64,000 nt of DNA, taken from positions 1,632,001 through 1,696,000 of the forward strand of contig CAVSHF010000003.1 of NCBI GenBank assembly GCA_963727805.1, read 5' to 3'. Under the pieces are notes generated by a model that worked only from the letters and a program-made list of their open reading frames with translations, had not been told where the DNA came from and did no database searches. This document shows, piece by piece, positions 1 through 64,000 of the stretch. A program made the position numbers and the translations under genes. The DNA comes from an uncultured Nitrospiraceae bacterium (GTDB taxonomy: Bacteria; Nitrospirota; Thermodesulfovibrionia; Thermodesulfovibrionales; Dissulfurispiraceae). How positions within the stretch are numbered: position 1 is the stretch's first letter; every line of letters starts with the position of its first letter.

Positions 1-368
1 GTGCGGCATGGGTGGAAGCAAATAAGGACTTTGAGCGGGAGCACACTACCCCATATATTTGGGAGAATACTGACAGGTTCCGTACAGGCAATGTTGCGTG
101 GGAGAAAGGTCTCGACTATTCCATGAGCCATCGATGGGTCATTGACTATGAAGAAGATTATCTCCTCATACGACGAATCTATGATGAACTGGCGATCGTC
201 AATCCTTTTTTCGGCGTTGACGATATTCTCGATCTTGTTGCCGGTAAGCCTGAACTCATGGATATAAACAAGCACCTTGTTGGTGTGAACTGGTACCGGA
301 ATCACCTCAAAGATCTCAAAACCATCAACGCAGAGCAGACAAAATTGGAACCTATTGAGAGGTGTTGA
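1..368 (+). CDS. C-terminal part of an SpsF-like cytidylyltransferase-family protein (5' end outside window)
   Basis: EREHTTPYIWEN and RWVIDYEEDYLLIRRIYDEL match the C-terminal motifs of the SpsF family; first gene of an operon that contains a NeuB-family synthase. Confidence 0.75.
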   Translation, partial: AAWVEANKDFEREHTTPYIWENTDRFRTGNVAWEKGLDYSMSHRWVIDYEEDYLLIRRIYDELAIVNPFFGVDDILDLVAGKPELMDINKHLVGVNWYRNHLKDLKTINAEQTKLEPIERC

Positions 369-1229
369 ATGACAGACGATGATTTGACCGCATTATACCA
401 AAGAGCGTTGAGGGTGCGCGAACACATATTGCGCATGTCCACTAAGGGCGGCGCATTCACCGGTGCAGCATTCTCATGCACCGACCTGCTCGTATATCTT
501 TATTCACGCTTTATGAACATTTCGTGCCACAACCTGGACGACCCTGATCGTGACTATCTCTTCCTGTCAAAGGGTCACGCTGTCCCTGCCCTTTATGGAA
601 CACTCGCAGAGGTGGGGATACTCGATCACGCCAGGTTAACGAATCATCTAAGAATAGATGACGACATATACTGGCATCCAAACCGCAACGTACCAGGCGT
701 TGAATTCCATTCTGGCTCGCTCGGCCATATCCTGCCAGTTGCAACAGGAGTGGCCCTTGACTGCAAGATGAGCGGCGCCCGAAACTGCGTTACGGTCATA
801 CTCGGAGACGGAGAATTAAACGAGGGCAGCAACTGGGAAGCTTGCCTTTTTGCCGCAGCCCGCAGGCTCGACAACCTCATCATCGTCGTGGACAGAAACA
901 GGTTCCAGGCAAACATGAGGACGGAAAGGTTAGTCCCTCTTGATCCTTTGGAGGAGAAGTTCAATTCTTTCCGATTATCGGCGGTGACCATAGATGGACA
1001 TGACTTCTCCGACATGGATGAGACTTTTTCCAGGATTCCGTTTGACCTTGGAAGACCGAGTGTCGTAATTGCGGAGACATTACGTGGCAAGGGGTTGCCG
1101 AAGATCGAATGCCGGGCAGACCGCTGGTTCTGCAATTTTACGGAGGACGAAATTGGACATTCGTTAGATGAGCTTCGCGTAAGCATGCATAAGGAACTTA
1201 TGTCGAAAACATCGGGAATCAGATTATGA
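369..1229 (+). CDS. Transketolase, N-terminal (TPP-binding) subunit
   Basis: LSKGHAVP, SGSLGH and GDGELNEGSNWEA...N TPP motif. Confidence 0.9.
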   Translation: MTDDDLTALYQRALRVREHILRMSTKGGAFTGAAFSCTDLLVYLYSRFMNISCHNLDDPDRDYLFLSKGHAVPALYGTLAEVGILDHARLTNHLRIDDDIYWHPNRNVPGVEFHSGSLGHILPVATGVALDCKMSGARNCVTVILGDGELNEGSNWEACLFAAARRLDNLIIVVDRNRFQANMRTERLVPLDPLEEKFNSFRLSAVTIDGHDFSDMDETFSRIPFDLGRPSVVIAETLRGKGLPKIECRADRWFCNFTEDEIGHSLDELRVSMHKELMSKTSGIRL

Positions 1230-2143
1230 CCTATCAGGAGCGACTCACAGAAATAGCCCTTGCTGATAAGCGCTATTTTGTAATGACAGCTGAAAACCGC
1301 GCATCCATAAAGTCAATTCCGGAGTCCCTTGGGGATCGGTTTATAGATACCGGCATTAACGAACAGGCCCTGATCGGTGCAGCAGCTGGTCTTGCGCTCA
1401 GAGGCCGCATCCCCGTCGTCCATGCCTTGAGCGCTTTCATGACGATGAGGGCCTTCGAGTTCATAAGGACAGACATCGGCCTGGCCGGGTTGCCGGTCAA
1501 GCTAGCAGGCAGCGTGGCCGGATTTCTCTCAGAGGCCAACGGCCCGACCCATCAGGCCCTCGAAGACATCTCTCTCATGCGGGGCATCCCCAGGATGCAG
1601 ATATTCTGCCCAGCGGACGAAGAAGAGCTTGTCATCGGGCTTAAGGATATACTGGAAAGCCCGTTCCCATGTTACATCAGGTTGAACCATCTGAAGCCGC
1701 CAATTAAACATTCACCTCATTTCAGGATTGGCAGCGCTGAGGTGATATCCGACGGAAAGGACATTTCGATCATAGTTTATGGAATCCTCCTCAAAGAGGC
1801 CTTTGAGGCAAAAAGGGTCCTGGAGGAAAAAGGTAGGTCGGTGAGGATTATCAATCTGCGCACCGTCGTCCCTATTGATGAACAGGTTGTGCGAGCTGCC
1901 GCTAGCGAAACTTCACTTGTCGTTACGCTCGAAGACCATTTTGTCACAGGTGGGCTCTATTCTATCGTAAGCGAACTTCTTATCCGGGAAAGGATTGCCG
2001 GCAAAGTTCTGCCTATAGCCCTCGATAATCACTGGTTCAGACCGGCGCTCCTGCCACAGGTCCTAGAATACGAGGGGGTTACCGGCCGACAGATCGCGGA
2101 CCGGATATTGAAAAGCTTAAACGGAGGAACAATCCATGCCTAA
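1226..2143 (+). CDS. Transketolase, C-terminal subunit
   Basis: GINEQALIGAAAGLA, GPTHQALED, VTLEDHFVTGGL; ATGA overlap with the upstream subunit. Confidence 0.9.
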   Translation: MTYQERLTEIALADKRYFVMTAENRASIKSIPESLGDRFIDTGINEQALIGAAAGLALRGRIPVVHALSAFMTMRAFEFIRTDIGLAGLPVKLAGSVAGFLSEANGPTHQALEDISLMRGIPRMQIFCPADEEELVIGLKDILESPFPCYIRLNHLKPPIKHSPHFRIGSAEVISDGKDISIIVYGILLKEAFEAKRVLEEKGRSVRIINLRTVVPIDEQVVRAAASETSLVVTLEDHFVTGGLYSIVSELLIRERIAGKVLPIALDNHWFRPALLPQVLEYEGVTGRQIADRILKSLNGGTIHA

Positions 2144-3491
2144 CACTGTAGGATTTAATCATGACTACCCCTCGATTACCGAATCTGACAAGCTCTATGC
2201 CAGAGCCTTAAACCTCATCCCCAACGCAACACAGACACTCGCAAAGGGGCCGACCCAGTATATCAAGGGTGTCGCCCCAAAATACCTAATGAAGGGAAAG
2301 GGCTCTCATGTCTGGGATGTTGACGGCAATGAATACATTGATTTCACCATGGCTGTTGGACCATTGTCTTTGGGCTACTGTTATCCAAAGGTCGATAAAG
2401 CCATTCGTCGCCAACTTCGAGACGGCATCACTTTTTCGATGATGCATCCGCTCGAAGTTGAAGTTGCTGAACTCATTCGGTCAGTTGTCCCTAACACCGA
2501 AAGGGTCCGATTTAGCAAAACCGGTGCGGATGTCACCTCAGCCGCGGTGCGGCTTGCCAGGGCGTATACGGGCCGAGACAAGGTACTGTGCTGTGGCTAC
2601 CATGGCTGGCACGACTGGTATATCGGCGTGACCGACAGAGACCGAGGAATCCCGCAGGCGATCAAGGACCTGACCTTCACGTTCAATTATAACGACCTGG
2701 ATTCGGTCATGGATTCGCTGGATGACGACATCGCTTGTGTCATCCTCGAACCGGTTGCGTTTGAGGAACCCAAGCACGGGTTCCTTGCCTGTTTACGGCA
2801 AATATGCTCAGACCGCGGCATCGTACTCATCTTCGATGAGATGTGGACAGGTTTCAGGATCGCTCTGGGCGGCGCTCAGAAATACTATAGTATCGACGCA
2901 GATATCGTGTGTTTCTCCAAAGCCGTCGCCAACGGCATGCCGCTGTCGGTGCTTGCCGGAAAGTCGGAGCTCATGGACCTGCTCGAAGATGACGTTTTTT
3001 TCTTTACTACCTTTGGTGGTGAGACATTGTCGCTTGCCGCCGCGAAGGCTACCATCAAGGAATTGAAGGATAAAGAAGTGCCCCAGTATCTGGCGCGGCA
3101 AGGCGCCAAAATAAAAAACGCTTACAACACCGTGTCAAGCTCATGGGGTCTGGAGAAGTATACCAGTTGCGTCGGACTGGACTGCCGGACACTTGTCACC
3201 TTCGGCAATGAGGCGGGAAACCCCCTGGAGATGAAGTCATTTCTCCAGCAGGAAATGTTCCGGCGCGGCATACTCTGGTCCGGCTTTCACAATATAAGCT
3301 ACTCCCACAGCGATGAAGACATCGATCATCTCATCGGTGTTTATGAGGAAATCCTGCCCGTTCTCAAGACAGTTATTGAAACAGGTGATATAAAGATGCA
3401 TTTAAAAGGAAAGCCTGTAGAGGCGGTTTTCCGCAGAACAAGCAATTTCAACACGAAACCGAAATATGGACCTATTCTCGCTCAACGATAA
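2136..3491 (+). CDS. Class III PLP aminotransferase (GSA-aminomutase-like, sugar-pathway type)
   Basis: WDVDGNEYIDF, GYHGWHDW, LIFDEMWTGFR, FSKAVANG (PLP lysine), TFGGE. Confidence 0.9.
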   Translation: MPNTVGFNHDYPSITESDKLYARALNLIPNATQTLAKGPTQYIKGVAPKYLMKGKGSHVWDVDGNEYIDFTMAVGPLSLGYCYPKVDKAIRRQLRDGITFSMMHPLEVEVAELIRSVVPNTERVRFSKTGADVTSAAVRLARAYTGRDKVLCCGYHGWHDWYIGVTDRDRGIPQAIKDLTFTFNYNDLDSVMDSLDDDIACVILEPVAFEEPKHGFLACLRQICSDRGIVLIFDEMWTGFRIALGGAQKYYSIDADIVCFSKAVANGMPLSVLAGKSELMDLLEDDVFFFTTFGGETLSLAAAKATIKELKDKEVPQYLARQGAKIKNAYNTVSSSWGLEKYTSCVGLDCRTLVTFGNEAGNPLEMKSFLQQEMFRRGILWSGFHNISYSHSDEDIDHLIGVYEEILPVLKTVIETGDIKMHLKGKPVEAVFRRTSNFNTKPKYGPILAQR

Positions 3492-4269
3492 AGTTGCCAT
3501 TGTAACTGGCGCTCTGGGACTCCTGGGCAAAGAGCACTGCATCGCTCTTGCGGAGGCAGGTGCCTACGTCGTTGTATGCGACCTTGATGAAAAAGGCTGC
3601 GCAGACTTTGCCGAGATATTAACACCACGCGGCCTTGGTGTCGGTGTTGATGTAACAGACCAAAGCTCGGTAGAAAACCTTCTTGAGAGGACCATCGACC
3701 GCTTCGGCCATGTCAACGTCCTCGTCAATAACGCAGCGATCAATGAAAAGTTTGAAAACCCGACTATGGCCGCTAAACTCTCGCAAGTAGAGCACTACCC
3801 CCTGGGGGTCTGGAAAAAGCTCATGGATGTGAATGTCAACGGAGTTTTTCTCTGCTCCAAGATCATCGGCGCTTCAATGGCGGAACAGGGCCATGGGTCC
3901 ATCATCAACATTGCTTCAACATATGGAATGGTTGCCCCTGATCAGTCTATTTACCGCAAACCGACTGGCGAACAAGCCTTTTACAAGTCACCGGCCTATC
4001 CTACGACCAAAGGTGCGGTTTTGGCGCTTACCAAACACCTTGCCGCGTACTGGGGGCACAAAGGTGTCAGGGTCAATGCCTTGTCTCCAGGGGGTGTTGA
4101 AAACATGCAGGAAGAATTTTTTATACAGAACTACTGTGAGCGTACCCCGCTCGGAAGAATGGCGCGACCGTTTGATTACCGGGGTGCTGTCATCTTTTTG
4201 GCGAGCGATGCTTCAGGCTATATGACCGGTGCGAACTTGGTTGTAGATGGGGGGTGGACCGCCATATGA
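3466..4269 (+). CDS. SDR-family oxidoreductase
   Basis: TGALGLLG nucleotide-binding motif, NNAA, YPTTK catalytic YxxxK, VRVNALSPGG. Confidence 0.9.
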   Translation: MDLFSLNDKVAIVTGALGLLGKEHCIALAEAGAYVVVCDLDEKGCADFAEILTPRGLGVGVDVTDQSSVENLLERTIDRFGHVNVLVNNAAINEKFENPTMAAKLSQVEHYPLGVWKKLMDVNVNGVFLCSKIIGASMAEQGHGSIINIASTYGMVAPDQSIYRKPTGEQAFYKSPAYPTTKGAVLALTKHLAAYWGHKGVRVNALSPGGVENMQEEFFIQNYCERTPLGRMARPFDYRGAVIFLASDASGYMTGANLVVDGGWTAI

Positions 4270-4805
4270 GAAACGGCAGGTCTTCGCAAGCGATGATCAG
4301 GCAAAAGGCTGAAAAGATCAAGCTACTACTTTCGGATGTGGATGGCGTGTTGACCGATACCGGAGTTTACTATTCAGACGCCGGCGAGGCCATGAAGCGA
4401 TTTTCCATTCGTGACGGCATGGGAGTGGCCCTGTTGAGAGAACTGGCATGCGTTGAGACCGGGATTATTACCGGAGAGTTATCCGGGTCGATCAGAAAAA
4501 GAGCTGAAAAGTTGCAGATTACCGAATTGCATCTCGGAATCAAAGAAAAGGCCGCCGCGCTGCTTGAAATTCTCGGGGCAAAAGGCCTCAGCAGCGAAGA
4601 AGTAGCTTTTATTGGTGACGATGTAAACGACATCGGTATCATAAACAGCGTCGGACTCTCAGCATGTCCCAATGACGCTTATCCTTCCGTGAAATATGAG
4701 GCTGACATCGTTTGCAGGGCCAAAGGAGGCCATGGGGCCTTCAGGGAATTCGCAGAGATCATCATCTCTGCACGTGTAAACCACAGGAAAGCTTCTCCTG
4801 AATAA
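4254..4805 (+). CDS. KdsC/YrbI-family HAD phosphatase (ulosonate-phosphate phosphatase); start may be 4266 or 4293
   Basis: DVDGVLTD motif I, FSIRDGMG, IGDDVND, GGHGAFREF. Confidence 0.9.
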   Translation: MDRHMRNGRSSQAMIRQKAEKIKLLLSDVDGVLTDTGVYYSDAGEAMKRFSIRDGMGVALLRELACVETGIITGELSGSIRKRAEKLQITELHLGIKEKAAALLEILGAKGLSSEEVAFIGDDVNDIGIINSVGLSACPNDAYPSVKYEADIVCRAKGGHGAFREFAEIIISARVNHRKASPE

Positions 4806-4825
4806 TGAAACGGAGGAAATAAAAC

Positions 4826-5734
4826 ATGAACGTCCGCAGAAAAGTCAATGTCAACGGTACTGAAATTGGAGATGGGCAGCCTGTCTTTGTCATAGCCGAG
4901 ATCGGTATCAACCACAATGGCTCACTAGAGATGGCAAAAAAGATGATAGATGGGGCAGTCTTTGCTGGCTGCGATGCCGTGAAGTTCCAGAAAAGGACCC
5001 CGGAGCTTTGTGTCCCTAAAGATCAATGGTATGTGGAGCGTGACACGCCATGGGGCAGAATGACATACATCGACTACCGTCACCGGGTCGAATTCGACTA
5101 CAATGATTATTCAGAGATAGACCTATATTGCAAGACAAGAGGGATTATGTGGTCTGCTTCATGTTGGGACGAGGAAGCAGTAGATTTTATCGATCATTTC
5201 ACCCCGCCGTTTCACAAGGCGCCATCGGCCTCCCTGACGGACTCCTCACTTCTTAAGAGAATGAGGGCCACCGGCAAGCCGCTGATGATTTCGACGGGAA
5301 TGTCCACGATGGAAGAAATAGAGAATGCCATTGCGGTTGTCGGAACAGACAATCTCCTAATAGCGCACTCCACTTCTGCATATCCCTGCAAGGTTGCTGA
5401 ACTGAACCTCCGTATGGTACCGACGCTAATGGGTAGGTTCCTGGGCGTACCCATCGGGTATTCGGGACATGAAACTGGGCTTGCTCCCACATGGGCCGCC
5501 GTTGCACTCGGGGCATCTTTCATCGAACGGCATGTGACACTGGATCGTACATTGTGGGGAACGGACCAGGCCGCCTCAGTCGAAGTGATCGGCATGCACC
5601 GACTTGTGAGCAATATACGCGACATCGAACGATCGCTGGGAGATGGAGTAAAGAGGATTTATGAAAGTGAGGTAGGAGTCAGGAAGAAACTTCGACGCGT
5701 CGCCGGAGAACACGAAGCGGCTGTCTGTTCTTAA
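4826..5734 (+). CDS. NeuB/SpsE-family ulosonic acid synthase lacking the C-terminal SAF/antifreeze-like domain
   Basis: IAEIGINHNG, DAVKFQKR, ISTGMST, GYSGHE, ERHVTLDR; 302 aa, ends right after the KKLRR motif; GGAGG Shine-Dalgarno. Confidence 0.9.
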   Translation: MNVRRKVNVNGTEIGDGQPVFVIAEIGINHNGSLEMAKKMIDGAVFAGCDAVKFQKRTPELCVPKDQWYVERDTPWGRMTYIDYRHRVEFDYNDYSEIDLYCKTRGIMWSASCWDEEAVDFIDHFTPPFHKAPSASLTDSSLLKRMRATGKPLMISTGMSTMEEIENAIAVVGTDNLLIAHSTSAYPCKVAELNLRMVPTLMGRFLGVPIGYSGHETGLAPTWAAVALGASFIERHVTLDRTLWGTDQAASVEVIGMHRLVSNIRDIERSLGDGVKRIYESEVGVRKKLRRVAGEHEAAVCS

Positions 5735-5746
5735 TCGAAATAACTA

Positions 5747-5781
5747 GGGCGGGAAGGCCTGCTTATCAGGCCTTGCCGCTC
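5747..5781 (+). terminator. GC-rich hairpin at the end of the sugar operon (no U-tract)
   Basis: GGGCGG-GAAGGCCTG...CAGGCCTT-G-CCGCTC inverted repeat starting 13 nt after the stop codon. Confidence 0.5.
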
Positions 5782-5845
5782 AGAACCATATCCTGCAAAC
5801 GTTTGTTATTGCAAGCGATTGCGCGCGTAAAGTTCCAGATAAAGG

Positions 5846-6596
5846 TCAGAAAATCCGTACTCTTCTCGAAGGCGATGCTTCATCGTTTTGATTCCTTCTC
5901 TGTGATAGGCTGTACCCTTTTGTCCTGATTCGCACAGCCATCATTATTTTTTCCGGAGACAACCCCATATGTGTAAGTCCTTGATGTCGCTGATGTCCAC
6001 GAAATTCATGTAGATAAATCTTCTGGCATCCTCCGGGTCTATTTTGGCAGGGTTGCTTGCCATTGGTATATGAAGGCTTTCTCTGATCAAAAAAGTACGT
6101 CGGATAAGCAACGAGCAACCCTATCAGTACACCGTTAAGAGGATCGACGAAATAAAGGCCGGTGAATTTTATGATAATAGCGGATATTATAACCCCAACG
6201 GAGTCTGGCAGATCATTCAATATTAGCATCGTTGCGCCCTTGAGGTTGATGTCCGCAGTATGCTTATAAAACATCAGTAATCCTTAAGCATTAACAGCCA
6301 GGCCGATTACGGCGATCAGGAGAATCTTATCTGCTTCTAAAGGCTCGGGATGAAGTATTTTGTCGTAGGCATCGAAAAAAATATGGAAGAGAAGAAAACC
6401 GGACAGTACCTTTGCCCTTTCGTATCCGGAGGTCTTGGTACTCGTCGGGGATTTTTCTGAGAGCCACGAGACATAGAAAGCCATGAATGAGGCATAGGTG
6501 ACAAGCGCGAGGCTGTGGTAATAAATACCACCCAATAACTCGACGAAGAAGTATGGTGTTTGCAATGAGAACCGATTCTTGAAATTATGTAGCCAT
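5846..6596 (-). pseudogene. Degraded CzcD/ZitB-like cation diffusion facilitator
   Basis: CDF motifs split over two ORFs: FFVELLGG...SLALV, GYERAKVLSGF, IAVIGLAVNA* and NLKGA...ND..DSVGVIISAII...VDPL; internal stop, frameshift near the 3' end, apparent deletions. Confidence 0.75.
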
Positions 6597-6808
6597 AATC
6601 TTTTCCGATCTTGATTAAAATGTGCTTTAAAAACGTTAATCGCGTTCCGTCCATTATTTCTCATTACTTGCCTAAGGACAGCGGTCACTTCGATTGCTGC
6701 GGATGTCAGGTAAGTAATGAAGGAAGTAATGGACAAGGGATAGAGGTACATACTATTTTTAGTTATAATACAATTAGAAAAAAGCACAGAATGCGCGGGA
6801 GGCATGTG

Positions 6809-7090
6809 ATGGGAATTCTTGACAATGGACTTAAAGGTAATATTTTCACAGGGCTTGCTATCGGGATTGGGGCAGCTGTGCTGGGGCCAGCCATCCTGCC
6901 TGTTATAGTTGGCGCCGCAAAACCCATAGTAAAAGCTGCAATAAAGGGTGGCATCCTCCTTTATGAAAAAGGAAAAGAAAACTTCGCAGAAGTCGGTGAG
7001 GTCCTGGAAGACATGGTTGCAGAAGTGAAGGCTGAGCTTGCAGAAACCGGTGAACAGGTCGCGACCCCTCCGCCCCCCCCAGAGGCATGA
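6809..7090 (+). CDS. DUF5132-type (FezA-like) small protein: GxxxG hydrophobic segment plus acidic helix
   Basis: GLAIGIGAAVLGPAILP...KPIVKAAIKGGILLYEKGKE...EDMVAEVKAE; GGGAGG SD before ATG 6809. Confidence 0.8.
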   Translation: MGILDNGLKGNIFTGLAIGIGAAVLGPAILPVIVGAAKPIVKAAIKGGILLYEKGKENFAEVGEVLEDMVAEVKAELAETGEQVATPPPPPEA

Positions 7091-7581
7091 TACCAGAAGC
7101 GCACATAGTTCATCGATCTTCCAGGCGGCTGCGACTCAAGATGCCGGTGAAAAAGTACCGCGAAGATTATCTAAAGGCACTGCCTGAAAAGCTGGCCGGC
7201 TGCCCCGGAATAAGCGAGATTGAAATCAACCCGGTTACCGGAAGCGTTCTTGTCAAACATGACGGTAATACGAAAGACATCATCGATTTCGTACGGTCCA
7301 AGGGCATATTTACAATAAAATTCAGCTCGGTGAGACCGCCGTCTGTTCATCAGAGCATAACGTCAGTCTATCGCAACCTTGACGGACTTGTGCAATCGTT
7401 TTCGAACGGCTCTACGAATGCAGGCGGCCTTGCTTTCCTGGGACTCATTGCATTCGGTGCCATCCAAATCGGAAAGGGAAACTTTGCAGCTCCTGCGTGG
7501 TACACAGTCTTCTGGTATGCGATGAATATTTTCCTAAAGTCGCAACCCGATGAAGCAGGCCCCGATATCGACGCAGAGTAA
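7087..7581 (+). CDS. HMA_2/CoBaHMA-domain membrane protein (FezC-like architecture)
   Basis: HIVHRSSRRLRLK...NPVTGSVLVKH HMA-like fold without CxxC; C-terminal hydrophobic GGLAFLGLIAFGAIQIGKG..APAWYTVFWYA; ATGA overlap with the upstream gene. Confidence 0.75.
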   Translation: MIPEAHIVHRSSRRLRLKMPVKKYREDYLKALPEKLAGCPGISEIEINPVTGSVLVKHDGNTKDIIDFVRSKGIFTIKFSSVRPPSVHQSITSVYRNLDGLVQSFSNGSTNAGGLAFLGLIAFGAIQIGKGNFAAPAWYTVFWYAMNIFLKSQPDEAGPDIDAE

Positions 7582-7691
7582 CATCACGATATTTAACATG
7601 GAGGTCACAGCAGTGATGGTAATCTTTTGTTGCTGTCCAGGATAAGGCGGAGCTAACAGTCAATAATTCATTGTTCCAAAGGAGGAATAAA

Positions 7692-8363
7692 ATGGCAACC
7701 AAAGCTGTAAAAAAAGAGAGCGTCAAAGAGGAAGTCGGCAAGGCGGGATCCAGCGTCAAGGCGGGCATTATCAGCAGTCTGAAGGGGATCAACGAGATTG
7801 AGGCTGAGATCGTCAGTCTCGTCCGTAACACCGTCTCCAACGCATTGCGGGCTACAGGGTCTGTTGCAGGTGAAGGCTTGGAGATTACCAAAGATGTCAT
7901 AAAGGGCGCGATTCAGGCGACAGAAGAAGTCGGCACTGGCCTCATCCTGAGCACCAAGAACGTGGCTAAGGGAGTGGTGATGGGCGTGAGCGATGTTGGC
8001 GGAGATGTAGTCCATGTTGCTTCGCAGACGGTTAAGGGCGCTGTCAAGGGCGCTGCCGAAATCGGAGCCGATGTTGGCCTTGTTGCTAGAAGGGCCGTCG
8101 ACGGGGTTATCGAAGCAGCCAAAGAGACGGGCGGAAACGTCGAAGAGGTTGCAAAAGTCGCCGTAGGCGGAGCAATCGAAGCTGCCGGCACGATCGGCAA
8201 TACGGCTGTGAAGGCAGTCAGGGAAATGCTCGTCGGTGTGGTGGAGGGAGTCAAAGACATCGCTTCAACTGCCTTACCCAAGAGCAGGGAAACTGCCTTA
8301 GCACCTAAAAAGACCCCATCGCCCGAGGTGACATCCAAAAGAAGTCGGCGTAAAGGAGCATAA
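7692..8363 (+). CDS. Gly/Ala/Val-rich protein of about 8 tandem 22-residue helical repeats (copy 1)
   Basis: Repeats such as KDVIKGAIQATEEVGTGLILST / KNVAKGVVMGVSDVGGDVVHVA / SQTVKGAVKGAAEIGADVGLVA; AGGAGG SD; paralog at 27011. Confidence 0.8.
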   Translation: MATKAVKKESVKEEVGKAGSSVKAGIISSLKGINEIEAEIVSLVRNTVSNALRATGSVAGEGLEITKDVIKGAIQATEEVGTGLILSTKNVAKGVVMGVSDVGGDVVHVASQTVKGAVKGAAEIGADVGLVARRAVDGVIEAAKETGGNVEEVAKVAVGGAIEAAGTIGNTAVKAVREMLVGVVEGVKDIASTALPKSRETALAPKKTPSPEVTSKRSRRKGA

Positions 8364-8369
8364 GAGTCA

Positions 8370-11300
8370 GTGGTCAGGGCCGTCCATTGGGCTGTAAAAG
8401 GCAGGGTTCGCTTTAAAGTGGACGGCCTCCGCCACTCCGAGGCGCTTAGGCGTCATATCGAGAGTGCTCTGTATGGCAAAGAAGAAATCACTATTCTTTC
8501 GATTAATACGGTGACCGGGAGTGTACTTGTTGCATACAACTCCGGCAATACATGGCAATCGGTAACGCCGGTTCTCGAAGGGATTGTGTCGGAATATGGA
8601 GCCGGCTCTGAGGCAGCAAAACATGTACAAAGCGGTAACGGAAAGAAAGAGGCTGATGCGCAAACAACGGGCAGACGTCTGTCTTCTTCCTCCGAAGCCC
8701 ACAATCTTCAGAGCAGGAGAAAACTCAGAAACCTCGTTGTCCATGCGGAAGATCAGCCGGAAGAGAAATGGCATAATCTCGAAGCGGATACCGTTCTTCG
8801 CCTCGTTTCTGCCGATGAAGACCTGGGCCTTTCCGATGAAGCAGCACAGCAGCGCCTAAAAAAATACGGCCCCAACATGCTTCCTGAGTCAGTGCCTCGA
8901 TCGGGGTTCAGCATCTTCATAGAGCAGTTCAAATCGTTGCCCGTAGCGCTCCTCGGAGTTGCGGCGGCAGTGTCGGTGGTTACAGGCGGTGTTGCCGATG
9001 CTATTGTCATTATGGCGGTAGTCGTAACGAATGCGGCAATAGGGTATGCAACCGAGAGCCAGTCTGAAAAGACAATCAATTCCCTGAAAAGCCTCGTAAG
9101 ACCGACCGCCTTTGTCATCAGGAACAGCAAGATACGCGAGATAGCAGCTGAAGGGGTCGTACCCGGCGATATCATCGCACTCAGGCCCGGGACATATGTG
9201 CCTGCCGACGCACGCCTCATCGATGCCAGCCGTCTCAGCATTGACGAATCGACCCTTACCGGAGAAAGTCTGCCAGTCGTGAAAAGTACTGCTGCCTTGA
9301 TCCAAGGCAATAAAGCTAACGGTAACAATGAGATCCCACTCGGCGACCGCACAAACATGGTCTATATGGGCACGATCGTCACAGGGGGTCAGGGTGCCGC
9401 TGTGGTAATCGCCACGGGGCGATATACTGAAATCGGACACATTCAGACCCTCGTCGGCTCTGCAAGGCCCCCTGAAACTCCGATGGAAAGACAGCTCGAC
9501 CGGATGGGTGGGCAACTCGTACTTATAAGCGGCGCCGTCTGCGGGATCGTTTTTCTGATCGGCCTTTTGAGGGGATACGGTTTTCTCCAGATGCTCAAGA
9601 TATCCATTTCCCTCGCTGTTGCAGCAGTTCCTGAGGGACTGCCCACAGTCGCAACGACTACGCTATCTCTCGGCATACGCAGGATGAGGAAACACAACGT
9701 ACTCATTCGCCATCTCGACGCAGTTGAGACGCTCGGTTCTGTCCAAACGATATGCATGGATAAGACAGGAACCATCACCTTGAATCGCATGTCTATTGTT
9801 GCGTTGCATACTGGGAAAAAACAGGTCCGGGTAGCCGACGGTAAGTTTTTCCATGGCTCCAAGATTCTGAATCCTTATGAATGCGACGAACTTCTGAGGC
9901 TTCTGCATATTGCCGTCCTTTGCAACGAAAGCGATGTAAGACGGTGCACCCCACAAGAACCTTGCGGGGGACCGGTTGTGGATGTGAAGGGAATGGGCCT
10001 TGCTGTTGGAATGATGCAACAGCACATGGTGAGCGGCTCGTCCACCGAAAACGCCCTTATTCATATGGCCCTCGCAGCTGGTATCGATGTCATTCAGCTC
10101 AGGAAAAAGTTTGTGATTGCTGATATCGGACACCGCGCGGAAATGCGTAATTTTATGACCACAACACATAGCGTACCCGATAACAGGAAACTTGTCGCCT
10201 TGAAGGGCAGTCCAGGCGAAGTGCTACAGATGTGCGATCGACATATCGTGGATGGCAAGATACTTCCTCTCACCGAGGACGACAGAATGAACATAGAGAT
10301 TGAAAACGAAAGAATGGCTGGAAATGCTTTGCGGGTCCTGGGCCTGGCTTATAAGCTGCTTGAAAATGAAGAGAATGATACCGATAGTCTTCAGGTGTTT
10401 ATCTGGCTCGGTCTTGTAGGAATGGCCGATCCGGTTAGAAACGGCGTCGGTGACGTCATTGAAGTTTTTCACAGGGCGGGGATCGATACCGTAATGATCA
10501 CCGGCGATCAGAGCTCTACAGCTTACGCCATCGGCAAGGAGCTGAACCTGAGCAAGGGTGAGCAGATTGAGATACTCGACTCGACCCATCTCACCGACAT
10601 AAGTCCTGAGGTACTCAAAGCCCTCTGCAAAAAAGTTCATGTATTTGCGAGAGTCAGCCCTGCTAACAAACTCCAGATCGTCCAGTCTCTGCAGTCCGCA
10701 GGTAGGGTTGTGGCAATGACAGGTGACGGCATCAATGACGGGCCAGCGCTAAAGGCTGCCGACATCGGAATAGCAATGGGGCACACTGGAACCGATGTAG
10801 CACGCGAAGTAGCAGATGTCGTTTTGGAAGACGACAATCTTGAAACGATGATCATCGCAATCAGCCAAGGCAGGACGATCTACAACAACATCAGAAAATC
10901 GGTCCATTTCCTGCTCTCAACTAATTTGAGCGAGATCATGGTCATGTTCACCTCCATTGCAGGCGGGTTGGGGCACCCGCTGAACGCTATGCAGCTCCTG
11001 TGGATCAACCTCCTTTCGGACATTGCCCCTGGCCTTGCACTGGCTCTTGAACAGCCTGAGCCCGATGTGTTGATGAGGCCACCGAGAGACCCAGGAGAAC
11101 CTATTATCAAGACATCTGATTTCAAGAGGATAGGCTTCGAGGCGGCGATGCTCTCTGTAGGCTCTATGTCAGCCTATCTTTACGGCATAACGCGTTATGG
11201 CATAGGTCCGAGGGCCAGCACAATGGCTTTTATGAGTCTCACCTTTGGCCAACTCTTTCATGCTTATAGCTGCAGATCCGAAACTCACAGCCTATTCGAC

Positions 11301-11564
11301 AAAGGGAAAATGCCGACCAATCCATATTTGAACGCAGCCATCGCCGGGTCCATGGGGCTTCAGGTACTCGCCATGGCTGTACCCGGCCTGAGGACGCTTC
11401 TTGGAATCACACCGATAGGCTTATTTGACAGCTTGGTCATCGGCGGCGGTGCAGTCTTGCCGCTCCTTGTCAATGAAGCTACCAAGTCAAAACCGAAAGA
11501 AGAGGATAAGAAGCATTCTTCTATCATCTTGCCGGACGGGCTCGTAATTGCCGACTCCGTTTAG
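8370..11564 (+). CDS. P2A-type (Ca2+-ATPase-like) P-type ATPase with an N-terminal HMA_2/CoBaHMA domain
   Basis: TGES, AVAAVPEGLP, DKTGT, KGSPGE, MITGD, TGDGINDGPAL, STNLSE, QLLWINLLSD; N-terminal VHWAVKGRVRFK...NTVTGSVLVAY. Confidence 0.92.
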   Translation: MVRAVHWAVKGRVRFKVDGLRHSEALRRHIESALYGKEEITILSINTVTGSVLVAYNSGNTWQSVTPVLEGIVSEYGAGSEAAKHVQSGNGKKEADAQTTGRRLSSSSEAHNLQSRRKLRNLVVHAEDQPEEKWHNLEADTVLRLVSADEDLGLSDEAAQQRLKKYGPNMLPESVPRSGFSIFIEQFKSLPVALLGVAAAVSVVTGGVADAIVIMAVVVTNAAIGYATESQSEKTINSLKSLVRPTAFVIRNSKIREIAAEGVVPGDIIALRPGTYVPADARLIDASRLSIDESTLTGESLPVVKSTAALIQGNKANGNNEIPLGDRTNMVYMGTIVTGGQGAAVVIATGRYTEIGHIQTLVGSARPPETPMERQLDRMGGQLVLISGAVCGIVFLIGLLRGYGFLQMLKISISLAVAAVPEGLPTVATTTLSLGIRRMRKHNVLIRHLDAVETLGSVQTICMDKTGTITLNRMSIVALHTGKKQVRVADGKFFHGSKILNPYECDELLRLLHIAVLCNESDVRRCTPQEPCGGPVVDVKGMGLAVGMMQQHMVSGSSTENALIHMALAAGIDVIQLRKKFVIADIGHRAEMRNFMTTTHSVPDNRKLVALKGSPGEVLQMCDRHIVDGKILPLTEDDRMNIEIENERMAGNALRVLGLAYKLLENEENDTDSLQVFIWLGLVGMADPVRNGVGDVIEVFHRAGIDTVMITGDQSSTAYAIGKELNLSKGEQIEILDSTHLTDISPEVLKALCKKVHVFARVSPANKLQIVQSLQSAGRVVAMTGDGINDGPALKAADIGIAMGHTGTDVAREVADVVLEDDNLETMIIAISQGRTIYNNIRKSVHFLLSTNLSEIMVMFTSIAGGLGHPLNAMQLLWINLLSDIAPGLALALEQPEPDVLMRPPRDPGEPIIKTSDFKRIGFEAAMLSVGSMSAYLYGITRYGIGPRASTMAFMSLTFGQLFHAYSCRSETHSLFDKGKMPTNPYLNAAIAGSMGLQVLAMAVPGLRTLLGITPIGLFDSLVIGGGAVLPLLVNEATKSKPKEEDKKHSSIILPDGLVIADSV

Positions 11565-11620
11565 CTTAAACTAGGGATTATGCATTAGCGATAACCGGCA
11601 CCATAAAGGAGGCGCCCCGC

Positions 11621-12805
11621 ATGAAGAAAGATTTCATGTTTACTTCTGAATCTGTGACAGAGGGACATCCCGACAAACTATGTGATCAGATTAGCGACGC
11701 CATCGTCGACCATTTTCTTCAGAAAGATCCGTTCTCAAGGGTCATTGCCGAATGCGCGGTATCGACGGCAATAGTATTCATTGCGGCCAGATTTAGTTCA
11801 GGTGATTCGGTGGACTTTCCAGGCATTGCACGTCAGGTCATCAGCCAGGTGGGATATGACCAAAATACATTCAATTCAAAGACCTGCAGCATCTTGACGA
11901 GCCTTAAAGAACTTCCTGAAGAAACAAATCGCTTCGACGAAAATGACCTAAGCGATGAAGAGATCGAGAAAATTACGGTAAAAAACCAGGTGACGGTCTT
12001 CGGTTTCGCCTGCAATCAGACGTCTGCGCTCATGCCCTTGCCGATATGGCTCGCACGGAAGCTCTCACGTAGACTTGCGTCGACACGGCTGCAGAGAATT
12101 CTCCCTTATCTTTCGCCTGACGGTAAGACACAGGTGGGGATCGAGTACCGTGACCGCAAGCCCAGGCGCATTCACAGCATTACGCTTATCGCAAGCCAGA
12201 ATATCGAAGGAACTCCCAATCTCAGGCGCCTTAGAGATGAAATGCGGGAAACCGTCATAGAACCGGCATTTCAGGATGAAGAAATAAAACCCGACAGCGC
12301 TACGAGGATATTCGTAAATCCCGACGGGCCGTTTATCATAGGCGGACCTTCAGTTCATTCGGGCCTTACCGGCAGAAAAAATGCAATCGACACCTACGGC
12401 GAATACTCCCGTCACAGCGGGGCTGCCCTGAGCGGCAAGGACCCTATGAGAATAGACAGGGTGGGAGCCTATATGGCTCGCTATGCGGCAAAGAACATCG
12501 TCGTGGCAGGCCTTGCAGACGAATGCGAGGTGCAGCTCAGCTATTCAATCGGCCTCTCCCGCCCGGTGAGCATTCAGATCGAGACTTTTGGTACCGGCCG
12601 GATTACAGATGACGAGATTGCGTCGCTCGTTGAAAGGCATTTTGACTTCCGGCTCGCCGCTATAGTGAAACAGTTCAGACTCAGGCTTCTTCCGTCAATC
12701 GTAAAGGGTGGTTTTTATCGGAAGCTCGCGGCTTACGGTCATGTTGGCCGTATGGATATTGGCTTACCCTGGGAACTGACAGATCGAGCGTCTCTCCTTA
12801 AATGA
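11621..12805 (+). CDS. metK: Methionine adenosyltransferase-family protein, divergent paralog
   Basis: FTSESVTEGHPDKLCDQISD, DGKTQV, GLTGRK, SGKD, AAYGHVGR; the GAGDQG signature is replaced by TVKNQV. Confidence 0.85.
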   Translation: MKKDFMFTSESVTEGHPDKLCDQISDAIVDHFLQKDPFSRVIAECAVSTAIVFIAARFSSGDSVDFPGIARQVISQVGYDQNTFNSKTCSILTSLKELPEETNRFDENDLSDEEIEKITVKNQVTVFGFACNQTSALMPLPIWLARKLSRRLASTRLQRILPYLSPDGKTQVGIEYRDRKPRRIHSITLIASQNIEGTPNLRRLRDEMRETVIEPAFQDEEIKPDSATRIFVNPDGPFIIGGPSVHSGLTGRKNAIDTYGEYSRHSGAALSGKDPMRIDRVGAYMARYAAKNIVVAGLADECEVQLSYSIGLSRPVSIQIETFGTGRITDDEIASLVERHFDFRLAAIVKQFRLRLLPSIVKGGFYRKLAAYGHVGRMDIGLPWELTDRASLLK

Positions 12806-13122
12806 ATTTTGGCAAGACAAAGATGTTAAAAAAAGCTTTATCCGAACGTATAGAACCGGTCGGTTGCGTCGAGAAGACCTCTGTTCCCAACAATGCCGCA
12901 CTTAATTCCGCGCATCGCAACGCAATCAAAGCACTCGCCGATCACTTAGGGATAGCGGTCGAAGATGTCTACAGACTGTATTGCATTGTTCTCAACAGAA
13001 TTGCGAAGGAAGCGAAAATTAAAGATTATCTCCCCATTCTTGTCAGCAGAAGAGTAAGTTACCTGATCCAGAAGAAAATAAAGATGAGCCTGCGAGCTGG
13101 CAGGATGATAAACCTGTCGTAG
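12802..13122 (+). CDS. DUF3562-like small three-helix protein
   Basis: AIKALADHLG...EAKIKDYLPILVSRRV pattern; overlaps the stop of the MetK paralog. Confidence 0.6.
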   Translation: MNFGKTKMLKKALSERIEPVGCVEKTSVPNNAALNSAHRNAIKALADHLGIAVEDVYRLYCIVLNRIAKEAKIKDYLPILVSRRVSYLIQKKIKMSLRAGRMINLS

Positions 13123-13140
13123 GACGAATGAGATTTGCTG

Positions 13141-13512
13141 CTAGATAAGCATTGCTAGCAATGCGAGGGGCGTCCCCTCAAGAACGGTACCGAGGACCGA
13201 ACCGAGGACTGACCTCCCGATAAAACTGCCCGCTTTGGAAGCCGCGCCATGAATGTATTCATCATGCGTTAATGCTTTGGACTTGTCGAAGTATCCCTTC
13301 CGGTCAAGCAGATTGACGATATCTTCATGTTTGATAACTTTATGATTGTAATTTATAAGTAGACTGCCGGTCGTCAGGTTGACGTCTACGGTAGCTATTC
13401 CGTTTATCGCACCGAGAGTCTTGCGCACCTCGTACAATGCATTTTCGTTTTTCTTTAAGATGGGGCTTTTGATCCTGAGCCGTCCTGGAACATTGTGGAT
13501 GTAATAGTTCAT
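13141..13512 (-). CDS. Stand-alone HMA_2/CoBaHMA protein with a Gly-rich hydrophobic C-terminal helix
   Basis: YYIHNVPGRLRIK...NLTTGSLLINY; tail GSFIGRSVLGSVLGTVLEG; ATG overlaps the stop of the 13512-13811 gene. Confidence 0.8.
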   Translation of the reverse strand: MNYYIHNVPGRLRIKSPILKKNENALYEVRKTLGAINGIATVDVNLTTGSLLINYNHKVIKHEDIVNLLDRKGYFDKSKALTHDEYIHGAASKAGSFIGRSVLGSVLGTVLEGTPLALLAMLI

Positions 13513-13811
13513 CAGTTTTCCACCTTCTGAGCAATTTTTATGTATGTTCGGCACTGAGGGTAATTCGCACACCTGAATGTCAGCATATTACCACCCCTCA
13601 CATTGAGGTGAGTGTGCCCACCACAGTTGGGACAGAGGGGTTTGTTTCTAACCTCCCTCCGGATTGCGTCGGGAGTGAACTGTCGTCCGCAGATGAGGCA
13701 AAGGAATCGCTGCTTACCATTCTTAATTCTGCCGTTCTTGTAGAGAGCGCCGGAATTACACACAGGGCAGTGTAGTTCAGTTTGAGCTCCCTGTTTGCAT
13801 ACGGCTTCCAT
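13512..13811 (-). CDS. Double zinc-ribbon protein (IS1 InsA-like ribbon plus topoisomerase-type C4 ribbon), copy 1
   Basis: CPVC..LYKNG..KNGKQRFLCLICGRQF; CPNCG...FRCANYPQCRTY; paralog at 31126. Confidence 0.75.
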   Translation of the reverse strand: MEAVCKQGAQTELHCPVCNSGALYKNGRIKNGKQRFLCLICGRQFTPDAIRREVRNKPLCPNCGGHTHLNVRGGNMLTFRCANYPQCRTYIKIAQKVEN

Positions 13812-13833
13812 ATGTTAATTAAACCAGATACTT

Positions 13834-13872
13834 GTTACATCAGCATGAAGGCAATGTTACAATTGTGTTACA
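13834..13872 (-). promoter_or_regulatory. Pho-box-like TGTAAC repeats upstream of zinc-ribbon copy 1
   Basis: GTTACA at 13834, 13856 and 13867 (22- and 11-bp phasing). Confidence 0.65.
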
Positions 13873-13945
13873 TAACTATTAAGAGGCTTAAAGACGAAGA
13901 TTAAATAGGGAGAAGAAAAGTGAGGGTGAATTATAAATAGCTATA

Positions 13946-14284
13946 TCAGGCCCCGATTCCGCCTTCAAGGGAATCTATTATGACCTGTTCAGCGGCTTCA
14001 ACAACTTTTTTTGTCGTATTTTCAATAACCTCATCAGATGTTTGTGCTTCGGCTAAACGGAAATAGTCATGCTTCTCAATAATTCCGATTATCTGCTCGC
14101 AATTTATTATTTTTTCATCAAAGTAGATGACAGCGCTGCCTGTAACGATGTGAATTTCAACCTCTAAAATGCCCTTGAATCCCTTTATAAATATTTTAAA
14201 TTCTTCCCCTTTTTGGGAGTTATCATGAATCAGAGGCGTTTGAATCCTTATTCTGCCCGGCACATAATGAATATAATATTTCAT
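13946..14284 (-). CDS. Stand-alone HMA_2/CoBaHMA protein
   Basis: YYIHYVPGRIRIQ...HIVTGSAVIYF; clear paralog of 13141-13512; AT-rich. Confidence 0.8.
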   Translation of the reverse strand: MKYYIHYVPGRIRIQTPLIHDNSQKGEEFKIFIKGFKGILEVEIHIVTGSAVIYFDEKIINCEQIIGIIEKHDYFRLAEAQTSDEVIENTTKKVVEAAEQVIIDSLEGGIGA

Positions 14285-14427
14285 ATTTTTATTTTATCAT
14301 AATTTACACTAGTCACCCCTTGGGGTATTTAATATAAAATTGTGACGCTGAAGACGTGCATCGTAATCCGGTGATTAAATAGGATATTCTATGATAAGAT
14401 TATATGAAAGCTGAGGAGGTGAAACTC

Positions 14428-14670
14428 ATGTTCGGGGGGCTCTTCGAGCCACTTCACCTGTTTATAATTCTTATCATTGCTCTCATAGTATTCGGTCCCG
14501 GCAAGCTCCCGCAGTTGGGAGCTGGTCTCGGCAAAGGGCTGAGGGAATTAAAAAGGGTCCTGTCTCAGGGAAAAAAGACTCAGATACCGCCAGTTGAGGC
14601 AGATCATGTAAGGAACATAGTTAAAATTATCGTAAAAAAAATATACTACGTATTCTTTTTTAAAAGGTAA
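14428..14670 (+). CDS. tatA: TatA/E-family twin-arginine translocase subunit (atypical C-terminus)
   Basis: HLFIILIIALIVFGPGKLPQLGAGLGKGLRELK; GAGGAGG SD. Confidence 0.75.
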   Translation: MFGGLFEPLHLFIILIIALIVFGPGKLPQLGAGLGKGLRELKRVLSQGKKTQIPPVEADHVRNIVKIIVKKIYYVFFFKR

Positions 14671-14716
14671 AGTATCATATCCGCTTGACGCGGAATATCA
14701 TAGCACGGAGGTTTGC

Positions 14717-15136
14717 ATGGACATATTAAGCGGACTCAAAAAGGACATCGAAGAAGGGATAAAGCAGGGTGTGGATGCTGTCAGGTCCACCGCAACTCTG
14801 GTCAAGGAAACAGCCGCAGAATTGACTGAGAAAGGCAAAACGCAGTATCACATTTACGAGCTGAAGAATAAACTACAGAAACAGTTAGCTGACCTCGGGG
14901 GAAAGCTTCACCAGCTGGCCAAGGCGAAAAAAGTGAAGGTCTCAAATCAGGACCTGACGAAGCTTCTTTCTGCAATCGACAAAACTCATGCCGCAATTAC
15001 CAAACTGGAAAGTAAGGAGCCTACCGCCGCTGCAACTTCGGAAAAGCCAGTCGCGAAAAAAGCCCTGATCAAAAAACAAAAAGCACCGGTGAAAAATAAA
15101 AGGCCGCAGAAAGAAAAAAGGGAGATGTCGAATTAA
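14717..15136 (+). CDS. Hypothetical helical/coiled-coil protein with a Lys/Ala-rich tail
   Basis: GGAGG SD; amphipathic N-terminal helix, heptad region ELKNKLQKQLADLGGKL, basic tail. Confidence 0.65.
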   Translation: MDILSGLKKDIEEGIKQGVDAVRSTATLVKETAAELTEKGKTQYHIYELKNKLQKQLADLGGKLHQLAKAKKVKVSNQDLTKLLSAIDKTHAAITKLESKEPTAAATSEKPVAKKALIKKQKAPVKNKRPQKEKREMSN

Positions 15137-15176
15137 TCAATTCAGGGATATCCTTATAACTGTTTTTTTCCCCGAT

Positions 15177-15209
15177 TGTCATTATTCTGTAACAATCAGT
15201 TGCTATACT
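15177..15209 (+). promoter_or_regulatory. Pho-box-like promoter (TGTCAT-N5-TGTAAC, 10-nt spacer, extended -10 TGcTATACT)
   Basis: TGTCAT 15177, TGTAAC 15188, TATACT 15204. Confidence 0.6.
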
Positions 15210-15215
15210 ATTCAT

Positions 15216-15280
15216 GGATGTAGAGGTTCACTTCCTGTGCTTGGAGGACCGGCCCCTCCCGGTCCTCCAAGCACTCTTCC
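15216..15280 (+). ncRNA. Candidate small RNA ending in a perfect 16-bp hairpin with a C-rich loop
   Basis: GTGCTTGGAGGACCGG-cccctc-CCGGTCCTCCAAGCAC at 15237-15274, directly downstream of a Pho-like promoter; no listed ORF. Confidence 0.35.
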
Positions 15281-15426
15281 CGATACGCCCGTCCGAATAG
15301 ATCATTACTAATAGGCAGCTTCTGTTTTGCAAAGACCTGAAGTCGTTGATGGGGAAGCTTTGGACATGAGACGCTTAGCCTCTCGAATCCCCCGAACGTG
15401 TTCCTGATGAGGACATGTCAAGTTCT

Positions 15427-15470
15427 TATAATATTCTCTTAACGCTAATGTAACACTCTTTATATACAAT
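15427..15470 (+). promoter_or_regulatory. Pho-box-like promoter of the PHP-GT4 operon (probably a leaderless mRNA)
   Basis: TATAAT 15427 / CTTAAC 15438 / TGTAAC 15449 in 11-bp phase, 10-nt spacer, TACAAT 15465-15470, ATG at 15478 with no SD. Confidence 0.6.
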
Positions 15471-15477
15471 TAACTTA

Positions 15478-17913
15478 ATGACACATCTTTATAAAGCAGA
15501 CCTTCATGTGCATTCAAGGTTTTCTAACAAGCCTTCTATTTGGGCACTCAGAAAATTGAACTGCCCCGAAAGTTATACCTTACCGGAAAGCATCTATAGA
15601 ATTGCCCTCAAAAAGGGGATGGATTATGTAACCATAACCGACCATAACACGATAAACGGTTCACTTGAGATTGCCCACCTGCCGGGTACTTTCATTAGCT
15701 CGGAGATAACTACCTACTTCCCTGAGGACGGCTGTAAGATGCATGTCGTTGCACTCAACATCACTGAGCGCAGTTTTGACGACATCATGCACTTGAGAAA
15801 AGACATCTATGAACTCGTGGCCTATCTTCAAGGAAATCGTATCGCCCACTACATCGCTCACCCGCTGTATGATATGAACGGGCGGATTTCGGCTGAAACA
15901 ATCGAGAAGTTGGTGCTTCTCTTCGATGTCTTCGAGACAAAGAACGGCTCACGTTCTCAGCGATACAACCAGATGGTATCCAGTATCCTCGATTCTCTTG
16001 ACGAAGACAGGTTGGCGAAACTGGCTGACCGGCACGGGATCTTACCATATGGACAATCACCGTGGATGAAGGGTTCCGTGGGAGGGTCAGACGACCATAG
16101 TGGCTTTTTTGTAGCGAGGGCATACACGGTATCCCCGGCAGGAAGGTCCATTGATGAGTTTGTTGGCTCAATATCGGACCGTAACAGTCTGCCCGCCGGT
16201 GACGATGGTGACGCTATGATGCTGGCACACAGCATCTACGGCATCGGTTACCGCTTCTTCAAGGAAAAGTTTGAGAAGAAAAAGATCAATTCCATGCCGT
16301 TTGTCAAAGCCCTGATGAAGCAGGTCATGAATACAGATCGCAGCGGAATGCTTCTAATCGAGAGGTTGCAGTTGTTTATCAGGAAGAACATACCGGAGAT
16401 GTATACCGGGCTTGAGGGTAGGACATTCGAGGAGATCATCGACCGGGAGGCGCGCATACTCCTGAACGACCCGAGCTTCCTATCGAGCATAAGCGTCGAG
16501 GATATTAACAGACGTGTTTTCACTGTGACGAGCTACCTCATCAACAGGCTCATATATATATATACAAATCAGATGATAAAGACATGTTTGTCGATGAGCA
16601 TAATGAATCTTGCCAATTCACTAAGCAGCATAGGGTTCATACATCTTCTTGCATCTCCTTATTACCTCGCGTTTCACCATCAGCACCGAAGCAAGGCTCT
16701 GCTGGCGGAATTAGAGACTCGTTTCCTTGCGGAGATCAAATCACCTTTACCTCAGAAGATCGCGCTTTTTACCGATACGCTCCATGAGATAAACGGGGTG
16801 GCGATAACCATAAAGCGTCTTATGGAAAAGGCCAGGAGAGAAGGTGTCGAACTTGTGGTCATTACCTCGAGCCCGGACGAAACATCCTTCAATAACGGCA
16901 TTATGAATTTCAAATCCTTCGGCATGTTCGCACTACCTGAATATCCGGACCTTAAGCTCCATTTCCCGCCCATCCTCGATATTATCGATTATGTGGAAAA
17001 GGAAGGCTTTACGCGGTTTCATGTCAGCACGCCCGGAACTGTAGGTCTTATTTCCCTTCTTATTGCGAAATTGATGGATATCCCCATATCGGGCACTTAC
17101 CACACCGACATCCCGCAATATGTAAAAAGCCTCACTAACGATGCATTCCTAGAGGATGTCGCCTGGAGTTATATGATCTGGTTCTACAATCTCATGGAAG
17201 AGGTGATGGTACCATCTGCAAGCACACGTAAGCAGCTCATCGAAAAAGGTCTTGTTGCGGACAAGGTGCGTCCCCTTCCCAGATGGGTCGATACCGAATT
17301 TTTTACACCCATAAAAAGAGACCCCTATCTATGGACACGGCAGGGGCTTTTCGGCAGGGTGAAGTTCCTTTACACCGGCAGGGTTTCGCGGGAAAAGAAC
17401 CTTGAGCTCCTCTCACAGGCATTCAGGGCGATGATAGACGCCGGCCTAGATGGTGACCTGATTATCGTGGGAGATGGACCGTATCGGCAAGAGATGCAAG
17501 AGCAGATGAAAGGCTATCCGGCAATCTTCACAGGCTTTCTTACGGGAGAGGATCTCTGTATTGCATATGCTTCTTCCGATGTCTTCGTCTTTCCGAGCAC
17601 TACTGACACCTTCGGCAATGTGGTGCTGGAGGCCCAAGCATCCGGCCTCCCTGTCATCGTATCCGACGAAGGTGGACCAAAGGAACTGATGAAAGACGGC
17701 GTAACCGGCCTTTCGATATCTTCCAATAATCTCGATGCCCTGATCAATGCCATGAGCTTCTTCGTGAGCGAGCGCAGCCTTATTAATACTATGGGGGCTA
17801 ACGCCCGGCATTTTACCGAAAATCATTCAATTGATGTGAGCAATGCATACAGCACCATACTCAGGAGCAAGCCTTGCCGAACGCCGCTCGAAGACGCCAC
17901 CATGACCGCATGA
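15478..17913 (+). CDS. PHP-domain / GT4 glycosyltransferase fusion protein
   Basis: ADLHVHS, TITDHN, AHP, GGSDDH (PHP); FTDT...NGVA, YHTDIP, GRVSREKN, FPSTTDTFGNVVLEAQASGLPV (GT4). Confidence 0.9.
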   Translation: MTHLYKADLHVHSRFSNKPSIWALRKLNCPESYTLPESIYRIALKKGMDYVTITDHNTINGSLEIAHLPGTFISSEITTYFPEDGCKMHVVALNITERSFDDIMHLRKDIYELVAYLQGNRIAHYIAHPLYDMNGRISAETIEKLVLLFDVFETKNGSRSQRYNQMVSSILDSLDEDRLAKLADRHGILPYGQSPWMKGSVGGSDDHSGFFVARAYTVSPAGRSIDEFVGSISDRNSLPAGDDGDAMMLAHSIYGIGYRFFKEKFEKKKINSMPFVKALMKQVMNTDRSGMLLIERLQLFIRKNIPEMYTGLEGRTFEEIIDREARILLNDPSFLSSISVEDINRRVFTVTSYLINRLIYIYTNQMIKTCLSMSIMNLANSLSSIGFIHLLASPYYLAFHHQHRSKALLAELETRFLAEIKSPLPQKIALFTDTLHEINGVAITIKRLMEKARREGVELVVITSSPDETSFNNGIMNFKSFGMFALPEYPDLKLHFPPILDIIDYVEKEGFTRFHVSTPGTVGLISLLIAKLMDIPISGTYHTDIPQYVKSLTNDAFLEDVAWSYMIWFYNLMEEVMVPSASTRKQLIEKGLVADKVRPLPRWVDTEFFTPIKRDPYLWTRQGLFGRVKFLYTGRVSREKNLELLSQAFRAMIDAGLDGDLIIVGDGPYRQEMQEQMKGYPAIFTGFLTGEDLCIAYASSDVFVFPSTTDTFGNVVLEAQASGLPVIVSDEGGPKELMKDGVTGLSISSNNLDALINAMSFFVSERSLINTMGANARHFTENHSIDVSNAYSTILRSKPCRTPLEDATMTA

Positions 17914-19199
17914 CGTCAGGCCATGCCTTAATAAAGGGACTTCAACTCCTTACCCCTTTTTTCAGTAACCACCTCCCAGGTCAGGTCGTCATGCAATACA
18001 CCGACATGTGCAATGCTCAGTGTCCCCAGTGCGGAATGAGGAGCACCGAGTCCTTCAAAAGATCGACGCTCGGCATCGATACTGCCAAAAGGATCATAGA
18101 CCATGCCGCCGCAAGCGGTATTTCCGCTCTCTCAATCACCGGAGGAGAGCCCCTGCTATTTCTCGATGATGTTGTGGAACTTATCAGATACGCTCATGAC
18201 GCGGGCATTAAATATACGCGGACCGGTACAAACGGCTTCCTCTTCATGCATTCAGAAAAACCGGATTTTGAGAAGCGCGTCTCAAAGATCGCTGAGACCC
18301 TCGCCGTAAGTGGCATCTACACCTTCTGGATCAGCATTGACTCTGCAATTCCGGACGTCCATGAGCAGATGCGCGGACTACCGGGCGTCATTCCCGGCAT
18401 AGAAAAAGCCTTGCCCATTTTGCACGAACACGGCATCTATCCCGCAGCCAATCTCGGTATTAACCGAAACATTCTGAGTAATATCGAAGGCAATAATTTG
18501 TCGGTCACACACCCAGTCGAATTCTACGAAGCATTCAGGGAAGCCTTCGGCCGGTTCTATTCATTTGTGATTGATCTTGGCTTTACGATGGCAAACGCCT
18601 GCTATCCGATGAGTATCGACTCCAACAAAATTGCGAGACTCAGCGCCGCTTATGCCGCAACCTCGGAAGCACAACTGGTAGAGTTCGCCGATGATGAGAG
18701 ACCTCTTCTATTCAAGGCGCTTTTCGATACCATTCCACTATTCAGGTCAAAAATTAGAATATTTTCTCCGAGGAGCTCCCTGTACTCTCTCATTAGGCAA
18801 TACACTGTCGGTGAAGAGTACTGCTATCCCTGCAGGGGCGGAACGGACTTTTTCTTCGTCGATGCTAAGGAGGGTGCTGCCTACCCCTGCGGGTACAGAG
18901 GAGATGAACGGCTCGGACGTTTTTGGGAGATCAACATAAAAAACCGGGATAGCGCCTCCTCGTGCAGGAGATGCGACTGGGAATGTTTCAGAGACCCATC
19001 GGAACTGATGGGCCCTCTGCCATCGCTTTTTTCGCAGCCTGTGACTACTCTTTCGAGGCTTATTACAGATAAGACCTATTCAAAACTGTGGCTTGGGGAC
19101 ATCTCTTATTTCCGGGCTTGCAACTACTTCGATGGCCGGAGACCTCCAGATTTCAGAAAGATGTCGACATTCTTACCGAAAGAGGAGAGACGTTCATAA
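17910..19199 (+). CDS. Radical SAM protein with C-terminal auxiliary-cluster cysteines
   Basis: CNAQCPQC, ITGGEPLL, C-terminal CRGG...YPCGYR...CRRCDWEC; ATGA overlap with the GT4 gene. Confidence 0.88.
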   Translation: MTSGHALIKGLQLLTPFFSNHLPGQVVMQYTDMCNAQCPQCGMRSTESFKRSTLGIDTAKRIIDHAAASGISALSITGGEPLLFLDDVVELIRYAHDAGIKYTRTGTNGFLFMHSEKPDFEKRVSKIAETLAVSGIYTFWISIDSAIPDVHEQMRGLPGVIPGIEKALPILHEHGIYPAANLGINRNILSNIEGNNLSVTHPVEFYEAFREAFGRFYSFVIDLGFTMANACYPMSIDSNKIARLSAAYAATSEAQLVEFADDERPLLFKALFDTIPLFRSKIRIFSPRSSLYSLIRQYTVGEEYCYPCRGGTDFFFVDAKEGAAYPCGYRGDERLGRFWEINIKNRDSASSCRRCDWECFRDPSELMGPLPSLFSQPVTTLSRLITDKTYSKLWLGDISYFRACNYFDGRRPPDFRKMSTFLPKEERRS

Positions 19200-19213
19200 T
19201 AGGCTTGTTGGGC

Positions 19214-21481
19214 ATGTCCAACAAGCCTCATCTCCCGGCATATTTTCGCTCGGGCAGATTGTGCATATTTCTCTTGTTTTCACTTTTCGCCCTCCTCTGC
19301 GCATCGACTGAAAATGGCTCTGCGGCATCACTTTCGCCGGTCAAATCGATTACCATCGAAGCGCCCTCTGAACTCCTAGAAAATAGCATCACAATATTGG
19401 CAATAGATGATGCGATTAATCTTTTGAAAAAAAGTTTCACAGGAGCTGCCATCTCTCTCAATGGCGATAACGCACAAGTACGGATCATCCTGCCGAAGAT
19501 CATTAAGCATGAACGCCTGATGACTTCGAGCTTTTCCAAGGGAAGGACTTATGACTATCTGAATTATCCTGAGCACAATTACAGATGGCGCTCATCTCGG
19601 AAGAAAGACATCATCACTCTGGAGCTCCGCAGTTCTTCTTATGAAGGGACGGCCTTCGGCATTTATGGTCTACTTCAGGAGAAGCTCGGGTTCAAGTTCT
19701 ATCACCCACGGAGATCCATAATCCCATCCCACAAAGCTTGGCCCCTGCCTCCCAATTTTGATTGGCAGGCAACGCCGCGCTTTGATAAAAAAGGCTTCCA
19801 TATCCACACTCAGCACCCTGTCGAACTTGCCGAGCAACTTCATAACCCCGGCATGGTCAATGCACTTGCTGATGTGAAGGAATACATCGACTGGCTTGCT
19901 CGAAACCAGCAAAACGTCTTCCAGTTTTATCTGCTTCGCGATATTCAACGAGACCAGTGGATGAGGCATGCCAAAGAAATAGTATCATACGCTCACAAAA
20001 GGGGAATCCTTATAGGGGTAGAATTCTCCCTCGCCTGCATACAGCAAAAAGCCTTTCAGGCGCTCAAGCTCCTCAACCCTTTGCAGGGCAGCTATCGTAC
20101 TCAGGTTGATGACACCCTTGCATGGTTGTTGCAGGCAGACTGGGATTTTGTGACCGTTGATTTCTCCATGGGCGAATATATGCTGGATCTTGGTGTGACA
20201 ATGCCGGAATTGCGCGACTATGTAATCACTCAAATCACCACGAAGTACAAAACTAAGGTACTATATGCAACTCACATAATTCAGCAAAAGGATTGCGTCA
20301 AACTGCCAAAGGCATTGCAGAGCATGTTCAGTCCCGCATGCGACGGTACTATACATATCCCTCAGCAAGCAGGGGTTCTGATTCACACCGTGATGTGCTA
20401 CTCCATCGATGCGATGAAAGCTCCGGTATACGGCAATGCAAACCAGCGCTATATGCTTCGGCGAGCTGCTGAGGAAAGCAGAATCCGTGAAACCTGGTAC
20501 TGGCCCGAATCGTCTTACTGGGTCTCGTTTGACAACTCCGTGCCTTTGCTTTTGCTTACGTATCTCGACGCGCGGTGGCGTGATATGAATACCATGAAAA
20601 GGATCGGGGTCGATAACCACATTACCTTCAGTTCGGGATGGGAATGGGGTTATTGGCTGATTGACTGGAGCATCGCTCGATGGTCGTGGGTGCATAAGGG
20701 AAAAGGCAGTGGAAAAACATCCCATCCGCTAAACATATTGTTCGACCTATTCACAGATGAGCGCATTGAAAACATCTGGGAAGAAGCACTTGCTCTCCAG
20801 GACTACTTTTTTAATGAACGCGAATTAATGCCATTGATGTCGGCCCTTGACCCATCAGCGGAACTTCCATCACCTTTCAATCATCCTTTCCAGCCCCGGC
20901 CGAGCTTCACATTCGAATGGCTTCTCAGAAAATCTTCAGATGATTATGTAAACAAGGTCCTGCAGGGCCCTGTCGCTTCACTGATTGATTATGACCAAAA
21001 GATGAGTCATTTGACAAAAATGCTCAAGGTCGAATCGGCACGTTTCTTTTCAAAAAGAAAGCATAGCAATCCTCAACTCAAGGGGCTCATGGATGAGTTG
21101 ACCAGAAGCTTACAGATTACCGCCCTACGGGCCAGGCACCGTTCATTGACCATAAAGGCACTGATTGCAAAACGCGAGCAAGTTCTAAAGGGCCGACTGA
21201 CGAATGAAGCGGAGGCCTTGCTGCAACGTGCCATGGAAGTGCGCAGCGAGGCCCAGACAATAGTGCATGTTCAGGAAGGTGCATACCGTTATCCTGTGGA
21301 ATTGCTTGCACGTAAGCGACAGAGCTTTACTGCTTATGAGTTCGGGTATCTTTATCCTGCAAGCAATCTTTACTTCTGGTGGCGGGAAGAAGAGCAGGTC
21401 CGAAACACTAGATTCGATGCCTTTTATCTGAACATATGGGACTTCAGACGCATCATAGGTCTCGAGAGCCTGCTGTATTAA
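19214..21481 (+). CDS. Large exported protein of unknown function (possible glycoside-hydrolase-like TIM barrel)
   Basis: N-terminal hydrophobic signal; GTAFGIYGLLQEKLGFKFYHP followed by FDKKGFHIHTQHP resembles the GH20/GH67 domain-2-to-barrel junction. Confidence 0.6.
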   Translation: MSNKPHLPAYFRSGRLCIFLLFSLFALLCASTENGSAASLSPVKSITIEAPSELLENSITILAIDDAINLLKKSFTGAAISLNGDNAQVRIILPKIIKHERLMTSSFSKGRTYDYLNYPEHNYRWRSSRKKDIITLELRSSSYEGTAFGIYGLLQEKLGFKFYHPRRSIIPSHKAWPLPPNFDWQATPRFDKKGFHIHTQHPVELAEQLHNPGMVNALADVKEYIDWLARNQQNVFQFYLLRDIQRDQWMRHAKEIVSYAHKRGILIGVEFSLACIQQKAFQALKLLNPLQGSYRTQVDDTLAWLLQADWDFVTVDFSMGEYMLDLGVTMPELRDYVITQITTKYKTKVLYATHIIQQKDCVKLPKALQSMFSPACDGTIHIPQQAGVLIHTVMCYSIDAMKAPVYGNANQRYMLRRAAEESRIRETWYWPESSYWVSFDNSVPLLLLTYLDARWRDMNTMKRIGVDNHITFSSGWEWGYWLIDWSIARWSWVHKGKGSGKTSHPLNILFDLFTDERIENIWEEALALQDYFFNERELMPLMSALDPSAELPSPFNHPFQPRPSFTFEWLLRKSSDDYVNKVLQGPVASLIDYDQKMSHLTKMLKVESARFFSKRKHSNPQLKGLMDELTRSLQITALRARHRSLTIKALIAKREQVLKGRLTNEAEALLQRAMEVRSEAQTIVHVQEGAYRYPVELLARKRQSFTAYEFGYLYPASNLYFWWREEEQVRNTRFDAFYLNIWDFRRIIGLESLLY

Positions 21482-21532
21482 CAGAAGTGTAACAGTCCTG
21501 TAATGTTGGCTTAATCTCAATATCGATATAAT
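21477..21532 (+). promoter_or_regulatory. Pho-box-like promoter
   Basis: ATTAAC 21477, TGTAAC 21488, TGTAAT 21499, CTTAAT 21510, then TATAAT 21527. Confidence 0.6.
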
Positions 21533-21679
21533 GAGCTCGATGTTGAACAGGAACATACCTCGCTTACTTTCATGATCTACCTGAACAACATCCTTTTGAC
21601 CTATAATAGACGAGGACGAATTGCCGACCGGAGAGATCGACAGCCCGTATAATATGGTGTTTCCTATGGGAGGAAATTA

Positions 21680-21985
21680 ATGAAAGTATGTGAAACACGT
21701 TTTTATACGAATATCTTCAGGCACGAGGTCGATACCATCCTTAAAGAACTGCAAAAGAATTGTGCGACAATAACGGGTGACAATCCGTGGTATGTTGACA
21801 CCCTCCAGGCCGGCGTCAAGTTAAAGGGTGAGTGGATTGAGAAATCCTTGATCCTATCGATAACCATCACCAATAGTGATTGGTATGTTCCACACTCAAC
21901 AATATGGGCAAAGATTGACGATTTGATGTCCGGCATCAAGGGGATGTCGGATAACGTAACAGCGGCGAATATCTCCCAATCGTAA
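21680..21985 (+). CDS. Small hypothetical protein
   Basis: GGGAGG SD; 101-aa ORF downstream of a Pho-like promoter. Confidence 0.6.
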   Translation: MKVCETRFYTNIFRHEVDTILKELQKNCATITGDNPWYVDTLQAGVKLKGEWIEKSLILSITITNSDWYVPHSTIWAKIDDLMSGIKGMSDNVTAANISQS

Positions 21986-22306
21986 AAATCGCAAAGTCTG
22001 TATTAGACTATATGGTAAAATGTCCACGGCCCTGACATTGCAGATTCCCTCCGGAAATAGTTGCCGCAGAAATAGAGAGCTACGAGTACAAGTCCCTTTA
22101 AAATCGGCCTTCCTAACGGATGTCTGATCACAGCTGGAAAAGTAGCGTCGATATTAGTCCCTGAGTAAGCCATCGCAACCGCTATCTCCTGTTTAAAATT
22201 ATTTCTCTTGGATTAACAATACATATGACCGAGCTTCCCTGAGACTAGTCCGTCGAGGGTTTCGACTTCAATCAGAATATGCAACAGACATTCACAGTCT
22301 TGCATC

Positions 22307-23908
22307 CTATGCAATATGCAATTTCATATGATTATTCCACTCCGCAACTGAAGAGGTCTTGATATGCGGCTTTGCTTCCTCCTCGGTCATCGACGGGTTT
22401 TTATATTTGAGCCCCATGAATCTACACATCACGTTAAATAGATAAGTATTGTCGATATACCTGTTAAGACCGAGTTGTTTGGCCTCATATCCGTAGGCCA
22501 ACACTATCTGGTCTTCCGCGGTATGATTTGTAGAGGTAAATCCAACGTTACCCCTTCTCAATAAAGCCGTCTCCACCCCTTCCCCGTTCTTGCCGTAAAT
22601 GCTGTGGGCCAATGCCTTGCCAAGCAAGGCATCCGGCAGATATATGAAGTCCCCGGGGTAAGACTGGTAGCCAGGCTGCATCGATTCATGTATCATCGAA
22701 GCCTCGTCTGCGGAAAGCTTATAAGTAGTATGGTAATCAAAGATGTCCCTGATTTCAGCTGCTGTCTTGCCTTTCATCTGCTTAGTCATTATTTCAAAGG
22801 ATGCCTTAATAGGCATATATTTCTTCAATGCCTCGGTCGAATCATTATAATCAGGCCCGGTCCCGTTGATACCCCAGCCTGAGTTCCCATGGTCTGAGGT
22901 GACGATCACGAGCGTATTTGGGTTCACCTTCAGATACTCTTCTATCACTCCCAGGGTCATATCCATTTCATACGTATCATTGATGGCCGTCCACGCATCA
23001 TTGGAATGGCTGGCATGATCAATCCTTCCCGCCTCGACCTGCAGGATGAACCCCTTTTGGTTCGCAGACAGCCGCTTAAGGGCAAGCGATGTCATCTCCG
23101 TTAGGTTTGGCTGCTTGCTATTCAATGCCTCATCATTCATCCTGTCAACATAATAGCTTATATGAGATGAATTGAAGAGTCCGAGGAGTGACTTGCTTGA
23201 AGACGATGCGGCCATGGATAACAGCGTTTCTTTGTCCTTTGCCACGTCATAGCCACCATCCGCAAATTCCCGAAAGAGGTCTCTGCCATCCTTTCTCGTT
23301 GATGGACTGAAATGTGCGCTCCCGCCTCCAAGCAGGATATCGGGGCGGAATTTCAAATAATCCAGGGCTATGGCATCCTCAAGATCCCTGTGCATCTGAT
23401 GCGAAATCCACGCAGCCGGTGTCGCATGCGTTACCCTCGTGGTCGTGACAAGTCCGGTTGCGTACCCGGACTCTTTTGCTATCTCAAGAATCGTCTTCAG
23501 GGGTCTGCCGTCTGGCAACGCCGACAGCAACCTGTTGGCGGTTTTAGAACCCGTCGCCCATGCCACCGATGCAGGAGCGGAGTCTGTAACGATACTCGAT
23601 AGACTCTTAGTCCCCACGAACCCGATAGCTGCATTCTCGTCTTTCATGCGAGAATAGAAATTGGTATCGGTAGCCCCGTTGAATCTCACCCTCATCTCGT
23701 GCATCGCCTTGATAACTCCGAGAGGCATTCCGTCTCCAACCACAAAAATCAGCCCGCGCGAATTTGAGGACTCAAATTCCTTAAGATTGCTTGCGGACAA
23801 GCCGGATGGTAAAAGGGAGTAAAGAGCCCCGGCACCTATTATCTTCAGCATATTCCTCCGACTGATACCATCGTCGGACTTTTTGTTATTTTCAGGCTTG
23901 TTCATCAA
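22307..23908 (-). CDS. phoA: Alkaline phosphatase (PhoA family) with a twin-arginine signal peptide
   Basis: SRRNMLK Tat motif; GDGM, VTDSAPA (phospho-Ser), THATPAA, EAGRIDHASHSN, TSDHGN, HTAED. Confidence 0.92.
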   Translation of the reverse strand: MMNKPENNKKSDDGISRRNMLKIIGAGALYSLLPSGLSASNLKEFESSNSRGLIFVVGDGMPLGVIKAMHEMRVRFNGATDTNFYSRMKDENAAIGFVGTKSLSSIVTDSAPASVAWATGSKTANRLLSALPDGRPLKTILEIAKESGYATGLVTTTRVTHATPAAWISHQMHRDLEDAIALDYLKFRPDILLGGGSAHFSPSTRKDGRDLFREFADGGYDVAKDKETLLSMAASSSSKSLLGLFNSSHISYYVDRMNDEALNSKQPNLTEMTSLALKRLSANQKGFILQVEAGRIDHASHSNDAWTAINDTYEMDMTLGVIEEYLKVNPNTLVIVTSDHGNSGWGINGTGPDYNDSTEALKKYMPIKASFEIMTKQMKGKTAAEIRDIFDYHTTYKLSADEASMIHESMQPGYQSYPGDFIYLPDALLGKALAHSIYGKNGEGVETALLRRGNVGFTSTNHTAEDQIVLAYGYEAKQLGLNRYIDNTYLFNVMCRFMGLKYKNPSMTEEEAKPHIKTSSVAEWNNHMKLHIA

Positions 23909-23991
23909 ATACCTCCTTTAACAGATTATGTTAAGGGGCAATACCCCAGGATTCCATTTGATTCAATTGCTTTTTGCGTCCTATCGCAACG

Positions 23992-24717
23992 CTATTGCAA
24001 GGCCTTACTGAAGACCAAACTCTTAACCAGCCCTTCGGCGCAGTCTCCCGTATATTGCGAGTTGGTTTGGACCCTTATGCCGCGTATCTTTCGGGGTTCT
24101 TCATTGAATATCTTTCTGTAATCGTCGTGTATATTTCTCGTCATCGTCAGCCACTTCCCCGTATCGGAATTCCCGGTTTTCACGACAAGAACCTTAACCG
24201 TGACAAAGAGGGGGATGCCGATCGATTCATCGGTAATAGTCCCCTCGGGGGCGTTTGAGTCCCAGACATAACTCATGATCTTTCTGCCCTCGAAAGCGAC
24301 GAGGATCTGGAGAACCTGGTCGTTACGCGATCTCTTTCGCAGGTCTCCACGAGCTGGGATAATCAGAGCCTTCCATGTCCAGTTAAAATAAGGGAACTCT
24401 AGTACGTCGAGCGCCAGTTCTCTTTCGAGTGAGAATGAAGATTTCGATGACCGCAGATATAAAGCTGGGCCGCCCCCATCGGTCATCACTTCCGCATAAG
24501 CTGTCCCTTCGTTGACACGCAACTTCCATGGTGCCGGGATTCCCGACTTCCCCTCGGAGTCGGTAAAGTCGATAATAACAGCCGAACCATCCTTGCAGGC
24601 CGATCCGGCTGGAGATGTCATAATGGTCGATAAACTCGCTGCAATAAGCAGCAGCACCAATAATTTCTTGCAGCAGGGGACCGGAATAGTCGTTTTCCCG
24701 ATTAAAAAGTCTGTCAC
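23992..24717 (-). CDS. DUF3047-family exported protein
   Basis: PYFNWTWK, RNDQVLQI, YVWDS, WLTMTRNIHDDYRKIF, IRVQTNS; probable GTG start overlapping the dksA-like stop. Confidence 0.75.
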   Translation of the reverse strand: MTDFLIGKTTIPVPCCKKLLVLLLIAASLSTIMTSPAGSACKDGSAVIIDFTDSEGKSGIPAPWKLRVNEGTAYAEVMTDGGGPALYLRSSKSSFSLERELALDVLEFPYFNWTWKALIIPARGDLRKRSRNDQVLQILVAFEGRKIMSYVWDSNAPEGTITDESIGIPLFVTVKVLVVKTGNSDTGKWLTMTRNIHDDYRKIFNEEPRKIRGIRVQTNSQYTGDCAEGLVKSLVFSKALQ

Positions 24718-25079
24718 GCCCTCTCTTCCAGCAATTCCTGACAGTCTCTGCAATGCGTAGCAAAGGGAAGAATCTTGAGTCTTTTTTCGTCGATCTCCGC
24801 CAGACATTCTTCACAGATACCGTAACTGCCAACGCTTATCTTATCCAGTGCATTGTCAATCTGCTGCATGACGGCCCGCTGCGAATCAAGATTCCTGAAA
24901 TGCAGATAATCGGAATGGCAGGAGAAGGCACAGTCGCCTTCTTCGAGGCCGGCTCCAATAGTCTGCCTGTTTTCCCCTGACATGCGCTTTTTCATCTCGG
25001 TCTTCGATCGATAGATAATCTCTTTCTTCTTTTCGTGGAGCCTTTTTGCGACTTCCGATCGGATAGACTTTGTCAGCAT
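24714..25079 (-). CDS. TraR/DksA C4-type zinc-finger protein
   Basis: IDNALDKISVGSYGICEEC..EI...RL..LPFATHCRDCQ; coiled-coil tip EEGDCA; AGGAGG SD. Confidence 0.88.
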   Translation of the reverse strand: MLTKSIRSEVAKRLHEKKKEIIYRSKTEMKKRMSGENRQTIGAGLEEGDCAFSCHSDYLHFRNLDSQRAVMQQIDNALDKISVGSYGICEECLAEIDEKRLKILPFATHCRDCQELLEERA

Positions 25080-25113
25080 GGATGCCTCCTTATCTTTGGA
25101 ACTTCAATACTTA

Positions 25114-25169
25114 AGTATAGAAAAAAGTATATTAAAGCTAATTGACGACAGGATTAAGATACGGTTACA
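25114..25169 (-). promoter_or_regulatory. Pho-box-like promoter of the dksA-like/DUF3047/phoA unit
   Basis: Minus strand TGTAAC, CTTAAT, CGTCAA, TTTAAT in 11-bp phase, then TATACT (25119-25114). Confidence 0.55.
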
Positions 25170-25777
25170 ATATTCTACAACTTTCTGCTCTTGCGTTCCG
25201 GGAAATCCAGGAACGCTGCGCAAAGCGTCTCCACCCTCAGCGGTCGTAGTCAAGAAGCATCTTATATATAACTTAGCCAAGCGGCATGGATTTTATAATA
25301 AGGTATAGAGCAAGCAAAGTATAACGAAAACTATGATCAATTCGATAAAGATAGGCTATTGTATCTCTTTTCTTACTCAAATATTACGCTTTGTTGATCT
25401 ATGACCACAGTAAAATTTCATTAATTGCCTGCCAATTGATCCACTTATGTACATAAAAATTGTATGCTTAAAGGAACTCGCTCACTGAAGCCCGGAAGGT
25501 GAGAGTCCGGAAATAGCGACATTGGGCCGCGCAAGAATATACGACAATGCGTCTCCGCTGTTAGGAGTGAAGTCCTTTGCGCTCCGTGCTGCAAATTAGC
25601 CGCCGGGTTGAAACGGGACTTTTTCTGGCCGTTTCTATAAGTCGACATCCTAGCATTTTAACAGGGTAAGTATGAATAATTGCTGGACCACTGCAGGGAA
25701 TGTGCAATTAGTGTTGATATTCTCTATTGCACAGCCTTCAATGATGATTAGGAACAACATTTGACGGGCTAAAGACA

Positions 25778-26395
25778 ATGCACCATTTCTTATATACATT
25801 TTTCATTGCTTTAACAAACAACTTTGATAATATCGGAGTCCGGATAGCGTACAGCATCCGAGGAATAAGGATATCCACTCTGATAAATCTGTGGATATCT
25901 GTAATAACCTTTGTCATTTCTTTTTTTGCTGCATTATCGGGGACAATAATATCGAGATTTCTGAGTCAGAAACTCTCGTCGCTGCTAGCGATGTTGATAC
26001 TCACTGCTGTCGGATTGTGGATGATATTAGAGCCTTACATAAAAAGAAACAATATTTGTAATGATGAATCTGACCAGACTAGCAAGAGCGGTGCCTGCCA
26101 CGTTATCCTGAATCCCCAACATGCTGATATGGATAATTCAAAACATATCGATTTCAAAGAAGCGACTCTGCTTGGCATTGCGCTGTCGATAAATAATGTT
26201 GGAGGAGGGTTGAGCGCCGGGATGATCGGCCTAAACTCTTTTTGGGTGGGATTCTTGTCTGCAGTACTGAGTTTTCTAGCCCTGTGGGCGGGAAACTACG
26301 TTGCAGAATTATTTATAAAATGGAACATAGCAAAGAGAGCCGCAGTCGTAGCCGGTCTGTTATTAATCGCTATCGGTATAGAACAAATCATTTAA
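25778..26395 (+). CDS. MntP/YtaF-family membrane protein (putative Mn2+ efflux)
   Basis: NNFDNIGVRIAY, ADMDNSKHIDFKEATLLGIALSINN, AGLLLIAIGI; about six hydrophobic segments. Confidence 0.8.
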   Translation: MHHFLYTFFIALTNNFDNIGVRIAYSIRGIRISTLINLWISVITFVISFFAALSGTIISRFLSQKLSSLLAMLILTAVGLWMILEPYIKRNNICNDESDQTSKSGACHVILNPQHADMDNSKHIDFKEATLLGIALSINNVGGGLSAGMIGLNSFWVGFLSAVLSFLALWAGNYVAELFIKWNIAKRAAVVAGLLLIAIGIEQII

Positions 26396-26658
26396 TCAGC
26401 TCTGGCATGTTCATTCGACTCTGCATAAAAAAGTTATTGAGCTGCAGGAGGTCTCGACATATTGCTAGGTGATGGCAGGCTGAGCTGTGGATTGAAGGAG
26501 ATATTCGAAGTTTATATCGCGTCCGGATTGGCAAATATGTTCAGGTCTCCTCTGGCTTCCAGTATATTGAAAATCCCGGATATGACCATGACAGGGGCCT
26601 GTTGCGGGATATACTGTCCGCTTGCGCATGAGTTATTGATGAGAAGGGAGAACGTCCA

Positions 26659-26841
26659 ATGAATATTTTCACACGGCTCTATTACGGGTATCGTAAAATA
26701 TGGAAGGCGATCATGCTCTATTTCATGATTGCAGGCCCTGGCATTGTCGTGATGGTGGCGGATAATGACGCGGGGAAAATTACCACTTATGCGGCCACAG
26801 GCGCCAAATACGGCTACAATCCTCACCTGCATATTCTATAA
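26659..26841 (+). pseudogene. 5' fragment of an NRAMP-family divalent metal transporter
   Basis: AGPGIVVMVADNDAG.ITTYAATGAKYGY TM1 motif, then truncation after 60 aa. Confidence 0.75.
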
Positions 26842-27010
26842 TTTTACAAAATAAAATAATCTTGGTGTCCACTGAATCGAGGGACTTTTACCGCCACTCT
26901 TGATGCGAGGTAAGTAATGTCGATAATACCCAATAATCGCTAGGGGGGTACGATATACTGAGTTATACTTTATCTATGAATTATAGCCAACAACGCACAG
27001 GGAGGCGGTC

Positions 27011-27613
27011 ATGAAGAACGAGGAAATCAAAAAGGAAAGCGTTAAAGCAGATGTGGGTAAGGCTGGATCCTCTGTTAAAGCGGGCATTATCAATAGTCTG
27101 AAAGGCATCAATGAGATTGAGGCTGAGATCGTCAGTCTCGTTAGGGATACCGTCTCCAATGCCATTCGGGCCACAGGGTCTGTTGCCAACGATAGCATCG
27201 AGATTACCAAGGATGTTGTAAAAGGCTCTCTCCAAGCTACCGAGGAAGTCGGCACCGGTCTTATCCTCAGCACCAAGAATGTGGCCAAGGGTATAGTCAT
27301 GGGAGTGAGCGACGTCGGCGGTGATGCAGTCAAAGTTGCTTCCCAGACGGTTAAAAGTGCTGTCAAGGGTGCCGCTGAGATAGGTGCGGACGTTGGCCTT
27401 GTTGCCCGAAGGGCTGTGGATGGCGTCATCGAAGCGGCCAAGGAGATAGGTAGTAACGTAGATGATGTGGCAAAGAGTGCTGTCAGCGGAGCAATCGATG
27501 CGGCGGAGACTATAGGCAATACTGCTGTCAAAGCTGTTAAGGAAATGCTTGTCGGCGTGGTAGAGGGCGTCAAAGAAGTCGCTTCTGCCGCCTTGCCAAA
27601 GAATAAGACGTAG
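27011..27613 (+). CDS. 22-residue-repeat Gly/Ala/Val helical protein (copy 2)
   Basis: Near-identical core to 7692-8363 but lacking the basic C-terminal tail; GGGAGG SD. Confidence 0.82.
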   Translation: MKNEEIKKESVKADVGKAGSSVKAGIINSLKGINEIEAEIVSLVRDTVSNAIRATGSVANDSIEITKDVVKGSLQATEEVGTGLILSTKNVAKGIVMGVSDVGGDAVKVASQTVKSAVKGAAEIGADVGLVARRAVDGVIEAAKEIGSNVDDVAKSAVSGAIDAAETIGNTAVKAVKEMLVGVVEGVKEVASAALPKNKT

Positions 27614-27891
27614 TCGATACGCCTGAAAAATATACAGGAGTTTGGTATCTCATAGCGGAATGCGACAATGAGAACATCGCAATGAGCTTAGGCTCATCTA
27701 TTCAACCAGTCCGAGCTCTTAAATGAGTGCAGAGTGAGCCTGTAGAAAAATGGCACATTTCTGTAAAGTTAGCCTTACCATCATTAATGTTATCGTGGGC
27801 GAGGTATTGCGCCCGCTCCTCACGAGGGGATTCGATATAGCCAATTAGAGGGATAGAACTTTGCAGAAATGTTTCTTAGAGGGAGAAAGAT

Positions 27892-28104
27892 ATGTGCTCG
27901 GGAAAAAACAGTGTCAATCCGATGATGTGCCCGCATCTGAGGGGAAGCAATAGCGGGGCTATTTGTGATGTCGTTAAGGATTATGTTCGGGACATCACCA
28001 ATGTCGAGATTAAGTTCTGCATGAGCAAATACTTCGAGATATGCCATGTGTACCGCTATGCTATAAAGCGGGCAAATATTTGTCGTCAGCAGCTCTCATT
28101 CTGA
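27892..28104 (+). CDS. Small Cys/His-motif protein (copy 1)
   Basis: MCPHLRGS..GAIC.V...VR.I.N..IKFCMS...EICHVY; paralog at 30848. Confidence 0.7.
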   Translation: MCSGKNSVNPMMCPHLRGSNSGAICDVVKDYVRDITNVEIKFCMSKYFEICHVYRYAIKRANICRQQLSF

Positions 28105-28185
28105 TAGGATATCATTGCTCTTTGAAGATAGGAGTGCGTGCAGGCCGCATCAATTTACTTTCTCAAGAGTCTTTAATTGAGTAGT

Positions 28186-28962
28186 CTATCGCACGTGGCT
28201 ATCGATCCATGCTGCGACAGCACGGTAATCCGAAGCGCCATGGGAGGAGGATGCAAAAGTTATGATCGGCCTGCCGTGTGCAGGAGCCTCGGCAAGGGCG
28301 GCGTTTTCGCGCACCAACGGTGCTATCAGACCGGGATAAGCATTCTCAAGCTGTAACATGATATCGCCATGTATACGCCTGCGGATGTGAGTACGGCAGG
28401 GAATGATAGCTTGCAGCTTGAGGTGGCGGTCTCGATGCTCTCTGGCGATCTCATCGATTGTTGCGGTCATCTGGTGTAACCCAGCTACGGAAAGACGAGT
28501 AGCCTCCACCGGTATCAACACACCATTGCTCGCATGCAAAGCCGCAACGGTAAGCACACCCATGCTGGGTGGACAATCTACGATAATCCAATCCCATGAG
28601 CCATCAGTATAGCGGAGACATTGCCAGAGAATCTCTTTGCCTAGAGCGCCGGCAAAACGCTGCCAGGCTCCTATAAGGAGGGGGCCAGACGGCACAAGGT
28701 CCACCCCGGTAATCATCGTTGCCTGAATCGGCAGGGGTATCGTTTTTTGCAAAGCTTGAAAAAGCCGTTCACCGTCATCCTCAAAACCTAAAGCGAGACT
28801 GGCGCTACCCTGAGGATCGAGATCAATAACTAATACGCTGTAACCCCGTTCCCCCAGGCATGCAGCCAAGTTGACAGCCGTGGTTGTTTTGCCAACACCG
28901 CCTTTATGGTTAACGACTGATAGTAAGTAGCGCTTTGGTCGAACCTGGATATCTTTCATCAT
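28186..28962 (-). CDS. Orphan ParA/Soj-family ATPase
   Basis: NHKGGVGKTTTAVNLA deviant Walker A, IDLDPQGSAS, DCPPS, LAEAPAHG; no parB adjacent. Confidence 0.9.
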   Translation of the reverse strand: MMKDIQVRPKRYLLSVVNHKGGVGKTTTAVNLAACLGERGYSVLVIDLDPQGSASLALGFEDDGERLFQALQKTIPLPIQATMITGVDLVPSGPLLIGAWQRFAGALGKEILWQCLRYTDGSWDWIIVDCPPSMGVLTVAALHASNGVLIPVEATRLSVAGLHQMTATIDEIAREHRDRHLKLQAIIPCRTHIRRRIHGDIMLQLENAYPGLIAPLVRENAALAEAPAHGRPIITFASSSHGASDYRAVAAWIDSHVR

Positions 28963-29631
28963 AAGTAGATTATACACCATGGGTTTCTTGTCTCTCAATC
29001 GAAGGTGTATCTCGTTACCAGCTTCAGTGTAAAGGGCCCCCTGACATTAGTGGGTGCAAGTTCCCTTTCTTGTGAAGGTCATCAATATAAGGTGGGGCTT
29101 AGGCAATACATCACACAAGGAAGTCATAGTAGCCACACCTATCGTGAAAGATAAAAATGATCATACGTGGGGAAGAATAACACAGGGCAAGCGAGAGATC
29201 CTTCCTACATACATTTCAGGAGTTACTTTTCCCCTGTCTGAATCTCGCTCCCTCAGTTCGACATATAATGTTGAATCAAAGCTGCTTTAGAAATGCTCGT
29301 CTTTTATTCGGTAATAGCTATCTCGAAAAAACCTCTTAAAATCTCTTATTGCAGAAGAGAAACAGCCTTTGAATGGCTCATATCGTCACGCATCCCTGGA
29401 TAAAAAAAAGAATCTTTAACATGAACTTAATATGTCTCTAATAATCTTTCAATATGGCGTAGTGTATAGTCAAAGTGAGATTATTTGCGAGCTGCGGTGA
29501 ACGAAGCAATCGTTTTCATTCAGATTTTATATATACGTTTCCGTACGAAGAATATGGAGTCTGTATTATAAGTGACAAAATTGAGTGCTCGGTTGACTTC
29601 AAAATAATTTCCCATTATCGAAAGGAGCATC

Positions 29632-30075
29632 GTGACCCCAGGGACTCATCTTGACATTATCGCTCATACAATCCAGCTTTCTCTCGCACCCATATTTGTT
29701 CTCGTTGCCTGTGGCACAATTCTTTCTGTTCTGATCAACAGGCTTGGGCGCGTAGTTGATCGTGCTCGCCTTCTGGAAGGCCGGCTGGCTGCCCATCATG
29801 AAGAGGAAGAAAATACCAAACTACAAATAGAACTCGACTCGCATTTCCTTCGTGCTCGACTAACTTACTTTGCTATCACCTTAAGCATTGTTTGCGCTCT
29901 TGCAATCTGCCTAGTGGTCGCCTTTATGTTTATTGGAACATTCATGTCGAAGGATTTTACAACAATCATCGTATTGCTCTTTGTGGGTGCGATGATTGCT
30001 TTTATTGGAGCACTTCTGACCTTTCTGCGGGAAATCTTCATCGCTGTGACATCGCTTAGAATTGGCAACAGTTAG
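29632..30075 (+). CDS. DUF2721-family membrane protein
   Basis: IQLSLAPIFVL...NRLGRVVDRAR...FLREI motifs; AAGGAG SD. Confidence 0.8.
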   Translation: MTPGTHLDIIAHTIQLSLAPIFVLVACGTILSVLINRLGRVVDRARLLEGRLAAHHEEEENTKLQIELDSHFLRARLTYFAITLSIVCALAICLVVAFMFIGTFMSKDFTTIIVLLFVGAMIAFIGALLTFLREIFIAVTSLRIGNS

Positions 30076-30301
30076 TAATGATCGCTCAACTGTATGGCAT
30101 GCTGTTTCTGCATTCATTTCAAAAGCACTAATAGAGCCATTAGAATGGAAAATTAAATGTTGTGGTTATATCGGGATAGAGGGCCCCTCATTTGAATTCC
30201 ATCATTGTCGACTGAAGATTTGACGCGCATTACCATTGGAATTCTGTAGAATCGGGTCAGAGACGCCGTGCCATTATTGTCGTCAGTCTTCTCCTATCTA
30301 C

Positions 30302-30333
30302 TTCGCGGTAGGGACGTTCGTTACCAGCACCCC
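30302..30333 (-). mobile_element. Possible remnant of group II intron domain VI
   Basis: Minus strand GGGGTGCTGGTAACGAACGTCCCTACCGCGAA resembles the 3' end of group II introns; no domain V or RT seen. Confidence 0.35.
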
Positions 30334-30764
30334 AAAATAGTTGAGACGACCTCGCACGACCGAGCGGTGCCATTTACCCTGAACAGTTAACATTTCGTGC
30401 CTCATGCGCATGATCTTTCCCCTCACCTCTTTGAGTTTTACCCGCTTGCGTTTGATGATTGTCTTGCGGCGAATTTTGAAACTAGCCGGTAGGATAAGGT
30501 GTCAACAGTTCAGATAAGCGCAGTATCTTGCTGATTTCCTGACAATATTTACACAATATGTAGTGTATCAACACCCTAAGCAGCCGGCTAGATTGTAACC
30601 CGACCTTCGTTCCTTCCGTCTTACTTACATAAAGCTTCCGACTTCGATAAGTCGGATCTTTTCACTATCTATTACCAGCATATGAGCCAGTCCGCAAATT
30701 CAGGAGCAGCTTTATATCCCGGCATACCGAACAGGGTACGAAGCTGCTCTAACAATTCACGTTT

Positions 30765-30820
30765 TGTAATGATATTGTAACATTCCTGTAACATTGCCGT
30801 AACTTGCGATGTGGTGTAAT
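30765..30820 (+). promoter_or_regulatory. Pho-box-like promoter
   Basis: TGTAAT 30765, TGTAAC 30776, TGTAAC 30787, CGTAAC 30798, then TGgTGTAAT as a possible -10. Confidence 0.7.
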
Positions 30821-30847
30821 TCATTATTAAGTTTATGGAGGCAAGTT

Positions 30848-31063
30848 ATGTATTTTGACATGAAACTCACCAAAACGGTCATGTGCCCTTATTTAAAGGG
30901 AAGCGATCATGGGGCCGAATGCGCTGTTGCCATGGACCTCGTACGTAATATCGAAAATGCTGATATAAAGTTCTGCATGAGCAGGCACTATGAGATATGT
31001 CACGTCTACTTTACATCATTAAGACGTGAAAATAGTCTTCGGTCACAGCTGCAAGCGTATTGA
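30848..31063 (+). CDS. Small Cys/His-motif protein (copy 2)
   Basis: MCPYLKGS..GAEC.V...VRNIEN..IKFCMS...EICHVY; GGAGG SD. Confidence 0.72.
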   Translation: MYFDMKLTKTVMCPYLKGSDHGAECAVAMDLVRNIENADIKFCMSRHYEICHVYFTSLRRENSLRSQLQAY

Positions 31064-31125
31064 TGTAACGCAATTGTAACGCTGCCTTCATACTGAAGTA
31101 ATCAATATTTGTTTTAATAAACATC

Positions 31126-31437
31126 ATGGAGACAGCCATACCAAAGGTCGTTCAGTCCGAATTGCTATGCCCTGATTGCACTTCCCCTGCCCTGTACAAA
31201 TACGGAAAGATTAAAGGCGGCAAGCAGCGATTTATCTGCCTCATGTGCGGTAGGCAGTTCACACCGGAGGCAAGCCGAAAAGAGGTCAGAAACAAGCCTG
31301 ACTGTCATATCTGCGGAGGACCAATGCACCTGTATAAGAGGAACGCTGCATGGGTAATATTCAGGTGCTCGAATTATCCTCTCTGCAAAACGTATACGAA
31401 AAAGCCGGCAGATCATGAAATGCCCTCATCTCATTAA
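31126..31437 (+). CDS. Double zinc-ribbon protein (copy 2)
   Basis: CPDC..LYKYG..KGGKQRFICLMCGRQF; CHICGG...FRCSNYPLCKTY; TGTAAC repeats at 31064 and 31075. Confidence 0.75.
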   Translation: METAIPKVVQSELLCPDCTSPALYKYGKIKGGKQRFICLMCGRQFTPEASRKEVRNKPDCHICGGPMHLYKRNAAWVIFRCSNYPLCKTYTKKPADHEMPSSH

Positions 31438-31621
31438 TTGGCGTCTGACGGTTTGCAAGGCATGCGAAAAGCCTTATACCCCGACATCCTTTCAGATCAG
31501 GGAATATTGTAAAAGTTTTCTTCACCGGAGATGCCCCTTTTATCTGAACATCATGGAAAGGCACAAAGATAAGATCTATTGTTAGATTCAGTCGGCATTG
31601 CTTTGTTCCAGCCAGTCACTC

Positions 31622-31785
31622 TGTAACATGATTGTAACATCAGCGTAATACGCCCTTAACTGTGAGGTTTTATAATTAATTACTTGCATCACGAAAGAGA
31701 TGAGATTCCACTAATACGGGGAGGTGACATTTTAACTCAAATGTAATAGTTTTGTAACATGGCTGTAACATTTTATGTATACTCT
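31622..31785 (+). promoter_or_regulatory. Two tandem Pho-box-like promoters upstream of pstS
   Basis: TGTAAC 31622, TGTAAC 31633, CGTAAT 31644, CTTAAC 31655, 10 nt, TATAAT 31671; second set TTTAAC 31731, TGTAAT 31742, TGTAAC 31753, TGTAAC 31764. Confidence 0.8.
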
Positions 31786-31810
31786 AAGTTAAGACTTAAG
31801 GAGGAAATTA

Positions 31811-32821
31811 ATGAAAACAATCTTCAAGTTAGCAGCGATAAGTATCTTGATCCTGTGTTCCGCTACTGTATGGGCAGTCGAAACTCTAAACGGCGCGGGG
31901 GCTTCATTTCCCTATCCTGTATATTCTGCATGGTCCTTTGAATACAATAAGGCCACTGGAGTCCAGCTCAACTACCAGTCAATCGGGTCCGGTGGAGGTA
32001 TCAGGCAGATCTCAGAAAGGACCGTTGAGTTTGGCGCATCTGATGCACCGCAAACCCCGGAATTTCTCCAGAAGAATAACCTGATACAGTTTCCCGCGGT
32101 AATGGGTGGAGTTGTTGCCGTAGTCAACATCGCGGGCGTCAAGGCCGGCCAGATGAATCTCGACTCTGATGCAGTCTGCAAAATCTATCTCGGCGAAATC
32201 AAATTCTGGGACGATGCAAAAATTAAGTCGATGAATTCTAAGATCAAGCTGCCGCACAAAGAGATCACGGTTGTACACAGATCAGACGGATCCGGAACTA
32301 CTGCAATTTTTACTACCTATCTCAGCGAAGCATGCCCTGCGTGGAAGGAAAAGGTCGGTGCCGGAACGTCGGTAAAGTTTCCTGTAGGAATTGGCGGCAA
32401 AGGCAACGAGGGAGTATCGAACTACGTCCAGAGAAGTAATGATTCTATCGGTTATGTCGAGTTCGCTTATGCAGAGCAGAACAAATTGTCATACACACTA
32501 CTGAAGAATCCTGCCGGTCATTTCGTTGCGCCCAGCTTCCAGACCTTCGAAGATGCAGCCGCCACAGGCGACTTTGACCCCAAGAAGGATTTCTACCTCT
32601 GGCTCGTCAATGCCAAAGGCAAAAACGCATGGCCCATCGCCGGCGCAACCTTTATTTTACTCGCTAAAGACAAAAAGGACGCCAATATGAAGACCGTCAA
32701 GTTCTTCGACTGGGCATTTAAAAATGGCGATGCTAAGGCAAAAGAGCTCGTCTATATCCCGCTGCCGAACTCATTGAAAGACAAAATCAGAGCCTATTGG
32801 AAGGCAAACGGAATATACTAA
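31811..32821 (+). CDS. pstS: Phosphate ABC transporter substrate-binding protein
   Basis: GAGASFPYP, YQSIGSGGG, FGASDAP, HRSDGSGTT, GGKGNEGV. Confidence 0.97.
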   Translation: MKTIFKLAAISILILCSATVWAVETLNGAGASFPYPVYSAWSFEYNKATGVQLNYQSIGSGGGIRQISERTVEFGASDAPQTPEFLQKNNLIQFPAVMGGVVAVVNIAGVKAGQMNLDSDAVCKIYLGEIKFWDDAKIKSMNSKIKLPHKEITVVHRSDGSGTTAIFTTYLSEACPAWKEKVGAGTSVKFPVGIGGKGNEGVSNYVQRSNDSIGYVEFAYAEQNKLSYTLLKNPAGHFVAPSFQTFEDAAATGDFDPKKDFYLWLVNAKGKNAWPIAGATFILLAKDKKDANMKTVKFFDWAFKNGDAKAKELVYIPLPNSLKDKIRAYWKANGIY

Positions 32822-32846
32822 AACAAAGCCACAAGTCAGAAATTGT

Positions 32847-32891
32847 GCTAATGGGTCAGATGACCGTTGTATCTGACCCATTAGCTTCTTT
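32847..32891 (+). terminator. 15-bp hairpin between pstS and pstC (partial terminator or mRNA stabiliser)
   Basis: GCTAATGGGTCAGAT...ATCTGACCCATTAGC followed by TTCTTT. Confidence 0.7.
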
Positions 32892-32919
32892 ATACTGAAA
32901 CAGGAAAAGGAATCGACTT

Positions 32920-33885
32920 TTGGGACAATCCATTAACCCAACCGCCAAGCCGGCTACAAAGAAAGACCCCTTCGACGTGCTGTTTTCCGTCGTGACAGCG
33001 GTCTGTTCTCTTTCCATAATAGTTCTCGTGTTTGGCATTCTTATAGTCCTTGTCTCCGAATCATCCATGTCGATACGGAAATTCGGCATCCTTCAATTTC
33101 TCTTCTCGACGGACTGGAACCCCGTGCAGGAGACGTTTGGTGCTGCCACCACGCTCTACGGGACACTCGTGACGACCGTGCTCTCCCTGATAATAGCTAT
33201 CCCCGTAGCGATCGGCATTGCCATTTTTGTAACTGAAATCGCTCCAAATTTTCTTAAAGGCCCTATTGGGGTTGCCATAGAACTCCTTGCAGCCATACCG
33301 AGCATTATTTACGGACTGTGGGGCCTTTTCACTCTGGCGCCAATCATGAGTTTGTATATCGAACCGGCGCTCCAGCGGACCTTCGGCACCCTTCCTCTCT
33401 TCTCGGTCGTTTTCGCAGGGACACCGATGGGCATAGATCTTCTGACAGCGAGCATCATACTGAGCATCATGATCATCCCCTTCACGGCCAGTATCTCCCG
33501 CGATGCCTTCAATCTCACGCCCGCAGTGGTAAAAGAGTCAGCATATGCTCTCGGCGCTACAAAATGGGAGGTCGTCAAGAATATCGTCATCCCCTATTCC
33601 AAACTCGGAGTCTTCGGCGGCATCGTCCTGTCTATGGGACGCGCCATCGGCGAGACAATGGCTGTGGCCTTTGTGCTCGGAAACAACCACCAGATTACCT
33701 CGTCCCTTCTCGATGCTGCGGCGACCATAACCGTCTCTCTTGCGAATGAGTTTTCGGAGGCCGATTCGGACATCTATCTTTCTTCTCTTTTTTATCTCGC
33801 CCTCGTCCTCTTCGTGCTCAGCTTTATCACGCTCGCCGTAGCCAAGATATTCCTCATCAGGGCTGAAAGGAAATATTCTCGATGA
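32920..33885 (+). CDS. pstC: Phosphate ABC transporter permease PstC
   Basis: ELLAAIPSIIYGLWG, GRAIGETMAV. Confidence 0.96.
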   Translation: MGQSINPTAKPATKKDPFDVLFSVVTAVCSLSIIVLVFGILIVLVSESSMSIRKFGILQFLFSTDWNPVQETFGAATTLYGTLVTTVLSLIIAIPVAIGIAIFVTEIAPNFLKGPIGVAIELLAAIPSIIYGLWGLFTLAPIMSLYIEPALQRTFGTLPLFSVVFAGTPMGIDLLTASIILSIMIIPFTASISRDAFNLTPAVVKESAYALGATKWEVVKNIVIPYSKLGVFGGIVLSMGRAIGETMAVAFVLGNNHQITSSLLDAAATITVSLANEFSEADSDIYLSSLFYLALVLFVLSFITLAVAKIFLIRAERKYSR

Positions 33886-34724
33886 TCCACGAGAAAAAAC
33901 GGAAGGTGGAAGGTTTCATCGCCCTCTTATTGAGCACTCTAGCCGCGTTCTGTGGCCTGTTCTGGCTGATCTTTATCCTTGGCGACGTACTTATACACGG
34001 AATAGGAGCGATGAACCTGAGCCTCTTCATGAATGATCCCGCTCCTGCGGGCGTGGAAGGGGGAGGATTGCGGAACGCATTTCTCGGACATCTGATGATT
34101 ACCGCCTTTGCAACGATCATCGGCGTTCCTGTGGGCGTTCTCGGCGGAACCTTCCTCGCCGAATATGCAAAGGGCAGAAATATCTCGCGGATCATCAGTA
34201 TCCTTGCCGACATCATGGTCAGCGTACCCTCTATCATCATCGGAACATTCATATACGCTATAATGGTTAAGCCCATCGGACACTTCAGTGGATGGGCCGG
34301 AGCCCTCGCACTGGCGATCATTATGATACCAGTTGTCCTGAGAACCACCGAGGACATGCTCTCTTTGGTGCCCTGGACATTGAGGGAGGCAGCGTTTGCG
34401 TTGGGAGCACCTTATTATAAGGTAATAGTTCAGGTGGTTTACCGGGGTGCCGCTACGGGCATCTTCACCGGCATACTGCTTTCTATCGCACGGGTTGCCG
34501 GGGAGACGGCTCCTCTTCTTTTCACTGCGTTCAACAATTCTTTCTTTTCTTTCAACATGAATGGTCCCATGCCCTCTTTAACCGTCAGCGTTTTCCAGTA
34601 TGCCATGGGTCCTTATGACGACTGGCATGCTCAGGCCTGGGCCGCCTCACTCGTCATCACTGTGTTCATTTTGTTCATCACTATTGCGGGAAGACTTCTT
34701 CTTAAGTGGAGGTATAAACTGTGA
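33882..34724 (+). CDS. pstA: Phosphate ABC transporter permease PstA
   Basis: [30 protein letters not shown]. Confidence 0.96.
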
Positions 34725-35485
34725 CAGATACCATGGAGCTCGAAATCAGGGGGCTCAATTTCTACTATTCTGGCAATACGCATGCCCTCAAAAACATCAA
34801 CCTGCCCATCTATAAACAGAGCGTCACTGCCCTAATCGGCCCCTCCGGGTGCGGCAAAACGACACTGCTCAGGTGCTTTAATAGAATGCATGACCTCTAC
34901 CCGAAGCACAGGTATGAAGGAGAGATACTCCTTCAGGATACCAACCTCCTGGCCAACGGCATCGATCTCATCAGCCTTCGAAGTCGCATCGGCATGGTCT
35001 TCCAGAAGCCGACTCCATTCCCCATGTCGATCTTCGAAAATATCGCCTACGGACTTAAACTCAAGGGGACAAAAAAGAAATCAGAGCTTGCAGACCGAGT
35101 CGAAAGGGCTCTCAAGCACGCCGCCCTGTGGGACGAGGTCAAGGACAAGCTCAATGAGAGCGCCTACGAACTTTCAGGGGGGCAGCAGCAGCGGCTCGTC
35201 ATCGCCAGGGCGTTGGCGGTAGAACCGCAAGTCCTTCTCTTCGATGAGCCGACGTCGGCGCTCGATCCGATCTCGACATCGAAGATAGAAGACCTCGTTA
35301 TGCATTTGAAAAAGGAAATAACTATAATAATAGTCACACACAATATGCAGCAAGCCGCCAGGATCTCCGACTGGACGGGATTTCTGATGCTTGGGGAGAT
35401 GATCGAGTTTGGTAAGACCGAGAAGATATTCACTGCGCCATCGGAAAAGCTTACAGAAGACTATGTAACAGGGAGGTTCGGATAA
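34721..35485 (+). CDS. pstB: Phosphate ABC transporter ATPase
   Basis: [46 protein letters not shown]. Confidence 0.97.
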
Positions 35486-36162
35486 TGGCCATTTTTGACG
35501 AAGAATTATCGCACTTGAACGGAGTAGTTCTTCAGATGGGATCTCTTGTCGAGAAAGCGATAAAAGAATCAGTGCAGGCCCTCGTGGACAGGGATGATAC
35601 CCTGGCTAAAAGAGTGATTGATGGGGATCACCAGGTGAACGCCCTCGACATAGAGATCGATGAGGAATCTATCAGGCTCATCGCACTGAGACAGCCTAAG
35701 GCCGGCGATCTGAGACTAATCACCACAGCGATGAAGATAACAACTGATCTTGAGCGCATGGGAGACTTTGCAGTGAACATAGCACAGAGGGCACTGGAGT
35801 TGAACAGGGAACCAGTCCTGAAAGAATACATAGACATTCCGAGAATGCGCGAGATCGCTCAGGGGATGACTCGGGATGCCCTCGATGCCTTTGTGAGAAG
35901 GGACATGAAACTGGCCAAGGACGTTATCATGAGGGATGACGAGATCGACGATCTGAAGCAAAAGATACTAAGCGAACTGCTCTTTATGATGACTGAAAAC
36001 CCGAATATCATCTGTAGGTCTATGAGGATAACGTTTGTTGCCCAGTACCTTGAGCGCATAGCAGACCATGCGACGAATATCGCCGAAATGGTACTCTATC
36101 TTATCGAAGGGAAAATCGTCAGGCATACCGAAAAGCTACCTGAAAAAGAAATGAAAAGTTAG
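35485..36162 (+). CDS. phoU: Phosphate signalling protein PhoU
   Basis: RQPKAGDLR, DLERMGD, LERIADHATNIAE. Confidence 0.96.
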   Translation: MAIFDEELSHLNGVVLQMGSLVEKAIKESVQALVDRDDTLAKRVIDGDHQVNALDIEIDEESIRLIALRQPKAGDLRLITTAMKITTDLERMGDFAVNIAQRALELNREPVLKEYIDIPRMREIAQGMTRDALDAFVRRDMKLAKDVIMRDDEIDDLKQKILSELLFMMTENPNIICRSMRITFVAQYLERIADHATNIAEMVLYLIEGKIVRHTEKLPEKEMKS

Positions 36163-36173
36163 GATATGGAAGC

Positions 36174-36300
36174 GATGCGATTGCGTAAAAAGTCCAGCGT
36201 CCAGACGGGCAAACACTGAAGAATGAGTCGTACTTTAATGTACATAGCAGTGATGTAGGAGAAAGCACGACGCAGCATAGGAACTCTTTACTAGACCATC
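36174..36300. repeat. Degenerate ~125-bp MITE/REP-like element with imperfect terminal inverted repeats
   Basis: GATG..GTAAAAAGTCC ... GGAACTCTTTAC..CATC ends; central GTAC-N6-GTAC; lies between convergent genes. Confidence 0.5.
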
Positions 36301-36634
36301 ACGGCATGTTGATGACAATTTCGTAGCTGCCTACGCTGACTTTATCCATTATTCCATTCTGCCACAAAAGTTCCGTAATCTTTGCTTTCGTGTTTTTGGG
36401 GACCATGAGGATGAGTTTGGGCCCATGCTGGGCAAGCTCTTTCCATTCATTGGCCTGGTCCTGATTAATTGTACTGTCTGTCTCCACTTCCAGATTGGCG
36501 AGCACAAGGCCGTGGTTTGCGAGCACCATATCCGGGTTGCCTTCCGGATTGACCGTTACTTCCTTGTAATCCCTGGACAGCTTCCGCTTCAGATGCTCGA
36601 CGATGAGATCATGGACCAACTTCTCATTTTGCAT
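36299..36634 (-). CDS. Hypothetical protein
   Basis: 111-aa ORF closely spaced behind the SspB-like gene; PD...EVET pattern. Confidence 0.65.
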   Translation of the reverse strand: MQNEKLVHDLIVEHLKRKLSRDYKEVTVNPEGNPDMVLANHGLVLANLEVETDSTINQDQANEWKELAQHGPKLILMVPKNTKAKITELLWQNGIMDKVSVGSYEIVINMP

Positions 36635-36645
36635 ACCGTATCCCC

Positions 36646-37122
36646 TTATTCATTTTCGTCCTTGTTCAATTTCTTCTTGTGTACGAAATCTACGCTTATG
36701 ATTTTCTTATCAGCCTCTGTAACAATCTTTGTGCTATTCTTTGTGCCTGCGGAAGGACCTTCACTTCCGGTCTCTGACCCAGCCATGTCTTTAACCATCT
36801 GTCGTTCATGAACCGCGGCAACAAACTGGGCATTAAGCTCGGCGGAATAAACCGCTTCTATGCTGCCGGCCGGGATGAAGCACTTTTGAGCTGCTGCCCC
36901 GAAGACCAGTGTAGTCGAAATGCCGTACTCATCCCAAGTAAATTTCATCTTCGGATTGAAGACAAGGATAATGCCCGACTCCTTTTCCTCCCCGATGAAG
37001 CCACGATTGCCGATGACTACGTCGGGAGAATATTTTACAAGCACCATCACCCTTCCCGCCATGTCAAGGAATTCATAGAAGATCTGCTTTTTGAGGCTAT
37101 TGAGACGCTCTTCGTATTCCAT
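36646..37122 (-). CDS. SspB-like (ClpXP adaptor family) protein
   Basis: GISTTLVFG....CFIP...IEAVYS core plus low-complexity tail ending IISVDF..KKK. Confidence 0.55.
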   Translation of the reverse strand: MEYEERLNSLKKQIFYEFLDMAGRVMVLVKYSPDVVIGNRGFIGEEKESGIILVFNPKMKFTWDEYGISTTLVFGAAAQKCFIPAGSIEAVYSAELNAQFVAAVHERQMVKDMAGSETGSEGPSAGTKNSTKIVTEADKKIISVDFVHKKKLNKDENE

Positions 37123-37143
37123 GAATTTCCCTATTTATATATT

Positions 37144-37947
37144 TTACCGCTGTTTCTTATTTATCAACAGGCACAGCCCTATGCCCGCCAGAATCATCAA
37201 ACTGCTCAGAATCTGTCCCATGGTGATCATGCCAAGGATATAGCCAATCTGGGCATCGGGCTCCCGGAAGAATTCGACCGCGGTCCTAAAAACACCATAA
37301 AGGATGAGGAAGATTGCGAAGAGGGTCCCAGGCTTGAATTTTCCTTTCAGCATCCACAACACAACGAAAAGAACGATACCTTCCAAACAGAACTCATACA
37401 ACTGTGAAGGGTGTCGTGGCAGGCCCTCCCCGGGGAAGACCATCGCCCATGGCACATCCGTAACCCTCCCGTAAAGCTCGCCGTTGATAAAGTTGCCTAG
37501 CCTTCCAAGCCCCAAGCCAATCGGCACGGTGACAGCGATGAGGTCCGCAACAAGCCAGATGTTCGCGTGATATCTCTTGCAGAAAAGCAGGCCGGCAAGC
37601 ACTACTCCAATAAACCCGCCGTGAAAGGACATACCCCCCTGGGTTATTGCAAAGACTTCGAAGGGATGTTGCATGTAATAGCTCGCATTATAAAAGAGCA
37701 CATAGCCGATGCGTGCCCCGAGGAGAAGACCGAGGATGAGATAGGTATAAAGCGTCTCGACAAACTCCTCGCCGAACGCCATCCCTCTCTTTTTGATCTG
37801 GTATCTGACGAGCAAAAATGAAGCGGCGAAACCTATGAGGTACATAAGCCCGTACCACCTTATCGCAAGGGGGCCTACCTCAAATGGGCCAATTGCAAAA
37901 GGGCCGATTCTGAGAATTTCAGGGCTTATATGCGGATAAGGTATCAT
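37144..37947 (-). CDS. lgt: Prolipoprotein diacylglyceryl transferase
   Basis: RWYGLMY, GARIGYV, GGMSFHGG, GRLGNFINGELYGR, HPSQLYE, EFFREPD. Confidence 0.96.
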   Translation of the reverse strand: MIPYPHISPEILRIGPFAIGPFEVGPLAIRWYGLMYLIGFAASFLLVRYQIKKRGMAFGEEFVETLYTYLILGLLLGARIGYVLFYNASYYMQHPFEVFAITQGGMSFHGGFIGVVLAGLLFCKRYHANIWLVADLIAVTVPIGLGLGRLGNFINGELYGRVTDVPWAMVFPGEGLPRHPSQLYEFCLEGIVLFVVLWMLKGKFKPGTLFAIFLILYGVFRTAVEFFREPDAQIGYILGMITMGQILSSLMILAGIGLCLLINKKQR

Positions 37948-37951
37948 CTGC

Positions 37952-38602
37952 TTAATCCTTGTACGCTGTATGTATATATACGCACCCCAGGCTAAGCCGG
38001 ATCTTATCGCACCTGCTGAACCCTGCTATCATGATGAGCCGCGAAAAATCCTCAGGCGTGTAAAATTTCTCAATGGAATCGGCGAGGTAATCATAAGCAT
38101 CTCTTGTCGAAAAAATACCGGCTACAAACGGTAATATCTTTCCTAAGTAAATGCTATAGGGTCGCCTGAGCAGGCCTTGCGGCATCGAAAACTCAAGAAA
38201 GACCATCTTCCCACCCTTCTTTAATACCCGATGAATCTCCTTGAGCGCCTTCGTCGTGTCATGCATGTTCCTGATGCCGAAGGCGCAGGTGGCGCCATCG
38301 AAGATCCCGGATTTAAAAGGCATGGCATAAGCCGACCCAGCAAGGACTGCATATGTCTCGTCAGTTATCTTTTGCTTTGCCCGCAGGAGCATGTTGAAAC
38401 TGATGTCCACCCCTACTACGGTGACACCCCTTCCCACAATCGCTTTCGCACTGTCGCCAGTGCCGGTCGCGAGGTCAAGCACACGATCTCCCTTCAAAGG
38501 ATTCAGTTCCCTGACCATGATCCGCCGCCAATAAAAATCCTGGCCGACCGAGAGCACGTGATTCAGAAAATCGTATCTGTCAACAATAGTGTCGAAATTC
38601 AA
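37952..38602 (-). CDS. UbiE/MenG-family quinone C-methyltransferase
   Basis: YDFLNHVLSVG, VLDLATGTGD, AFGIRN, LEFS, YDYLADSI. Confidence 0.9.
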   Translation of the reverse strand: MNFDTIVDRYDFLNHVLSVGQDFYWRRIMVRELNPLKGDRVLDLATGTGDSAKAIVGRGVTVVGVDISFNMLLRAKQKITDETYAVLAGSAYAMPFKSGIFDGATCAFGIRNMHDTTKALKEIHRVLKKGGKMVFLEFSMPQGLLRRPYSIYLGKILPFVAGIFSTRDAYDYLADSIEKFYTPEDFSRLIMIAGFSRCDKIRLSLGCVYIHTAYKD

Positions 38603-39111
38603 ATAACAAAGCCTCTTTCATATAGGGAATGGCGCAGCCAGCATCAGTTATCACAGAAAATAATTATCATCGTATTGTTTCGTTTGTGTCAAGCTCTTGC
38701 TCACTCATCTCGTTGAAAGAGGCCTAGATTTGATGAGCTTTTATTAAGGAATTATAAATGCCCTGCATTGGCTCGCAACCGGGGTTGTCAACAATATCGC
38801 GGGCAGGGATTGACAGTAATATCCAGTTTTATCCTCGAATATTATTTAGATTTTGGTTTTTAAGGTCCGGCAACCGGTTCCCTATTACATCCCAGACAAC
38901 ATCGCACTTTACCCGAAATAGAAATGGATGACTAGATACCTTTCGGTTTTGTTTTGAAATCGGCAGAGAGATTTATAAGCACCTCTACCATGGCGTGAAG
39001 GGGTAGCATACACACCTTCTTCAGTGTATCATTTTGCATAAGGTCTCTATGATCAGGATCTGGCGTAGTGAAAGACTGCTGAGATTCTCATGACTTCTTT
39101 GGCGTAGTCCC

Positions 39112-39702
39112 CTACCCTTGCAATTTCAGGATCGTGAAGAGTCCGATCCTGATCATCTTCACTGCTATTGCGGCAAGGACCAACGAGGTGATCTTTGCGA
39201 AGGCCCTTGCACCGTTGATTCCGATAAGCCGTATTATCAGCTCCGCTTTGTAAAGGATCGCCCAAGCTATCAGAAAATTTAAAAACAATGACACGATAAC
39301 GGGTAAGTAGCCGTAGTGACCCACCAAAACCAGAGTGGTCGTGAGCGTTGCAGGTCCTGCCAGAAGCGGTGTACCGATAGGGACAACTCCCATAGTTGTT
39401 GACGATACCTGCCGTCCTTTGCTGTCGGGAAAGACGATGTCGACAATCGAGAAGACTAGCAGTAGGATACCTCCGGCAATCATGAAGTCCTCAACCGCTA
39501 TCCCGATAGCCCTGAAGACTGCACTCCCTAAAATCATGAATCCCGTGGCGACAAGAAACGCAGTGAGTACCGACTGTCCAGCTATTTTCTTCCGCTCGCC
39601 GGTAATTTCCTCCGTAAATGAGATAAATATAGGAAGAACGCTTAACACGCTAATCGCGACAAATATCGAGATAAAGGCTGTGAGATATATATTAAAATCC
39701 AT
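39112..39702 (-). CDS. MarC-family membrane protein
   Basis: FMIAGGILL, VVPIGTPLLAGPATLT, LAAIAVKMI. Confidence 0.9.
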   Translation of the reverse strand: MDFNIYLTAFISIFVAISVLSVLPIFISFTEEITGERKKIAGQSVLTAFLVATGFMILGSAVFRAIGIAVEDFMIAGGILLLVFSIVDIVFPDSKGRQVSSTTMGVVPIGTPLLAGPATLTTTLVLVGHYGYLPVIVSLFLNFLIAWAILYKAELIIRLIGINGARAFAKITSLVLAAIAVKMIRIGLFTILKLQG

Positions 39703-40044
39703 TACTAGACATTGTAGAAGTATATTGCCGAATAATCAATGACCCGGTTCTCCACGTAAGACGAATGCTGACTCTGTAATCAGACTTCCGCCGACTTAAA
39801 TCCTTTCTGCTTTCAGATATACTTTTAATTATGAAGGGCAATATGTTGAAAGGAGATTCTTATCATGGAGTCAGTTGACAAAGTGGAGCTTGTCTTCCTG
39901 TGCACCGCCATAGCGTATTTTCTCGTGGTCCTCATCGTCCGATAAAAGCAGAACATTTCTCTGGGCATAATGTATCGCTGCTCTCCGGCACTGCGTCAGA
40001 TTTTTCTTGACAATCCCCTTATGAATCGGTAAAAGTATGTCAAT

Positions 40045-40122
40045 ATGACAAAGTGTTTATCCGGCAACTTTTACTTCTGGTACGGCTTTTACTTTAGCCG
40101 GTCTGCCTGTGGTAGGGGTTGA
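40045..40122 (+). CDS. Aromatic amino acid leader peptide MTKCLSGNFYFWYGFYFSRSACGRG
   Basis: 25-codon ORF with a run FYFWYGFYF, upstream of a terminator and aroF; TTGACA at 40007. Confidence 0.85.
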   Translation: MTKCLSGNFYFWYGFYFSRSACGRG

Positions 40123-40147
40123 CGAAGAGATAGCATAAAATCAACCG

Positions 40148-40187
40148 AAAGCCGAGGGCAGACAAAGGGCCCCCGGCTTTTTATTTT
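40148..40187 (+). terminator. Attenuator terminator of the aroF leader
   Basis: AAAGCCGAGGGC...GCCCCCGGCTTTTTATTTT; antiterminator pairing GTCTGCC(40101)/GGCAGAC(40157); second hairpin at 40200-40229. Confidence 0.85.
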
Positions 40188-40254
40188 CTGAATCCATGAA
40201 AAAGGCCGGGTAAACTCCCCGGCCTTTTTGCTTCGGAAAACGAAAGGAGACGAA

Positions 40255-41274
40255 ATGATCGTAGTTATGAAAGCAGGAGCCACAAAGTACGAAAAGGAAG
40301 AGGTGATTAACAGGATTAAAGAACTCGGTTACAAGCCCCACGTTATCCACGGGACGACCAGAGACGTTATTGGAGCCGTCGGCGATGAACGGGGTAAGCT
40401 CGTCCTCCAGACGATAGAGTCCATGCAGGGCGTCGAAAACGTGGTGCCGATTCTCAAGGCCTATAAGCTTGCTTCAAAGGAGGTAAAAAAAGAGGCGAGC
40501 ATCATCAAGATCTCCGAGTCGCTTTCGATAGGAGGCAAACAGATCGTCGTCATGGCTGGGCCCTGTGCCGTCGAGAGCGACAAGCAGATCATAGAGACTG
40601 CCATTGCGGTAAAGAAAGCCGGAGCACATGTCCTGCGGGGAGGCGCCTTCAAGCCGAGGACCTCTCCATACTCTTTCCAGGGCATGAAAGAAAAAGGATT
40701 GAAGCTCCTTGCGAAGGCAAAAAAGATCACAGGACTTCCGATCATCACCGAGGTAGTCAATCCCGAATCAGCAGACCTGGTTGCGGAATATGTCGACATT
40801 CTCCAGATCGGCACAAGGAATGCTCAGAACTTCGAACTCCTGAAAAAAGTCGGTCGGATAAAAAGGCCTGTGATGCTAAAGCGTGGCATGTCGATGACGA
40901 TCAAGGAACTGCTGATGAGCGCCGAATATATTATGAGCGAGGGCAATCAATCGGTAATACTCTGTGAGCGCGGCATCAGGACCTTCGAGACGGCGACGAG
41001 AAATACGCTCGATCTCTCCGCCATACCGGTGCTAAAAGGTGAAACCCATCTTCCCGTTATAGCCGATCCTTCTCACGGTACCGGCCACCAGAGATATGTC
41101 GCTGCCATGTCATTTGCCTCAATAGCGGCAGGGGCCGACGGCCTGATGATCGAGGTGCATCCTGATCCTGAACACGCCACATCGGACGGGCCGCAATCTC
41201 TGACACCAAAGGATTTCGCTACGATGATGGAAAAGCTGAGACTCTTTGCGGAGGCTGCAGGTAGGACCCTATAA
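40255..41274 (+). CDS. aroF: DAHP synthase class I-beta with N-terminal regulatory (ACT-like) domain
   Basis: [49 protein letters not shown]. Confidence 0.95.
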
Positions 41275-41300
41275 TCTGGGAGGGGTGGCGTGCCACGCAT

Positions 41301-41774
41301 TTACGTGATGGAAAAAAGTGGCTCTTCTATAGTCTCGGTGCGGCATATAGGGCACTTGCCGGGCTTACTAAGCCGTTCCCGTTTTCTAAAAACGAATCCG
41401 CACTTACTGCATCGGGCGGGGGTGACAACAAGTTCATGTTCACCTCTGCCCATACTCATACGAATATGCTCGAGGTGCTCAAAAACCTCCTTCTCCTCAA
41501 TCCGCACCCTAACAGATATGTCCTTTGTCGAAAGGGTCTGCCCCCGGATGCTTTCGATAATCTCCTGACGGATGGTCTCATGCCTTTCAGCGGGAACAAA
41601 TAGTTTGCGTGCCTTTGTCCTCACATTATCAATCTCCCTCGACCAATGGTTCAAACCTGATACCCCTGTCTTCCTTGAAGGGATCATTATGGTCGAAATT
41701 GCCTTCCCATATTTCCAGTGGAATGCCCACAGGGAAAGCATCACAGGAAGGGTTACTTTTTTCGAAGCTTCCAC
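41301..41774 (-). CDS. HTH plus zinc-ribbon predicted transcriptional regulator (COG3357-like); true start probably further downstream
   Basis: TIRQEII...EKEVFEHLEHI...PARCSKCGFVF...PGKCPIC. Confidence 0.7.
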   Translation of the reverse strand: MEASKKVTLPVMLSLWAFHWKYGKAISTIMIPSRKTGVSGLNHWSREIDNVRTKARKLFVPAERHETIRQEIIESIRGQTLSTKDISVRVRIEEKEVFEHLEHIRMSMGRGEHELVVTPARCSKCGFVFRKRERLSKPGKCPICRTETIEEPLFSIT

Positions 41775-42000
41775 GGAAATGTATGCAACTCAGGCACTGT
41801 TCCTGCATTTCAACCTCCGGCTGCTATACCTATATTATAGTTCAATATAGCGCCAATTCTAATAGAGCAGGTCATTGCGGCAAGATAGTCATCTATGTGG
41901 GACAAAAGCTATTAACATCAGGGGGCAGGCATGGTACAATAGAATAATTTTCATGCGCAGGCCACTGATTGAATCCTATGCAGCGCGGGGAGAAGACGCA

Positions 42001-42876
42001 ATGGACTGGTATTATAAAAATGGGGATACTCGGATTGGACCGATCAGTGATGAACAAATGCGGGCTCTCGCCCTGCAAGGGACGATCACTCCCAAAACTC
42101 TGGTATGGAACGAACTCATTGCAAAGTGGCAGCCATACAGTGAAACAGCAGGCGGCCTCGCCTCGCCCACCACACCCGTGCAACCGTATGAGCGGAAGGA
42201 AGAGGTGCAGCATGAGGCCCCGATAGACGCTAATATGGACCTGGATTGGGACCGCACTGATCACGATACTGGTCCTTCAGATACCGAATACAAGCCCCCG
42301 CAAAAGACTGAATCCTATTGCTCGCAATGCTTCAACAAATTTCCTATTGAGGAACTTATTCAGTACGGCGATGCAAAGATTTGTGCCGTCTGCAAACCTC
42401 TTTTTTTTCAGAAAGTGAAGGAGGGAGCAAAAATAGCTGGGACGCCACACTACGCAGGCTTTTGGGTCCGCTTTGTCGCAAAATTTATCGACCACGCCAT
42501 CGTCGGCGTCATCGGCATGCTCTTCTACGCTGCCGCTATGTTCATGTTTTTCCTTGATGATAGAATGCTGATGTCTCCGCTCAGGATGGTGGTCTTAATG
42601 CTCGTGTATGTGCTACAAATTTCATTCAACATTGCCTATACAACTTTGTTTATCGGGAAATACGGTGCCACACCCGGGAAGATGGCCCTCAACCTCACAG
42701 TGGTTAACCCAGACGGCAGCAAAGTAAGCTATACGAAGGCCTTCGGCCGTTTCTTTGCCGAGATCATCAGCGGCATCATACTTGCCATCGGGTACATTAT
42801 GGCCGCTTTTGATAGTGAAAAGCGGGCACTTCATGATCGCATCTGCAGTACCCGAGTCATAAGGAAATCAGCGTAA
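42001..42876 (+). CDS. GYF_2(DUF4339)-zinc-ribbon-RDD family membrane protein
   Basis: WYY...GP...TLVW...WQP; CSQC...CAVCK; YAGFWVRFVAKFID, GATPGKMAL, RALHDRICSTRV. Confidence 0.85.
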   Translation: MDWYYKNGDTRIGPISDEQMRALALQGTITPKTLVWNELIAKWQPYSETAGGLASPTTPVQPYERKEEVQHEAPIDANMDLDWDRTDHDTGPSDTEYKPPQKTESYCSQCFNKFPIEELIQYGDAKICAVCKPLFFQKVKEGAKIAGTPHYAGFWVRFVAKFIDHAIVGVIGMLFYAAAMFMFFLDDRMLMSPLRMVVLMLVYVLQISFNIAYTTLFIGKYGATPGKMALNLTVVNPDGSKVSYTKAFGRFFAEIISGIILAIGYIMAAFDSEKRALHDRICSTRVIRKSA

Positions 42877-42880
42877 CCGC

Positions 42881-43456
42881 ATGATGAGCCCGTCGATCGA
42901 CTGCCCTAAATGCAATATACCCCTTGAGAGGCAGTTCTTCAACACCTCGGATATGACAAGGTGCCCTTCATGCGATACACGCCTGCGAATTGAAATCTTT
43001 CCTGCCTTTTTCGAGGAGCCGCCGACCACGGAGACCCTGGGTCTCCTTGTTGTCGGTAATGAGCCGGGCTGTTATTTTCACGAGCAGAAAAAGGCGGTTG
43101 TTCCCTGTGCTCTGTGTGGCCGTTTCATCTGCTCCCTCTGCGATATAGAATTGAGCGGGCAGCACGTTTGTCCGTCGTGCTTCGAAGCGGGTCGGAATAA
43201 ACACAAAATCTCGGCCCTCGAAACCCATCGAGTCCTTTATGACGATATAGCCCTCGCCCTGTCAATCATTCCCATGATCTTCATCTTGCCGACTATCGCA
43301 ACCGCTCCAGCAAGCATCTACTTATCGATATGTCACTGGAAGTCTCCGTCAAGCATAATCTTGAGAACGAAGGTCCGCTTTATTATTGCAATGTTCTTAT
43401 CGCTCTTTCAGATAATTGGTTGGGTATTTCTCATCTCCTATTTGGTCACGAGATAG
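42881..43456 (+). CDS. Zinc-finger membrane protein of unknown function
   Basis: CPKC..CPSC; CYFH...CALCGRFICSLC...CPSC (B-box-like); two C-terminal TM segments. Confidence 0.7.
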   Translation: MMSPSIDCPKCNIPLERQFFNTSDMTRCPSCDTRLRIEIFPAFFEEPPTTETLGLLVVGNEPGCYFHEQKKAVVPCALCGRFICSLCDIELSGQHVCPSCFEAGRNKHKISALETHRVLYDDIALALSIIPMIFILPTIATAPASIYLSICHWKSPSSIILRTKVRFIIAMFLSLFQIIGWVFLISYLVTR

Positions 43457-43476
43457 GCCCGCAACAGAGGAATATA

Positions 43477-43995
43477 ATGAAAAAAGAATATCAGCGCTTA
43501 GCAGGAAAAGGGCGTAAAAAGAGAAACATCTTCGGCTTCACAAGACTTTACCTCGGAAAAGACCATCTCCTCTGTGTCTATAATTCTGCCTATACCGAGG
43601 ATTACCGCCGTTTTTACTTCAGGGATATCCAGTCAATCGTCATCGCCATTAATTCGGCCAGAGAGAGATTAAGCGCCTGCTTCACAGGTGCCGCCCTATT
43701 GCTGCTCTTGTTCGCCTTTTGGAGAGGGGGATATTGGGCCGTATTCTTTATGATCCTTGCCTGCCTCTTTCTCCTCAACGCTTTGATCAACTGGCGCCGC
43801 GGCCCCACCTGCACGTGCCAACTCTCTACGGCAGTAAGCCAAGAGGAACTGCCCTCGCTCGGCCGGCTGCAAAACGCGATGAAGGTTATCGAGGTCCTCA
43901 AGCCGCTGATCTCGGAATGCCAGGGCACGCTTTCGCATGAAGATATCAGGACGAAGGCCTCAGCCTCAAAACATAGATCATCTCAAGTACCGTGA
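43477..43995 (+). CDS. Hypothetical membrane protein
   Basis: EDYRRFYFRDIQSI followed by two TM segments; operon position. Confidence 0.7.
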   Translation: MKKEYQRLAGKGRKKRNIFGFTRLYLGKDHLLCVYNSAYTEDYRRFYFRDIQSIVIAINSARERLSACFTGAALLLLLFAFWRGGYWAVFFMILACLFLLNALINWRRGPTCTCQLSTAVSQEELPSLGRLQNAMKVIEVLKPLISECQGTLSHEDIRTKASASKHRSSQVP

Positions 43996-44309
43996 TGAAG
44001 GATCTCTCCCGCCGACGCTGCCATAATCATCCGAGCCGCGAAGCGGCAGCGCTCTGTATCGAATGCGGCAGGTCATTCTGCCGTGAATGCATCACTGAGC
44101 ACGATGCCCGGATGTCCTGCTCATCATGCATCGGGAAGCTCTTAAGGCCCACATCTTCGCGCCGCTTTCATCTTTCTGATATCGTTGCTGTAGGACAGTC
44201 TCTACTTGGCATCCTTATCACATGGCTGGTCTTTTATTATCTCGGTCAAGTACTCCTCTTGCTGCCCTCGTCATTTCATGACGGCACAATCTGGCGAGCG
44301 AGCTTCTAG
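43992..44309 (+). CDS. B-box-like zinc-finger protein with one TM segment
   Basis: CHNHPSREAAALCIECGRSFCREC...CSSC. Confidence 0.75.
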   Translation: MMKDLSRRRCHNHPSREAAALCIECGRSFCRECITEHDARMSCSSCIGKLLRPTSSRRFHLSDIVAVGQSLLGILITWLVFYYLGQVLLLLPSSFHDGTIWRASF

Positions 44310-44317
44310 GAGGTTCG

Positions 44318-45985
44318 GTGAAAAAAAAGGATAGTAGGCGTCACCAGAACAAAGGTGCCCTCGAGATAATCGAAGAGGCGACACACCTGCTAAGGCTTAT
44401 GCCAAAAGGGATAACTGCCCTCTATTATATGGGCAGTCTCCCTTTCATTCTTGGCTTACTCTATTTTATTGCTGACATGAGCAAGAGCGCATTCGCCTAT
44501 CAGCATGAGGCGAAAGCTACCTTTGCTATAGTCCTTCTGTTCCTATGGATGAAGTGTTGGCAGACGGTTTTCTGCAACCATGTCAAATCCTATGTTTCAG
44601 GTGCCCCAGCACCGAAGTGGTCTTTGATCGAGATTATGCGCCTGTGCGTTACGCAGACTTCCCTTCAACCCCTTGGGTTCGTCATACTGCCGCTTGCTTT
44701 TCTCATCACCCTTCCCTTCGGATACGCTTACGCCTTCTTCCAGAATATCTCACTCCTAGGCGATGGTAAAACTGGCGGCACGAGGGCCCTTTACCGCTCG
44801 GCGCTAACCCAGGCAAGGCTCTTTCCGAGGCAGAACCACTTGGTTCTTCTCATTATTATCCTCTTCTGGCTTTTCGTCCTTCTGAATGTCATGATCGCAA
44901 TGTTCATAGCGCCCCGGCTACTCAAGTCGTTTCTGGGAATGGAAACAGCCTTCACCCTGGCGGGCTGGGGGCTACTCAATACGACCTTTTTCGCTGCCGC
45001 TTTAGGCATCTCCCACCTCCTTGTCGACCCACTTATTAAGATAATTTACGTCCTCCGATGCTTCTATGGCGAATCACTCCGCACGGGTGAGGATTTGACG
45101 ATAGAGCTAAAGCTCATGCGTCCCGCCGCGAACACAATGGTCGCACTGTTCGTTTTATTTTGTTGCTGGCAGACATCTCTATCTCCGGCTGCAGTCGAAA
45201 CTCCCATTCCCGAGGTAAAAGAAGCGGGCTTGTCTGCTTCGGACCTCGACCGTTCGTTAAGCGAAGTGATCGGCAAGAGAGAGTATGCCTGGCGGTTGCC
45301 CCGTGAACATGAGGAAAAGAAAAAAGATCACGGCCTTTTTGCCACGTTCGTGGAAGGAGTGATCGAAACGGTGCTGGATTGGCTGAGGACCCTTAAGGAG
45401 TGGGGGGCAAAGGTTATCGAATGGCTTGATGCAAATATCTTCAGGTATTTCAGATCCACACCGCCTGCGTCTTCTGACAGTGGATGGTCCGGATCAACGC
45501 CGATTCTTCTTTATGTACTCGCCACTGTTGGGGCTTGTGTCGTTGGTATTTTCGTGCTACGAACCATAAAAAAAAGAGGCCTCGCCGCAGTTAATCTATC
45601 CATCGAGGCCGCGCCACAGGTCCGTGATCTCTCATCTGAAGATGTCACGGCGGATGAGCTTCCTTCGGGCGAATGGCTCGCACTCGCGCGGCAGATGGCC
45701 GAAAGGGGGGATCTACGTCTCGCCCTTCGTGCCCTCTATCTCGGGAGCCTCGCAAACCTCGCGCGCCAAGGGATCGTCACTATCGCAAAGTATAAATCCA
45801 ATCACGACTATGAACAGGAATTAAGGCGCAGGGCCGCCGAATCATCCGAACTGATCGCTGCCTTTTCGAATAGTATCGCTACTTTTGAGAGCATCTGGTA
45901 CGGCATGCACGATATCTCGCAAGAGACCTTCAGGGACTTTAACGAAACCCACAAGAGGATTATGGCGCTTGCAGAAAAGCACTAG
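44318..45985 (+). CDS. Multi-pass membrane protein with C-terminal DUF4129 domain
   Basis: GDLRLALRALYLGSL, KSNHDY, FESIWYG. Confidence 0.8.
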   Translation: MKKKDSRRHQNKGALEIIEEATHLLRLMPKGITALYYMGSLPFILGLLYFIADMSKSAFAYQHEAKATFAIVLLFLWMKCWQTVFCNHVKSYVSGAPAPKWSLIEIMRLCVTQTSLQPLGFVILPLAFLITLPFGYAYAFFQNISLLGDGKTGGTRALYRSALTQARLFPRQNHLVLLIIILFWLFVLLNVMIAMFIAPRLLKSFLGMETAFTLAGWGLLNTTFFAAALGISHLLVDPLIKIIYVLRCFYGESLRTGEDLTIELKLMRPAANTMVALFVLFCCWQTSLSPAAVETPIPEVKEAGLSASDLDRSLSEVIGKREYAWRLPREHEEKKKDHGLFATFVEGVIETVLDWLRTLKEWGAKVIEWLDANIFRYFRSTPPASSDSGWSGSTPILLYVLATVGACVVGIFVLRTIKKRGLAAVNLSIEAAPQVRDLSSEDVTADELPSGEWLALARQMAERGDLRLALRALYLGSLANLARQGIVTIAKYKSNHDYEQELRRRAAESSELIAAFSNSIATFESIWYGMHDISQETFRDFNETHKRIMALAEKH

Positions 45986-47150
45986 GATACAAAGCATCAT
46001 ATTCATCGGATTGCTGGGCCTTTTTCTCTTCGGCCTGCTCGAACTCTTTCAAATGAGGTTTCAGTCCGGAGATATCTATCCTATCTATTCTTCTCTGAGG
46101 ACCGATCCCCTCGGGACAAAGGCCTATTACGAAGCTCTCGCTGCAATGCCCGGGCTTTCAGTGTCGCGCAACTACAAACCGCTGCCGAAGCTTAAAGGTG
46201 ACTCTACTCTCTTTCTCCTCGGGGTGAATGGATATGCCCTCGAATTCATCGAGGATACGGAGGTGAAGGCTCTCGAATCTTTTGTTACGGGCGGTGGGAG
46301 GCTCATTATAACCCTTGTTCCCACACGCGCGGGGAGACAGACAAAGAACACCGAAAACAAGGATTATACAAAGCCCGCTGGGGTTAAGCCTCCCATCTCG
46401 CTTGCCAAGAGGTGGGGATTCAGATTTTCTTCAGGAGGGTCAGAAGGGACCCCAAAGCGGGAAGCCGTTTCAACCGCGGACGGATATCAACATCCAGCTT
46501 CTATTACATGGCATTCTATCGTCTCTTTTGAGGGACTTGACGCTGGTTGGGAAACTATTTACAAGTCGGCAGACAAGCCGGTTATGATTGAGAGGAGATA
46601 CGGCAAGGGGACGATCGTCCTCGCAACCGATACCTATTTTACGAGCAATGAGGCGATCCTGAGAGAGCGTCACCCCGAGCTGCTCGCATGGCTCGCGGGC
46701 TCGCACCAAGGCATAGTTTTCGATGAAACGCATAATGGCATCTTCGAGAATCCTGGCATCACTTTCCTCTTACGCAAATACGGCCTTCACGGCGTTTTTG
46801 CCGGATTTCTACTTCTTGGCTTGCTCTTCGTCTGGAAAAACAGTGTAAGCTTTGTACCGCGGCATGCGAATCAGGACGATGAATCTGACAATATCGCGCC
46901 CGGGAAGGACCATCTTTCGGGATTCATCAGCCTGCTTCGCCGAAATGTCCCTCGGAAAGAAGTCCTTTCTGTCTGTGTGCAAGAATGGAAAAAAGGACTT
47001 AGACAAGGCGCACTCCCGAAAGAGAAAATGGAAAGGATTGAAGAGGCAGCAGGGGTTTTCAGGGACAGGTCCGTGAAAAGTAAGTTGCAGGTAGATGCAT
47101 ACAAGTCCATAACGAAGATCTTATCAGAGAGGTTGACACATGGAAAATAA
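45969..47150 (+). CDS. DUF4350-domain membrane-anchored protein (start uncertain)
   Basis: YSS...PLGTKAYY, FVTGGGRLII, GKGTIVL, FDETHNG. Confidence 0.75.
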   Translation: MQKSTRIQSIIFIGLLGLFLFGLLELFQMRFQSGDIYPIYSSLRTDPLGTKAYYEALAAMPGLSVSRNYKPLPKLKGDSTLFLLGVNGYALEFIEDTEVKALESFVTGGGRLIITLVPTRAGRQTKNTENKDYTKPAGVKPPISLAKRWGFRFSSGGSEGTPKREAVSTADGYQHPASITWHSIVSFEGLDAGWETIYKSADKPVMIERRYGKGTIVLATDTYFTSNEAILRERHPELLAWLAGSHQGIVFDETHNGIFENPGITFLLRKYGLHGVFAGFLLLGLLFVWKNSVSFVPRHANQDDESDNIAPGKDHLSGFISLLRRNVPRKEVLSVCVQEWKKGLRQGALPKEKMERIEEAAGVFRDRSVKSKLQVDAYKSITKILSERLTHGK

Positions 47151-48105
47151 GATAGACCATTTAAAGGCGGTACTGGCTGAAGCAAGAAAAGAAGTTTCAA
47201 AGGTCATCATCGGACAGAAAGAGGCGGTGGACAAATCGCTCATCGCGATCTTCACCGGTACCCATGCCCTTATTGAAGGCGTACCAGGTGTGGCGAAAAC
47301 TCTTCTGGTGAGAACACTGGCACATATACTGGGCTGCGATTTCAAGAGAATACAGTTTACGCCGGATCTCATGCCGACCGACATCACCGGCACGAATATC
47401 TTTAACATGCAGAAGAACGACTTCACTCTCGTCAAGGGGCCGATATTCACAACTTTTCTCCTGGCTGACGAGATAAACAGAGCGCCTGCAAAGACCCAGT
47501 CAGCCCTACTTCAGGCAATGCAAGAACGGCACGTCACCATCGACCGCGAAACGTATCCTCTCTCTCCCAACTTTACGGTCTTCGCAACCCAGAATCCCAT
47601 CGAATATGAGGGCACCTACCCGCTGCCGGAGGCTCAGAAAGACCGTTTTATACTCAAGATTACGATGGACTATCCGGACAAAGGTGATGAGCTTTCGCTC
47701 GCGCACCGCATGCTCGGAAACGATTCTCCTGAAGCAGTCCTTGCCGCGGGCGGTGTCAAGACCGTCATAACCGCTGATGATCTAGATCTGTTGCGTCGGT
47801 CTCTCGAAGGGATACTTATCAAGGATGAACTAATAGGATACATTGTGGAGATCGTGAGACAAACGAGGAGTCACGAAAGCGTACTCGTCGGCGCAGGCCC
47901 GCGCGCCACGCAAGCCCTGATTCTGTCGGGGAGGGCTTATGCCGCCCTCGAAGGTCGCGATTTTGTCACACCCGATGATATCAAGAACCTTGCTATGCCG
48001 GCTCTCGAACACCGCATCATCCTGAGGCCTGATTACGAGATCGAAGGATTGAGCGTCCGCGAGGTGATCGCCGACGTCCTCAAAAAGGTGAGCGTCCCCA
48101 GATGA
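47140..48105 (+). CDS. moxR: MoxR-family AAA+ ATPase
   Basis: EGVPGVAKT, RIQFTPDLMPTD, LADEINRAPAKTQSALL, ATQNPIEYEGTYPLPEAQ.DRF. Confidence 0.95.
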   Translation: MENKIDHLKAVLAEARKEVSKVIIGQKEAVDKSLIAIFTGTHALIEGVPGVAKTLLVRTLAHILGCDFKRIQFTPDLMPTDITGTNIFNMQKNDFTLVKGPIFTTFLLADEINRAPAKTQSALLQAMQERHVTIDRETYPLSPNFTVFATQNPIEYEGTYPLPEAQKDRFILKITMDYPDKGDELSLAHRMLGNDSPEAVLAAGGVKTVITADDLDLLRRSLEGILIKDELIGYIVEIVRQTRSHESVLVGAGPRATQALILSGRAYAALEGRDFVTPDDIKNLAMPALEHRIILRPDYEIEGLSVREVIADVLKKVSVPR

Positions 48106-49460
48106 TCATTCCCCACAACAGGCTTCTCTTTTGGACAGGTGTCGTCGTTATCCCATTTTCCGGGCTCAGTGCGTTAGTCCCGGCAGAGAGAGAACTATCC
48201 GCAATAGCAATCGGTCTGCTGCTTCTGCTTGTGCTCATCGACGCGTCTCTTGCTTCCAGGGGGCTGCGGGGGATAAAGGTCGAATTCCCGGAAGTGGTTC
48301 GCCTTTCTCGTGGCCGGAAGGGACTGATCAGATTCGTCGCTTTGAATGAAAACTCTAAAACTAAAAGGGTGCGGATCGGCCTCGTATTCCCATACGAGAT
48401 TGGTACTAAAAGTGACAGCCTTATTCTGAATCTTCAAAAAGGAGACCGCACGCTTTTTCAATGGGACTGCACGCCTATGAGGCGCGGTTCATATTGCTTC
48501 GATCTCTGCTACCTTGAAGGAACCTCTCCACTCGGCTTTTGGGCAGTGATGGGAAGTCTACCCATTAATTCTGAAATCCGGGTCTATCCCGACTTCCTTG
48601 CAGAAAAGAAACACCTTGCGTCCCTCTTTTTGAATCGTGGCAATTTTGGTATTCATACCCGCCGACAGGTAGGCCAGGGGCGCGACTTGGAGAAACTTCG
48701 CGAATACGCACACGGCGACAGTTATGAGCATATTCACTGGAAAGTAACTGCCAAGCGGGGGCGCCCGGTGACCAAGGTATTCCAGATCGAAAAGACCCAA
48801 GAAGTCTATGTCATAATTGACGCCTCACGTCTCAGCAGCCGCAGCCCCGCTATTACGGATGCAAATCAGTCGTACGGCAAAGGCGAATATCCGCTATCAT
48901 TAATGGAGCGGTTCGTTACGAGTGCACTCGTCATGGGCACTGCAGCGCACAGGCAAGGGGATCGTTTCGGCATCCTAACCTTTAGCGACAGGGTGCGAAC
49001 TTTCATCAGGGCCAAAACCGGCGCGGGCCATTTGACCAATTGCCGCGAGGCTCTCTTATCGATACATCCGGAAATAGTGAATCCCGATTTCGGCGAAATC
49101 TTCTCCTTTATCGGCATGAAAATAAGAAGGCGCTCACTCCTGATCTTTTTGACGAGTCTCGATGACCCCGCCCTCGCCGAAAGTTTCATAAACGGTATCG
49201 ACCTAATGGCACGCAAGCACCTCGTCATGGTAAACATGCTCAGGCCGGCAGGAGTAAGGCCGCTCTTTTCTGATTCCGGGGTGGATTCCCTCGAAGATAT
49301 TTACGGAGCACTGGGGGGACATCTCATGTGGCAGAATCTCGGCGAGATAGGGAAGGTCCTCGAACGCCGCGGGGTACGCTTTACCCTTCTCGAAAATGAA
49401 ACAATGTGCAGCGCGTTGGTTTCACAATACATGGAATTGAAACAGAGACAGCTCCTATGA
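48102..49460 (+). CDS. DUF58-domain (vWA-like) protein
   Basis: LREYAHGD...IHWKVTAK, IDASR, GDRFG. Confidence 0.9.
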   Translation: MIIPHNRLLFWTGVVVIPFSGLSALVPAERELSAIAIGLLLLLVLIDASLASRGLRGIKVEFPEVVRLSRGRKGLIRFVALNENSKTKRVRIGLVFPYEIGTKSDSLILNLQKGDRTLFQWDCTPMRRGSYCFDLCYLEGTSPLGFWAVMGSLPINSEIRVYPDFLAEKKHLASLFLNRGNFGIHTRRQVGQGRDLEKLREYAHGDSYEHIHWKVTAKRGRPVTKVFQIEKTQEVYVIIDASRLSSRSPAITDANQSYGKGEYPLSLMERFVTSALVMGTAAHRQGDRFGILTFSDRVRTFIRAKTGAGHLTNCREALLSIHPEIVNPDFGEIFSFIGMKIRRRSLLIFLTSLDDPALAESFINGIDLMARKHLVMVNMLRPAGVRPLFSDSGVDSLEDIYGALGGHLMWQNLGEIGKVLERRGVRFTLLENETMCSALVSQYMELKQRQLL

Positions 49461-50479
49461 TTATAGACCTGCAGAAATTTATCGCCGAGGAGGGCCCCTA
49501 CTGGATGGACCTCGAAGCAACGCTTGGCAGACTCGAAAACGATCCCCTTCAGAAAATGTCCCTCGATGAGGTAAAGCACTTTCATTACCTCTATCAGCGC
49601 ACCGCCTCTGCGTTGGCGAAGATGGCGACCTTCTCTTTGGAGCCTGAGATTAGACGCTATCTCGAATCCCTGACAGCCCGTGCTTATGCCGAAATCAATG
49701 AGACGCGGGAAAGACCTCATAGACTCTCGCTTGGCCGTTGGTTTTTCACTACCCTTCCAAGCACCTTCAGAGGAAGGATACAGGCTTTTTACCTATCCTT
49801 CGCGATAACGATCGTTGGAATGATCATCGGCGGCTTTATCGCTAGCCTCGACCCAGAAGCGAAAGAGGTCATCCTTCCCTTCCCTCATCTCAAAGGGAGC
49901 CCGACCGAAAGGGTTTACGGCGAAGAAAAAGTTGTTGAAGACCGTCTGAAAGGCTTCCAGGCGAGCGGCGCGGCGTGGTACATGACTCACAATACCCAGG
50001 TCTGCATCTTCACAATGGCCCTCGGCATCACATGGGGCATAGGTACGGTGCTGATGCTTTTTTATAATGGAGCTATCCTGGGCGCAGTTGTCTTCGATTA
50101 CGTCCTTGCAGGAGAGGCACAATTCTTGATCGCATGGCTATCCCCGCACGGAGTTGTCGAGATCCCCGCGATCCTGCTTGCGGGGCAGACAGGATTGGTT
50201 CTTGCGGGTGCGTTCATAGGCCGGGGAAGCAGCACCTCTTTACCGACGAGGCTCCGGCAGGTCTCAAAAGACCTCGTCACTCTTATCTTCGGTGTGGCCA
50301 TAATGCTCACTTGGGCGGGCTTTATTGAGTCCTTTGTCTCGCAGTATCATGAGCCTATGCTTCCTTACCCGCTAAAAATCGGTTTCGCCGCTATCGAGTT
50401 TGTCATGCTCGTCCTTTTCTTTGGTTTTTCAGGCCGACCTAAACAGAAAACTCAAAGGAGTGGACTTGAACAACACTAA
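49457..50479 (+). CDS. SpoIIM/DUF95-family membrane protein
   Basis: YMTHNTQV, LFYNGAILG, PHGVVEIPAILLA, AGFIESFVS. Confidence 0.9.
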   Translation: MIIDLQKFIAEEGPYWMDLEATLGRLENDPLQKMSLDEVKHFHYLYQRTASALAKMATFSLEPEIRRYLESLTARAYAEINETRERPHRLSLGRWFFTTLPSTFRGRIQAFYLSFAITIVGMIIGGFIASLDPEAKEVILPFPHLKGSPTERVYGEEKVVEDRLKGFQASGAAWYMTHNTQVCIFTMALGITWGIGTVLMLFYNGAILGAVVFDYVLAGEAQFLIAWLSPHGVVEIPAILLAGQTGLVLAGAFIGRGSSTSLPTRLRQVSKDLVTLIFGVAIMLTWAGFIESFVSQYHEPMLPYPLKIGFAAIEFVMLVLFFGFSGRPKQKTQRSGLEQH

Positions 50480-51239
50480 CAGAAAAACGAATATGCTTAA
50501 TATCCGGACACCTGAGGGGATCGTCTTTTCGATGCTCCTTGCCGGCCCGGTAACCCGATCGTTAGCATGGGCCGTAGACCTCGCCTGCATCATCGCCGTC
50601 ATGAGCATTATCGGCAGCATTGTCGGCACACTCAGTATTGTAAGCAGGGATTTGGCAGGCGCCATTTCGATGGTTCTGTATTTTTTTGTTTCGATAGGCT
50701 ACAGCATTTTAACGGAGTGGCTCTGGAGAGGACAAACTATAGGCAAGAAGCTCCTGCGACTGAGGGTAATGGACGTTCAGGGGCTGAAGCTTCAGTTCAG
50801 CCAGATCGTGATCCGCAACCTCCTGCGCTTCTTCGATTCTCTTCCAGCCTTCTATTGTGTCGGAGGTACCGCATGCCTGCTCAGCAGGAAATGCCAACGC
50901 TTGGGCGACATCGCTGCCAATACTGTCGTCATCTATACGCCTGAAGTTGGGGACCCTAATGTCGAGCAGCTTATTGCCGGAAAGTTTAATTCACTCCGAA
51001 GCTATTCGCATTTAGCAGCCAGGCTCAGGCAGCAGATATCTCCGCAGGAAACCAGAATCGCTCGTCAGGCCCTGATGAGGCGTGATGAACTCGACCCCGC
51101 AGCGCGTATCGGACTGTTCAGAAAAATCGCTGACCATTTCCGGTCCATCGTCGAATTCCCAGAGGAGGCAACGTTTGGGATTACTGATGAACAATATATT
51201 CGTAATGTCGTCGATATTCTCTTCAGGGACAAAAATTGA
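50466..51239 (+). CDS. RDD-family membrane protein (start uncertain)
   Basis: IRTPEG...LAG...R..AWAVD, GQTIGKKLLRLRV, RNLLRFFD, QRLGDIAANTVV. Confidence 0.9.
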   Translation: MNNTNRKTNMLNIRTPEGIVFSMLLAGPVTRSLAWAVDLACIIAVMSIIGSIVGTLSIVSRDLAGAISMVLYFFVSIGYSILTEWLWRGQTIGKKLLRLRVMDVQGLKLQFSQIVIRNLLRFFDSLPAFYCVGGTACLLSRKCQRLGDIAANTVVIYTPEVGDPNVEQLIAGKFNSLRSYSHLAARLRQQISPQETRIARQALMRRDELDPAARIGLFRKIADHFRSIVEFPEEATFGITDEQYIRNVVDILFRDKN

Positions 51240-51282
51240 ACTGAGTGCCTTATTTGGTCCTCACGGATGGCCGTCTACAGAT

Positions 51283-51315
51283 GTAAAAAGGCCCGGAGAG
51301 ACCGGGCCTTTTTAC
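51283..51315. terminator. Bidirectional intrinsic terminator
   Basis: GTAAAAAGGCCCGG-agaga-CCGGGCCTTTTTAC between convergent genes. Confidence 0.9.
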
Positions 51316-51338
51316 TGTTGCCTCATTGTCTTTAGGCG

Positions 51339-53006
51339 TTAACGGCTCCCCGTAGAGGTTTTAAACTTCCTCGTCACATCCTGGAGATCAGCGGACAGCC
51401 TGGCAAGATTATTCGACGCTCCCTCAATCTCCCCTGCGCTGCTGCTCGTCTCTTTTGAAACATTGGCTACCACCTCAATATCAGAGCTGATGGTGTCGGA
51501 AACGGTCGACATTTCTTCAGTAGCGGATGCGATTTGCTGTACCATCGACTGAAGTCCCTGCACACTTACCAAAATCTTGTGAAGCGCCTCACCTGCTTCA
51601 GCAGAAAGCGAGACCCCTTTTTCGACCCTTGTCTGGCTCTCTGTCATCGCCTGCACGGCCTTATTCGTTTCATCCTGGATAGCACCAATCATCTCTCCAA
51701 CTTCGGAAGTGGCCTTAGAAGTCTTTTCAGCGAGTTTGCGCACCTCGTCCGCCACCACTGCAAAGCCTCTTCCCTGCTCTCCGGCCCTTGCAGCCTCGAT
51801 CGCAGCATTCAGGGCAAGCAGGTTCGTCTGATCGGCGATGTCCTTGATCACATCAACAATCTCAAATATCTGCTTTGAGCGTTCTCCCAAAGTCGTAATT
51901 CTGCTGGCAGATTCTGACACCGTAGTCGAAATCACCTGGACCTCGTTGACGGTCTGACTTACAACCCTTTCTCCTGTTTCCGCTATCTTCAGCGTATCGA
52001 CCGCTGACATTGCTATGTTGGAGGCGTTCTTCGCAATGTCCACAACAGTCTGGGACATCTCGGTCGCCGCAGTCGCCACCTGCGTAGACTTCTTTGCCTG
52101 CTCATCGAGTCTCCTCGTAATGTCGCGGACTGTTGCCGAAAGCTCTTCCGACGCTGAAGCAACCTGAGTTGCCGTGCTGGCGACACTGCCCATGGCGGTA
52201 TTTAGTAGATGACTGAGATCATTCTTGGTTTTATTAAGCGCAGCCGCCAGTGTCCCGGCCTCGTCCTTGGATTTCACATCGAGGTCGACTGCGGTAAAGT
52301 CACCTTCGGCCATCCTATTGGCGAAAATGACACTTGCTTTCAAAGGCCTTGTGATAATGAGCGAGATAAAAAAGACAAGTACAAAAATAACAATTGAACC
52401 GACCGCAGTGGCAATCAGCACTTTGGTCCGTATCAAGGATATCTCGGCGGAAACTTCACCAACATAGGTTCCGCTGCCGATAACCCATCCCCATGGCTGA
52501 TAGAGTTTCACATAGGAAACCTTCTGTACAGGTTTTGCTTCTCCCGGCTTTGGCCATTCGTAGTCCACAAATCCTTCGCCTTTTTCCTTACATGTACTAA
52601 CCATCTCGACAAAAAGTTTCTTTCCATTAGGATCCTTGTTGTCGCTCAGATCCTTGCCGTCAAGTTCGGGTTTAGTTGGGTGCATTATCATAGTGGGATG
52701 CATGTCGTTAATCCAAAAATAATCATCCTTCTTGTAACGGAGGCTTTTGATCCTGTCGATAGCCCTCTTTTGGGCCTCCTGAATGCTTAATTCCCCTTTT
52801 TGCGCGCGAGCACCATATTCAACCACAAGATTGTATGCGACATCAACAACACTCTTAGTCGCAATCCTCTTCTCCTCCATCATCTTTGACCCCATCAAAG
52901 GTAGGAAATACAGGACTACCCCCAAAATTGCAGCGAGGATAGTAAACACAGATATGCCAATCACTTTAGTCGAAATCTTCCAGTCTCTAGGACTAAATAG
53001 AGTCAT
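51339..53006 (-). CDS. Methyl-accepting chemotaxis protein with single Cache sensor and HAMP domain
   Basis: YFWIND...MIMHP..PELDGK...[43 protein letters not shown]. Confidence 0.96.
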
Positions 53007-53153
53007 GATGCCCCCCTCAAAGGCAGATATTTAATAGTTTACCATAATTATTCATTACCTCACTAGACATGCACCAAGTATTTCAAGAGCTATAAGTGTC
53101 AAAACGACTCATCATACGACCGACTCGTTAAAAGCATCTATTGAATTGACCCC

Positions 53154-53186
53154 AAAAAAACAAAGGGCCCGAAAAACCGGGCCCTC
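53154..53186 (-). terminator. Intrinsic terminator after nfnB
   Basis: AGGGCCCG...CGGGCCCT hairpin with a minus-strand T-tract. Confidence 0.75.
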
Positions 53187-53215
53187 GTAACGGCACAATA
53201 AGACGGGTCAGCTAC

Positions 53216-54655
53216 TCACCATGAACCATTTTCCATGAGAAACTTATGCATGTCTGCGGCAGCTCTTTTGCCAGCGCCCATCGCACTTATTACGGTAGCA
53301 GCGCCTGTAACGACGTCACCTCCCGCCCAGACCTTCGGTTTTGTCGTCCGTCCTGTTTCTTGATCCGCTACTGTCGTGCCCCACTTTGTCCTTTCCAAGC
53401 CTTCCGCATCGATAAATACAAGCGGGTTTGGACTGGTGCCGAGCGCGACAATCACACTATCCACTTGCATTTCAAATTCGGATCCCGGGATCGGCACCGG
53501 TCTACGGCGGCCCGAAGCATCAGGTTCACCAAGTTCCATACGGATGCAACGCATCGCTTTCACAGTCCCCTTCTCATCACCGATGATTTCAACCGGGTTG
53601 GTCAGGAAGTCGAAAATAACTCCTTCCTCTTCGGCGTGATGCACCTCTTCGGCCCTAGCCGGCACTTCATCCCTTGAACGGCGGTACACTATATGGACTT
53701 CATCTTTTCCATTCTTCGCCAGGAGCTTCTGGAGCCTGAGGCTGCATCTCGCAGAGTCCATCGCCACATTCCCTGCGCCAATAACGGCAACCTTCCCGCC
53801 CACCTTTGAAGGTGTATCATATTCTGGGAAAAGATAGCTCTTCATCAAATTGACTCTCGTGAGGAATTCATTTGCCGACATGACTCCATTCAGGTTAATG
53901 CCGGGAATTCGCATAAAGGACGGCAGTCCTGCACCAGTGCCGAGGAACACGGCATCATACTGTTCAAGCAACTCAACTAATGTGAGTGTCCGGCCTATTA
54001 TGTGATCGGTACGAAGAGCGATTCCGAGACACTTCATCGCATAATCAACCTCTGAATGCACTACACCTTTGGGCAGACGAAATTCGGGGATACCATAGAT
54101 CAGAACGCCACCGGGTCCATGGAGGGATTCGAACATTGTGACTTCATGTCCCTCCCTGCCCAGATCAACCGCACAGGTGAGGCCTGCAGGTCCTGTGCCG
54201 ACTACGGCGATACGCTTCCCTGTTGCCGGCGCTTTAACTAGAGGGCAGGTACGATGGGCAAGCTCGTAGTCACCGACATATCTTTCCAGCCTTCCGATTG
54301 CCACCGAGTTACCCTTTTTGCCCAGGAGGCACTTCCCTTCGCACTGGGTCTCCTGCGGACAGACCCTGCCGCATATGGCAGGCAAGTTGTTCTTGAGCTT
54401 CATTTCAGCGACGGACTTGGCCATATCGCCTTCACGCAATGCCTTGATGAACTGCGGGATGCGGACACCAACAGGACAGCCCTCAATGCAGAGGGGCTTC
54501 TTGCATTGTATGCAGCGGTTCGCCTCCTCTTGTGCGGTTTCATACGAATATCCCAGGGCAACTTCTTCGAAGTTCCCAGCCCGTATGTGTTCATCCTGAA
54601 CAGGCATATCATGCCTGGGTATTTTCATACGCTCTTTATTAGTAAGCTCCGCCAT
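53216..54655 (-). CDS. nfnB: NfnB/GltD-like large subunit of NADH-dependent ferredoxin:NADP oxidoreductase
   Basis: RCIQCKKPLCIEGCP, CGRVCPQETQCE, GTGPAG, YGIPEFRLPK, GAGNVAMD, GGDVVTGAATV. Confidence 0.88.
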   Translation of the reverse strand: MAELTNKERMKIPRHDMPVQDEHIRAGNFEEVALGYSYETAQEEANRCIQCKKPLCIEGCPVGVRIPQFIKALREGDMAKSVAEMKLKNNLPAICGRVCPQETQCEGKCLLGKKGNSVAIGRLERYVGDYELAHRTCPLVKAPATGKRIAVVGTGPAGLTCAVDLGREGHEVTMFESLHGPGGVLIYGIPEFRLPKGVVHSEVDYAMKCLGIALRTDHIIGRTLTLVELLEQYDAVFLGTGAGLPSFMRIPGINLNGVMSANEFLTRVNLMKSYLFPEYDTPSKVGGKVAVIGAGNVAMDSARCSLRLQKLLAKNGKDEVHIVYRRSRDEVPARAEEVHHAEEEGVIFDFLTNPVEIIGDEKGTVKAMRCIRMELGEPDASGRRRPVPIPGSEFEMQVDSVIVALGTSPNPLVFIDAEGLERTKWGTTVADQETGRTTKPKVWAGGDVVTGAATVISAMGAGKRAAADMHKFLMENGSW

Positions 54656-54656
54656 A

Positions 54657-55559
54657 TTAAGCACCTCCCTTTTCAATAGCAGCATCAAGATTACACTTAT
54701 GCTTGTACTGATCTACTGCGCGCTTCTCTTCATCTTTGTAGTAAGACAACCGGGAAAGAAGACTGCTCCAATCCACCTTATGGCCGTCAAATTCGGGGCC
54801 GTCAACGCAAACGAACTGGGCACCGTCGGTAAGCGGCACACGGCAGCCGCCGCACATGCCGGTTCCATCGATCATGATAGTGTTCAGGCTGACAATGGTG
54901 GGGGTATTATAAGGTTTGGTAGTGCCGGCAACGAATTTCATCATGATTGCAGGGCCGATAGCCCATACCTGCGCAATAGTTTTTGTTTTTGAGTCGAGCA
55001 ATTCCTTGAGAGGGTCTGTTACAAGACATTTTCTGCCGTATGAGCCATCATCCGTGCAAATCGTCAACTCGTCCGAAACGGCTCGCATCTTGTCCTCCCA
55101 GAAAAGGAGTTCCTTCGTACGGGCGCCAATAATTGAAATAACATAGTTCCCTGCTTCTTTCAGGGAACGAGTAATAGGGTAAATTGGGGCGATACCGACG
55201 CCGCCGCCGATGCAGACAATAGTGCCGTAATTCTTGATCTCGGTAGGGTGCCCGAGCGGACCAGCAAAGGTAGAAAGCCTGTCTCCTGGATTAAGGGTCC
55301 CCAGCTGCATGGTAGATTTTCCGACTTCCTGGAAAATAAGGGTGATTGTCCCGGCATCCCGATCATAATCAGCGATGGTAAGTGGTATGCGTTCGCCTTT
55401 CTCATCGATGCGGACGATGACAAATTGTCCCGCCTTCGCCTTCTTTGCTATCTGGGGTGCTTCCACGACCATAAGTTTTGTCACATCACTCAGAATCTCT
55501 TTCTTCACGATTCTGTACCCTGCTGCTGTTTCTGCGTTACCGGAATTTTCCTGCGCCAT
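54657..55559 (-). CDS. nfnA: NfnA/PyrK-like small subunit
   Basis: GERIPLTIAD, GPLG, GGGVGIAP, DGTGMCGGCRV...CVDGPEF. Confidence 0.88.
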   Translation of the reverse strand: MAQENSGNAETAAGYRIVKKEILSDVTKLMVVEAPQIAKKAKAGQFVIVRIDEKGERIPLTIADYDRDAGTITLIFQEVGKSTMQLGTLNPGDRLSTFAGPLGHPTEIKNYGTIVCIGGGVGIAPIYPITRSLKEAGNYVISIIGARTKELLFWEDKMRAVSDELTICTDDGSYGRKCLVTDPLKELLDSKTKTIAQVWAIGPAIMMKFVAGTTKPYNTPTIVSLNTIMIDGTGMCGGCRVPLTDGAQFVCVDGPEFDGHKVDWSSLLSRLSYYKDEEKRAVDQYKHKCNLDAAIEKGGA

Positions 55560-55822
55560 ACTACCTCCTTGCTTAATTGATGGTCACATTTTTTATGGCC
55601 TTATGAGAAATACATAATTGATCACTTGGCTATAAAAACTGAATTTGGGCTTATCATCCGAGATGAGATGCGTGCATTAAGTGAGCTGATACCCATATTA
55701 TTTATATGCTTATAAATATATATTAAATTTCAAAAAGTTAACTTCTTTTGAATAATACCACCATGTGACGTCATCATGCAAGTAAGACACTACGTGGTAC
55801 CAGATGGTGCCTCACAATGTCA

Positions 55823-56197
55823 TTAGTATTGCTCCAAGTCTTCCTCGGACATGCCGAAGTAATGGCCAATTTCATGAACCAGGGTCAACCGTATCTCTTC
55901 TATAAGCTGATCTTCGGAATTGCATATAGCCTCGATGTTTTTCTGGTAAAGAATGATAGAGTCGGGTAAGGGAGCAGGAATACTAAAAAAACTCCCCTTT
56001 GCCGGATATGCTGCTCCGGCGAATAACCCGAGGAGTTCATTCCTCGGAACTCCGGCAAGCCCGGCATCTTCCTCACTAGGGAAATCTTCCACAAGGACCC
56101 TTACATTACTGAAATGCCGGCGATACCTTTTGGGGACCCTCTGCAGCGCCTCCTCGACAAGCCGGTCAAACTGTTCCCTGCTCATGCCATATGCCAT
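55823..56197 (-). CDS. Zincin-like metallopeptidase (DUF1025 type)
   Basis: LLGLFAG, IILYQKNI, HEIGHYFG. Confidence 0.85.
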   Translation of the reverse strand: MAYGMSREQFDRLVEEALQRVPKRYRRHFSNVRVLVEDFPSEEDAGLAGVPRNELLGLFAGAAYPAKGSFFSIPAPLPDSIILYQKNIEAICNSEDQLIEEIRLTLVHEIGHYFGMSEEDLEQY

Positions 56198-56205
56198 GCG
56201 TTAGC

Positions 56206-56748
56206 TTAACGCAATTGCTGTCGACGCTGCTCCATCTGGAGTTCCAATGCCTGGAGTTCTTCGATAGTTTTCCGAAGTTCCTGTTCCTGCTTTTCGAGTT
56301 GCTCTATATTGCTCCGCAACGTCCGGTTCTGACGCTCAGTCTGCTCATTCTTCGCCTTCAGTTGAGCAACTTCCTGGTTGACATCGGTGAGCCTGCCGAG
56401 CGCTACTATCCAATCCCTGATATCCTTGTCTTTAGATATTTCAGGCTTCAGATCGACAGCTTTTTTTAAATCTTCCAGGGCGCCGTCGTAATCGATGCGA
56501 GGGTTATCGGCCCTGAGCCTCAGTCTGGCCCGGCTGAGATAGGCCTCAGCGAGGAAGAAAGGGTTGCTCTCATTGTTAATGTTCTCTGTCAGGACCTTTT
56601 CTTCCTTCACCAAGTCCTCCGTGACAGGTACGCGCTCTAAAATCGCGCAGCCGCAGGCTGTGAGTATAAGCACCCCGGTGACGACTGCCGTAATAACGCC
56701 ACCGAGACCGCGACGCCGATGCCTAAAAAATCCTGCACTCATAATCAT
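56206..56748 (-). CDS. Putative lipoprotein with TPR-like helices and C-terminal coiled coil (QseG-like layout)
   Basis: LTAC lipobox; ALEDLKKAVDLKP; IEELQALELQMEQRR. Confidence 0.65.
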   Translation of the reverse strand: MIMSAGFFRHRRRGLGGVITAVVTGVLILTACGCAILERVPVTEDLVKEEKVLTENINNESNPFFLAEAYLSRARLRLRADNPRIDYDGALEDLKKAVDLKPEISKDKDIRDWIVALGRLTDVNQEVAQLKAKNEQTERQNRTLRSNIEQLEKQEQELRKTIEELQALELQMEQRRQQLR

Positions 56749-56824
56749 AATCTATCTGCCCCTTCGCTGAAACGTCGTTTATCGACAGCATAGACGCTGC
56801 CGGACATGGATTTTGCATGTTCCT

Positions 56825-56992
56825 TCAACTCAGCAGCCCGCCTGTGAGTTCATAGAGGGGTTGATTGACCCTCATGATAGCTGCGTTGATCCTGTACATC
56901 TGATCAAGGCTCGAAAGGGCATAAACGAGGTAGATAAAAAAGAGGATAAGAAGCAACCCGTAACCGAGCAGTATTTTTTTGGCTATATTCAT
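56825..56992 (-). pseudogene. 55-aa fragment resembling the N-terminus of a membrane sensor (histidine kinase or MCP)
   Basis: Hand translation MNIAKKILLGYGLLLILFFIYLVYALSSLDQMYRINAAIMRVNQPLYELTGGLLS*. Confidence 0.45.
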
Positions 56993-57186
56993 GTTGTTAG
57001 ACCGAAGTGTTAAAACTGAGCGTACTTTTATTTTATATAGATTACCTTGATTTTATCCAAACTGCCACACAGGGTCTATATCGACAAATGTAGAAAGTAT
57101 CTATAAAACAACCACATCGGGATAGGAGGAGCACAAAACACAATCCTTATGAGAAGAATAAACTCGTGGGTTACACTGATCCGAGA

Positions 57187-57525
57187 TCAGTGATGGGACT
57201 TTGCTAGGGCCTTAATGAACTCTATATATTCAGCAGGTGGATATATAATCTCGAGACCTATGCTGTCGATCTCCTTTTCAGGCAGCATCTTGTGATATGC
57301 CCATCTTGTTTTACAGTGGAGTGTGATTTTCTCTTTCGCTGAAATCTGGAACCTCACATCGATATCCATTCCGGGAGTATACTTCTTATAAGCAACGGAT
57401 GGGGCAGTAACGATATGAATGCCGCTCTCGGAGATATCCTCGATGAATACGGTATGCTTGTCACCTCCCGAGATACGCTGCGCTTTCAGATTAATGGATA
57501 TTCTATTTGATCGCCTCCGTTCCAT
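57187..57525 (-). CDS. PilZ-domain protein
   Basis: ERRRSNR (RxxxR) and DISESG (DxSxxG). Confidence 0.88.
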   Translation of the reverse strand: MERRRSNRISINLKAQRISGGDKHTVFIEDISESGIHIVTAPSVAYKKYTPGMDIDVRFQISAKEKITLHCKTRWAYHKMLPEKEIDSIGLEIIYPPAEYIEFIKALAKSHH

Positions 57526-57636
57526 ATTATAATTGTATCATGTTCCTCGATCGTTTATGCAAAAGAATCGGGCCATCCTGCGGCAGCGGAATATATCGCC
57601 GTTTAACTTAAGTAATGACACTCAATGGAGGCAGCG

Positions 57637-58623
57637 ATGAAAGCTCAGAAAGTCTACATTACCCGGATGATTCCGGAAAGGGCTATACGTTTACTGGAAA
57701 GTCATTATTCAGTCGAAGTGAATCCCGAAGACCGCCCGCTGAGGCGCGACGAGCTCATCGACAAAGTTAGAGGCAAGCATGGGGTAATAACCATGCTTAA
57801 CGATATGGTCAACGATGAATTGCTGGATGCTGCCGGCAGCCAGTGTAGGATATTTGCAAATTACGCGGTCGGGTACAATAACATCGACATCCCGGCGGCG
57901 ACAGCGCGCGGTATTTTTATTTCCAACACGCCTGATGTACTAACAGATGCAACGGCGGATTTGGCATGGGCGCTCCTGCTCGCAGCTACGCGCCGCATCG
58001 CCGAGGGCGACCGTATAGTCCGTTCGGGCGGATTTGTGGGCTGGTCCCCCCTTTTCATGCTCGGCGTCGAAGTCACCGGTAAAACCCTCGGGATAATCGG
58101 CGCCGGACGCATCGGGCAGGCTGTGGCTAGGCGGGCGAGTGGGTTCAACATGAAGATTCTTTATACCGCCAACAACCCCAAGCCGGATTTTGAAAAAACA
58201 ACAGACTCATCGTTCGTCGGCCTCGACTCACTCCTAGAACTGTCAGATTTCGTGTCCCTCCATGTCCCACTTACACCCATGACACACCATCTGATTAGCA
58301 TACGCGAATTCGGTATCATGAAAGAGACAGCCATTCTCATCAACACCTCACGAGGTCCTGTCATCGACGAAAAGGCACTGGCTGAGGCCCTGCGCGCTGG
58401 CCAAATACGTGGGGCGGGGCTCGACGTCTACGAGCGAGAACCTGCCGTGGAGAGGGAACTTCTTGACCTCGACAATGCTGTGCTGTGTCCTCATCTCGGC
58501 AGCGCGACGCTCGAAACCCGCCAGCGCATGGGTCTTATGGCAGCAGAGAATATCCTGGTAGCGCTGCGCGGAGAGATGCCACCACAATGCCTCAATCCGG
58601 AGGCGGCAAAAGAAAGAGAGTAA
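57637..58623 (+). CDS. D-2-hydroxyacid dehydrogenase (glyoxylate reductase / D-glycerate dehydrogenase)
   Basis: AVGYNNID, NTPDVLT, GAGRIG, NTSRG, LDVYERE, PHLGSAT. Confidence 0.92.
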   Translation: MKAQKVYITRMIPERAIRLLESHYSVEVNPEDRPLRRDELIDKVRGKHGVITMLNDMVNDELLDAAGSQCRIFANYAVGYNNIDIPAATARGIFISNTPDVLTDATADLAWALLLAATRRIAEGDRIVRSGGFVGWSPLFMLGVEVTGKTLGIIGAGRIGQAVARRASGFNMKILYTANNPKPDFEKTTDSSFVGLDSLLELSDFVSLHVPLTPMTHHLISIREFGIMKETAILINTSRGPVIDEKALAEALRAGQIRGAGLDVYEREPAVERELLDLDNAVLCPHLGSATLETRQRMGLMAAENILVALRGEMPPQCLNPEAAKERE

Positions 58624-58630
58624 AATGGTG

Positions 58631-59524
58631 TTACTGCTGGCGGACGGCATACCCCTGGCGCGAGAGCCTATCTATTATCCCACGTTTGCCGACGAGATGG
58701 CCCGCTCCCACCGCTATGAAGTAAGTGCCTTTTTGTGAAAGGATCTTCTCTATCCTATCCGCCATATGCCGGTTGCGTTCATAGAATAGTTTCTCGTAAA
58801 TCTGAGACAGACGATAATCGTCCTCTGCGTTCTTGAACATCAACCTTTCCATAGTTTTGGAATCTCCTTCCCTCCACGCATTTAGGAGGACCTCCAGATT
58901 TTTTTTACTCTCGTCAACCTCTTTCAGGGAATAGATTAAAAAAAGCTCCTGGTCCCGATCCGACATCGAATTAAATAGCTCCATCTGGGAATCGAAGGAC
59001 TCGAGTTCTATGATCTTTTTGTTCCCTTCCGCCTTCTGCAGAAAATATTTATCGATCCCGTATTGGGGATCGAGACCCAGTTGTTGGTATTCGAACATCT
59101 CGATCGTTACTGCCAAAGACCAAGGTTTAAATCTCGACATTATCGCGAAGGGCAGACCAAATGATTCAATCTTCTTTTGAGCGAGATCGAGAGTCTCCCG
59201 TGAAACATGATTGCCGATGTTATCATCGCCGCGATAGATCATATCCGTCATCATCGTGTCCTTTTGAGATGCCACAACTTCGTTGATATTGAATTCCATG
59301 ACGTAAGCGTCCGACTTTCGGAACGCACTCTGTATCCGCGCATCAAGGGGATACATCTCTGCTCTGAACATGTGGACCGTCCCCAGTATGTATGCCGTTG
59401 CCTGCTGTGACTCGACCTTCCACATGAAGACCTTGTCACCCGCACATGCGGCTTGAACAATGATGATATTAAGGAGAATGATAATGAGACTGCGAATTAG
59501 AAAAAAACCTCTTCTTCTGATCAT
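58631..59524 (-). CDS. TraB/GumN-family exported protein
   Basis: YILGTVH, GID, LES...Q, RNRHMA, AVGAGHLVG. Confidence 0.9.
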   Translation of the reverse strand: MIRRRGFFLIRSLIIILLNIIIVQAACAGDKVFMWKVESQQATAYILGTVHMFRAEMYPLDARIQSAFRKSDAYVMEFNINEVVASQKDTMMTDMIYRGDDNIGNHVSRETLDLAQKKIESFGLPFAIMSRFKPWSLAVTIEMFEYQQLGLDPQYGIDKYFLQKAEGNKKIIELESFDSQMELFNSMSDRDQELFLIYSLKEVDESKKNLEVLLNAWREGDSKTMERLMFKNAEDDYRLSQIYEKLFYERNRHMADRIEKILSQKGTYFIAVGAGHLVGKRGIIDRLSRQGYAVRQQ

Positions 59525-59526
59525 CT

Positions 59527-60306
59527 TTATTCCCCTTTATCTTTGTGGAGATATGCTTCGATGTTCTCGATCAGACCTTCGCCCAGAAACATTAGCGACT
59601 CGACGTCGAGAAACTGGTCAGCCGTGGAATCCAGAAGCATCGATACCTTGGACTCGAACTCTTCTTCTTCCGGCCAATAAAGAATGAGGACGGGAAGCTT
59701 TGGAAGTAGGTAGAGATGCCATGCATTCTGTGTCGCAAATCCACTACGTTCTTCAGCGCCAATGCGGTGCAATATCTGTTTCACAGAGCTGTAATCGCGA
59801 TCGAGCAGTTCTCGGAGAGGGTCTTCGCACTCCCTCCGGAAAGACAATGCTTTTACCATGCCGCTTTTAAGTTCAGAATACGAGACCCATCTATTGCTTA
59901 GCTCCTCCTGTCCACGGGTTCTTACATAATGCAGCAGGAGTATCTTCATCCATGGTGTATTATGTCCGCTCGTAGTTATTTCGCCGTCAGGAGCTACGGT
60001 AAACTCCCTTCCGAGAGACCGGATAATAAGGCTGCCTTCCTGCATAGTGGCCCCGAGGCCATCTGCAATCTCTGGGAAACTGATCCGCGCTACCTCTTTC
60101 CTTAATTTCGAGATCAACTCTTCTCTCCAGTCAGTCTTCTGGATGGAACCCTTCAATGCGACGCTCTCTTGCTGAGTGAGGCCGGGGCATTCAGAAACAT
60201 CAGCCTCACCACTCAGGAGCGAAAAGGCGAAGGGCATACATGTCTTCTGCCTGCATTTGCCGCAGTTCTTCTTTGGGAGTTTTTTGTATATTTCGAAAGC
60301 GTTCAT
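59527..60306 (-). CDS. Fe-S cluster domain plus DUF3786 protein
   Basis: LPKKNCGKCRQKTCMPFA...CP; ILLLHY; LPKLPVLILYW..EEEF. Confidence 0.82.
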   Translation of the reverse strand: MNAFEIYKKLPKKNCGKCRQKTCMPFAFSLLSGEADVSECPGLTQQESVALKGSIQKTDWREELISKLRKEVARISFPEIADGLGATMQEGSLIIRSLGREFTVAPDGEITTSGHNTPWMKILLLHYVRTRGQEELSNRWVSYSELKSGMVKALSFRRECEDPLRELLDRDYSSVKQILHRIGAEERSGFATQNAWHLYLLPKLPVLILYWPEEEEFESKVSMLLDSTADQFLDVESLMFLGEGLIENIEAYLHKDKGE

Positions 60307-60316
60307 TCGTCTGCCG

Positions 60317-61996
60317 TCACTTCCCCAATAGGCCCTTGAGCAAATCCTGGCGCTTCTCGTCCTGCTTCTTTTGCTGTTGTTGCTGCGATCCATCCTTGAA
60401 GAGGCGCTTCTCGATCTCCCCCTGAATACCTTTTTGCAGCTGTTTTCTAAGTGTTGCCTGGTTAGCGCCGACAGTGGGGTTGTCGGAAGTGCCCGTGATC
60501 TTTAAGGGGATCAGCGTCCATCCATCCTTGCCATCCATAAAACCGGTAAACCTGGCAACACGCATCTTCGCGGCAATCTCGGGAGAAACCTCAATATCAG
60601 TCAGCAGGGCGAGGGTTTGATTGAACCCGATGGTTCCTGATGGGGCAACCTTCAGACGCGGCGAAGACATCAAACCGGAAAGCAACACCCTCTCGTTCTG
60701 GATATTGATATCAAAGTGCCCCTTGTCGAAGGAGGGCCGTCTCAGATCGTCGAGCCCCGTGAAGGTTGCTACAGCGTCCGTCAGCTTGGATTCCTTGACC
60801 TGAACTTTGTCCATGTCCACAATCATCTTACCGATAAGAGTCTGTTTAATTTGGTCGGATGCACTCCCTTTGTCAGAACTGTAGCGAAAACCAAGGTTGC
60901 CTTTCATGTGGCCAGAAATATCTACTTTATCGCCGTTGGCGAAGTTCAGCGACAGCGGATCAATTGTAGCAACTCCGCCACTGTAATGGTACTCCACCAA
61001 AAGATTCTTCATCGTATTTCCCTTGTAGTGGGCTGTGTCTACTTTAATATTTCCTGCGGCCTTAATGTCCATCCTCTTTTCAGGTCCAGAAATAACGCCG
61101 TCGCCAGCTTCGCTAACGTGGAACCCTTTCTTGAGTTTCTTCTCCTCCGGCCTCGCCCCGTCGCTCATGGACATGAACTTTTCGAGATCCAGCTGTTTTG
61201 CGTAGAGGTCGAGGCGGACCTCAGGCACCGTCATATAGTCTTGTATCGTACCCGAGGCTGCGATAGTGTCGCTACCAATCACTGTATTCAAGGCATAAGT
61301 CACCTCCTCAGGAGTCACATCGATGGTACCCGCAGTGCGGGTGGCTACATTGCCCATCGTAATATCGAGACTTTTTACCTGTAACTTGCCAGAAAATTTC
61401 AAGGCCCCCGGCTCGGTGCCTGCTGAAACCTTAAGGTCAGCATCAGAAGTTGCCATGACCCTCGGCAGTTCTTTTTTTGCATCAATGAACTCAAGTTTCG
61501 CATTGACTATCGCGATCTTGTCGGCAATGACGCTGAAAGGCATACCGCCCTCCGTCTTGGGCTTAGGCCCGGTTTGCACCTCCCTCGTGCTGCTTGCTTT
61601 GAATGCTGCAACGATGTCTTCGTAATTGAATTTTCCGCTTCCATCTCTCGTCACGTTCAGGGAGGGGTCGATGACCTTAAGGGAGCTGATCACCAGTTTT
61701 TTGCTCAAGAGTGGCATGAGATCGTAGTTAAGTACAAATTCCCTGATGGCTGCAAAATCTGCCGCGCCGTCCTTACCCTTCACATGGATCCCCAGCATCG
61801 AAATGCCGCTGAAAATCGAGACATTGATAGCCTCGATGTCTACCTTTCTTCCGGTGGCCTCCTCTACCATTGGGATGATCAGCGCTTTGAGCTTGTCGCT
61901 TTGGAGGTAGCTTTTGACATAAAGCGATAGGCCAATAAAAATAACAACGATCAGGCCAAAAACACTACCAAGGATTATGAGCAGCTTCTTTTTCAT
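60317..61996 (-). CDS. AsmA-family protein
   Basis: N-terminal TM anchor, VEEATGRKVDI, G.FNYEDI, C-terminal IPLKITGTSDNP. Confidence 0.85.
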   Translation of the reverse strand: MKKKLLIILGSVFGLIVVIFIGLSLYVKSYLQSDKLKALIIPMVEEATGRKVDIEAINVSIFSGISMLGIHVKGKDGAADFAAIREFVLNYDLMPLLSKKLVISSLKVIDPSLNVTRDGSGKFNYEDIVAAFKASSTREVQTGPKPKTEGGMPFSVIADKIAIVNAKLEFIDAKKELPRVMATSDADLKVSAGTEPGALKFSGKLQVKSLDITMGNVATRTAGTIDVTPEEVTYALNTVIGSDTIAASGTIQDYMTVPEVRLDLYAKQLDLEKFMSMSDGARPEEKKLKKGFHVSEAGDGVISGPEKRMDIKAAGNIKVDTAHYKGNTMKNLLVEYHYSGGVATIDPLSLNFANGDKVDISGHMKGNLGFRYSSDKGSASDQIKQTLIGKMIVDMDKVQVKESKLTDAVATFTGLDDLRRPSFDKGHFDINIQNERVLLSGLMSSPRLKVAPSGTIGFNQTLALLTDIEVSPEIAAKMRVARFTGFMDGKDGWTLIPLKITGTSDNPTVGANQATLRKQLQKGIQGEIEKRLFKDGSQQQQQKKQDEKRQDLLKGLLGK

Positions 61997-62087
61997 AGTT
62001 TTCTCCTGTAAGTTTTCTCTAAATAGGATACCGAAAAGAGTCAGATTGCGGAAGAGACCTAAGTGTTAGCGGTGCGGATCGGCATTC

Positions 62088-64000
62088 TTAATCACGAGTT
62101 TTTGTCCTCCTTGTCGGGACAGCGTTCCAGGGATCATCCGGCCAGGGGTGCTTCGGATATCGCCCTTTCATTTCCTTTTTTACTTGCTGGTAACTGCCGT
62201 CCCAGAATCCCTTCAGATCCTGGGTGATCTGGACCGGTCTCCGAGCTGGGGAAAGAAGATGCAGAAGCACCTTTACACGTCCTTCCGCTATGGTCGGCGT
62301 ATCGGCTAGACCGAACATCTCCTGAAGTTTGACAGCAAGAACAGGTATATCTCCCGAAGTGTAGTCAAGCGCAACGCGATGTCCGCTCGGCACAACAACA
62401 TGAGTTGGTGCACGCTTGTCGAGGAGGCGCAATTGTTCCCACGACAACTGCGACCTTAGTGCATGAAGGATATCAATACCGATCACGCCCTGCGCGCTGC
62501 GGATGCCGCCGAGAAATGACAGCAGCCAGTCTTGGGGCGCAGATAAAAGACACTCATCCGAAATGTTCGGCCATGATTCTTCAGTAAAGATACTTCTCAT
62601 AAGAGCGACTCGCCCCTGAAACTGCCTGGTCTCTTTAGTAAAGGTTAGCATCGCGGGAGTCATCTGTATCATTTCACATAAGATCGGTACCGCCTCTTCA
62701 TCGGTCGCAGGGAAGGGCTTTGCCGAGAGAAGCATGGCACCCAGACGTTCTTCAATGGTGGCAATGATTCTGCTCTCTCTTCTGTGCCATTTAACACATC
62801 GTATCGTTTCTATCCTATTGGCGCATTCTTCACGAATAATCTGTTCAGTCAGTGATGCGGCGATATGCACAATCCCGTCACCTTTTGCGCCCGCATCCAT
62901 GTGGGCAACAACAATAAAAGAGCTCTTGCTCAGAGTGCTGATTGATGCAAATCTGACCGCCCTTCCCTGTACGAGGACAAAACAACCTTCTTTATCATCG
63001 CGCCTGCGAGCAATCCTGTCGGGGAAGGCGCGCAGGAGAAGTCTGGATATTATGTTGTGATCGTCTGTCTCCTGATCTGGGTCTATATTCATGAGAGACA
63101 TCAAACGCATAAGTTGCTTCGATGCCCTCTCCACTGCACGCAACGCCCAAGGGTCAGCTTTATCATCCACATTCGTCCCCATGCGCCATACGCGAAGAAT
63201 ATCGAACCTTTCAGTAATATCAGCATCATGGATAAACGCCATACGTCTGGCCGCACTTCTGCGGATTATGTCGCGCTCTGAAAGCAGCGCGGCAAGATCG
63301 GCACCAAGACTCACACAACCAAGTTCTCTGGCCCTCAGCAGCATTCGAGCAAGCCTGGGATGGACCGGCAAGCGAGCCATTGCCTTGCCTTCAGTTGTGA
63401 TGGAGCCGGATGGATCAAGTGCGCCAAGCTCTATCAGCAGGCCCTTGGCTGCATCCCATGCTGCCGTAGGTGGCGCGTCCAGCCACGAAAGTTCGGACGC
63501 TTTTTTAACTCCCCATGCCGCAAGATCAAGGACAAGAGATGCAAGATCAGACACAAGAATCTCAGGCGGCGAAAAGGGAATCATCGACTGAAATGCTTGG
63601 CGACCGTAAAGACGATAACAAACACCGGGTCCGAGTCGGCCCGCCCTGCCCTTCCGCTGTTCGGCAGAGGCCTTTGAAACTGTGACCGTAACCAGCCTGT
63701 TCATGCCAGTCGAGGGATCGTACTGCAATCTGCGGGTCAGGCCGCTGTCTATGATAACGCGTACACCTTCGATAGTAAGGCTCGTCTCGGCAATATTCGT
63801 CGCGAGCACGATCTTGCGTCTATGCGATGGCAGAAGGGCACGCTCCTGGTCGTCGAAAGATAGATCGCCGTAAAGGGGATGAATGGTGGTACCATCTCGT
63901 CTGCCTTCCATAACAGGTCGAAGCGCATCAGCGCATGATCGTATCTCACCCGCACCTGGTAGAAAGACGAGGATATCGCCGATAGTATTTTTCAGAGCAG
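62088..64000 (-). CDS. hrpB: ATP-dependent helicase HrpB (5' end outside window)
   Basis: GDILVFLPGAGEI (frame open to the window edge), ATNIAETSLTI, QRKGRAGR, LLSPARRPVQITQDL, GRYPKHPWP. Confidence 0.95.
   Translation of the reverse strand, partial: ALKNTIGDILVFLPGAGEIRSCADALRPVMEGRRDGTTIHPLYGDLSFDDQERALLPSHRRKIVLATNIAETSLTIEGVRVIIDSGLTRRLQYDPSTGMNRLVTVTVSKASAEQRKGRAGRLGPGVCYRLYGRQAFQSMIPFSPPEILVSDLASLVLDLAAWGVKKASELSWLDAPPTAAWDAAKGLLIELGALDPSGSITTEGKAMARLPVHPRLARMLLRARELGCVSLGADLAALLSERDIIRRSAARRMAFIHDADITERFDILRVWRMGTNVDDKADPWALRAVERASKQLMRLMSLMNIDPDQETDDHNIISRLLLRAFPDRIARRRDDKEGCFVLVQGRAVRFASISTLSKSSFIVVAHMDAGAKGDGIVHIAASLTEQIIREECANRIETIRCVKWHRRESRIIATIEERLGAMLLSAKPFPATDEEAVPILCEMIQMTPAMLTFTKETRQFQGRVALMRSIFTEESWPNISDECLLSAPQDWLLSFLGGIRSAQGVIGIDILHALRSQLSWEQLRLLDKRAPTHVVVPSGHRVALDYTSGDIPVLAVKLQEMFGLADTPTIAEGRVKVLLHLLSPARRPVQITQDLKGFWDGSYQQVKKEMKGRYPKHPWPDDPWNAVPTRRTKTRD

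Follow-up and report, generated by a model that had tools for sequence, protein, structure and literature searches.

A conserved, phosphate-linked gene cluster combines ferrosome-like proteins with a P2A-type ATPase and a MetK-fold protein

A gene cluster in a 64,000-nucleotide stretch of DNA from an uncultured Nitrospiraceae bacterium (the window, to which all coordinates refer) places relatives of ferrosome and effluxosome proteins next to a P2A-type ATPase and a MetK-fold protein. The operon is real and conserved widely, and a literature search found no description of such a cluster. It appears to be induced by phosphate shortage, and what it builds may be a store of calcium phosphate of a kind not yet described or else a membrane platform for pumping.

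Results

Six closely spaced genes on the plus strand make up the main operon. Gene A (6809..7090) encodes a DUF5132 protein of the FezA/PacL superfamily, with a GxxxG membrane segment and an acidic cytoplasmic helix (Pfam E 1.7e-16). B (7087..7581) is FezC-like, joining a CoBaHMA (HMA_2) domain to a Gly-rich membrane hairpin (Pfam HMA_2 E 2e-12, profile 10-153/154), and C (7692..8363) is a 22-residue helical-repeat protein without known family, for which the repeat period and structure prediction suggest an alpha-solenoid. D (8370..11564) is a P2A-type ATPase with an N-terminal CoBaHMA domain (Pfam E1-E2 ATPase, and HMA_2 at 33.9 bits against a cut-off of 30). It is followed by E (11621..12805), a MetK-fold protein with three S-AdoMet_synt domains (Pfam) and an altered methionine pocket, and by F (12802..13122), a small helical DUF3562 protein (Pfam E 1.4e-8). 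The intergenic gaps are -4 (A-B), 110 (B-C), 6 (C-D), 56 (D-E), and -4 (E-F) nucleotides. Every ORF listed in a first-pass annotation of this DNA was found where it had been placed, and ORFs and Pfam together bear out the gene set proposed there: a DUF5132/GxxxG protein, HMA proteins, a repeat protein, an HMA-fused ATPase, a MetK paralog, and a DUF3562 protein.

On the minus strand, that annotation correctly placed two further HMA proteins, the stand-alone CoBaHMA proteins G (13141..13512; Pfam HMA_2 E 9.5e-15) and I (13946..14284; E 1.6e-14), but overlooked the gene between them. This gene, H (13512..13811), encodes a double zinc-ribbon protein with an InsA-like N-terminal ribbon and is a candidate regulator; G lies downstream of it with a 1-bp overlap and is presumably co-transcribed. 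The CoBaHMA signature combines a His that precedes strand beta1 with basic positions in beta1/beta2 and lacks CxxC (PMC8890360), and PF19991 has been equated with CoBaHMA in the literature. B, G, and I all show this pattern. The HMA proteins had been called Cys-less, which is correct for the CxxC motif, but B and I carry one Cys each. The membrane part of B is just moderately hydrophobic (maximum 1.51 in a 19-residue Kyte-Doolittle window).

The 22-residue period of C was confirmed (z 10.3 versus shuffles), and C matched no Pfam family above cut-off and no named family. Its predicted structure (pLDDT 81, pTM 0.71) has eight helices. The best fold matches were designed helical repeats (Z up to 18.9), with W2/HEAT domains at Z 10.4; in a predicted model such matches show only a common helical arrangement. 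A calcyanin GlyZip was also considered for C and rejected, since the protein lacks the hydrophobicity (maximum 1.09).

Whether these genes co-occur in other genomes had been set as a test beforehand, and the set was found across at least five phyla. Besides the source genome, 42 of 300 Nitrospirota genomes sampled carry the cluster. In pump-anchored non-cyanobacterial loci, A and B each lie upstream of D in 36/38, C lies upstream in 33/38, and E follows D in 46/47. Among the well-flanked non-cyanobacterial loci, a small HMA_2 protein is present in 47/51, H in 31/51, and F in 24/51. E is downstream of D in 90/91 non-cyanobacterial and 17/26 cyanobacterial loci. Of 201 cyanobacterial genomes in the sample, 13 have the D-E pair. 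In all 12 E-anchored cyanobacterial genomes D lies directly before E in gene order, and A or B is upstream of D in 7/12 of them. Cyanobacteria also have A fused to the membrane part of B, immediately 5' of D. In cyanobacterial pump-anchored loci A is near D in 2/22, and B and C in 0/22 each; since A, B, and C are this scarce there, D and E can evidently run without the rest of the kit. Nine cyanobacterial D copies have no neighboring E, and a search with the query used here did not find E in two of five genomes having such a D. Among plasmid records, E had no match at 1e-120, while D matched three at 35-41%, the best of them without annotation.

A second test set beforehand was similarity of the small proteins to the Fez/CoBaHMA families. 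It too was passed: sequence comparison shows that A and B have homologs among the small proteins encoded next to canonical FezB pumps. In A, G15-x3-G19 lies inside a hydrophobic segment (residues 11-38), and the helix has invariant Glu/Asp. Profile-profile comparison of A with proteins beside FezB gave a probability of 95.3 and E 2.2e-8, the comparison being with genes beside FezB-motif pumps rather than with FezA of D. magneticus. Within 19 loci obtained with a P1B query, seven of the FezB-motif pumps have a small neighboring gene that the A profile matches (E 2e-6 to 1e-2); the CPC-type pumps have no such neighbor. B is 28% identical over 152 aa (E 1e-12) to an HMA_2 protein beside one FezB-motif pump (locus L176), and this match to a FezC-like protein spans its whole length. 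DUF5132-anchored sampling in the phylum of genome G307 returned mainly the present operon, not FezB clusters.

The FezB-adjacent proteins found by the A profile are DUF6110 or weak DUF5132 proteins. A Pfam search with A at E 0.1 gave no direct DUF1490 or DUF6110 match, and the kinship runs through the DUF6110-matching proteins; DUF6110 and DUF1490 clusters are among the ESM neighbors of A (0.88-0.89, a lead only). A is equally PacL-like, so its kinship does not separate storage from efflux.

Sequence matches, structure relatives, and a tree agree with the original reading that the pump is P2-type rather than P1B. D has PEGL in M4 and the P2 helices M5-M10, and its nearest solved structures are SPCA1, LMCA1, and SERCA. 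Its score does not reach the curated cut-off of any P2 model. The tree, a quick version with long branches and without a SERCA/LMCA1 reference that serves just to separate D from P1B pumps, sets D apart from FezB-motif pumps with SH-aLRT 100. The FezB motif (D[Y/F]SCA in M4, HNxxT in M6) was found neither in D nor in any P1B pump of the source genome, which has four other P2/P3-type pumps besides D. The key residues of DKTGT, TGES, TGD, and GDGxND are each present in 200/200 D sequences.

D had been assigned SERCA-type ligands. The three motifs quoted for them (VPEGLP, STNLSE, WINLLSD) are present, and the site-II ligands M4 Glu, M6 Asn, and M6 Asp, aligned to SPCA1, are each kept in 200/200, as are M5 Asn and Glu and the Ser/Thr. 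The M8 site-I ligand, in contrast, is Gln and not Glu: at this position (Asp in SPCA1 M8) we counted Gln 192, Gly 6, and Glu 2 of 200. Of the six SERCA-type side-chain ligands, D keeps five, and a complete SERCA site I is absent. In the CoBaHMA head, His is kept in 193/200, two Arg in 195/200 and 196/200 (R-x-R, 195-196/200), and Lys in 175/200. A further change affects the nucleotide site. The gap-free position of the adenine-pocket Phe is Arg in 239/239 anchored sequences, so that the aromatic stacking residue is missing, and Asn replaces the Lys that follows; the Phe at the same offset in LMCA1 and Na,K-ATPase was counted by hand, and HMMER's own alignment, one position off, pairs His with Phe. 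Ten positions that differ between D with and without adjacent E were set aside as probably clade signal.

The annotation of E as a MetK paralog was sound as to its presence but under-read it: E is the pump's most constant partner, and its active site is rebuilt. All 30 aligned members match TIGR01034, the window copy above its cut-off, and H14, D16, K17, E42, D163, K245, K265, and D271 are kept in 109/109, K165 in 106/109, and R244 in 108/109. Apart from His14 and Asp163, we take these to be the triphosphate, Mg, and K residues of MetK. The roles of His14 and Asp163 themselves come from the literature. In E. coli MetK, methionine is bound by Glu55, Gln98, Asp238, and Lys269 (PMC3853416, PMC1282579). 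E instead has Arg at Glu55 (104/109), His at Asp238 (109/109), and Arg at Lys269 (109/109), and the six commonest states at Gln98 are all other than Gln. A second, canonical-like MetK is present in 43 of 44 genomes with E. Judged by these residues, E is not an ordinary SAM synthetase, and it would be expected to bind Mg/K-triphosphate but not methionine.

The window also holds an alkaline phosphatase (22.3-23.9 kb) and pstSCAB-phoU (31.8-36.2 kb), a setting previously described as a phosphate-starvation island. Conserved neighbors and Pho-like boxes support the phosphate link, but the neighborhood is regulon-like and shows no GC anomaly. Among the well-flanked non-cyanobacterial loci, pstS/phoU lies within ~10 kb in 19/51; ornithine-lipid and PhoH/PsiE genes recur, as do CorA, CDF, MntP/YtaF, and MgtE (Mg/Mn/Zn transport). 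No Feo or Fur/DtxR association was seen among annotated recurrent neighbors, a hemerythrin family (7 loci) being the sole iron link.

Tandem Pho-box-like repeats with an 11-bp period lie 5' of H-G (13855..13883, minus strand) and score 16.6 and 21.3 bits with a matrix from pstS upstream regions; 35/54 regions upstream of H homologs score, versus 0.55 expected. The main operon (A-F) in the window has no Pho box above threshold. Before A, a conserved 17-bp operator-like motif occurs twice, in divergent orientation (6659..6722 overall; minus copy 6659-6675, plus copy 6706-6722). A matrix whose training set came from other genomes scores the copies at 16.7 and 21.5 bits. The motif is found in 54/87 regions upstream of A homologs, a circular count because these were the training set, in 0 shuffles, and in 0 regions upstream of pstS, the Zn-ribbon gene, or B. 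It also occurs 5' of the alkaline-phosphatase operon in the source genome. The plus copy is immediately 5' of a -35/-10-like site (6730-6759), a sigma-70/terminator scan being not above chance. Regulation by PhoB is inferred.

Discussion

By its components, the cluster is not a ferrosome member. Like fez clusters (FezA, the P1B-6 ATPase FezB, and FezC; Grant and Komeili, bioRxiv 10.1101/2020.01.10.902569), it groups a GxxxG small membrane protein with a membrane protein of the R-rich/CoBaHMA type, further R-rich proteins that are soluble, and a pump whose N-terminal domain is R-rich; A and B are homologous, and control is starvation-linked. Unlike fez, the pump is P2A-type with Ca ligands and the context is phosphate rather than iron; there are also an extra MetK-fold partner, 22-mer solenoid, DUF3562 gene, and Zn-ribbon gene. 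Mycobacterial PacL/Ctp effluxosomes (bioRxiv 10.1101/2021.10.01.462712; PMC13043812; PMC13460109) also encode a small membrane anchor ahead of a P-type pump; the anchor has a glycine groove and a helix rich in Glu/Ala, and the N-terminal domain of the pump has a ferredoxin fold. These effluxosomes differ in their P1B pump and in the His-rich metal motif that A lacks, and the present cluster has many more conserved partners. In the ccyA locus of Microcystis PCC 7806 (bioRxiv 10.1101/2024.07.07.602159; PMC8890360), DUF5132 and CoBaHMA proteins again lie beside a calcium transporter, but there it is a Ca/H exchanger with calcyanin and here an ATP-type pump with a MetK-fold protein. At the level of single proteins, D shares its catalytic motifs and site-II ligands with LMCA1 and SPCA1/SERCA, and is distinguished by the CoBaHMA head, M8 Gln, and the Arg and Asn of the adenine pocket. 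E resembles MetK (TIGR01034) in its fold-level sequence match, catalytic His, and triphosphate/Mg/K residues, and departs from it in having cationic residues at the methionine-binding positions and in always being an extra copy adjoining the pump.

Our favored reading, to which we give a probability of roughly 0.4, is that the cluster builds, from a fez-type kit, a calcium-(poly)phosphate compartment under phosphate starvation. A, as membrane anchor, would bind the basic CoBaHMA domains of D, B, G, and I through its acidic helix and so cluster the pump, while A and the Gly-rich hairpins of B would organize a membrane patch that buds inward, with C as a soluble scaffold. D would load the lumen with a divalent cation, most likely Ca2+ (or Mn2+) at one ion per cycle, to be deposited with phosphate or polyphosphate once phosphate returns, much as ferrosomes form in iron-limited cells and fill when iron is supplied again. 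E would be a dedicated pump partner whose likeliest task is to hydrolyse or sense either short polyphosphate or a nucleotide, its activity supplying phosphate or setting that of the pump.

This reading draws on the correspondence of A, B, and the CoBaHMA-headed pump with the three genes of the smallest fez operon able to produce ferrosomes, and on the fact that the other published locus with DUF5132 and a CoBaHMA membrane protein, the Microcystis calcyanin/Ca-H exchanger locus, is linked to intracellular CaCO3. The A-B fusion in cyanobacteria, the Ca-type ligands of D, the phosphate-linked neighbors, and the Pho-like boxes point the same way. Two carriers of D-E have Ca-rich inclusions, C. fritschii PCC 6912 (Ca+P) and F. 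muscicola PCC 7414 (carbonate), an anecdotal association, and cyanobacterial Ca+P inclusions can be ordinary polyphosphate bodies. Against a compartment stand the absence of a phosphate transporter from the core operon and of a Pho box before it, the best model of C, which predicts a soluble solenoid and no obvious membrane coat, and the independence of D-E from the kit in cyanobacteria. In addition, A shares its superfamily with the PacL scaffolds of plasma-membrane efflux platforms, and a starving cell gains more obviously by exporting Ca2+ that would precipitate phosphate.

These last points lead to the main rival, an effluxosome-like efflux or metallation platform in the membrane without a mineral body, which we regard as quite possible, if somewhat doubtful. 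DUF6110, found through the A profile beside FezB, has been called PacL-like, and the ESM neighbors of A are a lead in that direction; PacL binds the pump N-terminal domain via Glu/Ala repeats, and the helix of A has invariant Glu/Asp. P2A pumps are thought to prevent Ca2+ from precipitating phosphate, metal transporters recur as neighbors, and the operator before A is shared with the alkaline-phosphatase operon. The PacL operons described, however, have two genes, whereas here, as in fez and calcyanin loci, more is retained: a scaffold, a membrane protein of FezC-like type, and several CoBaHMA proteins that are soluble. The four other P2/P3-type pumps of the genome could serve plain efflux.

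It is unlikely that D and E are the real unit, a phosphate-economy device in which a polyphosphate or a nucleotide species is converted by E and used or sensed by D, with the accessory genes and the ion, perhaps not Ca2+, secondary. The constancy of the pair, the arginines gained in a ligand pocket of both proteins, the M8 Gln, and the low P2 scores of D would suit such a device, but A and B are retained in nearly all pump-anchored non-cyanobacterial loci, some cyanobacterial D copies stand without E, and most of the SERCA-type ligands survive. We consider very unlikely that the cluster makes calcium-carbonate inclusions, as is thought for the calcyanin locus. ccyA is flanked by DUF5132 and CoBaHMA genes, Thermodesulfovibrionales magnetotactic bacteria form intracellular carbonates, and F. 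muscicola has both D-E and carbonate inclusions; yet no GlyZip/calcyanin-like gene was found among the recurrent neighbors inspected, carbonic anhydrase and bicarbonate-transport genes are absent among those annotated, regulation and context point to phosphate, and few cyanobacteria have D-E. Least probable of all is that E is a divergent working SAM synthetase whose SAM goes into making lipids free of phosphorus, and that it shares its regulation with a Ca pump to which it is unrelated: it matches TIGR01034, lipid-remodeling genes adjoin, and archaeal MATs use other residues for the methionine carboxyl, but the methionine-binding positions of E are replaced and a canonical-like MetK is nearly always retained.

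A bolder version of the compartment reading, which we hold to be distinctly unlikely, is a fez-kit calcium-phosphate organelle in which the MetK-fold partner, as an enzyme subunit of the pump, makes or delivers tripolyphosphate or short polyphosphate and the Arg-pocket pump is phosphorylated by this donor in place of ATP. If true, the cluster would encode the plan of an acidocalcisome-like body in bacteria, and D would be a P-type pump that draws on a new source of energy. In any case, E belongs to a multi-phylum MetK-like family, named SAM synthetase in databases despite its rebuilt methionine pocket, that is paired with a pump of altered nucleotide pocket.

A 2026 review lists the existence of ferrosome-like structures for metals besides iron as an open question (PMC13463818). 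The cluster is a concrete, clonable 6.3-kb candidate, and cultured hosts exist in Chlorogloeopsis and Fischerella. Roughly one in seven of the sampled Nitrospirota genomes carry it, which makes it relevant to how phosphorus and calcium are handled in sediments and treatment plants. Either outcome would be informative: a calcium/phosphate organelle, or FezA/PacL/CoBaHMA parts as a general pump-scaffolding kit for both storage and efflux.

Operon layout and genomic context

Six plus-strand genes encode a DUF5132 protein (A), a CoBaHMA-membrane protein (B), a 22-residue-repeat protein (C), a P2A-type pump (D), a MetK-like protein (E) and a DUF3562 protein (F), and two minus-strand genes, G and I, encode stand-alone CoBaHMA (HMA_2) proteins. 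The reading frames were present at the positions that the first-pass annotation had given for these eight genes, and its domain guesses agreed with Pfam. A third minus-strand gene, H, lies between G and I and encodes a double zinc ribbon. A to F overlap or abut, except at two junctions where 110 and 56 bases intervene. DUF5132 occurs in a single gene of the genome, which also has five HMA_2 matches (four of them in the cluster) and a second MetK, separate from E and 45% identical; it has no pump with the motifs of FezB, the P1B-6 pump of ferrosome (fez) clusters. The sole HMA_2 gene outside the cluster encodes a 339-aa protein whose CoBaHMA domain is C-terminal and whose N-terminal domain is unrecognised (locus L126:6046-7065, minus strand; G000 C3 near 1702 kb).

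Several other genes accompany the cluster. Divergent from A, behind the stronger copy of the operon's operator, lies a cation-diffusion-facilitator gene (5846-6805, minus strand) in two or more frames, with Cation_efflux matches in two pieces; intact genes of this type occur near the operon in 9 loci. Second copies of C (27011-27613, plus strand, 82% identical) and of H (31126-31437, plus strand, 60% identical) are present in the window, the latter directly before pstS with Pho-like boxes upstream. Four Cys-rich families of 60-80 residues without a Pfam match accompany the cluster in 31, 21, 20 and 9 loci (members at 30809-31063 in the window, L085:5923-6117, L092:7128-7337 and L036:18859-19032), two of them with upstream Pho-like boxes (14/26 and 18/22). 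Downstream, a tatA-like gene and the gene for a coiled protein of 139 aa (14404-15136, plus strand) recur in L024/L025, and the coiled-protein family is present in 9 loci. The stretch 15478-21481 (plus strand) encodes a PHP-plus-GT4 glycosyltransferase (glycolipid-synthase-like), a radical SAM protein and a 797-aa protein without a Pfam match; in relatives, OlsB/OlsA-like ornithine-lipid genes adjoin the operon.

Conservation across genomes

HMA_2 was found in 110 of the best 120 D homologs (query included; 61-100% identity). The best 80 of 361 stretches matching D in a genome scan represent 76 loci, from Nitrospirota, cyanobacteria, anammox planctomycetes, Desulfobacterota-type lineages and Binatia. 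At pump-anchored non-cyanobacterial loci with sufficient flank, A, B and C lie upstream of D in 36/38, 36/38 and 33/38, respectively (all three in 32/38), and E lies downstream in 46 of 47; the single miss, L030, does have E, behind a split pump. These figures are drawn from 52 distinct loci overall, with short-flank loci excluded from each count; like the other tallies in this section, they are counts rather than tests because kin are not independent. DUF5132 occurs in 46 of 301 Nitrospirota genomes. When all 53 non-self places were examined, it was inside this operon in 42 of the 45 non-self genomes (in one of these a contig end truncates the operon, and in another the pump is split) and adjoined a P1B-6-like pump in 3.

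At pump-anchored cyanobacterial loci, A was near D in 2/22, B and C in 0/22, and E in 17/26; cyanobacterial A is fused to the membrane part of B. An E-anchored sample gave E in 13 of 201 genomes, and at the loci examined D preceded E in 12/12, with A or B before D in 7/12. Two Calothrix genomes carry E upstream of a different pump (40% identical). Two copies of D-E occur in Chlorogloeopsis fritschii PCC 6912 (L019:9959-13154 and L160:9828-14845); in its assembly one pump is split near the C-terminus, and an A-B fusion precedes the second, intact pump.

We conclude that the operon is real and conserved. It is apparently undescribed: we found no account of it, or of a MetK-like pump partner, in the literature searched, which took in a minority of subscription papers. 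Since Gaschignard et al. 2024 reportedly gives a catalogue of transporters fused to CoBaHMA domains, the CoBaHMA-P2A combination may be among its entries.

Kinship with ferrosome parts

For comparison with A and B, we examined 19 P1B-pump loci (19 of 48 listed places), of which 8 have the FezB-type motifs in M4 and M6 that the ferrosome preprint (10.1101/2020.01.10.902569) describes, or one-letter variants. The A profile matched a small neighbour gene at 7 of these 8 (E 2e-6 to 1e-2; 1124 ORFs) and no gene beside the CPC-type pumps among the same 19 loci. Four of the small FezB neighbours were scanned, giving DUF6110 in two and weak DUF5132 in two. Profile-profile comparison of A with such neighbours gave a probability of 95.3 (E 2.2e-8), although the six sequences used had been picked by the A-profile match and are not independent of that search. 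B aligned with the HMA_2 protein beside one FezB-motif pump over 152 residues (28%, E 1e-12). The homology of the small proteins to Fez parts, proposed at first pass, thus holds. In Nitrospirota and cyanobacteria, P1B-6-like pumps whose M4/M6 motifs are variant also have DUF5132 and HMA_2 genes on their flanks (L105, L106, L107, L128-L130, L132, L158, L169); these are candidate variant fez clusters.

The repeat of C has a period of 22 residues, and its predicted fold is an eight-helix solenoid that most resembles designed repeat proteins. In several genomes C homologs are fused to a ROS/MucR regulator domain (P0121-P0124, P0127, P0130); there is one CsbD fusion.

The pump and its MetK-like partner

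The best models for D were PMR1- and SERCA-type, both under the cut-off, the closest structures were SPCA1, LMCA1 and SERCA, and in a quick tree the family formed one clade separate from P1B pumps. Across 200 distinct homologs there is no variation in the catalytic motifs or at M4 Glu, M5 Asn/Glu and M6 Asn/Asp, and 192 have Gln as the M8 ligand; with these ligands, D would probably have a single strong ion site, presumably for Ca2+ or Mn2+.

Positions in the nucleotide domain are given as ungapped offsets from the conserved G-x-x-T-E motif. At +30, LMCA1 and Na,K-ATPase carry Phe, as counted from the alignment; all 239 anchored D-family sequences have Arg (16 sequences lacking the anchor pattern and 3 in the class "others" are excluded), and Asn replaces the following Lys in 211. 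Of the 239, 211 have His or Tyr at +29 and three have Pro, the canonical-motif state. Because HMMER instead pairs the +29 His with Phe, via two compensating gaps, and because +29 is so often His or Tyr, the register placing Arg opposite Phe is likely but not certain. The location of Phe487 at the adenine site is taken from a single source (PMC5259720). Arg, too, can stack on adenine, and D retains the adjoining Lys and Arg contacts to ATP, so it may still use ATP.

In E. coli MetK, His14 acts as the acid and the ribose is held by Asp163/Asp238; Asp238 also binds the methionine amino group, together with Glu55, and Gln98 and Lys269 bind the carboxyl (PMC3853416; PMC1282579). Aligned to the genome's own MetK to fix the numbering, 109 distinct copies of E from the operon all keep His14, Asp16, Lys17, Glu42, Asp163, Lys245, Lys265 and Asp271, and Arg244, Lys165 and Phe230 are kept in 108, 106 and 85. 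At the methionine site, Glu55 is Arg in 104/109, Asp238 is His and Lys269 is Arg in 109/109, and the Gln98 position is mostly hydrophobic; a smaller set of 76 copies has the same pocket pattern. With a median net charge of -5, the gating loop is acidic. E was found in 44 of 45 genomes checked, and 43 of these 44 also have a second MetK (44-53% identity, one partial), its canonical status being judged by identity alone. On the simplest reading, E would be an anion-binding hydrolase or sensor based on the triphosphate-cleaving step of MetK (PMC3853416).

Regulation and phosphate context

A matrix for an 11-bp-period repeat, trained on pstS upstream regions, matched upstream of H homologs in 35/54 regions (0.55 expected) and of A homologs in 18/87 (1.35 expected), many of the latter being shared with divergent pst genes. 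In the window this repeat occurs twice upstream of H, and none scored upstream of A. From its location upstream of pstS, we take the repeat to be a putative Pho box. A 17-bp motif is found upstream of A in 54 of 87 regions (the training set) and in the window, where it lies directly 5' of a -35-like hexamer. Other sites of this motif in the genome lie ahead of the alkaline-phosphatase operon, an operon of DUF2341/ExbB-like type and an MgtC-like gene, the last two labels being our own sequence reading. A cascade from PhoB through H to A-F would be our guess. In cyanobacteria, 9/31 upstream regions matched a Pho consensus (0.87 expected), and a single clade supplies eight of the nine. pstS or phoU was inside the examined flank in 19/51 non-cyanobacterial and 0/20 cyanobacterial loci.

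Possible functions

Relative to fez and PacL systems, the pump has been exchanged for a P2A-type pump and a new enzyme-like partner, E, has appeared; the cluster is not a ferrosome member. DUF6110 is termed PacL-like in the effluxosome papers (PMC13043812; 10.1101/2021.10.01.462712), and PacL, the mycobacterial efflux-platform anchor, binds the N-terminal domain of its pump to give plasma-membrane platforms (PMC13460109). The Microcystis ccyA neighbourhood is a carbonate-linked locus sharing the kit (10.1101/2024.07.07.602159). The kit is thus common to storage and efflux loci, and probably to carbonate loci, so that its presence alone does not settle which of these roles applies.

An efflux or metallation platform, as PacL exemplifies, is a possible, somewhat less probable alternative to storage. 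It is unlikely that D and E form a phosphate-economy device handling a different ion, and a carbonate function like that of the ccyA locus is more doubtful still. Least probable is that E, with its altered methionine site, is a working SAM synthetase.

Three parts are sufficient for ferrosomes (10.1101/2020.01.10.902569), with counterparts here in A, B and the CoBaHMA-headed pump. Published accounts describe ferrosomes as starvation-induced and filled on re-supply (10.1101/2020.01.10.902569; PMC13463818), with a metal-phosphate mineral (10.64898/2026.06.16.732667). Because this operon carries the ferrosome-sufficient set and would likewise be starvation-induced, we favour a putative Ca-(poly)phosphate compartment, at a probability of about 0.42.

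What the first reader, a model, noticed from the sequence alone, without database searches (positions are those of the whole stretch)
11621..12805. MetK paralog that keeps the triphosphate/Mg site but appears to have lost the methionine pocket
Alignment by eye to E. coli MetK (numbering from memory). Retained: H14/D16 (GHPD), E42, D163/K165 (DGK), F230, R244/K245, K265, D271. Changed: E55 (GGEI to AARF), the Q98 QSPDI loop is not recognisable, GAGDQG becomes TVKNQV, D238 becomes H (GGPSVHSG), K269 becomes R, and GGGAFSGKD becomes HSGAALSGKD. The changed positions are mainly those that bind methionine. MetK has an intrinsic tripolyphosphatase activity. Inference: this may be a repurposed enzyme (tripolyphosphatase/ATPase, or adenosyl transfer to another nucleophile) serving the adjacent pump, rather than a SAM synthetase.
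Basis: partly seen in the sequence, partly recalled or inferred. Interest (0 to 1): 0.8.

Follow-up and report, generated by a model that had tools for sequence, protein, structure and literature searches.

The report
MetK look-alike partners rewired cation pump
This gene keeps the fold and phosphate-binding residues of the enzyme that makes S-adenosylmethionine but has replaced its methionine-binding residues, and it sits right behind an ion-pump gene whose adenine-gripping residue is also swapped, so the pair likely runs on a short phosphate chain instead of methionine and plain ATP, which would be a new way to power such a pump.

Summary
Observation confirmed. ORF 11621-12805 has the MetK fold (TM 0.90) and passes the metK HMM. 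Its methionine ligands are replaced by conserved basic residues (E55R, D238H, K269R: 81 of 81 paralogs, 0 of 32 canonical), while the Mg/K/triphosphate ligands stay. A canonical metK lies elsewhere in the genome. The paralogs form one clade under purifying selection, spread over several phyla, and lie behind a P2A-type pump gene in 79 of 80 genome loci. In 151 genomes of the host phylum, the same 27 carry both genes. The pump's adenine-stacking Phe (SERCA F487) is Arg in all 171 members of its clade, while its phosphorylation and ion sites are intact. The paralog's own adenine Phe also drifts (31 of 74). A complex prediction gave weak support (0.50 against 0.00). Best reading (0.4): a PPPi/PPi-handling subunit that feeds or gates a pump no longer tuned to adenine. 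Main rival: a nucleotide-sensing regulatory subunit. SAM synthetase is unlikely. No paper found.

The parts
11621..12805 (+). MetK-fold paralog, 394 aa; Mg/K/triphosphate ligands kept, methionine ligands replaced by R57, K121, H246, R277
11789..11791 (+). Codon for R57 (E. coli E55, methionine amino-group ligand)
   Evidence: R in 81 of 81 paralogs, E in 32 of 32 canonical; role from PMC3853416
12356..12358 (+). Codon for H246 (E. coli D238, methionine amino and ribose O3' ligand)
   Evidence: H in 81 of 81, 73 of 74; role from PMC3853416, PMC6850014
12449..12451 (+). Codon for R277 (E. coli K269, methionine carboxylate ligand)
   Evidence: R in 81 of 81, 73 of 74
8370..11564 (+). P2A-type cation pump, 1064 aa, with N-terminal HMA_2/CoBaHMA domain; DKTGT (D464), TGES, TGD, GDGIND and the membrane site E422/N852/E855/N880/D884 invariant
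10134..10136 (+). Codon for pump R589, at the position of the adenine-stacking Phe of the N domain (the F of the PF motif; SERCA F487)
   Evidence: R in 99 of 99 partner-type pumps, F 40 and Y 1 of 41 other P2 pumps; one clade of 171; gap-free register by hhalign
10038..10040 (+). Codon for pump S557 (D in the GDPTE motif of other P2 pumps)
   Evidence: S or T in 99 of 99; D 39 and E 2 of 41 controls
6809..7090 (+). DUF5132 small membrane protein, first gene of the operon (93 aa from the second ATG)
7087..7581 (+). HMA_2/CoBaHMA-domain protein, 164 aa
7671..8363 (+). Ala/Gly/Val-rich helical-repeat protein, 230 aa, no Pfam or NCBIfam match; conserved in the operon
12802..13122 (+). DUF3562 protein whose start overlaps the paralog's stop codon (ATGA)
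13141..13572 (-). Convergent HMA_2/CoBaHMA protein, recurrent next to the operon
6707..6720 (+). Conserved upstream motif (AGGTAAGTAATGA core) just before a sigma70-like -35/-10 of the operon
   Evidence: 34 of 41 operon upstream regions match 12 or more of 14 letters; shuffles mean 0.13; promoter-like site 6730-6759

Best explanation
This MetK-fold protein has lost the methionine-binding residues and is likely a phosphate-chain-handling partner of the cation pump encoded just upstream, predicted to bind or split inorganic tri- or pyrophosphate that the pump would use in place of plain ATP. Shown: MetK fold; Mg/K/triphosphate ligands kept; methionine ligands replaced by conserved basic residues; adenine contacts relaxed; near-fixed linkage to one pump clade; in that clade the adenine-stacking Phe is Arg while the phosphorylation Asp and the membrane ion site are intact. 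Inferred: (1) the rebuilt cationic pocket (R57, H246, R277, often K/R121) holds a further phosphate group; (2) the protein still does MetK's second half-reaction, PPPi to PPi + Pi, or releases PPPi from an NTP, without making SAM; (3) it docks on the pump's cytoplasmic head (weak prediction); (4) Arg589 fills the adenine slot, so Asp464 is phosphorylated from PPi or PPPi and Ca2+ or Mn2+ is moved. Sub-estimates: not a SAM synthetase 0.95; works with the pump 0.9; direct contact 0.6; catalytically active on a phosphoanhydride 0.55; pump prefers a non-ATP donor 0.3.
For: Site swaps in 81 of 81 against 32 of 32. In 74 broader paralogs H14 74, D16 74, K17 73, E42 73, R244 73, K245 74, K265 74, D271 71 are kept, while F230 is 31 of 74 and Q98, S99, I102, G117, D118, T227, R229 are mostly lost. 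In MAT1A, seven patient variants including D258G (the D238 position) and a K289 substitution (the K269 position) lowered SAM synthesis and left phosphatase activity unaffected (PMC6850014, passage), so this pattern is expected to keep PPPi hydrolysis. Pump upstream in 79 of 80 genome loci, gap 60 bp or less in 51 of 79 and overlapping in 26; in 39 of 49 metagenome paralog loci, 8 more being cut by a contig end, and in 0 of 31 canonical loci. The same 27 of 151 genomes carry both genes, adjacent in 27 of 28 copies. R589 in 99 of 99 against F/Y in 41 of 41, one clade of 171 on columns that exclude the N domain. Filling an ATP pocket with a large or basic residue is the published signature of PPi-dependent kinases (PMC5931981, passages). 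Complex prediction: weak support, score 0.50, best of 3 controls 0.00; the mark was reached by 116 of 157 solved and 2 of 215 mismatched pairs, but at 0.60 or under by only 18 of 157 and by both mismatches; runs agree in at least 86% of contacts, partner pLDDT at least 85; I know of no solved MetK/P-type complex it could recall.
Against: No activity was measured. The pump keeps other nucleotide-site residues: E560, K612, R655, L657, R761 are 72 of 72. Position 588 is H or Y in 139 of 177 and could stack on adenine instead, and pairwise phmmer puts H588 on the Phe of LMCA1 and Na,K-ATPase, though on SPCA1 it puts R589 there. Arg can stack on a purine (own knowledge). The paralog keeps the ribose ligand D163 in 73 of 74, which points to a nucleotide, and K165 drops to 56 of 74. 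Two genomes (G124, G112) have an Arg-type pump with no paralog found, though the G112 copy is broken into pieces; one intact paralog (L187) has no Arg-type pump within 6 kb upstream. PPK1 is in only 1 of 27 genomes, so long polyP is not the general source. SERCA could not use polyP (PMC13594633, abstract).
Confidence: 0.4

Rival explanations
1. A non-catalytic or slow regulatory subunit of an ATP-driven pump. It senses a phosphorylated nucleotide, for example pppGpp, whose 5'-triphosphate would sit in the kept Mg site and whose 3'-pyrophosphate would sit in the new cationic pocket beside the ribose O3', and it switches the pump according to phosphate or energy status.
For: D238 contacts ribose O3' (PMC6850014 passage), so the new basic pocket is next to the 3' position. 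D163 is kept in 73 of 74. T227, whose human counterpart S247 bonds adenine N1, is D or E in 197 of 201 close rows, as expected for guanine reading. K165 is dispensable in 18 of 74. Pumps without the paralog exist. GTTACA-type 11-bp repeats occur upstream of 11 of 41 operons (shuffles 0.66) and of pstS in this window.
Against: Position 227 is D or E in only 54 of 74 in the broad set and F230 drifts, so base reading is not conserved. It does not explain why the pump's Phe became an invariant Arg. The window's own operon lacks the repeat, and the repeat pattern was chosen after viewing the sequences.
Confidence: 0.3
2. An active adenosyl (nucleosidyl) transferase with an anionic acceptor instead of methionine (phosphate, pyrophosphate, a carboxylate or sulfate), making a signal or cofactor used by the operon.
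For: H14 is 74 of 74 and D163 73 of 74; the acceptor site is cationic and invariant.
Against: The gating-loop residues Q98, S99 and I102 and G117 are lost; gating-loop mutants of E. coli MAT lose over 200-fold in SAM kcat (PMC6850014 passage). K165 and F230 vary. No recurrent downstream enzyme appeared among the 45 most frequent neighbour clusters.
Confidence: 0.12
3. A phosphate supplier for a ferrosome-like mineral compartment: the pump loads Ca or Mn into a membrane-bound body and the paralog releases Pi/PPi to precipitate it. Compatible in part with the best explanation.
For: The operon has the same kinds of parts as fez clusters: a P-type ATPase with an R-rich N-terminus, GxxxG proteins and HMA-like proteins (10.1101/2020.01.10.902569 passages). 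DUF5132 and CoBaHMA genes flank ccyA in Microcystis (10.1101/2024.07.07.602159 passages). CDF (11 loci), CorA (9), MgtE (6) and PstS (11) hits lie nearby.
Against: The accessory genes are missing from most cyanobacterial loci while pump and paralog stay together. A soluble protein would release phosphate on the cytoplasmic side. The word 'adenosyl' does not occur in the main text of the fez or ccyA preprints.
Confidence: 0.1
4. A second, true SAM synthetase that binds methionine by other residues, as archaeal MATs do.
For: It passes the TIGR01034 metK cut-off (381 against 309.4); databases name it so; archaeal MATs use His/Asn for the carboxylate (PMC3853416 passage).
Against: Archaeal MAT still keeps the D238-equivalent Asp for the amino group (PMC3853416); here both amino-group acids became R and H. 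48 of 50 host genomes searched hold a second, higher-scoring metK match, and the 30 that were fetched all keep E55, Q98, D238, K269.
Confidence: 0.04

Closest known systems
Bacterial/eukaryotic methionine adenosyltransferase MetK/MAT (EC 2.5.1.6; TIGR01034; E. coli 1RG9, 7LL3, 8BB1)
   Same: Fold (TM 0.90, rmsd about 2 A), three Pfam domains, 45% identity to the genome's own metK, all Mg/K/triphosphate ligands.
   Different: E55, Q98, I102, G117, D118, D238, K269 replaced; F230 not conserved; longer acidic gating loop and a 7-residue insert near 355-364; separate clade with a long stem; fixed link to a pump gene.
P2A Ca2+/Mn2+-ATPases (SERCA, SPCA1 8IWP, LMCA1 6ZHF; TIGR01522, TIGR01116)
   Same: DKTGT, TGES, TGD, GDGIND, PEGL and the M5/M6 ion ligands invariant; best PDB matches are SPCA1 and LMCA1.
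   Different: Adenine-stacking Phe to Arg, GDPTE Asp to Ser/Thr, TGDH to TGDQ, K492 position mostly lost; N-terminal CoBaHMA domain; below both TIGR cut-offs; MetK-fold partner.
PPi-dependent kinases (TM0415 ribokinase family, PPi-PFK, Entamoeba acetate kinase)
   Same: Same proposed logic: the adenine pocket is blocked and basic residues are gained (PMC5931981).
   Different: Unrelated folds; soluble kinases; there the donor switch is proven, here it is inferred from one main residue.
Ferrosome (fez) clusters and PacL/P1B efflux platforms; ccyA neighbourhood
   Same: P-type ATPase with an R-rich HMA-like N-terminus plus small GxxxG membrane proteins and HMA-like proteins in one operon.
   Different: Those use P1B pumps (FezB motifs D[Y/F]SCA and HNxxT); this is a P2A pump, and no MetK-like gene was found in the passages I read.

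Membership tests
MetK/MAT (EC 2.5.1.6) | Three-domain MAT fold and HMM score above cut-off | tested here: met
MetK/MAT (EC 2.5.1.6) | Triphosphate, Mg and K ligands H14, D16, E42, R244, K245, K265, D271 | tested here: met
MetK/MAT (EC 2.5.1.6) | Methionine ligands E55, Q98, I102, D238, K269 | tested here: not met
   R57, L98, T102, H246, R277; none of the five is the majority residue in the clade
MetK/MAT (EC 2.5.1.6) | Adenosine contacts D163, F230, S99, T227 | tested here: inconclusive
   D163 73 of 74, F230 31 of 74, S99 3 of 74, T227 mostly D/E/G
MetK/MAT (EC 2.5.1.6) | Makes SAM from ATP and methionine | not testable with these tools
   needs an assay or complementation
P2A Ca2+-ATPase | Phosphorylation and actuator motifs DKTGT, TGES, TGD, GDGxND | tested here: met
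   D, K, T, G, T; TGES; TGD; GDG, N, D each 72 of 72
P2A Ca2+-ATPase | Membrane ion ligands E309, N768, E771, N796, D800, E908 (SERCA numbers; N768 and N796 recalled) | tested here: met
   E422, N852, E855, N880, D884 each 72 of 72; the E908 position is Q in 61 of 72
P2A Ca2+-ATPase | Adenine-stacking Phe of the N domain (F487) | tested here: not met
   Arg in 99 of 99; no Phe at 588 or 589 among the listed residues; register caveat
P2A Ca2+-ATPase | ATP-driven Ca2+ or Mn2+ transport | not testable with these tools
   needs reconstitution
Ferrosome fez cluster | P1B-6 ATPase FezB | tested here: not met
   pump scores best to P2A models and structures, with PEGL/NxxE/NxxxD membrane motifs
Ferrosome fez cluster | GxxxG membrane protein and R-rich HMA-like proteins in the operon | tested here: met
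   DUF5132 and HMA_2 proteins
Ferrosome fez cluster | Forms a membrane-bound mineral organelle | not testable with these tools
   needs microscopy

The most novel reading that the evidence does not exclude
A P-type ion pump that is phosphorylated by inorganic pyro- or tripolyphosphate instead of ATP, supplied by a docked MetK-fold enzyme that has kept only MetK's triphosphate chemistry: the first non-ATP P-type pump and the first non-SAM job for the MAT fold, spread over at least six bacterial phyla and mis-annotated as metK plus Ca-ATPase.
Probability: 0.3. Interest if true: 0.93.

Novelty: categorically new. Interest (0 to 1): 0.78.

Why it matters
To my knowledge the MAT fold has one job, making SAM, and P-type pumps run on ATP. 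Here a MAT-fold protein and a pump have changed together: both relaxed or lost adenine-stacking aromatics and gained basic residues, and they stay adjacent from Nitrospirota to cyanobacteria. Whichever rival holds, many database entries named methionine adenosyltransferase are wrong and a new kind of pump partner exists. Whether a P-type pump can use an inorganic phosphoanhydride is an open, disputed question (reported for PMCA, negative for SERCA in PMC13594633). This clade makes it directly testable, with cultured hosts (Chlorogloeopsis fritschii PCC 6912, Fischerella thermalis PCC 7521) and a one-residue control.

Tried and rejected
Pseudogene: rejected (dN 0.09 against saturated dS; invariant new residues). 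Only metK in the genome: rejected. Long polyphosphate as the general substrate: disfavoured; PPK1 in 1 of 27 pair-bearing genomes, PPK1, PPK2 and CYTH not found in G000, though G000 has an H+-PPase. True pump-MetK fusions: 3 of the 120 listed longer proteins join pump and paralog (P0124, P0125, P0151), but each is a singleton with a different junction that removes membrane helices; read as deletions or assembly joins and not counted as evidence. First AlphaFold model from a shallow alignment was poor (pLDDT 64) and was not used. E. coli-type Pho-box scan: 2 of 41, shuffles 1.0, no signal. Plasmid search at E 1e-120: no match. Expression: no RNA holder was listed, no evidence either way. The protein-atlas look-up gave no result. 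Pump and paralog distances correlate (r 0.89 over 60 pairs), but shared descent explains that and I do not count it as co-evolution. The CoBaHMA paper 10.1002/prot.26668 is not held and may mention this pump architecture. No coordinates were available, so pocket geometry rests on homology and on papers.

Full report
OBSERVATION. The ORF at 11621-12805 encodes 394 aa with the three S-AdoMet_synt domains and a TIGR01034 score of 381 against a cut-off of 309.4. An AlphaFold model from a 108-row alignment (pLDDT 97; the alignment included canonical MetKs) matches E. coli and other MATs at TM about 0.90. The genome holds a second, canonical metK beside ahcY on contig C5.

THE FAMILY. A scan of GTDB genomes found 424 related stretches and kept the best 80. 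Their titles include Nitrospirota, Brocadia and other Planctomycetota, Deltaproteobacteria (Geobacteraceae, Syntrophorhabdus, Binatia), Acidoferrales, Chromatiales and many cyanobacteria. In 81 such paralogs against 32 canonical MetKs, E55, D238 and K269 become R, H and R in 81 of 81, G258 becomes S in 81 of 81, G117 becomes K or R in 67 of 81, and Q98, S99 and I102 are lost. H14, D16 and K17 (80 of 81, one row cut), E42, D163, K245, K265 and D271 (81 of 81) and R244 (80 of 81) stay. With distant members added, 74 paralogs (sorted by His at 238, plus one hand-added row) form one clade apart from 58 canonical rows (FastTree support 0.864, stem 0.58). There E55 is R 59 or H 8, D238 is H 73, K269 is R 73, D163 is kept in 73, K165 in 56 and F230 in only 31. 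Papers assign E55 and D238 to the methionine amino group, Q98 and K269 to its carboxylate, I102 to its side chain, F230 to adenine stacking and D163/D238 to the ribose (PMC3853416 and PMC1282579, one passage each). So a zwitterion pocket has become a cationic one and adenine stacking is relaxed. dN is 0.09 against saturated dS. I searched 50 of the 80 loci's genomes with the canonical protein: 48 of 50 hold a second, higher-scoring match; the 30 fetched all have the canonical methionine site.

THE PARTNER. A P2A-type pump gene lies upstream in 79 of 80 genome loci; the exception starts at a contig end. The gap is 60 bp or less in 51 of 79, and the genes overlap in 26. Among 80 metagenome loci, 49 were paralogs: 39 have the pump upstream, 8 lack upstream sequence, and 2 do not fit (L187 intact, L195 a truncated piece); none of the 31 canonical loci has this pump. 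In 151 genomes drawn from the host phylum, pumps at 55% identity or more and paralogs at E 1e-125 or better occur in the same 27 genomes, side by side in 27 of 28 copies (kin are not independent). Two more genomes, G124 and G112, carry a more distant pump of the same clade with no paralog found; the G112 gene is in pieces, and full-length relatives are named Thermodesulfovibrio.

THE PUMP IS ALSO CHANGED. Its phosphorylation, actuator and hinge motifs and the ion ligands E422, N852, E855, N880 and D884 are 72 of 72, which fits Ca2+ or Mn2+ transport (best PDB matches SPCA1 and LMCA1). But the N-domain PF motif reads HR, YR or PR. Position 589 is Arg in 99 of 99 partner-type pumps against Phe 40 and Tyr 1 in 41 other P2 pumps (38 from the phylum sample, 3 from the loci); S/T replaces the Asp of GDPTE, and TGDH becomes TGDQ (four MgtA-like or N-domain-less rows were set aside). 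With 120 further database pumps, all 171 Arg-bearing rows form one clade (support 0.87) on columns that exclude the N domain; the 86 rows outside have F 84, Y 1, gap 1. This Phe is part of the ATP cleft in SERCA (F487; PMC7313052, passage) and stacks on adenine in MgtA (F445; 10.1101/2024.02.28.582502, passages); mapping it to SERCA number 487 is from my own knowledge of the motif. Register check: profile-profile alignment is gap-free with R on F, and 9 members keep the preceding Pro; pairwise phmmer agrees for SPCA1 but shifts by one for LMCA1 and Na,K-ATPase, placing H588 on the Phe. H or Y stands at 588 in 139 of 177 and may compensate. E560, K612, R655, L657 and R761 are intact.

MECHANISM. 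Both partners have weakened adenine stacking and gained basic residues while keeping phosphate chemistry. MAT's second step is PPPi hydrolysis to PPi and Pi (PMC8715544, PMC6850014, passages), and MAT1A variants at the D238 and K269 positions lose SAM synthesis but keep phosphatase activity (PMC6850014, passage citing an earlier study). PPi-dependent kinases are recognised by residues that block the ATP pocket plus added basic residues (PMC5931981, abstract and passages). The simplest joint reading is that the shared ligand is a short inorganic phosphate chain. Long polyP is unlikely as the general source, since PPK1 was found in 1 of 27 pair-bearing genomes and neither PPK1 nor PPK2 in this one; PPi from the cell pool (an H+-PPase is present) or PPPi cut from an NTP remains possible, and the kept D163 fits the latter. 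A complex prediction of paralog residues 3-390 with pump residues 240-845 gave weak support: score 0.50, best of 3 controls 0.00; the mark was reached by 116 of 157 solved and 2 of 215 mismatched pairs, but at 0.60 or under by only 18 of 157 and by both mismatches; runs agree in at least 86% of contacts, partner pLDDT at least 85; no interface was given. I put this reading at 0.4. The main rival (0.3) is a sensor subunit, possibly for pppGpp, because the new basic pocket lies beside the ribose 3' position and T227 is often acidic. Adenosyl transfer to an anion (0.12), phosphate supply for a mineral body (0.1) and ordinary SAM synthesis (0.04) follow.

CONTEXT. In Nitrospirota and Deltaproteobacteria the pair sits in an operon with DUF5132, HMA_2 proteins and a helical-repeat protein; most cyanobacterial loci keep only pump and paralog. 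HMA_2 is the CoBaHMA domain, and DUF5132 and CoBaHMA genes flank ccyA in Microcystis (10.1101/2024.07.07.602159, passages); fez clusters use similar parts with a P1B pump (10.1101/2020.01.10.902569, passages). CDF, CorA, MgtE and pst genes recur nearby in a minority of loci. A 14-base motif precedes 34 of 41 operons (shuffles 0.13), and GTTACA-type repeats precede 11 of 41 (shuffles 0.66; pattern chosen after viewing) and this window's pstS, but not this operon.

WHAT IS IN PRINT. Searches (listings and abstract starts only) showed no paper on this family or on a PPi/PPPi-driven P-type pump. PMC13594633 (abstract, introduction, methods and first results read) reports that polyP does not drive SERCA and cites an older claim for PMCA. 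10.64898/2025.12.07.689555 (passages) has no mention of adenosyl, MetK or ATPase in its main text. The CoBaHMA paper (10.1002/prot.26668) is not held, and I opened no supplements; either could mention the pump. Most subscription journals are not searchable. Earlier notes of this scan describe the same gene pair on other genomes (8 shown); they are not independent support, and two word searches for the pump substitution returned none.

VERDICT. Real, conserved and undescribed as far as I could search. Not a member of MetK by the methionine-site test. Almost certainly works with the pump. The non-ATP pump idea is a hypothesis at about 0.3 with a clean experiment. Interest 0.78.

Noticed in passing
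window 6707-6720 (+), about 26908 (+), 31689 (-), 25430 (-), 6673 (-): The motif that precedes 34 of 41 operons recurs (one mismatch allowed) several times in this window, including before a second copy of the helical-repeat gene and divergent from pstS; 40 such matches genome-wide. A possible local regulon with an unknown regulator.
   Followed up: partly
window 31623-31639 and 31754-31770: GTAACA-N5-GTAACA direct repeats at 11-bp spacing upstream of pstS (31874-32818), likely the Pho boxes of this lineage; pstC and pstB follow.
   Followed up: partly
window 27011-27613 (+): Second copy (85% identical over 181 aa) of the helical-repeat protein at 7671-8363, standing apart from the operon.
   Followed up: no
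window 5846-6805 (-): CDF cation-efflux gene, divergent from the operon, broken into two or more frames; intact CDF genes follow the paralog in several relatives.
   Followed up: partly
L114:5097-8132 (G124) and L115:4092-6656 (G112): Arg-type pump operons without the MetK-like gene; the G112 pump is fragmented. Natural controls for whether the pump needs its partner.
   Followed up: partly
L187:5992-9494: Intact paralog followed by a P2-like protein of 657 aa that lacks the N domain and has GKTG in place of DKTG.
   Followed up: partly
P0124, P0125, P0151: Three singleton proteins join pump and paralog in frame at different junctions; probably deletions or assembly joins.
   Followed up: partly
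G030, G032, G036, G038, G039, G046, G047, G050 and G158: These genomes show two paralog-level matches; where seen (L056 and L068 in one Fischerella genome; G158) each copy has its own pump.
   Followed up: partly
proteins P0128-P0240 range: Many long canonical MetK hits carry intein and LAGLIDADG Pfam domains (PF14890, PF14528), several named from DPANN archaea.
   Followed up: no
window 15478-17913 (+) and 25778-26395 (+): A fusion of an N-terminal PHP-like region (recalled motif, no Pfam hit) with a GT4 glycosyltransferase, and an MntP-family gene; both recur near the pair in a few relatives.
   Followed up: no
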